A stretch of 29,067 nucleotides of DNA from Candidatus Asgardarchaeum abyssi (GTDB taxonomy: Archaea; Asgardarchaeota; Asgardarchaeia; Asgardarchaeales; Asgardarchaeaceae), in the NCBI GenBank assembly GCA_040225955.1, contig JBECUL010000024.1, positions 1 through 29,067 on the forward strand. Reading direction: 5' to 3'. A program made the position numbers and the translations under genes. Below, piece after piece: positions 1-29,067 of this stretch; positions within the stretch are counted from its first letter, which is position 1; each line of letters begins with the position of its first letter. The notes under the pieces were generated by a model. The model made no database searches. It saw only the letters and a list, made by a program, of their open reading frames with translations, and had not been told where the DNA came from.

Positions 1-645
1 TTTTTTATTGGGGAATTTTGAAAATTCATGGAGGATTGAGGCGGATCTTGGTGTCTAGGGAGCGTACTCATTTCGAAAATAGTGCGGAAGTACTGTTGAA
101 AGCAAATTACTTATAAATCAACACGCGCTTTCACGAAGCCAATAAAATTAATATATTTTTAGTTTAGTGAACTCCATTTTTAACTCAAAAACAAACTTAC
201 TACATCACAAAAGTTTGTATAGCTTGCAGAGAATAATAGCTCTAACATTATGTATTTGCTTAAAGATTATTACTACAAGAGATAAAAATTACATGAGGTG
301 ATAATATTGCATGTGGAGAATGAACTTAGGAAGATACCATCATACTCTGAAGAACTTGGATTAGACCTTCATAAGCCTGAAGACAGATTTCTATGGTTTC
401 TAGCCTCTCTACTTTTCGCAAAGAGAATTTCGGCAGAAATAGCGAAGAAAACTTTCATGTTATTCGTAAACCAAGAGTTAACCACGCCAGATAAAATATT
501 AGATGTGGGATGGGATAAATTGGTAGATATTTTGGATTCTGGAGGCTACGTAAGATATGATTTTTCGACAGCTACGAATATCTTAGAATGTATGAAATTG
601 TTAAAGAAGAAATATAGAGGTAATTTAGATAGATTGCACGAAATG

Positions 646-865
646 GGGTTCAGTGGATGTCCGCATTGGTGAGTGAACATCCACCTTAGGCCTCATCAGC
701 CTCAGCTCCCTCTGGGTTCATGGGGAGCAAGTCATTGGTCTTGACCCCGTTCAGGGTAAACCACAAGCCCACATCACATTGCCCCTTTCGGTGCTTTATT
801 GCCACCACATTCAGGTATTACCTCAATACTCACAAATATCACAAAATATTTAACTATTTCGGAGG
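646..865 (-). mobile_element. Non-autonomous IS607 (or IS200/IS605)-derived mini-element, ~220 bp, no ORF
   Basis: Inserted cleanly at a GG dinucleotide (aaatGG|ggttc...ttcggag|GGcgttag), with no TIR or long TSD. One end has short direct repeats (minus strand atattttgtg-atatttgtg). The rest is GC-rich with hairpins (gtggatgt 653-660 / acatccac 677-684) and shares motifs (gatgtg..., atgaa-ccagag) with the sequence downstream of the tnpB remnant at 11.9 kb. Second copy at 2892-3022. Confidence 0.75.
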
Positions 866-872
866 GCGTTAG

Positions 873-971
873 GGTAACATTTGAGAATAGGTGATATAAC
901 ACTGTTTTAGCACTTAGGAGTTGAAGGCTCATGGTAAATCATTTATAAATCACCCATTTTCGAATGTTACC
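873..971. mobile_element. 99-bp MITE with terminal inverted repeats and an 8-bp target-site duplication
   Basis: Left end ggtaacatttgagaataggtgat versus reverse complement of right end ggtaacattcgaaaatgggtgat. Flanked by perfect direct repeats GGCGTTAG at 865-872 and 972-979. GG-terminated TIRs with an 8-bp TSD fit IS1/IS6/IS1595-type transposases. Confidence 0.9.
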
Positions 972-1359
972 GGCGTTAGATTCAAAAGATTTAGAGAGAA
1001 GACTTATTGAGTTTAAAGGCTTTGGTCCAACAGCAGTAAATATTTTCCTAAGAGAATTGCGGGGAATCTGGTCAAAAGCCAATCCTCCTCCATCTGTTAT
1101 TGCTGTAAAAGTAGCTGAGTGTTTAAGCATAAAAGATGTTAAAAAGTTCGAATCACAACTTGTTAGAATATACTTAGAGTATTGTAAAAAACGTAGATGC
1201 AATATATGTCCGGTTAAAACCTTTTGTACTAAGAAAACATAGCTTCTTACTCTACTTACTTTGGAAATTATGCAAAATGAATTACCTTCTATTTATAAGT
1301 CAGTCTAAAGCAATAAAATATGAAAACTTTAAACTTCAAATATAGTTGGAGGTTTTAAA

Positions 1360-1818
1360 GTGGGCACGGATTACCCAATTGAGGTAAAAACGCACACTGC
1401 ATTACATATTCTTAAAGGTGCCGTAAGAAAAGTTTTAGGTGCAAAGTGGACTGCGAGCGTATGGGTGATGGGAAATAAAGGAAAGCTAACTGTCCAATTC
1501 GATAGAAAGCCAACTAAGGAGGAGATCCAAACTATAGAGGATTTGGCAAATAAAAAGATAGAAGAAAACGTCGAAATAAAGATCCACGAACTTCCAAGAG
1601 AGGAGGCTGAAAAGCGTTGGGGAGATGAGATGTACGATTTATTCCCAATTCCAGAGAGCGTAAAAGTGTTAAAAGTCCTTGAAATTGAAGACTGGAACCT
1701 AAATGCTTGCAAGGAACAGCATACTAAAACTACTGGAGAAGTAGGAAAAATCAAAATTACGAAAATTAAATTCAGAGCAACTAAAAAGCTCTTAGAGATA
1801 TCCTTTGAGATAGAATAA
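1360..1818 (+). CDS. alaX: Free-standing alanyl-tRNA editing protein, small AlaX (AlaX-S) type
   Basis: 152 aa; zinc ligands HTALH (HxxxH) and CKEQH (CxxxH) followed by TKTTGEVG; GGAGG RBS upstream. Confidence 0.92.
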
Positions 1819-1869
1819 TAAGTGCATTATAGAGTTATTATTTAAAATAATAATTAATGTAATGTAATA

Positions 1870-2709
1870 TTAATAATTATGCGGTGAGCTTATGTCAAGT
1901 TTTCTAAGGTATCTTAGTAACCTTACTACACCAAGCCCCCTTGTTCTTTTTACGCCTACATTAGAAAATTCAGCAAACCGAGAAAGCACATATAGCCATC
2001 CCTTATATTTTTCATCTTTTATTAAAAAACCGACATGTCCCTTAAAACCAACGATTTTCTCAGCTTTTCCAATATCCACCTCTTTCGTTACTATCTTGTA
2101 CTCCCTAACATAAACATTTTTCTCAACCCACTCCTTAAAATCCTCAAGATATACTCTCACTTCGGAAAACGTGTTCCAAATCCTAGCTAAATTTGTAAAC
2201 ACAAGCCTAGGAACAGGAAGAATAGTGGGATAGTTCTTAGCTTTCTCTTTAAACTGTGCCGGCGTTAGGAACTTAAAACGAATTATATTATCATCATGTT
2301 TTTTCTTCAATTCTTCCCTCAAAAGCTCTTCCATCGATAATTTATTAAAGTTTATTTGATGAACGTGAAAATCGAGAACTCCTAGTTTTAAATTGCCGTC
2401 AACCACAGATAATAGAATATCCATAATTGTTTTCTCTAGCCTCTCATCTAAGATCGAAAAACCAAATCTATAACTTTTGCTAGCCTCAATCTCCCACATC
2501 CCTGACTTTAGTCTTTTCTTAAAGCCCATTGGGTGCAAAGGAATCACAGCATAAGGACGAATAGCATTAACATCATGAAGCTGCTTGGATAAATTCGGAT
2601 CCTCTTTCTCTATTGTGTGAAGAAATAACCCCTGTACCAGGTGCCCCGTGAACATAGGTAAGTAACCAGTAACAAGTGAGACGACATCAAACTCCACTTT
2701 TAACATCAT
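1870..2709 (-). CDS. cas6: CRISPR pre-crRNA processing endoribonuclease Cas6
   Basis: N-terminal FTGHLVQGLFL, FKFLTP motif, VGFKG, C-terminal G-rich loop SNVGVKRTRGLGVV. Confidence 0.93.
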   Translation of the reverse strand: MMLKVEFDVVSLVTGYLPMFTGHLVQGLFLHTIEKEDPNLSKQLHDVNAIRPYAVIPLHPMGFKKRLKSGMWEIEASKSYRFGFSILDERLEKTIMDILLSVVDGNLKLGVLDFHVHQINFNKLSMEELLREELKKKHDDNIIRFKFLTPAQFKEKAKNYPTILPVPRLVFTNLARIWNTFSEVRVYLEDFKEWVEKNVYVREYKIVTKEVDIGKAEKIVGFKGHVGFLIKDEKYKGWLYVLSRFAEFSNVGVKRTRGLGVVRLLRYLRKLDISSPHNY

Positions 2710-2891
2710 AACACCCTTTCCTATCTATAATACACGCAATGTTTCTCATTACATATATAACTCAAACATCTAATAAAGATAATTTTCCACAACAACATAC
2801 TGCTAAGCTAAATTTCAGACTCATTATGTTATTTTAGTGAATGATAAAGTCTCATTATACATTGCTAGGGAACGATATGTAATCCGTTAGA

Positions 2892-3022
2892 GAGCAAGTT
2901 ATTGGTCTTGACCCCGTTCAGGGTAAACCACAAGCCCACATCACATTGCCCTTTCGGTGCTTTATTGCCACCACATTCAGGTATTACCTTAAATGATCAA
3001 AATATTTAACTGTTTCAGAGGG
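2892..3022 (-). mobile_element. Truncated second copy of the IS607-like mini-element
   Basis: Near-identical to 725-866 (gagcaagt-attggtcttgaccccgttcagggtaaaccacaagcccacatcacattgccc...aaaatatttaact-tttc-gaggg), with a short internal deletion and lacking the 646-724 part. Confidence 0.85.
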
Positions 3023-3106
3023 CATGATATTATGATTTTTGAGTATTTAGTACACCTAGAAAGATTTATAATAGCATTTTTTGTAACGATTATTAAGGTG
3101 AAAATA

Positions 3107-3976
3107 ATGGAATCCGCTAGGGAAGATACCATCATTGAGTTCATAAAGAAGTTACCAGAGGTACTTAGTAAGCATCCTGAACTTAAAAGAACATTAATGG
3201 ATGCCCTTGGAATCCCAGAAAACATAGGGGAAAGTCTTCAAGCCATATTACTCGAACTTAAGAAACTTAGGGAGGACTTCAATAAACAAATACTGGAACT
3301 GAGAAAAACTCATCAAGATGACATGAAACACGTATTGAGCGAAATAGAAAGAGTATGGAGTGAAATAGAAAAATTAAGAAATGACTATAACAGACAATTT
3401 GAGGCTTTTCAGAAGCGGATGGATCAGTTCGAAGAGCACTTGAAAAAACTTGACACGCGAATAGATCAGTTCGAAGAGCACTTGAAAAAACTTGACACGC
3501 GAATGGATCAGTTCGAGGAACACTTGAAAAAACTTGACACGCGAATGGATCAGTTCGAGGAGCACTTGAAAAAACTTGAGAGAGCAGTTAATTCATTAAG
3601 TTAACGAGTAACATCGCTTGGTGCGAGATGGGGATATGACAATGAGAATGCTGTAAGGAATGCAATAAAGGGGCTGTTAGAAGAGGACTTTGGAGTGAGA
3701 GTTGAGAAGTGGGAGTACTTTGACGAAGAAGGTTTCGTATACTGGAGGCCCAGCACTGTTGAGGTAGATGTGGTAGTTAAGGATGCAAAGCATATTCTTA
3801 TAGAGATAAAATCGCATGTGACGAAAAATGACGTGGCAATATTTTTGAAAAAAAGTGAATTGTACAGAAGAGTAACAGGAGTAGAACCAGAGCTTATGAT
3901 AGTTACACCTTACATAGAACCTACGGCTGAGGCCTATGCAAAGGACAATAAGATAAGGGTATATACAAAGGTTTGA
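3107..3976 (+). pseudogene. Coiled-coil + PD-(D/E)XK nuclease-fold protein (archaeal DUF3782/DUF1626-like) with an in-frame TAA at 3602-3604
   Basis: Likely start ATG 3107 after GGTGA. The frame continues past the stop as SLS*RVTSLGARWGYDNENAVRNAIKGLLEEDFGVRVEKWEYFDEEG... into ORF 3695..3976, with VEVDVVV...LIEIKS catalytic motifs. LGARWG is typical of this family. Confidence 0.82.
3419..3579 (+). repeat. Coding tandem repeat, 42-bp unit x ~3.8 (MDQFEEHLKKLDTR, two heptads per unit)
   Basis: Units start at 3419, 3461, 3503 and 3545: atggatcagttcgaagagcacttgaaaaaacttgacacgcga with few substitutions. Confidence 0.95.
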
Positions 3977-4324
3977 TTTAGGATTCCCTATAGATTTCGA
4001 TTTTTATAATAATTTAATTTTTCAAGTAATATATCATTTGTAGAAGAAACTAAAGATGAAAGTTGTTAAGCTATTATTTTTAAAAATCTCAAAGATATTT
4101 TCCAAAAAAAGAGGCAATATTTGATAATAATCGTTTTGTAAGACAAAGTATGACCAAATAGTTTTCCAAAAATGAAATCTTAATAGTATTGACAGATTTT
4201 TATTGTATTTAACCCTGAAACGTTTTTCAGTTGATTGAGAAAGAGATTAAAGATGCATAACATTCAAGAAGTTTGTTTTATAAAGTGAATGATTATGTAT
4301 CTCATATGCACTTTGAACGATTAA

Positions 4325-5794
4325 TCATATTCCGATGTGTTTTGATTTTCTTGGTCTTATTTGAGCGATAACAGGTGCTTTTAGTGCTATTCCGCTTACT
4401 ATTCCAACTCCATTTGGGAGGAAAGGAACTCTTTGTAAGTCAGAGATCACAGAGTAGCTTATATAAGGAGATATATAATCCAAATCTGTTTTACTATCGA
4501 TTCTGAGAATTATTTTTGTTCCACATTGACTAATTACGTCTTTGTCGAGACCTACAATTCTCTGGCTTGTCAAGCATAGGCCAATTCCGAACTTTCTCCC
4601 CTCTCTGGCTATTTTCCGCATCATGCTCTTACTGTAGCTTTCTTCGTCTTGAGGGGCAAATCTATGGCTTTCCTCAACCACTACCATTAGAGGGGGGATT
4701 ATTTGTTTCTTTCTTGCCTTAAATAATATATCAAGCAGCACACCGACTAAACTTATTCTAATTTTTTCTTCAATATCTTCACTTAGATCGACAATTGTGA
4801 GTCTACCAGGTGAAACTAATTCCTCTATCTTTGGAGGCGTACCAATAATTCCAAGCTCGCGAATTAGTTGCAATTTCCTTTTTATAGTAAATACCGTTCT
4901 TGACGCAAATTTCCACTCCGACGCCACTTTATCAACACTTTCAATGACATTGTCTATAGTAATTCGCATCTTTTCTTTCTTTAGGTTCTGAAATACCAAG
5001 AAAAGCAAATCATATTGTGTTTCAGTGGCTCCCAACATTTCTGCAAATGAGTCTGCGTTAAGCCAATCTAAACTTATTCTTAATGTCTTTGACCCGGGGT
5101 AGGATGCGAAAATAGAATATCTGATAATATCATATGACTTAGGTTCTAATCCCCATTTTTCTAATAAGCTTCCTTCCTCATAGTTTGGTGTGTTAAATCC
5201 ATGATATTCTCCATGAGTGTCTATTACAACAACTGGATAGTTGTTTTCAAGTAACTCTTCAATAATCACACCAACTGTATAGCTTTTTCCACTTCCCGTT
5301 GCACCCAGAACTGCAATATGATGTTTTATTGTTCTCTTGATATCCAAAACTATGTCAATGTTATTATTCCCATACATCTTACCCAAATAAATTCCTTTTT
5401 CTGGAAGCTTGAGAAATTGTTTTAAAAGGTCACTAGAAGCCAAATAGACAGTATCGCCGGGTTCTGGAGCGTCATTAGGTGGAGAAATTTGCCCATCTTC
5501 TATTATCCCAATTATTTGAACTGTTGCAGCCCTCCATCGGCCTATATCAACAGGATATCTGGCGTATAGCGGCATATCTCTTTTAAGATGATCCTTGATA
5601 AAAGTCGGATCTTGGAATAACTCATTTATAGAGTGCAACCTTATAATTCTCCCCAATATTATTCTTGACCCTAACGGAACCTCTACAAACTCACCAACCT
5701 TAACATCTGCATCATCATCGAGCTGAAAATTGAACTGAAGATGAGTAGGACCAGTTCTATCTGATAATATAACTCCTAATCTTTTAGCCTTCAT
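4325..5794 (-). CDS. herA: HerA/FtsK-family ATPase (HAS barrel + helicase-like domain)
   Basis: N-terminal barrel (VKVGEFVEV...ILGRI, PEPGDTVYLA), Walker A HIAVLGATGSGKS, VVVIDTHGEY, Walker B VVVEESHRFAP, IAREGRKFGIGLCLTSQR. Overlaps the upstream gene by 11 bp. Confidence 0.93.
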   Translation of the reverse strand: MKAKRLGVILSDRTGPTHLQFNFQLDDDADVKVGEFVEVPLGSRIILGRIIRLHSINELFQDPTFIKDHLKRDMPLYARYPVDIGRWRAATVQIIGIIEDGQISPPNDAPEPGDTVYLASSDLLKQFLKLPEKGIYLGKMYGNNNIDIVLDIKRTIKHHIAVLGATGSGKSYTVGVIIEELLENNYPVVVIDTHGEYHGFNTPNYEEGSLLEKWGLEPKSYDIIRYSIFASYPGSKTLRISLDWLNADSFAEMLGATETQYDLLFLVFQNLKKEKMRITIDNVIESVDKVASEWKFASRTVFTIKRKLQLIRELGIIGTPPKIEELVSPGRLTIVDLSEDIEEKIRISLVGVLLDILFKARKKQIIPPLMVVVEESHRFAPQDEESYSKSMMRKIAREGRKFGIGLCLTSQRIVGLDKDVISQCGTKIILRIDSKTDLDYISPYISYSVISDLQRVPFLPNGVGIVSGIALKAPVIAQIRPRKSKHIGI

Positions 5795-7235
5795 CAGATT
5801 CCTCCCCGAATAGAATTCTATCCCTTCTTATTTCATACTCTTCTATATAGGATCTAAGAGCACCGTGTATTGCCATTTCAATATTTCGTTTCAAAAACAT
5901 TAGATTGTTCTTTGCTAATATTTGGGCCGTTCCAGCTATACTAGGTCCTGATAGTACGGATCGATCAGGGGCTGGAAGACTTAATGAATATAAAGTGTCT
6001 AATACTCTCTCTTGGTCCTCAAGTGGAGAATCTGTTATCATCTCTACTTTTAATACGAAATTATGCCGTTTTATGTAAAACTCATACCAGTTACTTATTG
6101 GAGGTCGGCCTCTTTCTGTCTTTCTTTTAACGGGGCATGTAGCCTCCCCATCATATAATATTCCGAGCATTAAATTGAGATCACTTGTTTCTCCTATTTT
6201 CATACGTTTAACAGTATTCAATATTCGAATAATATAATTATCATGCGGTACAACGCTAACTCCCACCAAAAGCACATCTTTCTTCCTTGAAAGCTCTAAT
6301 AATCTCTTAAAAAGAGTATGTACCCTATCTCTTAATTCCATGAGATGTCTGCTGTACACAATAAATCCATGCGGCACAAGAGATCCATTTCTGAATAATA
6401 TTCTAAATTTATCACCATATTCTTTTATGGCCTCATAATCAGCACTCAAGTGCTGATATTCAACAAGGTAACGAGCTGCTATCTTTCTCCCAGACTCTAA
6501 AAGTTCTGGGAAATCACTCGTCATTTCATAAAATGGATCACCAGGAAGAAAAGGCTCCTTGCCTTTATATGTTCTCAAATCCGGTCTTATTATGCTTTTA
6601 GATCGATCTCTATCTAAGACATTTCTGCTAAAGTATCCAACATAATTCGCTGCTGAGAGGAAAACTATTGACATCGTCATTATATCTCTATATCTATAGT
6701 TCCCTAAGGTATACGCGGATGCACTTCCAGAAAACCAGACATTATCCAAAAATAAATCCCTAGCTCTCCTTTCTAAAATAAATTTATCTCCAACAAATCC
6801 CCATCTTTCAAGCTCACTATCGATTCTAAGATTTCTTAATTCATCACGAAGTTTACCAGAAAGCAAATAATCCATGTCAACCCTTTTTAGAATACTTTTT
6901 ATTTTCTCATTTATGCTTCCTAAATGCGCTAATTCAGCAACTCTTACTGGGTCTATAAAATCCTCTAATGTAATCATAGGCGTTGGTTCTAGTACGTTAT
7001 TCATCATAACTTGGTAAAGACGTCGCTGGTTCACGCTATAACGTCCACTTCCTTCATACTCAAGAACGCCTAATGTGGTTAAAATCTTTAAATAATCCCT
7101 GATAGATCTATCTGTTAAAGAAGTTTTTTCGGTTAATTCCTTTGGAGTAACATGTCCCTTTCTTTGCTGAATTTCCAAAATTATATTTAAAAGAGCTGTT
7201 AACCTTACACGGATAGTTGAGCTTGTCCGCCCCAA
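5784..7235 (-). CDS. N-terminal winged-helix domain fused to a NurA-like domain with degenerate catalytic motifs
   Basis: HTH TPKELTEKTSLTDRSIRDYLKILTTLGVLEYEGSGRYSV. NurA-like segments WFSGSASA, ILFRNGSLVP, LLVGVS, FYIKR...VLKVEM, SGPSIAGTAQILAK. Translationally coupled to herA, as nurA normally is. Confidence 0.75.
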   Translation of the reverse strand: MGRTSSTIRVRLTALLNIILEIQQRKGHVTPKELTEKTSLTDRSIRDYLKILTTLGVLEYEGSGRYSVNQRRLYQVMMNNVLEPTPMITLEDFIDPVRVAELAHLGSINEKIKSILKRVDMDYLLSGKLRDELRNLRIDSELERWGFVGDKFILERRARDLFLDNVWFSGSASAYTLGNYRYRDIMTMSIVFLSAANYVGYFSRNVLDRDRSKSIIRPDLRTYKGKEPFLPGDPFYEMTSDFPELLESGRKIAARYLVEYQHLSADYEAIKEYGDKFRILFRNGSLVPHGFIVYSRHLMELRDRVHTLFKRLLELSRKKDVLLVGVSVVPHDNYIIRILNTVKRMKIGETSDLNLMLGILYDGEATCPVKRKTERGRPPISNWYEFYIKRHNFVLKVEMITDSPLEDQERVLDTLYSLSLPAPDRSVLSGPSIAGTAQILAKNNLMFLKRNIEMAIHGALRSYIEEYEIRRDRILFGEESDEG

Positions 7236-7246
7236 AGATTAACACC

Positions 7247-7295
7247 TGAAATATATTTCCTATTTTAAAATATATTTCAAGCGATAAAATATAAA
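7247..7295 (-). promoter_or_regulatory. Promoter with palindromic operator for the wHTH-NurA/herA operon
   Basis: Perfect 12-bp inverted repeat tgaaatatattt (7247-7258) / aaatatatttca (7268-7279); each arm contains the palindrome aaatatattt. Minus-strand TATA-like tttatatt at ~7288-7295; RBS GGTG at 7243-7246. Confidence 0.6.
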
Positions 7296-7378
7296 CTTTA
7301 CTAAATAAATCTCATTAAGTGAATTCAGCGGGTAAATAGCGCTTTCCTAATTCTAAAATAAATACATTTCACTGCTTC

Positions 7379-7774
7379 TTACGAGTACAAATCCATTTTT
7401 AACTGAATGTCTTGTATCTGACCCAACGCAAAAAGAATCAGTTTATTATACAAATTCTTATCTCTAATTAGTATCGGCAAGCCATACATTAATATCTTAT
7501 ACTGCAATTTTGGAAAAACTTCATCCAGCGGTATGAGATCTATAGGAATATCTATAGCTCTTTCTAACCTATCACCTAGGAGTAGAATTTCTTTTAAACT
7601 AAGACGCGGATAAGCATAAATAGCTATATCTATATCACGAACCTCTCTTCTACGCAACGCAGACCCAAAAATAATGGCTATTTTCACTCTATTGTCTTTC
7701 ACCAATATTTGTTTTAATTTGGGTACTATCCTATTAAGGTCAATATTATAGTAGACAATACTCATTTTACTCAC
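7379..7774 (-). CDS. mntA: Minimal nucleotidyltransferase (MNT) antitoxin of a HEPN/MNT pair
   Basis: AIIFGSALRRREVRDIDIAIY (GS...DxD), IDLIPL, ILMYGLPI; adjacent to a DUF86 HEPN gene. Confidence 0.88.
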   Translation of the reverse strand: MSKMSIVYYNIDLNRIVPKLKQILVKDNRVKIAIIFGSALRRREVRDIDIAIYAYPRLSLKEILLLGDRLERAIDIPIDLIPLDEVFPKLQYKILMYGLPILIRDKNLYNKLILFALGQIQDIQLKMDLYS

Positions 7775-8134
7775 CTTTTATGTTTTTTAATAGCTTTTCT
7801 ACACACTCAAAATCATTTTTAATCGAAACATAGATTTTGTAGTCATCTACTATCCAATACCTGTGGATGATCATGTTCCTCAATCTAACTAACGCGACTA
7901 GGTCATCCACACATTTCAGACCTAATTTTTCAGCAACAAATCTTACAGTATCAACATATGATTTAGGAACAAAATCGTATCTCTCTTTCGCAATGTAAAT
8001 ACAGAGAGATATTAGCGATTCAACCAATAATATAATGTTATATCTGATGGAGTATTTTTCTTCGATATATAACTCACTAAAAGGCTTAGATGTTAGTCTA
8101 AGAGCTCATTAATAGCCTCTTCGGCTTCAGCTAC
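7767..8134 (-). pseudogene. hepT: DUF86/HepT-like HEPN ribonuclease toxin, 5'-truncated and frameshifted
   Basis: HEPN motif RNMIIHRY plus PKSYVD. Family-like sequence extends upstream of the 8027 TTG (RLTSKPFSELYIEEKYSIRYNIILLVESL), shifts frame near 8101 to VAEAEEAINEL, and is preceded by a stop with no start codon. Confidence 0.78.
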
Positions 8135-8182
8135 CTATAGTTTAAGAAAAAAATGAAAAGAAAAAAGAGATGTTATTATTTG

Positions 8183-10582
8183 TTAATGCCGCTGTTTCAT
8201 ATATTTATGCCGCTGTTTCATATATTTAACAGCCACAGCAATAATGAAAATTGCTGCAATTCCTATTCCAAACATTATAGTAGGTGATAATTCAAAGCCT
8301 CCTAGTGGCTGTTCTGAAAGTATATATAATTCTGACTGTTTTCCAAGAGTGTATAGGCTTACTTGTGGATCGTAATTTATTTCGGTGGTGTTTCTTGGAA
8401 TTCCAACGAAATTGGTGAAAATTATATGCCACTCTGCCATTTCAAAGTTTCTGTAAAAGGCTTGTCCCCAAGCATAATCAAATGAAACGTTAACAGTGCC
8501 ATTATAAATGTAGCTACCATTAACTGCTGTATAGTTTTTATTTACGAAGAAATCCCCAATAACATCCATAGCCCTTATAGAAAGGCCCCTTGAGGTTGAA
8601 AGGCTGTTCACAGGATAGTATACATTATCATTCCATACCCCTGTTAACAAGCCTACTGCAATACAGTAGTTTTTGGGCAAAATACCCCAATCAATATCGT
8701 AAAGTTTTAAGTTGACATCAACTTTAATGGTGACATTATCGTAGAGGAGGAGTGAACCTTTACTAGTGGTTTCAAAGGGTATGATGTGAAATGTGAGGGT
8801 TATATTTCCTTTGGCGGAGTTGCCAATAACTTCTAATATGTCGGCTGCATAGGACCACGCATATTCGATGTGTGAAGTATTAATGAAGTTTAACCCAGTA
8901 ATTTCAAAGGTGTAATAGTATGCTTTGTGCCCATGCCAAATTTCATTTTTAAGCTCAGAAAACTTTGCACTTGCGTTTACAAGGTTTGTCACAAAAAACA
9001 CTTGATCTGTGATAACTCTTCTAACTATAAGATGGGGGTTGTCTGGATGAGTTTCATAACAGAATGAGAGTCTTCCATTACCGTCACTATCGTTATAAAC
9101 GATTATAGGCATAAGCAGAGTTCCAAATGGGCTATGTTTAGAAAAAGTTTTATTTTCCCTTGAAATCAAGGTCTGCAAGGTGACAAAAAATATTTCGACG
9201 TAAGGATTTTGTATCTCAAATTCTTCACCAGGGTTCAGGGGATGTTGCCCTCCTATGAGTGGTCTAGCTGTTATACTCATTTCACCTGCTTTTCCATACC
9301 ATTCAGATAGCGGTATTGGGTTGTAAGCTACACTTTCCACATTTATTTCATTGGTGACATTGTATACGTGGATTCCGGCAAGCATTTCTGCTCCAAAAAT
9401 CAGATTGCCATCAACTACGATATCCATCAATCTATCAAAACTCGTAGCATTACATAATTCATAGATATCATGTGGATCCGAGATGTTTAATACGTGTAGT
9501 CCGTAAATGTTATCCGCAACAACTAAAGTTTCGTTATCAAATAAATCTAGACCCATTGAACACTTCAAAGTTTCATTATAATGTGAGATTAACGTAGGAG
9601 ATGATTTGCTACTTATATCAAAGACGTAGAGCCCGCCAATACCTCCAGCGACAAATAAAGTATCATTGAGAACTAAAGCATCATAACCCATACAAGGTAA
9701 ATGAGTACTAACGATAGTCGTAGGGTTACTTAAATCTGAAATATTTAGCACAATGAAATCACCTATATGCGTAACTATGTAGGCGTAGTTTTTGTCAACA
9801 ATTAAATTTTTCAAATTCATAAAGGGTTCAGAAAAACATGGTCTTAGATCGACGTTGTCTTGAATGTCAAAGCTTAATTCTGTAACTGACATAATCACTG
9901 GACTAGAGATATTAGAAATGTTGAGTATAGCTAGATATCTGCCTAATAGCACAAAAAGGTTGTTTTCAACTAGTTCAAAATCTCTAATAATTTCATCTGG
10001 ACCCTTGTGTGGACCTTTGTACCATGTACTTTCGATCGTAGTGTTTGCTAGCAAAATTGGTTCCTGTGGATTAGAAACATTATATATTAGGATGAACCAT
10101 GGTCCCCAATCTGGTAGGGGGCTTGTCGAGAGAATCATAAGATCATTTTTCATATATATTGCTGTACAAATACTATAATCAGCCACTGGGTTAGGTACCG
10201 CTTCCGTTCCTGTGACATATCTAATCAAAGCTATGTTTTTAATGTCTGAAGCATCTAAAAGCGTTGTAAAGCCAGGATCCTGCCTAGTATATGCCAGAAT
10301 TAGGTCGCCGGATTTGTAAATATCGAAGATAAACTGTGGATCATAGACTTTTACATGTGAAGACATAATTTCGTTTAAAAATTCTATGCGAATTTCTCCA
10401 TTTGGATTTGCAATTATTGTTTTAATGTTTGAATCATTTAAGTTTTGCAAGCCTCTATGGAAGTTTACCATATATCCTTGATAACTTGACATCGTTGTCA
10501 ATAATAGAAGAAATAAGGTGGTTACGAAAATTTTCTGCAGCACACTCACTTTTCGTAACAACCTCCTATTGAGGCAATACAT
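8183..10582 (-). CDS. Membrane-anchored surface protein with LVIVD-repeat beta-propeller
   Basis: N-terminal hydrophobic signal (IFVTTLFLLLLTT); repeated ILIYNVSNPQEP / LAILNISNISSP / FIVLNISDLSNP / GLYVFDISSKSSP / GLHVLNISDPHD; DSDGNG Ca-binding-like motif; many NxS/T sequons; C-terminal TM helix with basic tail. Confidence 0.85.
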   Translation of the reverse strand: MYCLNRRLLRKVSVLQKIFVTTLFLLLLTTMSSYQGYMVNFHRGLQNLNDSNIKTIIANPNGEIRIEFLNEIMSSHVKVYDPQFIFDIYKSGDLILAYTRQDPGFTTLLDASDIKNIALIRYVTGTEAVPNPVADYSICTAIYMKNDLMILSTSPLPDWGPWFILIYNVSNPQEPILLANTTIESTWYKGPHKGPDEIIRDFELVENNLFVLLGRYLAILNISNISSPVIMSVTELSFDIQDNVDLRPCFSEPFMNLKNLIVDKNYAYIVTHIGDFIVLNISDLSNPTTIVSTHLPCMGYDALVLNDTLFVAGGIGGLYVFDISSKSSPTLISHYNETLKCSMGLDLFDNETLVVADNIYGLHVLNISDPHDIYELCNATSFDRLMDIVVDGNLIFGAEMLAGIHVYNVTNEINVESVAYNPIPLSEWYGKAGEMSITARPLIGGQHPLNPGEEFEIQNPYVEIFFVTLQTLISRENKTFSKHSPFGTLLMPIIVYNDSDGNGRLSFCYETHPDNPHLIVRRVITDQVFFVTNLVNASAKFSELKNEIWHGHKAYYYTFEITGLNFINTSHIEYAWSYAADILEVIGNSAKGNITLTFHIIPFETTSKGSLLLYDNVTIKVDVNLKLYDIDWGILPKNYCIAVGLLTGVWNDNVYYPVNSLSTSRGLSIRAMDVIGDFFVNKNYTAVNGSYIYNGTVNVSFDYAWGQAFYRNFEMAEWHIIFTNFVGIPRNTTEINYDPQVSLYTLGKQSELYILSEQPLGGFELSPTIMFGIGIAAIFIIAVAVKYMKQRHKYMKQRH
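8186..8227. repeat. Perfect 21-bp tandem duplication at the end of the LVIVD gene (KYMKQRH x2)
   Basis: atgccgctgtttcatatattt at 8186-8206 and 8207-8227. Confidence 0.9.
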
Positions 10583-11140
10583 TATATATTAAATTAATAT
10601 TATTATTAATTATTAATATTTATTTATATTTATAATATTTATTATTTTTTCAGAAATTTTGCCGTAATCTACACGCTTCCACCCTCATACTCGCTTCACC
10701 AATCGCTATAAGCCAGTAGCTCCCATCACTATCGCTTCTAGACGCATCAACGCCATATGACTCAACCATGAAAGATATAAACCGAAGCTTCTCAACGTTG
10801 GACTCACCAGCATTCGCCGTAGTAATTAAGAAAAATTTTGTCCATATAGTTGCTTTGTTGAACAATTCAATGAATGGTTGCGTAATGTTATAATAATATC
10901 GCCGATAAATGTGTTATATGCGATATCATAATAACTTGCTCTAAATTCCGATTTCATAACTTCAATATAACATTGTTTTGGTCAACAAAGCACCATATAG
11001 TGAGGTGTGTTATAATATTCATCATCATACCCTTTTTAATCACCCATTCTCTGATAGAGAGATGATAATCTGGTACATTTCTGTGTACATGAAAATACTT
11101 ATATTTGTATCACAATATTGTTTACATAAGGTGTGTTACG

Positions 11141-11359
11141 ATGAGTTCCACTTTTAGTATAAGAATCTCTAAAAAGTTAAAGGAGGAAATGAAGAAGTAT
11201 TCAAAAGTTGATTGGGCAAATGAAATCAGAAAGTACATTCAGAAAAAAATAAGGGAATTAAAGTTAGAAGAGATTCTTACTAAGGCGAAAAGTTTAAGGC
11301 AGCAAATGAAAGTGGAAATAAATCACGTAGAACTTATTAGAGAGGATAGAGAGAGATGA
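11141..11359 (+). CDS. vapB: Ribbon-helix-helix antitoxin (VapB-like)
   Basis: MSSTFSIRISKKLKEEMKKYSKVDWANEIRKYI...ELIREDRER; ATG 11141 follows an AGGTG RBS; ATGA overlap with the PIN gene. Confidence 0.85.
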   Translation: MSSTFSIRISKKLKEEMKKYSKVDWANEIRKYIQKKIRELKLEEILTKAKSLRQQMKVEINHVELIREDRER

Positions 11360-11775
11360 AAATTGTTTTAGATTCAAGCATCATTGCAGCCTTGTTCTTT
11401 AAAGATCCTTTTTCAGAAGCTGCCGAGAAATCTCTGAAACGGTATGATGAATATTATACTGTTGATTTTGCAGCGGTTGAAATTGCTAATGTAGCTTGGA
11501 AACGAGTGACTTTGTTTAATGAGAGTAGAAAAATTATTGAAGAAGCATTAGATGATGCAATAAACTTCATAGAAACGTTATGTTGTGTTGTTTCTTCTTA
11601 TAAAATATATAGAAATGCTTTTAACATTGGTATTGCTACAAAGATTCCTATTTATGATGCTCTTTTTCTTGCCCTTGCAAACATTTTAAACTCTAAGCTA
11701 CTAACATGTGATACTAAGTTAAAAAACAGTTTAAGAAAAACAAAATATTTTAAGTTGCTGGAATATCCCACATAG
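11356..11775 (+). CDS. vapC: PIN-domain toxin (VapC)
   Basis: IVLDSS, AVEIANV, IYDALFLALA, LLTCDTKL: the acidic PIN residues are present. Confidence 0.92.
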   Translation: MKIVLDSSIIAALFFKDPFSEAAEKSLKRYDEYYTVDFAAVEIANVAWKRVTLFNESRKIIEEALDDAINFIETLCCVVSSYKIYRNAFNIGIATKIPIYDALFLALANILNSKLLTCDTKLKNSLRKTKYFKLLEYPT

Positions 11776-11860
11776 TACTGTCAATCTTTAAAATGCAACA
11801 TTGTTTATTGTACCTGTGAGATTAATCAGATATTGCATTTTTCTCTAAAATAGTCTCTAT

Positions 11861-12130
11861 CCGTTCTGACCTCTCACTAACTTTTGGAACATTTGATAGT
11901 AATTGTTAGCGAGAGTCTTCTTTCTCTGGTTTCATTGAGGGGCTTTCGCAGGGAACGGGGACTCCACACATCTATTTTTTTATCCCCTCAGCCTAATGTT
12001 ACATGCTCCTATAACGTCTCTATCTGCCTCTAATCCGCATTTCTTACATTTCAGAGTCCTATACTGCCCATTCGGGCTTAACTTTGCCCACGTATTATGC
12101 ATGTGCGGGAAGTACCCTTAACATTAATAT
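11861..12130 (-). mobile_element. tnpB: IS607/IS605-family remnant: 3' fragment of tnpB plus right end / omega-RNA region
   Basis: Minus strand ~12130-11980 translates, with one frameshift, as INVKGTSRTCIIRG/AKLSPNGQYRTLKCKKCGLEADRDVIGACNIRLRG* (Zn ribbon + RuvC-III DRDxxGAxNI). Followed by gatgtgtggagtccccgttccctgcgaaagcc... and ending ...cagaacgg at 11861. Confidence 0.85.
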
Positions 12131-12137
12131 AAATTAG

Positions 12138-13589
12138 TTAAGAATTGAGAATAATTAAGTGCTTAGATAATCGATTGATAGCATCTCTTAGTGCAATATA
12201 TTGAGGCCCAGAACCTAATGGTATTTTTATAAGGCCTACGGTTCCGTTTATTTCTTCTTTTATCGAGGCTTCGAATAAGAGGCTGTTATAATAAATTTGG
12301 TTTGCGGAGACAATGTAGTACTTTACGTTCAGCTTAATATTGCTAAATTTTGCTTCAATTTTTGGCTTTAGCTCGTTTAGCTTATTCTCCAAAATGAGCC
12401 TATTAATGTAGGTTAAAGGGGAGTAATACGCGATAATTACGACATCAACTGTCTTCTTAATTTTGAGTATTGAATGTATAAATTCAAGAATAGCAAGAAT
12501 GTTTGCAAGGCTAAATTGCTCTGTAACCACAACTGGAACTACAATTTTTGAGATAGTACCTATGTTCAAGTCATGGTTTGGCCTATTTAAAAATGAAATA
12601 AAAACACTGAAACCGCCAATAAGAATATTTTGAAGATCGCAGAAGAAATTGTTAAGGGATGTTATAGCTGGATTTAAACGGATATTATCATTTTTGTCCT
12701 CAGAAAGTCTACGGAGGATTTGCTTAATGAAATCATTATAAATTAAAAGTTTAAATCTATTAACGCTTTCACTATTCCTTTGATAATAGCCTATTAGTTC
12801 TTCTTCTGGAAAGAGTTTTTCTACCACATTCATATATTGTTTTATATCGAAATCAGCATCTTTAGTTAGGTTTAGCAGTTTTCTGAAAAGTTCATCAATA
12901 TATCCAAACCTCGAGTCTATATCTTCTAGTTCATCACAGTATTTAAAGATAGTATCATGGAGTATAGAATATGCCGACTCTCCAGGTAATGCTGTTAACT
13001 TGTAATAGGAGTTGATTAAAACTTCAATAAAACTAATTATTATAGCGAAAACATTGCTAAGATATCTTTCTCTTTCATCTTCATTGATTCTTAAAAGTAA
13101 AAGCGAGAGATACTGATTAAAGATAGCAACTTTTAAAGATGTAGATAATCTGTGCACCCCCATCAATAATGCAATAAATGTATCGACATCAATAGAAATA
13201 TAAGAACACTTAGAAATATTCTCTTTAAGCACAGAAGGTATCACTTTCCTATATGTTTCATGAGCTATGGTCATCCAGCCTGTATTATGAGGTACAACCT
13301 TTTTAGTGATAATCCTCGCAACAGTAAAATCGAAAGGAAAGATTTGAGAAGAACTTAAAAAACAAAATAAGTTTTGAAGTGCCCTAGAGAAATCTTCAAC
13401 TGGAGGATAATAAATGACTTTCATGATCCTTTTGCCGATACCTTCAGGGAAGAGATACTCAAGAAATAGCGAATCTAAGGTATCAAATAAATGATTACTC
13501 TTTTTAACATTAACTAAACCCATTGTGAGAAGAGATATGTCTTTCGCTTTCAAATTTTCAACTTTAAAAAGTATTGAACTAATTTTCAC
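12138..13589 (-). CDS. Hypothetical CRISPR-linked protein, 483 aa; C-terminal CARF-like Rossmann domain suspected
   Basis: Long ORF overlapping its upstream partner (GTGA). The C-terminal ~140 aa alternate beta/alpha (IVVPVVVTEQ; VVIIAYYSPLT; VKYYIVS; LIKIPLGSGPQYIAL), as in CARF folds. The fold call is inference. Confidence 0.55.
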   Translation of the reverse strand: MKISSILFKVENLKAKDISLLTMGLVNVKKSNHLFDTLDSLFLEYLFPEGIGKRIMKVIYYPPVEDFSRALQNLFCFLSSSQIFPFDFTVARIITKKVVPHNTGWMTIAHETYRKVIPSVLKENISKCSYISIDVDTFIALLMGVHRLSTSLKVAIFNQYLSLLLLRINEDERERYLSNVFAIIISFIEVLINSYYKLTALPGESAYSILHDTIFKYCDELEDIDSRFGYIDELFRKLLNLTKDADFDIKQYMNVVEKLFPEEELIGYYQRNSESVNRFKLLIYNDFIKQILRRLSEDKNDNIRLNPAITSLNNFFCDLQNILIGGFSVFISFLNRPNHDLNIGTISKIVVPVVVTEQFSLANILAILEFIHSILKIKKTVDVVIIAYYSPLTYINRLILENKLNELKPKIEAKFSNIKLNVKYYIVSANQIYYNSLLFEASIKEEINGTVGLIKIPLGSGPQYIALRDAINRLSKHLIILNS

Positions 13590-15043
13590 TTACCCCCTTT
13601 TATAGTAAATAATTTGAAAAACGGTACTTCAAAAATAGATGCCCAGTCATGTTTCTTATTGATTGTTGATTCTAAATCTGTCAGACTGAGCAAGTATCGT
13701 CCGTACATTACAAATTTTCGGTTTATTTTAGTTTGTCCTTTTAGTAATTTGCCTTGCATAACAAAGTTTGTCTCAGGTACAATTATGAAATAGATGGAAT
13801 CGTCATGTAATATTAACCTACTTGAAAAGAAGCTGATTATTTTCTCAAGAAAATCCTTCTTAAAATCTTGCAAGACAAAGAATAGCAGATGCTTTCCATC
13901 AGCAATCTGATTTAGGAATTCATTGCTTTTCTCAAGATCACTATCTGCAGAGAAATACCAAATATTAATGTTTTTGCTTTTACATGAAATAGTATTTCTC
14001 AATTTCGTATAAATTTTCGATGATATTTTTATTTTTTCAAGTTCTGGATTGGTAGCTACCAGTATATTGTACTTAAAATCATTGCTGTAATTAAGAGTTT
14101 GTTTGGTTAGATTTACAAACGATCTTACAATATTGACAAAGGATTCACACATGAATCTCATACGGTTTTCTTGCCTTACCAATTGAGGTAACAATAAAAT
14201 TGTAAAATATTTTTCCTCAGAGTTTGTACATGTTTTAGTGAATTCAAAAGCCACTTTTTGAAGCAAAATTGCTAAGGATATGCTTGATATAAGCTCTAGA
14301 GTCTTCTTATTAGGCCATTTACGCTCAATTAAATTGTTTAATTTTTTAATTCTTTTTAGGTGAATCTTGCTGAAATTATTTATCTTATTAAGCAAGTGCC
14401 TAAGCGCTAGCTCGGAGGTTATAAATTTTCCTAATCCATTTGGAATATTATGATCGTTGTTTTCGGATAAACAATACGCTTTTCTAATAACCTTAATAGA
14501 TTCTCGTATATCCTCAAAGAACTTATTAGCAAATGGGAAAGATGTTGTTAAAATCAACCAGTTGACAAAATTATTGATTTCTGCAATAGGCAATTCACAA
14601 AGCAAAGAAAACGCAGTTTCCTTATCAATGTCAGGCGGCACTATGTCATCTAAAATACCCCGGATCATCTCAGAGTAGCATTCATTCAAAAAATCTATTG
14701 CATTTTTAGGTATGAACAAGGAGAGAGGACCCATTGAAAAGTCATCAGTTACATTTCTATTTTTTGTATAAAGAACAGGGACGTCTGATGGGAAAATTAT
14801 ATCTCTCAAAGGCTTGCTTAGATATTCTTTACGATTAGACACGTCTTCTACAAATAGTGGAGTATATATGTTGTCTCCATGTTTTTGTATGTTTTCTACT
14901 CTTTCATTTGAATTAATTCGTAGCACTAAAAAATAATCATATTCTCTTATAGCATCAGTTGATGTGTATGTCAAATCAGGGTAAAACACTTGAAATGATT
15001 TTTCAATATATTCAACATTACAATTCTTTTTTTGTTTATTCAT
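13586..15043 (-). CDS. Hypothetical CRISPR-linked protein, 485 aa; C-terminal Rossmann/CARF-like domain possible
   Basis: Long ORF divergent from cas10 with GAGGG RBS; helical middle, then FTILLLPQ / NILVATNP / INIWYFS / LLFFVLQD / IYFIIVPE beta-strand pattern. Confidence 0.5.
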   Translation of the reverse strand: MNKQKKNCNVEYIEKSFQVFYPDLTYTSTDAIREYDYFLVLRINSNERVENIQKHGDNIYTPLFVEDVSNRKEYLSKPLRDIIFPSDVPVLYTKNRNVTDDFSMGPLSLFIPKNAIDFLNECYSEMIRGILDDIVPPDIDKETAFSLLCELPIAEINNFVNWLILTTSFPFANKFFEDIRESIKVIRKAYCLSENNDHNIPNGLGKFITSELALRHLLNKINNFSKIHLKRIKKLNNLIERKWPNKKTLELISSISLAILLQKVAFEFTKTCTNSEEKYFTILLLPQLVRQENRMRFMCESFVNIVRSFVNLTKQTLNYSNDFKYNILVATNPELEKIKISSKIYTKLRNTISCKSKNINIWYFSADSDLEKSNEFLNQIADGKHLLFFVLQDFKKDFLEKIISFFSSRLILHDDSIYFIIVPETNFVMQGKLLKGQTKINRKFVMYGRYLLSLTDLESTINKKHDWASIFEVPFFKLFTIKGGK

Positions 15044-15321
15044 AAGTAACCCTCAATAAAGAGCATCTGTTGTTATGTTTAATCTCTCTATAATATATAC
15101 TTAAGGATATTCACACTTCATAATTAACGTTATGAAAGTTCCTTAAAAGCAAAGACGGGCGCTTCCATTATAGAGCTAAGCAGTCAAGATTCATTAATAA
15201 TAATGATTTTTAATTTTTCAAATTTAAAAATAAAAATCGTTACTAATATTGTAGAAAAATTCATCAAAACTCAGTTTTAGAAAAAAGTTAGAAAAAAATA
15301 GATTGAAAAATATTCTTTAGT

Positions 15322-15385
15322 GAAAAATTTAAATACTCACCTATAGTAAGAATAATTTTACATAATCAGCTTAGTTTCTTGGTGA
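15322..15385 (+). promoter_or_regulatory. Archaeal BRE/TATA promoter and RBS of the cas10 operon
   Basis: gaaaaa (15322-15327) + tttaaata (15328-15335); GGTGA at 15381-15385 ahead of ATG 15390. Confidence 0.5.
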
Positions 15386-15389
15386 TTAT

Positions 15390-18098
15390 ATGAACGATGA
15401 AATATCATTATATGTTAATCCAATACTCTTTGAGATTAAAAAGACTATAATAAATGATGATTTTGTAGAAAGAATAGTAAAGTTCCTAAAAAGTAGAAAG
15501 TTTGATAATATTCTCACAAGTTATGATAAAGTAATCAGAAGTGAAGAAATGAACGAACTTTTAAAAGATATTTCACCAAAAAATACAGTATTACTTGTTT
15601 TTCAAAACATTATGGATTACGTTGATTTAACTAACCTTTTTGTTTATGTTTTTATTCATGAATTGGAAAGAAAAAATAAGCAGTTATTGGAGAAAAGTGA
15701 TTTTTTCAAAAGTTTTAAGATGAACAACATAAATGAATTTATAAATTTTATTAGACTTGTCGTTTTTCTAAAAGCAATTTTAAAACGATCAAAAAAACTT
15801 TACAACGGGCTAATTACAGTGCTGAAAGAAAAAGATTTAGAATACGTGGAAAAAATAGTTAACGCGATAGAGAAGATTAATGTTAGTTCTCAATTTAGTG
15901 AAGACATCGTTTGTCGAATAATAAATCTTTCATTTAATCTAGCAGAAAAAGGCTTTATTCCTTTTTTCAGTTTTATTATAGAAGGTTTTAGAAATAATAA
16001 CCAAGAAAGTTATCCAAAAAATTCGTTTTTTCATGCCTTTCGATGGCTTTTTAATGAATTAACCACATATGCAGACTTATTTGAAGATAAAGATACACTC
16101 ATTTTGATATCAGAAGCTTTTGAGAAAAAAGATCTGAACGTACTATATGAACTTAAGTTGGTCCCTAGGAATATAACATTTAGCACTATTGAAGAAATCA
16201 GCAATACACTAATCCCAGGCATATGGAACAACTATAAAGATATATTGGAAAATACGAGAATTTCAGTGATTTTGATTGATCTAAAAGGCATACAGAAATT
16301 TATAACACGATCAGAATATCGTTTTTACTTGGCAGGAGCTAGTTCATATATTGAAACTACTCTTAGAGAAATTAATGAAGAGCTGATTAATAAAGGAATC
16401 CCACCTGAATGCATAATTTTTAGTACTGGAGGAGGAATTTTATTAGTAGTCCCAGAAAATAAGGCGACCGATGCGTATTCAATCATTTCAAATAACGTGA
16501 AAAGGCGATTTGGTACGGCAGTAGGTATCAGAACCAACTACTCTAACTTTAAAAATAAATATCTTTTTCATCCGATTGAATTAATATATGGTCCAATTTA
16601 TTCGTGGCAATCACAAAATAACCTACCAATGAGGGGATTTGGTGGAATTTTTAATTATATTTTAAAAAATCTTGAAGATAAAACGCTAAATGAGCGTTTT
16701 GCAGTTCATAATTTAACATATAATGATATATGCGCTGTATGTTTTAATAAAAAAGGTGAAAATCGAAATAATCCAGAAGACGCTCAAATAATAGAAAAAG
16801 TAGCAGGACCCGAATTCAAGGGAAAGAAAATATGCGATATTTGTTTTAATGTAATTAAGCATGAGTATGATAAAAAATATACTCTTAGAGAAAAGGGTTA
16901 TAGCGGATTAATTTCCATAACTGTTAAGGGCAATAAAGTTATTGCATCGGTAAGTGACTACATAAAAGAAAAGACTAAAATTCCACTTTTTGAGGTTCTG
17001 CATAAGATTACAGAGATTATTAATTCTAATGAGAAACTAAATAAAAAAATATACATAGCTCTTAGTGATATCGAATCCAATAAAATTTCATTTAAATACG
17101 TAAGAACATGGGATGAGCTTGGTAAGCTTTCTTATATGCTAAGCAAAATAGAAGAGGTTACTCATCCAGAAATTGCATTGATAAAAGGTGATGGTGATAA
17201 TTTTGGCACCGTAAAAGCATTAATGTCATCAATAGCAACATATAAACAAATCTCAAGGCTATTTTCAGAGATTTCTATAGAGGGTGTTGCTTACGGTTTT
17301 GCAAACGTAATATTAATGAGTTTAAATGAATATGCAGAAAACTACTTTAAATACATTGACACCATATATTTGCCATTTGATGTGCTATATATTGGTGGCG
17401 ATGATCTAACCTTGTTACTTGATGCAGGATTCGTATTCAGTTTTATAAAATATCTTCATGAATTTTTAATTCAAAGAGTAGGGTTGCAAAAAACAGGTGA
17501 TTATCATAAAGATAGAGATAATATCTCAGCGTTAAGTCCTATAAATTTAGGTTATTCTCTTGGAATATCAATATTTCCGAATAATATGCCTCTATACATG
17601 GCCCTTTATACGACCAATGAACTAGAATCAATGGCTAAGAAAAAATCTAAAAAGAGAAACATAAAACATGGTGGAACTATTACAGTTGCATTTCAGAGAT
17701 TTATTGGTATTCCATCCAAGCATATCATTCATGATATCTATGGACCTAAAAATGGTAACATCAAGCTAACAGCATGGCCAAGAAGTTATGACGAGCTATT
17801 TGATAGACGAAAAGGTATCTTACCGAAAATAAAACAACTTTTAGCTCATGATATAAGTGCAAATAAAATTTTACGTTTCATAAAGGTAGATGATATAGAT
17901 GCTGACGAAATAAAGCTTAAAATAAATTACGCTGCTGCACGAATGAGCAAAAGCAGGCAAGATGAAGCAAGCTTATTAAGAGAATTAGCACGTTTTTCTT
18001 TTATAATATTAGATGATATTCTATCATTTCAACTTAGAGATATTGTAGATATTATGAGAACAGTTCATGAAAATGAAAGATTACTAGCTGTTAGTTAA
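15390..18098 (+). CDS. cas10: Type III CRISPR large subunit Cas10 (intact cyclase Palm, degenerate HD)
   Basis: ILIDLKGIQKFI...LAGASSYIE, FSTGGGILLVV, Zn finger CAVC...CDIC, LIKGDGDNFG, LYIGGDDLTLL. No HD dyad in the N-terminal region. Confidence 0.95.
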   Translation: MNDEISLYVNPILFEIKKTIINDDFVERIVKFLKSRKFDNILTSYDKVIRSEEMNELLKDISPKNTVLLVFQNIMDYVDLTNLFVYVFIHELERKNKQLLEKSDFFKSFKMNNINEFINFIRLVVFLKAILKRSKKLYNGLITVLKEKDLEYVEKIVNAIEKINVSSQFSEDIVCRIINLSFNLAEKGFIPFFSFIIEGFRNNNQESYPKNSFFHAFRWLFNELTTYADLFEDKDTLILISEAFEKKDLNVLYELKLVPRNITFSTIEEISNTLIPGIWNNYKDILENTRISVILIDLKGIQKFITRSEYRFYLAGASSYIETTLREINEELINKGIPPECIIFSTGGGILLVVPENKATDAYSIISNNVKRRFGTAVGIRTNYSNFKNKYLFHPIELIYGPIYSWQSQNNLPMRGFGGIFNYILKNLEDKTLNERFAVHNLTYNDICAVCFNKKGENRNNPEDAQIIEKVAGPEFKGKKICDICFNVIKHEYDKKYTLREKGYSGLISITVKGNKVIASVSDYIKEKTKIPLFEVLHKITEIINSNEKLNKKIYIALSDIESNKISFKYVRTWDELGKLSYMLSKIEEVTHPEIALIKGDGDNFGTVKALMSSIATYKQISRLFSEISIEGVAYGFANVILMSLNEYAENYFKYIDTIYLPFDVLYIGGDDLTLLLDAGFVFSFIKYLHEFLIQRVGLQKTGDYHKDRDNISALSPINLGYSLGISIFPNNMPLYMALYTTNELESMAKKKSKKRNIKHGGTITVAFQRFIGIPSKHIIHDIYGPKNGNIKLTAWPRSYDELFDRRKGILPKIKQLLAHDISANKILRFIKVDDIDADEIKLKINYAAARMSKSRQDEASLLRELARFSFIILDDILSFQLRDIVDIMRTVHENERLLAVS

Positions 18099-18109
18099 GA
18101 GGTGTTATA

Positions 18110-18769
18110 ATGAGTTCTACCATGATATATAATAAACCAATCGAAGTTATAATAGAAATTAAAGGTTTTTTCCGAATTGGTGGTGAAACTGATTTTAGAA
18201 GTGCCTTTTTACCACTTGCAAGAAATAAAAGTAGTAAAATACCTATATCATTAGTAAACATGACATCAAGCTTTAAAGGAATTCTAAGAAAATCTGCAAT
18301 GAGATTTATTAATAGCAAGATTCTAAGCCAAAATAATGAACTCAAAAACATGTTAACAAACTCTCTTTTTAAACTATTTGGAAAATCTGGAAAAATGCAA
18401 GGAACAATAATATTTGAATTTGTAGGATTTGAAGATACCGTACTAAGGATCGATATAAGACCAGGAATTAAAATAAATCCTGTATTTGGAAGCATAGAAG
18501 AGAAGCACATTTTCTTTTACGAATATGTATATAATAGTTATAATTGTCTAAAGAATATTAAGCTAAAATTTAGAATGACTCCTCTCTACCCTCTAAATGA
18601 ATATGATTGCATCCTATTATTTACAGCAATTAATGGTTTACGATATGATAACATAGGAGGGTTTAATTCTAGAGGCGGAGGGTTTATTGAAAATATTTTG
18701 GTTGATGAGAATTTTACTAATAGAGCCAAAAAGATCGTTAATAAACTTAAGGTGTTGAAAAATGTTTGA
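18110..18769 (+). CDS. cas7: Cas7-group RAMP (Csm3-like)
   Basis: FRIGG, SSFKGILRK, LFG, RPGIKIN...IFFYE, G-loop IGGFNSRGGG. Confidence 0.85.
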   Translation: MSSTMIYNKPIEVIIEIKGFFRIGGETDFRSAFLPLARNKSSKIPISLVNMTSSFKGILRKSAMRFINSKILSQNNELKNMLTNSLFKLFGKSGKMQGTIIFEFVGFEDTVLRIDIRPGIKINPVFGSIEEKHIFFYEYVYNSYNCLKNIKLKFRMTPLYPLNEYDCILLFTAINGLRYDNIGGFNSRGGGFIENILVDENFTNRAKKIVNKLKVLKNV

Positions 18770-20072
18770 TGAAGAAGATATCATTGCAGTTTTTAAATTA
18801 AAAACATTAACACCATTGGTTATTACAGCAAAAAGAGGAGCTGGAAATTTTATAAAAACATTAGATATTATACCCGCATCCTCACTAATTGGAGCTCTTT
18901 GTAGAGCAATAGTTTTAACTAATATGGATAATAAAAGAGGAAAATGTGCAGAATTAAAAGATACTGTAACGCTGCCAGATTGCGATAATTGTTCATTGAA
19001 TGATAAATGCTTGTATCCAAAACTCTGGAGAAACCAATTTCTTTCTAACAAAAACAATGAGAAAATAATAGTAAGCTGGGCATATCCTATTAATAAGAGT
19101 ATAGAATCGAATATTAATAATATATTGTATGCTCCTGTAATTCCTAGTCTAAAATCGTTGATTAAACCAAGGATTCGTATGAGTGATGCAAAGGAGATAT
19201 ACGATAGCTTGATATTTTATGGCCTTTTTGAAATAGGGAGAAAATACGGTATAACTAGATTTATTGACATTTTAGGACCTAAAGTTAAAAATAGAATTCC
19301 AACAAAACCTATGTCAGCTACTGTTTATTATGATGAAAAATCTAAAAGAATACAAGAAATTAACATAAATACTACGCAAATTACACATATTACAATTTCC
19401 GATATCTTAAAAACTGTTGAGACTGGAAATGATGGTGAGAAAGGAGAATTATATCATTATGAGGCAATTAGTGAAAATAATATATTCTATTTCTACATTA
19501 TTTCAAAAAAGAGATATATCGATCTGCTAATGAAGCACATGAAAGATCATCCAATACAAATAGGTGCGGCAAAATCACGAGGATACGGCTTTGTTGAAAT
19601 TGAAAAGGTAATAGAAACTACAGTTAATAAATATATTTCAGAAAGATTAAAGAAAATACAAGAATATAATTCTAAATTTGAATCATATATAACAAGTCAA
19701 AGAAACTTTTCTAATAAACTTTTTCTGACAATTACAGGATTGTCACCACTTAAGATAGATAATAAAACAGTACAAGAGGCTCTTTTATTTAGGATTAACC
19801 AAAAAGTAGAGATTTTGAAATTTTTCTTTACGCTGGATACTTTTTTAAGAATCGATATATCAAAGCCACAAATAACATTTAATTTAACACCAATAGTGAA
19901 TGCAGGATACTCAGTTTTTATTGAAATCACCACGAAAGAAGATGAAAAAGAGAAAGAGAATATTATAAGACAACTTTTAGAATGGGAGATAAAAATACCT
20001 TATGAGAGTTGGTTTGGCTGGTACTTTATAAATCATCCGATACATTTTAGTTATCTTGAGGAGGTGATATAA
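18762..20072 (+). CDS. cas5: Cas5-group RAMP (Csx10-like, extended), with a Cys-rich insertion
   Basis: LKTLTPLVI, DIIPASSLIGAL, C...CDNC...C cluster, THITI...LYHYEAI, IGAAKSRGYGFVEI, then a second degenerate RRM-like half. Position cas10-cas7-cas5 is typical of III-D. Confidence 0.75.
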   Translation: MFDEEDIIAVFKLKTLTPLVITAKRGAGNFIKTLDIIPASSLIGALCRAIVLTNMDNKRGKCAELKDTVTLPDCDNCSLNDKCLYPKLWRNQFLSNKNNEKIIVSWAYPINKSIESNINNILYAPVIPSLKSLIKPRIRMSDAKEIYDSLIFYGLFEIGRKYGITRFIDILGPKVKNRIPTKPMSATVYYDEKSKRIQEININTTQITHITISDILKTVETGNDGEKGELYHYEAISENNIFYFYIISKKRYIDLLMKHMKDHPIQIGAAKSRGYGFVEIEKVIETTVNKYISERLKKIQEYNSKFESYITSQRNFSNKLFLTITGLSPLKIDNKTVQEALLFRINQKVEILKFFFTLDTFLRIDISKPQITFNLTPIVNAGYSVFIEITTKEDEKEKENIIRQLLEWEIKIPYESWFGWYFINHPIHFSYLEEVI

Positions 20073-20434
20073 TGTCTCAACAAAATGTAATTAAGTCAAA
20101 ATCAGATTTAATTAATTTAGCTAGACGCATTTTAAGAAATGTTGAATGTGTTAAAAGAGAAGAATCGGATGCCGTAAGTTCAAGCTTTGTCAGAAAAGTT
20201 CTGGAAATTTCTCAAAAGGTAGATAGCATTGAGGAATTTAAACTTTATGTAGGATACTTCGTCTCAAAAAATGCTAAATCCCCCGACTCGGGGTTATACA
20301 CGTTCCAGCATAATTTAGAAAATGCTCTCAAGCAAATCAAATATGATTTGAATACATTAAGAACTCTTATAGAATATGTTGTGATGCTACATACGATAAA
20401 AGCAAAGGAGGAAGAATACAGTGGTTGGTGGTAA
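20072..20434 (+). CDS. cas11: Small subunit Cas11 (Csm2-like)
   Basis: 120-aa all-helical protein inside the operon; VSSSFVRKVLE...EFKLYVGY...LIEYVVMLH pattern. Confidence 0.7.
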   Translation: MSQQNVIKSKSDLINLARRILRNVECVKREESDAVSSSFVRKVLEISQKVDSIEEFKLYVGYFVSKNAKSPDSGLYTFQHNLENALKQIKYDLNTLRTLIEYVVMLHTIKAKEEEYSGWW

Positions 20435-21218
20435 TAATGCTTTGTATAAATGTTTAAAAGCTAGGTGGAGAGTGCGATGCAAGATTGAACCTCAAGAATC
20501 ATTATATGTAGGTGTTGGAAGATCTGATTTTTCAATAGCTGCAGTAGAGTTACCATTTGCAAAAATATTTGACCAAAACAGTAATTCATGGATACCTGTG
20601 ATTCCTGGGTCTGGATTAAAAGGGGCTTTTAGAGCTTATTTCTCTAGATTAATTAACTCTCTTAGCATTGATATATTAAATGAATTTGGTTTCAAGGGTA
20701 CATTAATGACTGATGAAACAAATTTTGAAAGAGATTTTGTGAAAACCAAAGGAGTGCAAGAAAAACTTAAAAAATTGAAAAGTGCACCAACAATTTTCAA
20801 ACTCTTCGGCATTTCTGGTTTTGCGTCTCTTATAAAGTTTACTGATGCTTTACCAGAAAGATCCCTAGAGAAACATGGGCTTATCAGAAGAACTCACGTC
20901 AGAATTGATATAAATACAGATAAAGCTGTTCAAAATGCACTTTTTGATTTGGAAGCAATCGTAAAAGGTTACACTTTCACATTCGACATAATCTATGATG
21001 AGCTTGATGATGAAATTTTAAAAGATGCAAATGAACTTTTTAATCTTATGATTAAGCTTCTGAAAAGAGGTTTAGAAATTCATATTGGTGGCATGAAATC
21101 CCGTGGATATGGCTTAGTAAAAATTACTGCAGTTTTAATTGAAAGATTTACACCCAAAGATCTATTTTTTGGTAATAAACCTCAAATCGTTTATCAAAAA
21201 GATGAAGGAGGAATTTAA
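20421..21218 (+). CDS. cas7: Cas7-group RAMP (Csm3/Csx7-like)
   Basis: LYVG, IPVIPGSGLKGAFR, LFG, IKFTDA, RTHVRID, LFDLEAI, IGGMKSRGYGLV. Confidence 0.92.
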   Translation: MVGGNNALYKCLKARWRVRCKIEPQESLYVGVGRSDFSIAAVELPFAKIFDQNSNSWIPVIPGSGLKGAFRAYFSRLINSLSIDILNEFGFKGTLMTDETNFERDFVKTKGVQEKLKKLKSAPTIFKLFGISGFASLIKFTDALPERSLEKHGLIRRTHVRIDINTDKAVQNALFDLEAIVKGYTFTFDIIYDELDDEILKDANELFNLMIKLLKRGLEIHIGGMKSRGYGLVKITAVLIERFTPKDLFFGNKPQIVYQKDEGGI

Positions 21219-21220
21219 TA

Positions 21221-22090
21221 ATGTCACGGACTATAGGGATATTTAAGAAATATCTTTTAACATATAAATTATTTGTTGATATTCAAACAATATCACCAGT
21301 TAGAATTGGATCTTCAAAAGCTGTAATTTCATTAATAGAACCAGATTCGCCAGTTGTAAAAATTCGATTAAAAAATGGGAAAGTAATACCGATTATTCCC
21401 GGTTCATCACTCAAAGGCTTTTTTAGAGCCACCTTCTCAAGAATAATTTCCAAAAGACAAGACCTTTCTAATGTAGAAAACGAAATTTTTGGTGATCCAA
21501 GAATACATGCTTCAAGAATATTTTTTCATGACGTTTTTCCAAAATCAGAACAAAGCTTTAGGCTGATTGTTAGAAAACATATAAGAATTGATAAAAGAAG
21601 CTCTGCTGTTGCACCACATGGATTGTTTGAAGTTGAAGCAATCGCAGAAAATTCACTATTTAGTGGAGTGCTTTTTACCGCAAGAAATTTGAGTTTGGAC
21701 TTTTTGGGCGTTTTGAAACCAATTATTACACTTACGAATATGGGGATCTTTAGAATCGGAGGATATAAGAGCCGAGGATACGGTGAGATTTCAATACAAC
21801 CAATAGCGTTAGAAGTAACAATCTTTGGTCAGAATACTAAGGATTTACTAAACGGCATTACATTAAGTAATAAAGAAGTTTTTAGTTTAAGTAATATAGA
21901 CATAACCATTAAACTTATTAAAGAAAATAATTCACTATTTCTTACAATACCACAAGTTTCTGAATTTAGACTACCTATTGATATATCATATGACATGCAA
22001 CCATTTGCAATAATCTTAAAACTCGGGAGGGATGAAACTCTACAATTAATTGATAAAATGAACGAAATTCTAAAGATGTCAGGAGGGTAA
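21221..22090 (+). CDS. cas7: Cas7-group RAMP (Csm3-like)
   Basis: SPVRIGS...PDSPVVK, IPIIPGSSLKGFFR, IFG, SRIFFHD, RKHIRID, LFEVEAI, IGGYKSRGYGEI. Confidence 0.92.
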   Translation: MSRTIGIFKKYLLTYKLFVDIQTISPVRIGSSKAVISLIEPDSPVVKIRLKNGKVIPIIPGSSLKGFFRATFSRIISKRQDLSNVENEIFGDPRIHASRIFFHDVFPKSEQSFRLIVRKHIRIDKRSSAVAPHGLFEVEAIAENSLFSGVLFTARNLSLDFLGVLKPIITLTNMGIFRIGGYKSRGYGEISIQPIALEVTIFGQNTKDLLNGITLSNKEVFSLSNIDITIKLIKENNSLFLTIPQVSEFRLPIDISYDMQPFAIILKLGRDETLQLIDKMNEILKMSGG

Positions 22091-22095
22091 TAAGG

Positions 22096-22950
22096 ATGTC
22101 TTCTGGTACATATTATGAATATATTCCAGTAACCAATGTTCATAGAGTAAGAATACCAGATAGTATATTCTCTAGTCGCTCTAAAATAGAAAACATATAC
22201 AAAATATCGATGAAATATAAAGCAGTATCTCGAGTACATATAGGATCAGGTAAAAAAGATTTTTTGGAAAAAGAGAATAAAGTATTGTTCAAACATATAC
22301 GTGACGCTAGGGGTTATTTGTTTTTACCTGCTTCTTCAATAAAAGGTGTTGTATCAACAAACTTTTTGGCTATATGTGGTTCTGCTGAGCTTACGAGTGA
22401 GGTTTTTGGAACAACCGCTGATAAAGCTACTATTTCAAAAGTTTATTTCTATAATATATATCCACAAGGTAGAAACTTACTCGAGATTGTTGAAATCGAA
22501 AAACTCTGGTCACCAAAACCTCCAAAGAATAATGTAGTTAAAATTTACATAAGTAAAGCTCCTGAAACTGATATTGCAGGGAAAATTGAAACCCTAAAAG
22601 TTGGAACTATTTTTCAGTTTAAGCTATTCGGAATAAATTTGAGTGAAATAGAATTAGGCACTCTTCTATTATCACTCGGATATAACCCAAGTTCGAAAAA
22701 TAGAAAATTTCTTAAAATCGGATATGCAAAACCAAAGGCATTTGGCCTACTACAACCATTGGATGAAACACTTGTTATTGAAAAGTTAGAAATTACTGAG
22801 AAATTTGAAGTACAACATAAGATTTTAGAAAGAAAGAAAATTTTAGAAATTATATCAAATACCAAAAAACATATCAATAATGAACTATCAAAACTTGGAT
22901 TTAAAGATACTGTGGATAATCGTTTTAATATAGTTTTTGGGTGGAAATAA
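22096..22950 (+). CDS. cas7: Cas7-group RAMP (Csm5-like terminal subunit)
   Basis: VHIGSG, LPASSIKGVV, VFG, SKVYF, LWSPK, ELGTLLLSLG, KIGYAKPKAFG. Confidence 0.85.
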   Translation: MSSGTYYEYIPVTNVHRVRIPDSIFSSRSKIENIYKISMKYKAVSRVHIGSGKKDFLEKENKVLFKHIRDARGYLFLPASSIKGVVSTNFLAICGSAELTSEVFGTTADKATISKVYFYNIYPQGRNLLEIVEIEKLWSPKPPKNNVVKIYISKAPETDIAGKIETLKVGTIFQFKLFGINLSEIELGTLLLSLGYNPSSKNRKFLKIGYAKPKAFGLLQPLDETLVIEKLEITEKFEVQHKILERKKILEIISNTKKHINNELSKLGFKDTVDNRFNIVFGWK

Positions 22951-23357
22951 TGAAAACCATAAGTAAGGATTTTTTAATTCGAAAAGCAAAAAATTTTGTG
23001 TATAGACTGGAAAACATAGCACGAAATTCACATAAAGCGTTTATCGAACCAACAGGCACACCAAAAAAACCACGATATATAAAGATATTATCACAAGCAC
23101 TAAAAGATTTTTCTTATGATTTTATTATGGGAAATGAAAAACAAGAGTCATTTAGCAAATATATATTGACTGCAATTTATACAACACAAATTCCCAATAA
23201 AAAAGATATCTCAATTATGGACATAAAAAGGTTTATAAATGATTGCCAGAAGGCTTTTCAAAGTGAAATTAGAGAATTGAAGCATAGAGAAGATTTATTA
23301 AATTTTTTAAATTTTTCATTCCTGCTTTTAGAAGTACAGCGGAGAAGAACTTACTAA
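22950..23357 (+). CDS. Small helical protein closing the cas operon; possible second Cas11-like subunit
   Basis: TAATG overlap with the preceding gene and GGGTGG RBS favour ATG 22950 (ORF track uses GTG 22941). Helical pattern ESFSKYI...KRFINDC...LLNFLNFSFLLLE loosely parallels the 120-aa Cas11. Confidence 0.5.
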   Translation: MKTISKDFLIRKAKNFVYRLENIARNSHKAFIEPTGTPKKPRYIKILSQALKDFSYDFIMGNEKQESFSKYILTAIYTTQIPNKKDISIMDIKRFINDCQKAFQSEIRELKHREDLLNFLNFSFLLLEVQRRRTY

Positions 23358-23402
23358 TATAGTTTTTATCTATTTGTTGAAATAAAAGCAAAAAACATAT
23401 TA

Positions 23403-25031
23403 TTACTCTTTATTTTTTTGTTTATTATATGATTTTATTATTAATTGTGCTAATGGATGATTATAATTAAGACAGACGAAAGTTGCTCTTCCTGGACGTT
23501 CGAATATTTTTTCCTTTTTAATTTTAACTATGCCAACCAATTTTAAAATTTTTAGTATTCCAGGTTTACCGTTAGAGCCATAAAGATCCTTTTTACTTAA
23601 TTTTTTATTATTATTGTTAATGGAACACTCTTCTAAAATTGTACTAATTCTTCTGCAACCTAACATTTCACCTCTCGCCTTCTCCTGTTTTAAATCCTCT
23701 TCAAGCTTGCTAATTAGGTATTCTACGAGTTTAGAAGCTTTATAACCGAATAGCTTAGAGATGAGCTCGATGGATATTTCCATATTAATATTTTTAATAA
23801 GTGATTCATAGAGCGGCTTGTACAATTCTACAAAAATTGGCGGGTGTAGGTTATTGGCATTTTTTACGGCAAGAATATGCTCAGGAAGACTTATGACAGA
23901 TGCTTGATTTATAAATGATTTTAGCGTTACCTCGTATGTCTCAAATAATTTATTTAGCAGAGCGATTTTCTCAAACACCTTTCGTAGCGGTGTGGGATCA
24001 AGCAGATGAAGAGAGGACATTCTGCCAGCAAGGAAGTATGGATTATAGGAGGAAGCTATATTTGTGACTAAATAGTAAAAGTTGGAGATTTTAGACGTTA
24101 TGATATTTTCTGTAAGGATATTTAGCTTTTCTAGTATCTCTTTAAGTACAAATGCAATAATAGCACCATATGTAATCTTCCTTCTAAAGTTCTTTCTAAC
24201 ACACTTAGACGCTTTTATCAATTCTGGGCTATAAACACACACCCCTCGCGAAGTCGGCAATATTTTTTCCTCAATATGGAAGTATAAGTGATTCTCGAAG
24301 ATTTTTTTGATGTCCTCCCTTGGAATTTTATCTACATTTTTCCTTTGTATAGCAACAGCAACAAGGTATTTTGTGTTCCCTCGCTTCAAAGGAGTGCCTC
24401 CTCTTAGAAAAAGAAAGAAGTATTGTTCACTTAAACGGACTTTCACATTATCCACAAATTCCCTTTTGAATAAACTAAATAGAATATCTGCTTTTATAGC
24501 AACAGCTAAACTTTTAAGACCATTAAATTCTTTTGACTTATAAAATACTTTGGCAATATTTTGCTCTTTCATTAGATCGATTATTTCGGTGTATTTAATT
24601 GGCTCATTTATGTCTAAATGGAATCGAATAACAAAGACAAACGGAGGATACCAGTCAACAATGAGTTTCCCACGAATTTCTTCAATCTCTTGCATATCTT
24701 CTCTCACAAAATGAACTCTAACTGGCCTTTGAGATATTATCCTAACAGGGACTGGTGGAATGATCTCAATATTGAACTGAGTTGATATTTCTCGCCATCT
24801 TTTTAAAATGAGTGCCCATGGACTATTAGGTGAAATATGAAGCTGGCCTACATTCTTAAAATAAGCATTGAAAGATCGCTCATCATTTCGTTCGCAGACT
24901 GTTTGCAAAACTTGATAAAAATACTTAATGTCCACAAATTTGTGGAAGGAAGAGTTAACATAGGATGTATTTATTATCTGAGGAACAGAAAAAGTTTGAA
25001 AAATGTCAAGTATGGCTCCCTCGAAAATCAA
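23403..25031 (-). CDS. Hypothetical protein, 542 aa, probable C-terminal winged helix
   Basis: Long ORF with GGTGA RBS before TTG. C-terminus RRISTILEEC...LYGSNGKPGILKILKLVGIVKIKKEKIFERPGRATFVCLN resembles a wHTH recognition helix + wing. N-terminal region not recognised. Confidence 0.6.
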   Translation of the reverse strand: MIFEGAILDIFQTFSVPQIINTSYVNSSFHKFVDIKYFYQVLQTVCERNDERSFNAYFKNVGQLHISPNSPWALILKRWREISTQFNIEIIPPVPVRIISQRPVRVHFVREDMQEIEEIRGKLIVDWYPPFVFVIRFHLDINEPIKYTEIIDLMKEQNIAKVFYKSKEFNGLKSLAVAIKADILFSLFKREFVDNVKVRLSEQYFFLFLRGGTPLKRGNTKYLVAVAIQRKNVDKIPREDIKKIFENHLYFHIEEKILPTSRGVCVYSPELIKASKCVRKNFRRKITYGAIIAFVLKEILEKLNILTENIITSKISNFYYLVTNIASSYNPYFLAGRMSSLHLLDPTPLRKVFEKIALLNKLFETYEVTLKSFINQASVISLPEHILAVKNANNLHPPIFVELYKPLYESLIKNINMEISIELISKLFGYKASKLVEYLISKLEEDLKQEKARGEMLGCRRISTILEECSINNNNKKLSKKDLYGSNGKPGILKILKLVGIVKIKKEKIFERPGRATFVCLNYNHPLAQLIIKSYNKQKNKE

Positions 25032-25053
25032 AATAAATCACCTGAAGATTTAG

Positions 25054-25114
25054 TGAGGGACTCTCCCCACGAGGGGGAGATTCGGGTACACCTAAACGTT
25101 AGTACCCGCCCTCA
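25054..25114. other. GC-rich three-way-junction structured element in the leader of the 542-aa gene
   Basis: Closing stem tgaggg (25054-59)/ccctca (25109-14); hairpin tctcccc (25062-68)/ggggaga (25074-80); hairpin cgggtac (25083-89)/gtacccg (25102-08). Confidence 0.65.
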
Positions 25115-25146
25115 TTTTTAAGAATAAAAAACAGTAAATTTAAATT

Positions 25147-26772
25147 TTACTTAAATATTTCATCAAGAATTCGCCAGGACTGTGTGTTTGGGTTCCATAG
25201 GTCTTTTGGAAAACGCCAGTAACTGCCTATGCTTGGGTCGACTAAAAAGATTTTTACATTACTACCCTTAAAAATACGCCTAGAGTATAACAAAAAGTCT
25301 GATGCAGTACCAGTAGGAAGCTTCAAAATCGATAAACACGCATTAAAACTTCCTCGAACATAGAATGTCATATTGAATGGTAAAAAGTCAAAGAGATACT
25401 TATAGAGCTCAGCGTCATCCTCTGATGCCTTAGTTAAGAAAAGTATTATATCGTTAAGTCCTATATTCTGAAGCATCACATGATGTTTAAGAAGACCATA
25501 TTTGAAGTAGTTTTTTAATTTTTTGACAATAACATTCGTGCCTTTCTTGAACCTTTTACGCAATGAAGCTACACGCAAATCATTAGTCGTAATGATATAA
25601 TCAATGATTTCCATATCAAGATTTGTTAAATTAAACGGTAGCTCTATTTTTCGAATTTTTATAAATGGAAATGTTATAATGCGAGATTTCTCTTGCTCTA
25701 TTATCCTTTTGGTCCATAAGTACCAAGTATGAAAATTTGTATTCCATCGTTTCTCGTCAATCAGAAAACTGCTAAAATTATAAAATCGAGCATACTTCTC
25801 AGCAATAAAATAATACAGTTCTTTTACATGATATTTTTTCCTTATTAAATTTAAGAACCCATCCAATTTTGAAACAAATGCATTCGAGTTTGGAGCAATC
25901 ATGAAAATCAGAAGTGGCGTATCGTCATCAAGTATATGATATATCTGATAAGTAAAGGGATTTTTTCTAAGCTTTTCAACCAACTCACTCTTGTGCTTCT
26001 CCTCTTGGAAACACGCGTAGATAAAATAATAGGTCAGTCCAAATGATGATATTCCTATGGATACTCTTCTAGCTAGTATGTGCCATCTCTTAAGCTTGTT
26101 CAAAATGTTTGATACAGCTGAAATACTAATATTTAGAGACAAAGCTATTTCCCTAAGATTAGCATTAGGTTTCTGAGAAAGCTCTTGAAGAAGCAAGATG
26201 TCACTCTTACTAAACTTTGGGGTGTACCTAGTCATGAACTCTTCAATAAGTTCTAAGTATTCCCGCTGACTCATCCTGATGCTGTAATCATCAAACTTTC
26301 TTAAAATACGCATAATCTCTCTTAAGAACTGTTTGCTAGCAAGTTCATCGAAAATAGGAAAACTATATGGCGCATTATAATAAATATTTGGAAGTATTTT
26401 AATAGGGGGAGATATCTTAATCCAAATATCCATCCATCGCTTCTTCTTTTCTTTAGAGATATTTAGATAAGCGTAATACATACATAAATCATATGCTTGA
26501 GGAATCGATGAAATAGCCTCCGGCAAGAAAATTGCAAAAGCTTCCCTTAGTAATATCCCATCAGCAAGTTCTTTATATTCTTTAGATAAAATAAGGCTTC
26601 GCCCACGTTCTACCACTCCAAACCTGTAGGGGTTCTCGGTCATCTCACTAATGTCTGCCATTATAACATTTTCAAATGGCTCTCTTACAGCGGGATAATC
26701 CAAGTAGGTCTCTATTTGCTCAATATACTTTTGATACAACCCAGTTAGATCCACCCCAGAATCTTTTTCCAT
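25147..26772 (-). CDS. Large transcriptional regulator with two Lrp/AsnC-like wHTH + ferredoxin-like modules and an extra N-terminal domain
   Basis: HTH1 SKSDILLLQELSQKPNANLREIALSLNISISAVSNILNKL followed by SSFGLTYYFIY; HTH2 LTNLDMEIIDYI...VIVKKLKNYFKYGLL followed by NIGLNDIILF. Confidence 0.75.
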   Translation of the reverse strand: MEKDSGVDLTGLYQKYIEQIETYLDYPAVREPFENVIMADISEMTENPYRFGVVERGRSLILSKEYKELADGILLREAFAIFLPEAISSIPQAYDLCMYYAYLNISKEKKKRWMDIWIKISPPIKILPNIYYNAPYSFPIFDELASKQFLREIMRILRKFDDYSIRMSQREYLELIEEFMTRYTPKFSKSDILLLQELSQKPNANLREIALSLNISISAVSNILNKLKRWHILARRVSIGISSFGLTYYFIYACFQEEKHKSELVEKLRKNPFTYQIYHILDDDTPLLIFMIAPNSNAFVSKLDGFLNLIRKKYHVKELYYFIAEKYARFYNFSSFLIDEKRWNTNFHTWYLWTKRIIEQEKSRIITFPFIKIRKIELPFNLTNLDMEIIDYIITTNDLRVASLRKRFKKGTNVIVKKLKNYFKYGLLKHHVMLQNIGLNDIILFLTKASEDDAELYKYLFDFLPFNMTFYVRGSFNACLSILKLPTGTASDFLLYSRRIFKGSNVKIFLVDPSIGSYWRFPKDLWNPNTQSWRILDEIFK

Positions 26773-27101
26773 CTAATATAACCACCCTCAGTAAAATACA
26801 ATTTTGATAAGAACTTAATATCTTATATACGAAAAGAAGTATATCAAAATTTTTCTCATTCTAATTAAAAAGTTCTCGGTTTTCTATAAATATTTCTTCA
26901 CTTGTACATTTTAAAGCATTACCTTATAAAACACTACGAAATTGCTTATTTCTATTTTTAAAATTGGTCCCTATTTGTTTTTTTCAAAAAACGCTCATCT
27001 TAATTTAGAACAGCCAAAAATAGCGTTTCTCTTGCTGCTTATCACAAGGTCCAAAAAGGCAATCCCATCGGAAACGAATAACTATCAACAAGGTGAGAAA
27101 A

Positions 27102-27182
27102 ATGGTTGGACCCGGAGATGGAGACCCAGTCCCACTATGGCCATCTCCTTGGCCTGAGCCGCCTCCACCCTCCTCAGGCTAA
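27102..27182 (+). CDS. Putative 26-aa Pro/Gly-rich peptide MVGPGDGDPVPLWPSPWPEPPPPSSG
   Basis: Strong AAGGTGAG RBS directly upstream of ATG 27102; GC-rich island matching the ORF limits in AT-rich surroundings; TAA 27180-27182; T-rich tract at ~27204-27222. Below the ORF-track size cutoff. Confidence 0.65.
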   Translation: MVGPGDGDPVPLWPSPWPEPPPPSSG

Positions 27183-27233
27183 GGAGATTACGCCAAGCAG
27201 ACATTTTCACTTTTCTTTTTTATTGACTAATAA

Positions 27234-28067
27234 TCATTTGCTTGATACTGTTTTCTGATTTTTCCGGTATGTATTAGTTGTAGTGACCCCTAGCCCCCTA
27301 GTACGCTTATTACCAACATTAGAGAATTCAGCGAACCTCGTTAACACTGCCAACCATCGGATATATCCATCACTTGATTTAGCAATAAAAGAAACACGAC
27401 CTTTAAACCCAACAATTTTTTCAGCTTTGCCAATATCAATTTCTCTTGTTACAACTTTTAATTCTCTAACAAAGACATTTTGAGAAACCCAATTCTTAAA
27501 TTCTGCAAGATCTACCTTTACATCCGAATAGGTATTCCAAATTCTTGCCAGATTAGAGAAAAGCAGCTCAGGAATTGGCAACATTATAGGATATTTCTTG
27601 TTTTTCTCTTTAAATTGGACGGGAGTATGAAAAATAAAACTAAATTTACTTGGAGGCTCATCATAACCTGCTTCCTCTTTTAATAACTGGTCAAAGTTTT
27701 TCTTCTTAAGATTTATCTTGGTAACCGCAAATGTAAGATTAGCTAAATTTATTTTCCCAACACTTTCTGATACCAACTCACTAAATATCTTCTCCTCTAA
27801 AAGGGGATCAAGAATAGAATATCCAAAGAAACATATATCCCCCTTTCTCACACGCCACATACCAGCTTTCACTAGCCGCTTTTTTCTCTCAGGAGCCAAA
27901 GGAAAAATAGCATAGGGTTTTATCATCTGTTCGTCATGAAGTTTTTTAGAAAGTTCAGAACTTACCCTCTTTAGTCTCCCTAAGAAGAATCCCTGAACTA
28001 TGTGCCCAGTAAATGCAGGAATCACACCATCCGACAACGCCATAACTTCAAAAATCGCTTTAATCAT
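27234..28067 (-). CDS. cas6: CRISPR pre-crRNA processing endoribonuclease Cas6, second paralog next to the array
   Basis: FTGHIVQGFFL, FIFHTP, DIGKAEKIVGFKG, SNVGNKRTRGLGV. ATG 28067 (after GAGG) aligns with the start of the other Cas6; ORF track extends to 28094. Confidence 0.93.
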   Translation of the reverse strand: MIKAIFEVMALSDGVIPAFTGHIVQGFFLGRLKRVSSELSKKLHDEQMIKPYAIFPLAPERKKRLVKAGMWRVRKGDICFFGYSILDPLLEEKIFSELVSESVGKINLANLTFAVTKINLKKKNFDQLLKEEAGYDEPPSKFSFIFHTPVQFKEKNKKYPIMLPIPELLFSNLARIWNTYSDVKVDLAEFKNWVSQNVFVRELKVVTREIDIGKAEKIVGFKGRVSFIAKSSDGYIRWLAVLTRFAEFSNVGNKRTRGLGVTTTNTYRKNQKTVSSK

Positions 28068-28509
28068 ACTTAATATCCTCTTGCTGATGATCACTAATAT
28101 AACGACTAGAAAACTAACTATTTAAGCTTCACCACTCAAAATCTACATGCATCTAACACTTTGAAGTCAACCCTATAATAAAATTCACTCAATTCACAAG
28201 TAATATTCTTCAAAGAATAATTACGAAAAGTGGACATCTTTATTATCTATTTTATTATTGTTAATATTATTACATTATTTAGTAATATAATTAAGTTAGA
28301 TGAAGATAGAAATTTGATAGGAAGCTAATAATAATTCTCTCTAAATCAAATCACAGCCACTTTTTTGGCCATTCTCCTTATAATTTATCAATTCCATGTA
28401 AATCCCTTCTATAAGTATTTTATACAAGTCACATGGTGGAGCAGATAGACACAGCATGACCAATTAACACCTTCAGTAATTAAGCCGTGATACATATCAA
28501 CTATTGCTT

Positions 28510-29067
28510 CTTTCAATCCCCATATAGGGGAATTCTTTCTGCAAGTTTTGTATTCCTTTACTTCTATTTCTATATCATTGAAACTTTCAATCCCCATATA
28601 GGGGAATTCTTTCTGCAAGACTGGTACTGCGGGTTGAACCCGACATATTTAGGTTGACCTTTCAATCCCCATATAGGGGAATTCTTTCTGCAAGTTATAC
28701 GGTTGAGGAAAAAATACTATTGGCAATATACGGCTTTCAATCCCCATATAGGGGAATTCTTTCTGCAAGTATCAACAACAGTTTAGCTTTAATTCCAGCG
28801 ATAATTTCTTTCAATCCCCATATAGGGGAATTCTTTCTGCAAGTTTTGTATTCCTTTACTTCTATTTCTATATCATTGAAACTTTCAATCCCCATATAGG
28901 GGAATTCTTTCTGCAAGACTGGTACTGCGGGTTGAACCCGACATATTTAGGTTGACCTTTCAATCCCCATATAGGGGAATTCTTTCTGCAAGTTATACGG
29001 TTGAGGAAAAAATACTATTGGCAATATACGGCTTTCAATCCCCATATAGGGGAATTCTTTCTGCAAG
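28510..29067 (-). CRISPR. CRISPR array: 8 identical 36-bp repeats, 7 spacers of 38-39 bp, truncated by the window end
   Basis: Repeat (+) ctttcaatccccatataggggaattctttctgcaag at 28510, 28584, 28659, 28734, 28808, 28882, 28957 and 29032. The reverse complement ends ATTGAAAG (canonical 8-nt handle) with a tcccc/gggga hairpin, so transcription is on the minus strand and the leader lies beyond the window. Confidence 0.98.

Follow-up and report, generated by a model that had tools for sequence, protein, structure and literature searches.

The window analysed here, 29,067 nt from contig JBECUL010000024.1 of Candidatus Asgardarchaeum abyssi, contains a two-gene operon in a CRISPR setting. The first gene encodes a protein, here P0001, in which a predicted N-terminal winged helix (wHTH) is fused to a NurA-fold body that lacks the canonical catalytic residues of NurA, and the second encodes an intact HerA-type hexameric ATPase, P0002. 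We lean towards reading the pair as a CRISPR-associated, autoregulated transcription factor/HerA module whose ancestor was a helicase-nuclease pair of the NurA-HerA type. CRISPR-linked NurA/HerA pairs are already known, and what appears to be new is the wHTH-fused, triad-less form and its putative operator. Our search of the openly accessible literature found no description of a wHTH-fused or inactive NurA, of its operator or of a CRISPR-associated HerA/NurA in Asgard archaea, and a 2026 review describes the NurA homologues of Asgard archaea as completely uncharacterised (PMC13748450).

A translationally coupled gene pair

Both genes are on the minus strand. The gene for P0001 (483 aa) occupies 5784..7235, as determined from the ORF and its translation, and starts with a TTG (7235-7233) that has a GGTG 8 nt 5' of it; the N-terminus of P0001 aligns with those of its orthologues from residue 1. 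The herA gene (489 aa), recognized by Pfam DUF87, sequence motifs and HerA models, lies at 4325..5794. The two share 11 nt (ATGAAGGCTAA), and a GGAGG precedes the herA ATG. The first-pass annotation had described a coupled two-gene operon with no mre11 or rad50 nearby, and both points hold: the ORFs are at the coordinates given, and there was no Pfam match to either repair gene among the large ORFs of the window.

It had also proposed looking for the same architecture in other genomes. In all 16 genome loci, and in metagenome loci, herA was found directly 3' of the nurA-like gene, even where members are only 21-23% identical, and the CRISPR context recurred. A single-protein search of genome contigs for related loci returned no relative. 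The family is small: clustered at 50% identity, a set of 1.8 billion proteins contains only 38 representatives of it. The gene pair was found mostly in Asgard lineages.

The winged helix

The wHTH domain of P0001 (residues 5-84; 6984..7223, minus strand) was located with Pfam HTH_11, a comparison of the family profile with the PDB, and VIA. HTH_11 matched with an E value of 4.7e-5 and 23.6 bits, just below the 25-bit cut-off. Used alone against PDB sequences, P0001 returned nothing useful; the family profile matched only wHTH proteins, including the wHTHs of PefI, AF2008 and IdeR. Residues 5-84 of the model align with the wHTHs of IclR, IdeR, ArsR and MarR proteins (VIA Z 8.3-10.3, rmsd 1.5-2.8 A), and within the domain R43, Y48 and L52 are conserved in at least 90% of sequences. 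With structural matches at Z about 10 alongside the sub-cut-off HTH_11 match, the N-terminal wHTH that had been annotated is retained, and P0001 is predicted to have a wHTH fold.

A NurA fold without the canonical catalytic residues

The RNase H-like body (residues 104-468; 5832..6926, minus strand) was delimited using an AF2 model, Foldseek, VIA and hhalign. The model, which has a pLDDT of 83, matched Sulfolobus solfataricus NurA (2ygk) in Foldseek with an E value of 2.8e-9, and VIA aligned 279 of 319 residues with 2ygk_B (Z 19.8, rmsd 4.5 A). Other NurAs match at VIA Z 12-13, the TdpAB complex ranks second among the structural matches, and the nearest cluster in an Atlas structure search was NurA (TM 0.61). 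The Foldseek comparison that had been suggested for the NurA-like body thus bears out the fold. Pfam NurA (PF09376) did not match P0001 at E <= 0.1 and gave weak matches to three of 26 relatives (best 6e-4). Profile-profile comparison by hhalign of the P0001 family with the four Pfam-positive NurAs of the same genome gave a probability of 81% (E 1.2e-5), and searches with the family profile recover Pfam-positive NurAs with intact motifs from the same phylum at E values of 1e-11 to 1e-20.

The catalytic set of S. solfataricus NurA (SsoNurA) comprises the triad D58, E116 and D133, together with the essential K202 and Y298 (PMC3326311). In the hhalign register, S169 of P0001 corresponds to the first DGS Asp, N283 to the second Asp and SGP..AQ to GYP..AH, and the stand-ins for D58, D133, K202 and Y298 are S169, N283, V328 and G430, respectively. 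The assignment of V328 comes from a manual register of the helix and strand beta5, and as hhalign places that segment differently it is less secure than both Asp assignments. The motif replacements that the first-pass annotation had aligned by eye were therefore recovered, both Asp swaps and the GYP..AH swap by hhalign and the GxxK swap by manual register.

Residues at these positions were tabulated for 49 unique full-length family members. The D58 equivalent is acidic in none of them (0/49) and the K202 equivalent is never Lys (0/49), while the D133 equivalent is Asp in 2/49 and the Y298 equivalent is Gly in 35/49. The counterpart of the catalytic Glu might be E259, a position with E or D in 33/49. 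As the canonical residues have been replaced in all or almost all of the 49 full-length relatives, we conclude that P0001 belongs to a conserved variant type rather than being a copy in decay, which also answers the question, set by the annotation as a test, of whether close homologues are catalytically intact. The possibility of a decaying pseudogene was rejected, as the reading frame is intact and motifs specific to the family are kept without exception. G284 and D352 are kept in 49/49, and E237, H289, D332 and D352 are invariant in the residue table. Because the family keeps these E/H/D/D residues of its own, the description 'dead' holds only for the canonical triad; the four residues may mark a catalytic or ligand site that has moved.

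P0001 could instead still be a nuclease whose active site has been relocated or remodelled (E237, H289, D332, D352 and perhaps E259), degrading DNA for defence together with HerA in the manner of canonical HerA-NurA, bacterial TdpAB or SIR2-HerA, the wHTH serving for autoregulation or targeting. We regard this as quite unlikely. The acidic and His residues concerned are family-specific and invariant, and by the secondary structure of the model H289 and D332 would fall a few residues past beta4 and beta5, strands on which NurA has catalytic residues; however, E237 is in a segment with pLDDT below 50, and D352 with the E/T motif that follows it is common to canonical NurAs, where it is not listed as catalytic. 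The frequency of E or D at position 259 and the rank of the TdpAB complex among the structural matches are consistent with retained activity, as is locus L059, where a wHTH is joined to a NurA-like body with the second Asp, the Lys and the PH motif of the family, which suggests gradual remodelling. Set against these, the two Asp positions on which RNase H-like two-metal catalysis depends have non-acidic residues in 47-49 of the 49 members, and the single substitution D58A kills SsoNurA (PMC3326311).

The HerA partner

P0002 matched Pfam DUF87 with an E value of 2.7e-37 and the HAS-barrel with 5e-5, the latter just below the cut-off. Its Walker A (GATGSGKS, at 164), Walker B (MVVVEE, at 370), REGRK (at 397) and SQR (at 410) motifs are all present, and the catalytic motifs are invariant in 15 partner HerAs, in agreement with the earlier assignment of an intact HerA from its Walker A/B motifs and REGRK finger. 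PADLOC HerA models matched at up to 2e-47; the 'Type III coevolved' model matched at 3.6e-30, with other HerA models scoring better. Against the NCBIfam equivalog for repair HerA, P0002 scored 182 bits where the cut-off is 970, and since it falls short of the equivalog cut-offs we assign it to a distinct HerA subfamily.

Docking of P0001 with HerA gave an ipSAE of 0.57 against 0.00 for the best control, though, unless binding is likely beforehand, a score of this size is misleading more often than it is correct. Of 80 solved complexes 58 reach the pass mark used, as do 2 of 110 mismatched pairs, with scores of <=0.60 in 7 of the 80 solved complexes and in both passing mismatches. At least 83% of contacts were common to the docking runs, and partner pLDDT was at least 82; solved HerA-NurA complexes exist, and the docking pass may reflect likeness to them. 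The residues with which SsoNurA contacts HerA are I295 and F300 (PMC3326311), and here the P0001 family differs from canonical NurA in conserving neither, the F300 equivalent being Ser in 28/49.

A conserved palindrome in the promoter

The first-pass annotation had also assigned the pair its own operator. An exact 12 nt palindrome, GAAATATATTTC, is found at 7248..7259, 13 nt before the P0001 start codon, and a distal copy with one mismatch, AAAATATATTTC, at 7267..7278, 19 bp from the proximal one. Together these two putative operator copies form a 12 nt inverted repeat, and nowhere else in the 2.6 Mb genome do two sites lie 40 nt or less apart. The intergenic region also has a degenerate third copy with two mismatches (TAAATACATTTC, 7359..7370), a weak match that may be due to chance. 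Upstream of the operators, a TATA-like box (TTTATATTTT, 7286..7295, minus strand) can be read from the sequence, and most orthologous promoters have a TTTATAT element at a similar distance. With the usual archaeal spacing, transcription would start at or near the distal operator.

Conservation argues for the assignment. In 18 of 20 orthologous loci the 12-mer, with up to two mismatches, precedes the start codon by 22-44 nt and, as in the window, is placed between that codon and the TATA-like box. The loci that carry it belong to members named Thor-, Jord- and Asgardarchaeia and to one Bathyarchaeia contig with 49% GC, in which the promoter palindrome is the only copy. Locus L056 has no operator motif. 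In the window's own genome the background is about one site (up to one mismatch) per 54 kb, and the exact palindrome is not enriched, with three copies compared with two for the reversed control; the two exact copies besides the operator are both inside ORFs. In three other loci (L008, L047 and L049), exact second copies of the palindrome head cas1 operons, either DUF2797-cas1-cas2-cas4 or cas1.

Operators at the own genome's cas1 loci (C27 and C19) and at its cas6 and type III promoters were considered and rejected, as these have only look-alikes with two to three mismatches. Because the cas1 promoters lack the motif and the other exact copies are inside ORFs, the regulon in this genome seems to consist of the pair's own operon alone. 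The protein most likely to bind GAAATATATTTC is P0001, through its wHTH, and a palindromic operator would fit a dimeric P0001. The palindrome may instead be bound by another regulator, and variant operators (GAAGTTTATTTC and GAAATTTATTTC) showed no co-variation with the recognition helix.

CRISPR context

The window includes two cas6 genes, one type III operon and one CRISPR array, as well as toxin-antitoxin genes. One cas6 (1870..2709, minus strand; Pfam CRISPR_Cas6 E 3e-14) is downstream of herA and co-oriented with it, with two plus-strand ORFs between them. The type III (III-D-like) effector operon (15390..23357, plus strand) encodes Cas10, with GGDD at residue 669, a Csx10-like protein and several Cas7 RAMPs, identified with NCBIfam and Pfam models at scores that are all below equivalog cut-offs. 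The array, located by script, begins at 28510 and runs past the window end at 29067, with the repeat CTTTCAATCCCCATATAGGGGAATTCTTTCTGCAAG. The CRISPR island in which the pair had been placed is thus present here, and it recurs in relatives: beyond the window, cas genes or arrays are near the pair in at least 12 loci. Together with the window, L008, L009/L044, L011, L047-L050, L053, L055, L056, L068 and L069 have cas6, arrays or cas1-2-4 within 10 kb. In L009/L044, L011, L050, L055, L056 and L068 cas6 directly follows herA, and in L069 it is divergent.

At least three other NurA-HerA pairs are found in the genome, on contigs C4, C15 and C12, and the gene on C4, with a HerA gene adjoining, is the genome's best Pfam NurA. 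The pair described here might therefore be an ordinary extra NurA-HerA repair paralogue, close to CRISPR by chance and preceded by a palindrome that belongs to an unrelated regulator; two loci, L045 and L057, returned no cas genes with crude queries. We consider this highly improbable, as the CRISPR/cas6 context recurs over lineages at 21-65% identity, the catalytic residues have been lost family-wide and the operator accompanies the gene in different classes.

A role in CRISPR adaptation or array maintenance has more to recommend it, and we judge it unlikely. The HerA/NurA-like complex would unwind or thread fragments of DNA and pass them to Cas4/Cas1-Cas2 or DUF2797, or aid array repair after integration, with partner nucleases doing the cutting and the wHTH providing autoregulation or a tether near the locus only. 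Such a role was suggested for CRISPR-linked nurA-herA by Bernick et al. (PMC3396285). The HerA ATPase is intact, cas1-2-4 is close to the pair in L047-L049 and L008, and the operator is common to the pair and to cas1 operons in L008, L047 and L049. However, the neighbours in the window are cas6, the type III operon and toxin-antitoxin genes, the own genome's cas1 genes are on other contigs and lack the palindrome, and the tightest conserved neighbour of the pair is cas6, not cas1.

Proposed function

For the autoregulated module that we favour, we infer an operator binder, repression, DNA-end sensing and a role for HerA, as follows. P0001 would be a transcription factor built on a NurA dimer scaffold. 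With its winged helices on GAAATATATTTC it would repress its own operon, consisting of the nurA-like gene, herA and, in many genomes, cas6, and in some genomes the DUF2797-cas1-cas2-cas4 adaptation operon as well. The NurA-like body, despite the lost triad, would probably still bind intact HerA and single-stranded DNA or DNA ends. DNA engaged by the HerA/NurA-like complex might then pull the regulator off the operator or change its state, and the presence of foreign or broken DNA would thereby be linked to CRISPR gene expression. A more specific version, which we put forward only tentatively, is that the NurA toroid has become a receptor for nucleic acid ends and forms, with HerA, an ATP-driven sensor of free ends or ssDNA, arising from invaders or from CRISPR interference, that switches on cas6 and the cas1 operon. 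If so, CRISPR immunity in Asgard archaea would have a dedicated signalling pathway, coupled to a motor and similar to DNA damage signalling.

We know of no regulator of CRISPR adaptation or crRNA processing that has been studied in Asgard archaea, and the findings here point to transcriptional control of both. The module would clearly illustrate how a regulator can take its sensor or architectural domain from an enzyme scaffold. For CRISPR-linked NurA-HerA, it offers experimental handles in the form of a DNA-binding head, a triad-less nuclease fold, an intact motor and a 12 bp operator, which is conserved between classes of Asgard archaea and which some genomes also have at the spacer-acquisition operon.

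Comparison with known systems

P0001 has the same RNase H-like fold, with N- and C-terminal helical extensions, as the canonical NurA-HerA end-resection complex (2ygk, the Z 19.8 match; Pyrococcus furiosus NurA 3taz; Thermococcus kodakarensis and Deinococcus radiodurans HerA-NurA cryo-EM structures 9x1l and 7f6d). It also has the D...L...E/T motif past strand beta5, and its gene is translationally coupled to a neighbouring herA whose product has intact ATPase motifs. P0001 differs in having the additional N-terminal winged helix, in the family-wide replacement of the D58, D133, K202 and Y298 equivalents and in the lack of a Pfam NurA match, and the pair differs in its CRISPR context, in its conserved palindromic operator and in having no adjacent mre11/rad50.

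A similar arrangement is that of the 'Cas NurA' and 'Cas HerA' pairs, known as accessory genes since 2012 (Bernick 2012, PMC3396285; Vestergaard 2014, PMC3973734; Shah 2018 clusters 57/58, PMC6546367), for which a role in adaptation has been speculated. None of these three papers mentions a wHTH fusion, triad loss or a shared operator. In Pyrobaculum and other Thermoproteales the cluster order is nurA-(csm6)-herA-cas6 (PMC3396285, PMC3973734, PMC6546367). Both groups have a NurA-type gene and herA beside arrays or cas genes, and the nurA...herA-cas6 order is that of PAE0122-PAE0131. However, no csm6/CARF gene separates P0001 from herA, and published scores set the proteins apart, as the Thermoproteales NurAs match Pfam NurA at E 5e-7 to 2e-16 (Bernick Table A2) and P0001 does not match it.

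Csa3a and Csa3b of Sulfolobales, CARF-wHTH proteins that regulate genes for CRISPR adaptation and for interference (PMC5587795), provide a functional analogy only. They too are wHTH factors in CRISPR loci in which a sensor-type domain is fused to a DNA-binding domain, with palindromic sites at cas promoters, including those of adaptation genes in some genomes. In P0001 the sensor domain has a NurA fold rather than CARF and is paired with a motor ATPase, and its ligand, if any, would be a nucleic acid and not cyclic oligoadenylate. SIR2-HerA (PMC11472057) and TdpAB (PDB 8wet) likewise combine a HerA hexamer with a partner in a defence island, and TdpB-type partners are NurA-like (Z 12.9). Their partners are active effectors, NADase or nuclease, whereas P0001 has a wHTH and is without the canonical catalytic residues.

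A NurA-like protein with a winged helix is encoded with HerA

The operon consists of two minus-strand genes. The first (5784-7235) is an ORF for a 483 aa wHTH-NurA-like protein, P0001, with a TTG start that is preceded by GGTG. It overlaps herA (4325-5794), an ORF for 489 aa with GGAGG ahead of its ATG, by 11 nt. The herA product matches DUF87 in Pfam (E 2.7e-37), with a weak HAS-barrel match, as well as many PADLOC HerA models, and includes all of the HerA motifs (Walker A GATGSGKS, Walker B MVVVEE, REGRK and SQR), which are invariant across 15 orthologous partner HerAs. The overlap and the retained Walker A, Walker B and REGRK motifs agree with the first-pass annotation, which had described an intact HerA coupled to a wHTH/NurA-like partner. 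As the product scores far under the NCBIfam equivalog cut-offs for the repair HerA, this HerA-type ATPase belongs to a separate subfamily.

In Pfam, P0001 has weak HTH matches alone, and no NurA match was found for it when the window proteins were searched. Only 38 relatives were returned from 1.84 billion representative proteins, and 26 of these were used as the alignment for an AlphaFold2 model, which is confident (pLDDT 83, pTM 0.79). In comparisons of the model with structures, residues 5-84 resemble winged helices of the IclR/IdeR/ArsR type (Z about 10), and residues 104-468 match Sulfolobus solfataricus NurA (2ygk; VIA Z 19.8, rmsd 4.5 Å, 279 aligned; Foldseek E 2.8e-9). The next matches, at Z 12-13, were TdpAB, the NurAs of T. 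kodakarensis and D. radiodurans, and TM1739, after which the list goes on to EndoV and PIWI domains. As both segments have structural matches, the architecture, an N-terminal wHTH on a NurA-fold body as originally claimed, is real. The family's homology to NurA is visible in sequence too. When compared using hhalign with the four Pfam-positive NurAs of the same genome, the family gave 81% probability (E 1.2e-5), and its profile recovers motif-intact, Pfam-positive NurAs of the same phylum with E values of 1e-11 to 1e-20.

By features, the Atlas clusters nearest to P0001 (score 0.88-0.90) comprise hypothetical proteins from cyanobacteria, 664-719 aa in length. In one such cluster, for which the structural TM is 0.59 across residues 97-480, 10% of members have a BlaI-type wHTH (Penicillinase_R). 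These clusters are a lead to a candidate bacterial wHTH-NurA-like family.

Loss of the catalytic triad is family-wide

In S. solfataricus NurA (SsoNurA), D58, E116 and D133 are catalytic, K202 is essential and Y298 is conserved, and the D58A variant is nuclease-dead (Blackwood et al., PMC3326311). In a profile alignment, S169 and N283 of P0001 fall on D58 and D133, respectively, while the register from the helix and beta5 places V328 on K202, and SGP..AQ is aligned with the GYP..AH of NurA. Among 49 non-identical full-length relatives, the position of D58 is never acidic and that of K202 is never Lys, the position of D133 is Asp in just two, and that of Y298 is Gly in 35. The replacement of catalytic motifs that had been claimed for P0001 is a property of the family. 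E259, which is E or D in 33/49 relatives, may be what is left of the catalytic Glu.

Residues G170, E237, R255, G284, H289, D332, D352, Y387 and P431 are kept almost without exception in the 49 relatives, and D352 and the E/T motif that follows it are common to canonical NurAs. That P0001 is a decaying copy is ruled out by the family-wide conservation of residues that include G170, E237, G284 and D352. As the triad-less form is conserved and selected, simple decay, the objection raised in the first-pass annotation, fails as an explanation. A live rival is that the active site was remodelled, as the invariant E237, H289, D332 and D352 could constitute an alternative metal or ligand site. Within the family, conservation is highest in the block EPF..PFYE..FPELL (about residues 225-246), which falls in the least confident stretch of the AlphaFold2 model.

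A 499 aa protein at locus L059 of genome G090 (8941-10440, minus strand) combines an HTH-like N-terminus with a NurA-like body. In this body, the Lys and the second catalytic Asp are retained, and the 'PH' motif of the triad-less family is present. Similar ORFs are found in eight genomes of family f11, and no herA was detected beside the gene at L059. This protein may be an evolutionary intermediate between an active NurA and the triad-less regulator.

The gene pair is associated with CRISPR loci

Of 400 sampled genomes from this phylum, about 20 encode a full-length member, and these are scattered over about 10 families. The named relatives are MAGs from Asgardarchaeia (65% identity), Jordarchaeales, Njordarchaeia, Heimdallarchaeota, Thorarchaeota and one Bathyarchaeia. 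The herA gene is directly next, and usually overlapping, in all 16 genome loci and in metagenome loci, even for members of 21-23% identity.

The CRISPR-island setting noted initially was confirmed, and it recurs in the loci of relatives. In the window, the pair is accompanied by two cas6 genes, toxin-antitoxin genes of the HEPN-MNT and PIN types, a type III operon with GGDD retained in its Cas10, and a terminal CRISPR array. Elsewhere, cas6 is the next gene after the pair (L009/L044, L011, L050, L055, L056 and L068) or is divergent from it (L069), and in L008, L047, L048, L049, L053, L055, L056 and L011 the pair is no more than 10 kb from arrays or cas1-cas2-cas4. With crude queries, no CRISPR arrays or cas genes were found near the pair in L045 and L057. 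Further NurA-HerA pairs are present in this genome, on contigs C4, C15 and C12.

A conserved palindrome precedes the operon

An exact palindrome, GAAATATATTTC (7248-7259), precedes the P0001 start codon, and a copy with one mismatch (7267-7278) is found 19 bp from this palindrome; a TATA-like box (7286-7295) is upstream of both. The paired palindrome (7248-7278) is the sole such pair in the genome, where the background is about one site (≤1 mismatch) per 54 kb. The 12-mer, with up to two mismatches, is located 22-44 nt ahead of the orthologous start codon in 18/20 loci, where protein identity drops to as little as 30% and no other part of the flanking DNA can be aligned, supporting the earlier claim that the pair has its own operator. 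In the Bathyarchaeia contig (49% GC), the promoter 12-mer is the only copy. The sequence of the wHTH recognition region (L-T/S-E/D-R-x-x-R/K-D-Y) hardly varies in the family, as expected if the wHTH reads the invariant palindrome, and we infer that it does.

In L047 and L049, DUF2797-cas1-cas2-cas4 is preceded by a second, exact copy of the palindrome, as is an operon in L008 that runs into cas1. As a convincing site is absent from both cas1 loci of this genome, the regulon here appears to be limited to the wHTH-NurA-like/herA operon itself.

Predicted contact with HerA

A two-chain prediction was made with P0001 residues 100-483 and HerA, with alignments for both. It gave weak support for a contact, with an ipSAE of 0.57 vs 0.00 for the best control. 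The ipSAE pass mark was met by 58/80 solved complexes and 2/110 mismatched pairs, and values ≤0.60 came from only seven of the 80 solved complexes and both of the mismatches that passed. At least 83% of contacts were common to the prediction runs, and the partner pLDDT was at least 82. As HerA-NurA complexes have already been solved, resemblance to these may account for the pass. The hydrophobic HerA-contact residues of SsoNurA were not conserved in the residue census of relatives. The first-pass observation was confirmed, and its interpretation was supported in part. Comparative evidence gives good support to the regulator and CRISPR parts, and the end-sensor remodelled by HerA is a reasonable proposal.

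Comparison with known systems

CRISPR-linked nurA-herA pairs have been described in Pyrobaculum, in the order nurA-csm6-herA-cas6 (PMC3396285), and such pairs have been catalogued as 'Cas NurA/Cas HerA' (PMC3973734) and as type III co-evolved clusters 57/58 (PMC6546367). However, the NurAs of the published pairs are Pfam-positive, unlike P0001, and no description of a wHTH fusion, triad loss or an operator for a CRISPR-linked NurA was found in the accessible literature. The P0001 module belongs to a known kind, of which the wHTH-fused, triad-less form with an operator appears to be new. The nearest functional analogy is Csa3, in which a sensor domain and a wHTH control adaptation genes. Unlike Csa3, the P0001 module has a proposed NurA-fold sensor and a motor.

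Other features of the island

On the other strand, herA and cas6 have between them a coiled-coil ORF (2993-3604, plus strand) and a PDDEXK_10 nuclease-domain ORF (3695-3976, plus strand). As contigs C5 and C9 of this genome each have a single ORF, of about 333 aa, that is matched by the two combined, the copy in the window looks split or frameshifted. They may be an insertion that parted herA from cas6.

Directly upstream of the operon is a HepT-like HEPN/MNT (Polbeta nucleotidyltransferase) pair (7379-8027, minus strand), and a PIN-domain gene with a small ORF upstream is found at 11105-11775 (plus strand). Toxin-antitoxin genes likewise pad the islands in L013, L068 and L069. An 799 aa LVIVD-repeat protein (8183-10582, minus strand), with a paralogue on C77, is also encoded inside the defence island.

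Overlapping genes for 483 and 485 aa proteins (12138-13589 and 13586-15043, both minus strand) are divergent from the type III cas10 operon. Neither product has a match in Pfam, NCBIfam or PADLOC, and the second has a weak 704 aa relative directly after the Cmr operon on C19; the pair are candidate type III accessory proteins. Two genes flanked by the type III operon and the second cas6 (23403-25031 and 25147-26772, both minus strand) encode proteins of about 540 aa. The 541 aa one has a MarR-type wHTH mid-protein and paralogues beside the type I cas operon on C27 and on C37, and is possibly a further CRISPR-linked regulator family. In the array (28510-29067), spacers 1-3 reappear in unchanged order as spacers 5-7; either a segment of the array has been duplicated, or the assembly is at fault here, at the window end.

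Follow-up and report, generated by a model that had tools for sequence, protein, structure and literature searches.

A rare overlapping gene pair beside a type III-D-like CRISPR operon of Candidatus Asgardarchaeum abyssi is probably a two-subunit receiver of the CRISPR alarm signal

The window, i.e., the whole 29,067-nucleotide stretch of contig JBECUL010000024.1 that was analyzed, contains two overlapping genes, A and B, located next to the cas10 gene of a type III-D-like CRISPR system. Because A ends in a predicted CARF sensor and A and B are predicted to bind each other, the pair is probably a rare receiver of the CRISPR alarm signal, made of two subunits and previously undescribed. The specific role that we favor, by slightly better than an even chance, is that of a hetero-oligomeric ancillary effector that senses cyclic oligoadenylate for the adjacent type III-D system. 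No account of such an A/B module was found in a literature search.

Gene Pair and Genomic Setting

The pair and the type III genes occupy the following positions:

12138..13589, minus strand: gene A (P0001), 483 aa, GTG start, downstream member of the pair; the N-terminal 340 aa are mostly helical and a CARF domain is predicted at the C-terminus
13586..15043, minus strand: gene B (P0002), 485 aa, ATG start, upstream member of the pair; acidic conserved N-terminal domain, helical middle, and Rossmann-like C-terminus in the model
13586..13589, minus strand: B/A junction, a 4-nt overlap (GTGA) with the A start over the B stop
15044..15389, no strand: divergent intergenic region between the pair and cas10, 346 bp, AT-rich, 24% GC
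15390..18098, plus strand: cas10, 902 aa, matching Pfam Cas10 palm2 and NCBIfam Csm1
18110..23357, plus strand: type III-D-like backbone genes (RAMPs, a Csx10-like protein, and small subunits)

The overlap of the B stop with the A start points to translational coupling of the pair, and a G-rich ribosome-binding-like run lies just upstream of the junction. A preliminary description of this DNA had reported two overlapping genes of similar size that share a 346-bp divergent region with cas10 and have the same AT-rich composition. The open reading frames, the overlap, and the exact gap were confirmed, and the GC contents of the pair (0.315 and 0.307) are close to that of cas10 (0.294), with 0.329 for the whole window. 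A and B are considered real genes because full-length homologues (P0005, 37% identity to A; P0004, 31% identity to B) are coupled in the same way on another contig.

Neither A nor B, as single proteins or as family profiles, matched any characterized Cas accessory family or other entry in Pfam, NCBIfam, PADLOC, or PDB sequences, and no match to Card1_endonuc or other nuclease profiles was obtained. The HEPN motif Rx4-6H was absent from A and its homologue P0005, while single matches in B (position 48) and P0004 (position 336) lie at non-equivalent positions, and thus no HEPN motif is conserved. No transmembrane segment was present in A or B, since their most hydrophobic 19-residue windows hold charged residues and sit in the CARF core. 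Both results agree with the preliminary description, which had seen no HEPN motif and no clear transmembrane segment. HEPN, transmembrane, and HTH readings of A and B were rejected on the basis of motif and hydrophobicity scans and family searches. Csx1_HEPN had no match anywhere in the genome.

The Cas10 protein of the window, which is presumed to be the source of the signal, retains intact cyclase motifs (GDGDNFG at 600 and GGDD at 669) and two intact CxxC pairs, and a motif scan found no HD motif in its first 300 aa. The proposal that the window holds no other effector candidate is only loosely true and overlooks further candidates: two genes without an assigned function (about 540 aa each), a VapC PIN protein, and the gene pairs HepT/MNT and wHTH/NurA-like plus HerA are also encoded there. 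Toxin-antitoxin and mobile remnants are abundant in the window. The host genome contains two further cas10 loci (three cas10 genes in all) and other CARF proteins, and therefore the A/B pair need not be the sole or main effector.

Protein A Ends in a Predicted CARF Domain

Two features of A were delimited:

12141..12557, minus strand: A residues 345-483, CARF domain by structural match, pLDDT 60-80
12255..12425, minus strand: A residues 389-445, inside the CARF domain, predicted contact surface for B (complex prediction)

A and B were folded by AlphaFold2 on 2-row alignments. A Rossmann-like beta/alpha C-terminus had been expected in both proteins, and was predicted in both, at residues 348-481 of A with a pLDDT of 60-80 and at residues 278-421 of B with a pLDDT below 55. 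The N-terminal 340 aa of A and all of B were modeled with a pLDDT below 50, and neither residues 1-344 of A nor any part of B gave an assignable fold. When the C-terminus of A was compared with 48,161 PDB chains using VIA-align, the 14 best matches (Z 12.4-9.3) comprised 13 proteins with a CARF domain or a type III ancillary role and one uncharacterized Sulfolobus protein. These 14 matches had an rmsd of 2.4-3.1, with 104-130 residues aligned over residues 347-483. The best of them was Csm6 (9w3u; Z 12.4, rmsd 2.5, 130 aligned); Can2, Csa3, Card1, and Cam1 followed at Z of about 10, and Can1 and Crn1 also matched. Foldseek ranked Cam1 first (E 3.9e-4) and likewise matched Can2, Card1, Csm6, and Crn1. 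On these model comparisons, the C-terminus of A (approximately residues 347-483) is a true CARF fold that stands above other Rossmann folds.

At the sequence level, CARF profiles from Pfam, NCBIfam, and PADLOC matched neither A nor any of its eight relatives, and a profile search of PDB sequences with the A family was empty. In the CARF domain of A, strand 1 is followed by a conserved TEQ(S/T), strand 2 by a conserved Y(S/T)PxTxxN(R/K)L, and strand 4 by a loop with a conserved G(S/P), found as QG(S/P)L or GSGPQ; these loop motifs depart from the canonical CARF ones. The ESM Atlas returned no feature matches, and its own poor models gave weak hints of Csa3, Card1, and RtcR for A and none for B.

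Protein B and its Conserved Acidic Block

Three regions were recognized in B:

14774..14998, minus strand: B residues 16-90, the block of highest conservation in family alignments, with FYPDLTY and invariant R33, E34, D36, E66, S69, E73, and D81
14405..14590, minus strand: B residues 152-213, helical, with an AEINNFxNW motif in which N158 is invariant; predicted contact surface for A
13769..14212, minus strand: B residues 278-425, Rossmann-like beta/alpha domain by model secondary structure, with conserved Q287 after strand 1 and D393-x-x-K396 after strand 4

In the N-terminal block, the order of D36, a hydrophobic strand, a hairpin, a strand, and E66-x-V-S recalls PD-(D/E)xK nucleases, and the invariant D36 and E66-x-V68-S69 place V or I at the position of the lysine. 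From the sequence pattern we infer that residues 16-90 may be a nuclease-like catalytic output domain.

The model of B is poor (pLDDT 35 overall, about 25 in the N-terminal block, and below 55 in the Rossmann-like C-terminus). VIA-align of the C-terminus of this pLDDT-35 model gave generic Rossmann or methyltransferase-like folds as the best matches (Z up to 9.6, rmsd 4.0), and a single CARF protein (8y75) at rank 43 (Z 7.2); Foldseek with the same low-confidence model listed no CARF. Since the C-terminus of B is only generically Rossmann-like in a poor model, a CARF domain there is unproven. The proposal that both proteins have CARF-like C-termini thus holds for A, by VIA-align and Foldseek, but is not supported for B.

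Predicted Binding of A and B

No relationship between A and B was detected by BLASTP or hhalign, either for the whole proteins or per domain, and hhalign of the A CARF domain against the Rossmann-like domain of B gave no match. The idea that A and B are diverged paralogues is therefore without support. The complex prediction, made from shallow alignments with a partner pLDDT of at least 46, the partner's own fold being uncertain, and with runs agreeing in at least 27% of contacts, scored 0.65 vs. 0.24 for the best control. Among solved complexes, 58 of 80 score this high, against 2 of 110 mismatched pairs. The confident part of the predicted interface sets the A CARF domain (residues 389-445) against the helical middle of B (residues 152-213), not CARF against CARF, and coincides, in A as in B, with the non-catalytic motifs that are best conserved. 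These predictions support binding of A and B to each other. The heterodimer suggested in the preliminary description is in this respect retained, but its proposed assembly through C-terminal CARF halves is not what the model predicts.

Relatives and Linkage to Type III Systems

The A/B pair is rare and was found at about eight other loci, with the stop and start overlapping or abutting in all homologous pairs. Collections of 5.8 billion and 15 billion proteins yielded only one true homologous pair in addition to fragments of the window's own genes. Profile and pattern scans with A, and scans with B in genome and viral collections, found nothing; the distant pairs were recovered from metagenomes by the N-terminal motif of B only. 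HMM searches of the six-frame open reading frames of the host genome with five domain profiles detected only two pairs and one 62-aa fragment on contig C42.

Type III genes of III-D, III-B, or another arrangement were present at every pair locus with real flanks, one broken copy excepted; an association with cas10 or other type III genes was seen at the window, L001, G000:C19, L015, and L017. At L001 the pair stands beside type III genes in a different gene order, across a 298-bp divergent spacer comparable to the 346 bp of the window, and the Cas10 there can barely be aligned to that of the window. The second pair in the window's own genome (G000:C19) directly follows cmr1-6 and closes the cmr operon. 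At L015 and L017 the pair adjoins an operon of III-D-like type, with GDGD/AGDD retained in the large subunit; the related contigs L014 and L016 stop short of the type III side. The exception is G020, whose copy is split and lies on a contig lacking cas genes; the genome has cas10 on another contig.

Several relatives are associated with a DHH/DHHA1 phosphoesterase, which is fused to B in the second pair of the host genome (P0007) and is a separate neighboring gene at more distant loci (L015-L017 and G020); no DHH gene was found on the contig of the window's own pair. Among enzymes of this class, MAD degrades cA4 (cited in PMC8284326), and NrN degrades SAM-AMP and accompanies SAM-AMP systems (PMC10600005). 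The DHH/DHHA1 enzyme is what the relatives of the pair share with NrN and MAD. NrN is known to work with CorA channels and not with CARF proteins (PMC10600005, PMC8284326), and in the window's case DHH is absent from the contig.

Alternative Roles of the Pair

An alternative that we regard as unlikely, yet the strongest of those considered, is that the pair controls the signal as a ring nuclease or sink, or acts as a regulator, rather than killing; the A CARF domain would bind and perhaps cleave cyclic oligoadenylate, and B would assist or tune it. The A CARF domain does match stand-alone CARF ring nucleases (Crn1 Sso2081, Z 9.3; Csx1-Crn2, Z 8.7), family searches recognized no toxin domain in A or B, and the DHH/DHHA1 enzymes of the relatives belong to a class degrading such signals (PMC10600005, PMC8284326). 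On the other hand, about 970 aa in two conserved proteins, together with the invariant acidic cluster of B, far exceed what known ring nucleases need, and signal breakdown by A itself would make the DHH enzyme of the relatives redundant. No DNA-binding domain, HTH or otherwise, was detected, which leaves a role as a transcription factor unsupported.

It is improbable that the pair is an unrelated mobile or toxin-antitoxin-like cassette that lands in defense islands, with a Rossmann domain in A that has nothing to do with CRISPR. The rarity of the family, the richness of the window in toxin-antitoxin and mobile remnants, and the G020 copy away from cas genes would all fit such a cassette, but in independent loci that have diverged strongly the pair directly adjoins type III operons of three kinds, and the fold of A matches CARF specifically, well above other Rossmann folds. 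Very improbable, finally, is a module that senses another signal such as SAM-AMP, with the methyltransferase-like Rossmann domain of B binding the SAM part and the DHH enzyme of relatives acting like NrN: the closest matches of the C-terminal model of B are class I SAM-methyltransferase-like folds (TYW4, CalS11, and PPM1, with Z up to 8.9 and a Foldseek E of 8e-4) and DHH/NrN goes with SAM-AMP systems (PMC10600005), but this model has a pLDDT of 35, any Rossmann fold would typically give such Z values, A has a CARF domain, which is the usual sensor of cyclic oligoadenylates, neither CorA nor a SAM lyase occurs in the window, and no SAM-binding motif was identified.

Proposed Mechanism and Comparison with Known Effectors

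If the pair is an ancillary effector, Cas10 would make cyclic oligoadenylate when target RNA is bound, and this signal would bind the A CARF domain, possibly together with the Rossmann-like domain of B. The change could then be relayed through the contact between the A CARF domain and the B helices and would switch on the output activity. The best candidate for this output is the N-terminal domain of B, in which the invariant acidic cluster of R33, E34, D36, E66, S69, E73, and D81 resembles the site of a metal-dependent nuclease or phosphoesterase. The DHH/DHHA1 enzyme that relatives carry, fused to B or adjacent to the pair, would probably remove the signal.

Can1 of T. thermophilus (PDB 6sce) and Can2/Card1 (7bdv, 8bao, and 6wxw) are cA4-activated nucleases that combine CARF and PD-(D/E)xK domains. 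The A/B pair shares with them the type III link and the CARF sensor (the A CARF domain aligns at Z 9.4-10.5), the acidic D...E pattern of B is reminiscent of PD-(D/E)xK, and the two unlike sensor-plus-nuclease-like units of Can1 resemble an A+B heteromer. Unlike these enzymes, A and B are two separate polypeptides, each with a long helical middle, the CARF domain is C-terminal in A and N-terminal in the known proteins, the B motif lacks the catalytic lysine and B has no sequence match to a nuclease family, and the predicted contact is CARF-helix instead of CARF-CARF. Cam1 (PDB 8t64-8t66) is small and membrane-bound, with a transmembrane helix at its N-terminus. It has its CARF domain at the C-terminus, as A does, and besides being the best Foldseek match of A it aligns at Z 9.9; A and B differ from it in having no transmembrane segment and a length of about 480 aa each. 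The Csm6/Csx1 CARF-HEPN ribonucleases (9w3u, 8pcw, and 8jbc) are likewise type III ancillary proteins, and Csm6 is the closest structural match of the A CARF domain, whereas A and B have no conserved HEPN Rx4-6H and the domain order is reversed.

A bolder and more tentative version of the favored reading, which we consider possible but short of probable, is that of a type III effector divided into a sensor, A, and an enzyme, B, which are distinct polypeptides in obligate partnership. B would then be a new catalytic subunit, built around an acidic active site and outside the described families, and the signal would pass through a contact between the CARF and helical domains rather than through linkage of CARF and effector within one chain. 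Such a module would move between III-B and III-D systems and gain or lose a DHH off-switch.

Much of what type III CRISPR systems do is carried out by signal-activated ancillary effectors, and every class of these that was newly found has brought new biochemistry and new tools. The A/B module remains a CARF-based ancillary module, which tempers its value, but it has no family name, shows a reversed domain order, requires two different proteins, and sits as a candidate receiver in a system whose Cas10 is without an HD motif. As the pair accompanies type III operons of three kinds in Asgard-type archaeal sequence, in some cases with a fusion to DHH, it offers a testable new receiver of a CRISPR second messenger and possibly a new output enzyme.

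Organization of the A/B locus

Both open reading frames of the preliminary description were recovered on the minus strand of the window, which is a complete 29-kb contig (G000:C24) of an archaeal MAG that is 93% complete:

13586-15043, minus strand: B, upstream gene, ORF of 485 aa
12138-13589, minus strand: A, downstream gene, ORF of 483 aa

The genes are joined by a GTGA, in which the TGA stop of B overlaps the GTG start of A, with a G-rich run immediately 5' of the overlap. The cas10 gene is divergent from B across a 346-bp spacer of 24% GC, and is followed downstream by a III-D-like set (RAMP, Csx10, and small-subunit genes) and, beyond this, by a cas6 gene and a CRISPR array. The window Cas10 retained GDGDNFG, GGDD, and two CxxC pairs, and an HD motif was absent from its first 300 residues. 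The array (28508-29067) has a repeat of ~36 nt, CTTTCAATCCCCATATAGGGGAATTCTTTCTGCAAG. Its first 262 bases (28508-28769) recur 298 bp later with 100% identity, reaching the contig end, which reflects either duplication of a block of spacers or faulty assembly.

Two unrelated proteins of ~540 aa are encoded between the III-D operon and cas6 (23403-25031 and 25147-26772, both minus). One had no match in the family search, and the other contained a central winged-helix domain that matched CasR/Csa3 profiles in its HTH part only; both may encode additional accessory or regulatory functions. At 4325-7235 (minus), the gene for a 483-aa HTH protein overlaps that of a HerA-type ATPase (489 aa), a candidate for another CRISPR-linked module. 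Toxin-antitoxin-like pairs flank the region, namely HepT-like and MNT nucleotidyltransferase genes at 7379-8027 (minus) and, at 11105-11775 (plus), a VapC PIN gene paired with that of a small protein. A 42-bp tandem repeat (3332-3579; ~4 copies, 95% matches) within the ORF 2993-3604 codes for a repeated heptad-like peptide.

Sequence features and predicted folds

Neither A nor B had matches in Pfam, NCBIfam, PADLOC, or PDB sequences, and a literature search found no description of the module. No similarity between A and B was detected by BLASTP or profile-profile comparison, whether whole or per domain. Neither protein contained a TM segment or a conserved HEPN motif, in agreement with the preliminary description.

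The AlphaFold2 model of A, built from a 2-row alignment, was poor overall, and residues 345-477 showed a beta/alpha alternation at pLDDT 60-80. In an exhaustive comparison of the model with 48,161 PDB chains, type III CARF-family proteins took 13 of the 14 top places, and unrelated Rossmann folds ranked only beneath them. All of the matches listed below span residues 347-483 of A.

CARF-family structures matching the model of A
Csm6 9w3u: Z 12.4, rmsd 2.5, 130 aligned
Can2 7bdv, Can2 8bao, Csa3 6wxq: Z 10.5
VC1899, Card1: Z 10.3
Cam1: Z 9.9
Can1: Z 9.4
Crn1 Sso2081: Z 9.3

Foldseek agreed less sharply, returning Cam1 at E 3.9e-4 and many CARFs mixed with USP- and FNR-like folds. Family-wide motifs follow strand 1 (TEQ(S/T)), strand 2 (Y(S/T)PxTxxN(R/K)L), and strand 4 (a G(S/P) loop). 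The N-terminal 340 residues of A are predicted to be mostly helical, with conserved H110, K115, G144, and R147.

For B, the model reached a pLDDT of 35 and predicted a five-strand beta/alpha domain at 278-421. The matches of this poor model were confined to class I methyltransferase-like and generic Rossmann folds (highest Z 9.6, rmsd 4.0), apart from a single CARF at rank 43 in the structure comparison; Foldseek returned no CARF. Conserved polar residues follow strand 1 (Q287) and strand 4 (D-Y/F-x-K), and these positions, which match motif sites of CARF pockets, are suggestive only. The N-terminus is the best-conserved part of B, including FYPDLTY and invariant R33, E34, D36, E66, S69, E73, and D81. 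From its sequence, the pattern D36-strand-hairpin-strand-E66-x-V-S may resemble a PD-(D/E)xK core, minus the lysine.

Predicted association of A and B

The preliminary description had proposed a heterodimeric sensor with two C-terminal CARF-like halves. An A-B heteromer was supported by complex prediction from 9-row alignments, which scored 0.65 (runs 0.67, 0.64, and 0.65) against 0.24 for the best control, but a CARF-to-CARF contact was not specifically supported. In a benchmark, 58 of 80 solved complexes and 2 of 110 mismatched pairs reached that mark. At least 27% of contacts were shared between runs, and the partner had a pLDDT of at least 46, its own fold being uncertain. The confident interface places A 389-445, comprising CARF strand 2/helix 2 and strand 3/helix 3 with the YYSPLTYxN motif, against B 152-213, with the AEINNFxNW helix and its invariant N158. 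Each side of this interface thus carries the best-conserved non-catalytic motif of its protein. To our knowledge, no similar complex is known, and the score is therefore unlikely to reflect a solved structure already learned by the predictor.

Relatives of the pair

Collections of 5.8 billion and 15 billion proteins yielded only one other full-length A/B pair. On the Logan contig L001, B and A are 31% and 37% identical to their window counterparts, and their genes, which overlap by 7 nt, are separated by 298 bp from a type III operon in divergent orientation, whose gene order differs from that of the window. The L001 Cas10 was barely alignable to the window Cas10 and retained GGDD. The window and L001 pairs group as one subfamily, and neither has a DHH gene within reach.

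Six metagenome loci (L013-L018), recovered via the N-terminal motif of B, each contained a B-like gene (417-425 aa), with an A-like gene (438-470 aa) directly 3' wherever the contig reached far enough. In L015 and L017, a divergent DHH/DHHA1 gene and a type I-A cluster flank the pair on one side, and a convergent RAMP gene run, typed in L015 as a III-D-like operon, flanks it on the other. L014 and L016 share the DHH and type I-A side, and their contigs end before the opposite side. Loci in L015, in the window's genome, and in another genome (G020) were as follows:

L015:17611-19857, minus strand: type III-D-like large subunit, adjoining a distant A/B-like pair
G000:C19 (L022:11219-14646), same strand as cmr: second A/B pair of the window's genome, immediately 3' of a complete cmr1-6 operon
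G020:C52 (L005), 4823-8258: DHH, B-like, and A-like genes in a row, split or frameshifted copy

None of the Cas10 models of Pfam and NCBIfam matched the L015 large subunit, which nevertheless aligned with the palm domain of the window Cas10 (E 5e-12), keeping GDGDRFG with AGDD in place of GGDD. In the C19 pair, a 704-aa protein begins with DHH/DHHA1 (residues 1-310, DHH motif present), fused to a part that resembles B (hhalign probability 98.8%), and its gene overlaps by 4 nt that of a 438-aa A-like protein (full-length hhalign probability 99.5%). Among the genome's ORFs, a 62-aa open frame at G000:C42:4190-4375 (plus) matched the CARF profile of the A family at E 2.5e-4 and may be the remnant of a third copy. 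G020 was the sole further genome of the phylum with a copy among 400 searched. A TAG interrupts its B, A is split into ORFs of 173 and 273 aa, and this copy is either degraded or misassembled. The 10-kb contig carries no cas genes, and the cas10 of G020 is on another contig. Across the loci surveyed, the pair is therefore rare yet conserved, always coupled, and beside three different kinds of type III operon.

Proposed function

Like Can1/Can2/Card1 and Csm6/Csx1, the A/B module is CARF-based and type III-linked, but it lacks the domain order, the match to a nuclease or HEPN profile, and the motif that define them. The nearest analogies are Can1, with two unlike units, and Cam1, with a C-terminal CARF. 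The most likely reading, which we favor with some reserve, is that A and B are the two subunits of an ancillary effector that senses cyclic oligoadenylate in type III systems. That the module instead controls the signal or acts as a regulator is rather unlikely. An unrelated cassette landing in defence islands is improbable. A SAM-AMP-type sensor is less probable still. In a cyclic-oligoadenylate-sensing effector, A would be the sensor subunit, and the acidic N-terminal domain of B, taken on its own, might tentatively be assigned the output. By analogy with MAD and NrN (PMC8284326, PMC10600005), the DHH/DHHA1 enzyme in the relatives would probably act as an off-switch.

Follow-up and report, generated by a model that had tools for sequence, protein, structure and literature searches.

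The window, that is, the whole stretch of 29,067 nucleotides that was analysed, carries a very small gene between cas6 and the gene for a 541-aa protein, here called protein A. Since both of these neighbours lie on the minus strand, the small gene (the mini-ORF) sits between them on the opposite strand. The features of the region are as follows.

23403..25031, minus strand: protein B, 542 aa, with a TTG start; a conserved partner of protein A without a family match
25048..25119, minus strand: GC-rich stem-loop between the stop of A and the start of B, conserved in loci L017 and L018, with one compensatory pair
25147..26772, minus strand: protein A, 541 aa; predicted degenerate M1-zincin-like N-terminal domain and two Lrp/AsnC (wHTH + RAM) modules
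27092..27096, plus strand: Shine-Dalgarno-like GGTGA, read from the sequence, 5 nt before the mini-ORF ATG
27102..27182, plus strand: micro-protein gene (mini-ORF), ATG at 27102, TAA at 27180-27182; 26 codons and the stop
27143..27188, plus strand: 16-bp hairpin (27143-27158 pairs with 27173-27188) overlapping the last mini-ORF codons and the stop
27211..27221, plus strand: T-rich tract TTTTCTTTTTT, with a T6 run at 27216-27221, 34 nt past the mini-ORF stop
27234..28094, minus strand: cas6 (Pfam CRISPR_Cas6, 2.1e-15; TIGR01877, 2.6e-15 and 57.4 bits, just below the 58.65-bit cut-off)
28510..29067, strand not assigned: CRISPR array of 8 identical 35-nt repeat cores, up to the end of the window

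The mini-ORF encodes a 26-residue acidic peptide rich in Pro and Trp. A start at an upstream GTG would give a 29-residue peptide instead. The gene stands head to head with that of protein A, which starts at 26772, and the coordinates bear out the 329-bp spacing given in an earlier note on this DNA. On the other side, the 3′ end of cas6 faces the 3′ end of the mini-ORF (convergent). The signals described in the earlier note were all present, namely the GGTGA ribosome-binding site, the strongest GC island in the window and the T6 tract after the stop. The 60-nt GC peak of 0.67 within 27092-27213 was the sharpest in the window (mean 0.329, sd 0.072), and the GC richness of the mini-ORF could be attributed to its Pro, Trp, Gly and Asp codons. 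GGTG(A) preceded the start at equal spacing in 7/7 long-type copies of the mini-ORF. All seven also had a run of at least five T residues 29-65 nt past the stop, for which the background chance is 0.27 per site. The tract TTTTCTTTTTT is likely an archaeal terminator for the short mini-ORF transcript. The gene-call table of the near-identical NCBI contig holds nothing from cas6 to the 541-aa gene; the mini-ORF is thus unannotated there, and was missed as the earlier note had expected. Gene-calling programs overlook genes of this size.

Conservation of the mini-ORF

Protein A had only two close homologues, in L017 and L018 (49% and 44% identity), and both had an orthologous mini-ORF nearby.

L017, 360-425, plus strand: orthologous mini-ORF near the A homologue
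L018, 3184-3110, minus strand: orthologous mini-ORF near the A homologue

Among the three orthologous mini-ORFs, pN/pS was 0.22-0.33, with pS near saturation at 0.72-0.78. The differences by codon position were 3/3/15, 7/8/13 and 6/5/15, and no reading frame except the sense frame of the mini-ORF stayed open throughout the three. Significant DNA similarity among the three intergenic regions was limited to the Shine-Dalgarno sequence and the mini-ORF. Two paralogous peptides from the same genome (copies C19 and C173) shared an identical 16-residue C-terminus despite 9 synonymous differences. The conserved core of the peptide is P-x-P-[LD]-W-P-x-x-W-P-E-P-P-P-P. The GPGDGD stretch, proposed earlier as an interaction motif, fell outside this core in a variable, indel-bearing part. 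Taken at the codon level, these patterns indicate that the mini-ORF is a real conserved gene under coding selection. The family is carried by some archaea, probably Asgard, beside an unusual DNA-binding protein and often in CRISPR-Cas loci; all sequences compared were from MAGs or metagenomes. The probable Asgard affiliation fits an actin match of 448 bits; rRNA models gave no match in this MAG, and VPS28 gave none here or in the control genomes.

The GC island might otherwise be a structured non-coding RNA or a mere terminator hairpin of cas6, with a fortuitous ORF. The island stands out by its GC content from a genome of 33% GC, immediately follows the end of cas6 on the opposite strand, and contains the strong 16-bp hairpin, which folded better on the plus strand (z -2.6) than on the minus strand (z -0.8). 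However, the counterpart of the hairpin was shorter in L017 and absent in L018, so it is not conserved as an RNA element. The explanation also fails on the concentration of substitutions at third codon positions. The orientation to the neighbours varied, while Shine-Dalgarno sequence, ATG, frame and stop were always kept, and the GC island gave no Rfam match (gathering score or E<=10) and no tRNA. We consider a non-coding origin extremely unlikely.

Searches with the family peptides gave no match in Pfam, and our literature search found no published description of this peptide family. The peptide profile, run against 400 genomes of the phylum, recovered only the four copies of the genome itself; the short type of 12-16 residues is invisible to this profile. 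Searching the intergenic region for DNA similarity in its own genome and 40 relatives returned AT-rich noise only. A back-translated WPxxWPEPPPP pattern matched 54, 54 and 1 times in metagenome, genome and viral contig collections, respectively. These matches were rejected as chance because the DNA was 47-78% GC and the frames were long or unrelated.

Proteins A and B

The AlphaFold model of protein A had high confidence throughout (pLDDT 93.6). An N-terminal domain of about 186 aa is followed by two modules, at about 187-331 and 384-511, in each of which a wHTH precedes a RAM fold (beta-alpha-beta-beta-alpha-beta), and the secondary structure agreed with this tandem arrangement. The best full-length Foldseek match was NirDL (4czc) at 4.6e-8, and many Lrp/AsnC chains (2dbb, 2pmh, 2e1c, 2cg4 and others) matched at 1e-4 to 1e-3. 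Model and matches together confirmed the two Lrp/AsnC-like modules and the N-terminal domain of about 180 aa described earlier. Of the sequence models, HTH_24 alone passed (25.4 bits; cut-off 21.9); no AsnC-type RAM model exceeded its threshold in protein A, and the NCBIfam models Sta1 and Lrs14 fell far under their cut-offs.

Lrp/AsnC modules are ligand-switched DNA binders. With its two wHTH + RAM-type folds, protein A resembles the tandem members of the NirDL/AhbAB type (4czc, 4czd). The known members, however, are proteins of about 150 aa (about 300 aa in the fused forms) and bind amino acids or other small molecules. We know of no Lrp/AsnC member that carries a peptidase-like domain at its N-terminus or is paired with a cognate peptide gene, and a literature search found no description of a zincin-Lrp fusion.

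The N-terminal domain was compared with known structures using VIA-align. The Z values were 9.1 to 1z1w (F3), then 8.4, 8.3, 8.2 and 8.1 (LTA4H), and 7.6 to thermolysin. These values barely exceed the noise level, as best Z values of 7-8 are stated by the program to arise also without true kinship. The best alignments (Z 9.1-8.1) covered 156-173 of the 186 residues, and the best 50 matches were zincin-fold proteins almost throughout. The domain is predicted, from its modelled structure, to have a thermolysin-like zincin peptidase fold of the M1 type. At the HExxH position, protein A reads R76-E77-A-F-A80, and both zinc histidines were missing throughout the family. The H-E-x-x-H-x18-E spacing was kept, with Glu at position 99 in most members and Tyr in the window protein. 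D95, W113 and W117 were invariant in the family, and P84 nearly so. Judged from these residues, the domain is a pseudo-enzyme and not a functional M1 member. As the fold is predicted to be kept and the zinc ligands are gone, it would therefore have retained a peptide-binding scaffold without catalysis.

PprI (8slm) and BlaR1 (8exs) were among the weak Foldseek matches. The systems ImmA/IrrE-PprI with DdrO and BlaR1 with BlaI likewise tie a zincin-fold domain to a helix-turn-helix regulator. In those systems the protease is active and cuts a repressor that is a distinct protein, whereas the domain of protein A is fused to its DNA-binding modules, is closer to M1 aminopeptidases and has lost both zinc-binding histidines.

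Protein B had no Pfam, NCBIfam or PDB relative. It showed no profile similarity to A, and the two are not paralogs. The genes are adjacent in the order A then B in the window, L017 and L018, and B then A in L159 and L161. A small conserved gene beside two large proteins of unknown activity, one of which has no known domain, might suggest a RiPP precursor, recognised or processed by A (via its winged-helix or peptidase-like portions) or by B. Modification of the peptide had been suggested in the earlier note and is left unsupported, because a modifying enzyme is absent nearby: Pfam and NCBIfam searches of the large ORFs of the window found no radical-SAM, YcaO, lanthionine synthetase, methyltransferase or transporter gene. 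Moreover, the peptidase-like domain is without zinc ligands, and the peptides, with members down to 12 residues, show no division into leader and core. We regard a RiPP as very unlikely.

Gene coupling and CRISPR-Cas context

Scanning the flanks of A homologues for small ORFs, as proposed in the earlier note, was positive. The codon-level conserved mini-ORF lay beside both close orthologues, and related Pro/Trp mini-ORFs lay beside intermediate relatives (L242/L243, L246, L161 and C27) and distant ones (family f5). The positive scan at close, intermediate and distant relatives supports a real peptide gene coupled to the regulator family. In the window, L017, L018, C27, L242/L243 and L246, a distance of 167-330 nt separated the mini-ORF from the A start; in L161, where B precedes A in the pair, it was found 400 nt upstream of B. 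A identity across these mini-ORF-bearing loci was just 23-49%. For relatives of A at a greater distance, 32 loci were scanned with a strict mini-ORF rule, and 10 independent loci scored, against 0.14 expected from shuffles. Applied to the whole genome that carries the window (G000), the same rule gave one match, a true one. The mini-ORFs of the distant relatives were upstream and almost all divergent, and those of family f5 were of the short type (PPxNPxEPW; 12-16 residues). From the neighbourhoods compared, the peptide gene appears firmly as a genetic companion of the A family across deep divergence.

The orientation of the mini-ORF bears on the possibility that it is a cis-acting translational sensor. 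XPPX and poly-proline motifs need EF-P in bacteria and eIF5A in eukaryotes. The poly-proline codons of the mini-ORF (PPPP, PPD, PPE, PPW; the PPPP codons are at 27159-27170) might stall ribosomes unless aIF5A is active, and such stalling would govern how the short transcript folds or ends, or whether there is read-through into the downstream sequence. EF-P/eIF5A-type motifs were present in every family member, and in the window a hairpin spans the 3′ end of the ORF with its stop codon, as does the shorter one in L017. Only in L017 and C27 does the mini-ORF precede A in the same orientation, with structure and a T-tract between. Leader peptides such as TnaC and SecM and poly-proline/XPPX arrest motifs are comparable, as the short ORFs here are dense in PP(P/D/E/W/N), and some precede a regulated gene and have a structured RNA segment at the stop codon. 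Unlike those leaders, the ORF is followed by no gene in cis in most loci, the window included. In the window, L018, L242, L246 and family f5 its direction is away from A, and in the window and L018 it has no sense-oriented downstream gene, the next gene being convergent. Non-proline residues were also conserved, the tryptophans and acidic residues as much as the prolines. The lack of a hairpin in L018 also argues against a sensor, and a T-tract alone suffices for archaeal termination. A sensor function is unlikely in our view; it would be the first example of such logic in archaea.

A Pro/Trp filter on the 2.6-Mb genome gave 5 matches, 4 of which were alignable family members with a Shine-Dalgarno sequence; the peptide profile recovered exactly the same 4 genes. 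At least three of the four copies are in CRISPR-Cas loci. Around copy C24 are cas6, a CRISPR array and type III genes. A cas8b operon runs divergently from C27, and C19 is flanked by a Csa3-like gene on one side and a CRISPR array on the other. The fourth copy, C173, has a Csa3-like gene as its neighbour and is on a contig of 2 kb. The adjoining regulators are A paralogs for two copies and Csa3-like genes for the other two. Cas genes also adjoin L018, L161, L242, L221, L224 and L231, and the order of cas6, peptide on the opposite strand and A recurs in the last three. The reverse complement of the CRISPR repeat in the window ends in ATTGAAAG.

This context would also suit a peptide that is an output. 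It would then be a micro-protein of the CRISPR locus with a promoter governed by the divergent neighbouring regulator (A or Csa3-like), and would act elsewhere, for example on Cas proteins, on the adaptation machinery or on a different host factor. A divergent arrangement of regulator and target is classic for Lrp-type regulators, and the two copies partnered by Csa3-like genes instead of A point the same way. Against this, no cas gene or array was detected within up to ~10 kb of the family f5 short-type loci, where the constant neighbour is A. An output role would also leave the dead peptidase fold of A without a function. We hold this explanation to be somewhat unlikely.

The peptide as a possible partner of protein A

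Our preferred reading, tentative and at slightly less than an even chance, makes the peptide a ligand or partner of the pseudo-peptidase regulator A. Several observations count against it. C19 and C173 are divergent from Csa3-like CARF-wHTH genes, with no A or B gene within reach. No mini-ORF was found beside the A relatives of families f11 (0/10) and f14 (0/3), or at L159, L160 and L241. An operator search in the peptide-A intergenic regions (n=3) gave neither an FFRP-type 5-3-5 palindrome nor shared words.

We infer peptide binding, its site, the regulatory output and the link to immunity as follows. The micro-gene would be expressed independently from its own Shine-Dalgarno sequence and ATG up to the T-tract terminator, on a transcript of perhaps 130-200 nt. 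Its product would be the small component of a three-gene cassette with A and B, often embedded in CRISPR-Cas loci. The peptide, probably a polyproline-II helix, may dock in the former substrate groove of the dead peptidase domain, the domain that carries D95, W113, W117 and P84. Docking would change DNA binding by the two Lrp modules, and the altered binding might change expression of the cassette and perhaps of neighbouring cas genes.

Very few archaeal micro-proteins with a known partner have, to our knowledge, been described. The present family combines clear coding selection with a fixed and unusual partner, a pseudo-peptidase with two Lrp modules, and recurs in CRISPR-Cas loci. If the peptide is the ligand of the regulator, this would be a new mode of archaeal transcription control and a possible handle on the regulation of immunity. 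A further, improbable extension is an intracellular peptide sensor: the transcription factor with its dead M1 domain would read the level of a poly-proline micro-protein made in an aIF5A-dependent manner, tying translational state, for instance under virus attack, to CRISPR-Cas expression. It would then be the first pair of signalling peptide and transcription factor known from archaea.

A peptide-regulator pair of this kind would resemble the RRNPP cassettes of Firmicutes and phages (Rgg/SHP, PlcR/PapR, AimR/AimP). In both, a tiny peptide gene adjoins the gene of a DNA-binding protein with a separate candidate peptide-binding domain, and the two genes travel together in varying relative orientation. 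Unlike the RRNPP regulators, protein A has a zincin-like domain and two Lrp/AsnC modules, with no TPR (helical-repeat) domain in its model. The hosts here are archaea, and B adds a third conserved gene to the cassette. The peptides differ from those of RRNPP systems as well: the 7 long-type sequences that were aligned are all acidic and rich in Pro and Trp and have neither a signal sequence nor a hydrophobic N-terminal segment, and the short type is only 12-16 residues long, so export and re-import of the peptide are unlikely.

A catalytically dead M1-type domain in a transcription factor has a parallel in TAF2 of eukaryotic TFIID. Its partners and architecture are entirely different, and the likeness to A seen here is one of fold. 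The TAF2 chains 6hqa_A and 5fur_I matched the N-terminal domain of A with Z values of 7.2 and 7.0, a fold resemblance rated middling by the program.

The mini-ORF as a coding gene

The mini-ORF, an unannotated gene for a 26-codon Pro/Trp-rich micro-protein, is set in a CRISPR-Cas locus between cas6 and the gene of the 541-aa protein A. It lies on the plus strand, opposite to these two neighbors, which share the minus strand. The mini-ORF and its ribosome-binding site (SD) in the following list were read from the sequence.

15390-22950: cas10 and RAMP genes
25147-26772, minus strand: gene of A
27092-27096, plus strand: GGTGA, the SD of the mini-ORF
27102-27182, plus strand: mini-ORF, with ATG at 27102 and TAA at 27180-27182
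27143-27158 pairing with 27173-27188, plus strand favored: 16-bp hairpin over the last mini-ORF codons and the stop
27234-28094, minus strand: cas6
28510 to the window end: CRISPR array

The earlier note had described the ORF, its SD, a GC island, a T-tract and a spacing of 329 bp to the start of the A gene, and all of these were present in the window sequence. The mini-ORF region formed the strongest GC island of the window, with 60-nt GC reaching 0.67 against a mean of 0.329 (sd 0.072), and a T6 run was located 34 nt 3' of the stop codon. Within the array, a 262-nt block of four repeats and their spacers (28508-28769) was exactly repeated 298 nt on (28806-29067), which represents either a recent internal spacer duplication or an artefact of assembling the contig end.

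A word-based protein search retrieved only two relatives of A, with 49% and 44% identity (loci L017 and L018). Scanning the flanks of A homologues for mini-ORFs, as the earlier note had proposed, revealed the same mini-ORF in the intergenic DNA adjoining the A gene on both contigs, with conservation at the codon level. In L017 it is on the same strand as A, its stop 167 nt upstream of the A start, and in L018 it is divergent from A, with 224 nt from start to start. The three peptides share an initial M-V and the core P-x-P-[LD]-W-P-x-x-W-P-E-P-P-P-P, and significant DNA similarity among the three intergenic regions was confined to the SD and the ORF. Third codon positions dominated the differences in the three pairs (3/3/15, 7/8/13 and 6/5/15 by codon position), with pS of 0.72-0.78, pN of 0.16-0.26 and pN/pS of 0.22-0.33. 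The five other frames contained stops or were unrelated between loci. The third-position excess and the closed alternative frames indicated that the amino-acid sequence was selected, not an RNA fold or a DNA site. Judged by this comparison, which was possible at the window locus because close orthologues exist for its copy, the mini-ORF is a gene under selection on its peptide sequence. That the GC island is instead a non-coding RNA or terminator is poorly supported and hardly credible; the island matched no tRNA and no Rfam family, and the corresponding hairpin was shorter in L017 and absent from L018.

Copies and neighborhoods of the mini-ORF

The 2.6-Mb assembly of the genome (G000) gave five matches to a composition filter (ORFs of up to 45 aa, some 12-residue window containing at least five Pro and at least one Trp). 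Four were mutually alignable and had a GGTGA-type SD, and a peptide profile search retrieved exactly these four.

C24: the window locus
C27:23637, minus strand
C19:11360, plus strand, GTG start
C173:1343, plus strand

The C19 and C173 copies have an identical 16-residue C-terminus and differ at 9 synonymous sites. A run of at least five T followed the stop by 29-65 nt in 7/7 copies of the long type (Trp-rich, alignable peptides), L017, L018 and L161 included; with a background chance of 0.27 per site, the probability of this is about 1e-4.

A full HMMER scan seeded by three close homologues placed A in a large unnamed family, with 330 representatives at E<=1e-3, most of which were 500-560 aa long and aligned over their whole length. 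Of 400 genomes sampled from the phylum, 113 contained the family, frequently with two or three copies per genome. Intermediate relatives, with 23-28% identity to A, again had Pro/Trp mini-ORFs nearby (C27, L161, L242/L243 and L246). The C27 mini-ORF is upstream of the A relative on the same strand, and the others are divergent and separated by about 210-400 nt from where the adjoining cassette gene starts. This gene is A in L242/L243 and L246, and in L161 it is the 542-aa partner protein B (order peptide, B, A).

The more distant relatives were screened with a strict rule (ATG ORFs of 8-30 aa with at least four Pro, ending in [ED]P[WF] or WPW). Among 32 loci it detected 10 independent loci against 0.14 in block shuffles of the same DNA; such counts overstate the number of separate events because related genomes are not independent samples, but the contrast with the background is still large. 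Applied to the whole G000 genome, the rule gave one match, a true family member. A looser composition filter was positive at 12 of the 16 loci of family f5, whose mini-ORFs encode 12-24 residues of the type PPxNPxEPW-stop or ...EWPW-stop. No mini-ORF was found within 1.5 kb at the 10 loci of family f11 or the three of f14, and the f11 clade may no longer have the peptide partner, through loss or replacement. The f11 genomes (G010:C23, G136:C62, G121:C78 and others) carry A-like genes in tandem arrays of two or three paralogs of ~580-620 aa.

Cas genes flank the cassette at C27 (cas8b-cas7-cas5-cas3), L018 (type I-D), L161 (cas6-cas8b-cas7-cas5) and L242 (cas4-cas2-cas1). They also flank A at L159 and L160, where the mini-ORF was not found. 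Three f5 genera share the window layout, with csc2-csc1-cas3-cas6 followed by an opposite-strand mini-ORF and then A. A limited tblastn and repeat scan detected neither a cas gene nor an array at the PPxNPxEPW-type loci. Two kinds of neighbor thus recur most constantly: a regulator of transcription, which is A in most cases, and a CRISPR-Cas locus in the case of the Trp-rich long type. The C19 and C173 copies are divergent from Csa3-like CARF-wHTH genes, not A, and C19 also has a CRISPR array 1.3 kb beyond. These Csa3-linked copies are best explained if expression of the peptide is controlled by the adjoining regulator, whichever that is, and the peptide acts elsewhere in CRISPR biology, a reading that we consider somewhat improbable overall. 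Upstream of the Csa3-like gene and peptide copy in C19 (L162 769-7432) is a row of five genes, encoding VWA, a protein kinase, an AAA-like protein, a small ORF and VWA, which may form a module of its own for defence or signalling beside the array.

Predicted structure of protein A and its possible peptide partner

The AlphaFold model of A (pLDDT 93.6, pTM 0.88) predicted a winged helix plus a RAM-type fold at each of residues ~187-331 and ~384-511. Foldseek matched NirDL, a fused tandem protein of the Lrp-like type (4.6e-8), and numerous regulators of the Lrp/AsnC family, so model and matches bear out the two Lrp/AsnC-like HTH modules claimed earlier. For the N-terminal 186 residues, modelled alone with a pLDDT of 94.5, Foldseek gave no significant match, and its weak rows were largely zincins. 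Zincin-fold proteins also made up almost all of the top 50 rows of an exhaustive VIA-align comparison. Tricorn factor F3 (Z 9.1), cold aminopeptidase (8.4), puromycin-sensitive aminopeptidase (8.3), LTA4 hydrolase (8.1) and thermolysin (7.6) matched over 156-173 residues, but a best Z of 7-8 can also arise without kinship, so the zincin fold is probable, not certain. The family alignment lends weight to it. The helix at the HExxH position reads R76-E77-A-F-A80. The residue located 19 past position 80 is Glu in most members, in keeping with the M1 spacing, and Tyr in the window protein. Both HExxH histidines are absent from every member examined, making canonical zinc binding impossible. The alignment shows D95, W113 and W117 as invariant residues and P84 as near-invariant. 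A thus appears, from the models, to combine two known folds in an arrangement that we did not find described; our literature search found no account of a zincin-Lrp fusion or of the peptide family.

We tentatively favor, at slightly less than even chances, the reading that the micro-protein is A's small cognate partner. In this model the pseudo-peptidase domain would receive the peptide in the substrate groove that it has kept, and occupancy of the groove would switch the DNA-binding unit formed by the tandem Lrp modules. The two invariant tryptophans, W113 and W117, are spaced by one helical turn and could provide an aromatic cradle for a polyproline helix. The partner reading is preferred because the peptide and A genes stayed together while A diverged to ~20% identity, because a non-catalytic peptidase fold is a natural peptide receptor, and because switching by a ligand is inherent to Lrp modules. 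A role of the ORF as a poly-proline translational sensor dependent on aIF5A would account for the motifs that it contains and for the two loci with a co-directional mini-ORF. In the window, however, nothing lies downstream of the mini-ORF in cis, and we regard this role as unlikely. A RiPP precursor is poorly supported and very improbable.

As a cognate partnership, the cassette would work most like the RRNPP peptide/receptor pairs; however, it departs from the features that define them, since a TPR domain and an export signal are both absent and the host is an archaeon. The archaeal nature of G000 is seen in the introns of 16/43 tRNAs, and the Asgard assignment agrees with the full-length actin (448 bits) that the genome encodes. 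We infer a system of the peptide-plus-cognate-regulator kind whose components are outside any described family.

A real gene of ~30 codons, ending ...PPFWLSPRPFxEPDWPPDD..., occurs on about 20 contigs of temperate bacteriophages with high GC (0.69) (L220 2667-2756, minus strand; also L171, L175, L193, L208 and L216 among others). It has GC3 > GC1 > GC2 and a GGAGG SD, is located between the lysis cassette and the integrase, and had no match in annotated phages. Its product shares the 8-residue motif EPDWPPDD with the archaeal peptides, most likely through convergence.

Protein B and the A-B intergenic element

B is encoded after A and has a TTG start in all three close loci, 6 nt after GGTGA in the window and 5 nt in L017 and L018. 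It is conserved beside A, in the order A-B in these loci and B-A in L159 and L161. B had no relative in Pfam, NCBIfam or PDB, and the possibility that it is a paralog of A was rejected. Between the A stop and the SD and TTG of B, we noted a GC-rich multi-stem element (25048-25119, minus strand), conserved in L017 (2255-2335) and L018 (5088-5172). Stem 1 (GGGTAC/GTACCC) is invariant and stem 2 has one compensatory change. The element could be a processing or regulatory RNA for B.
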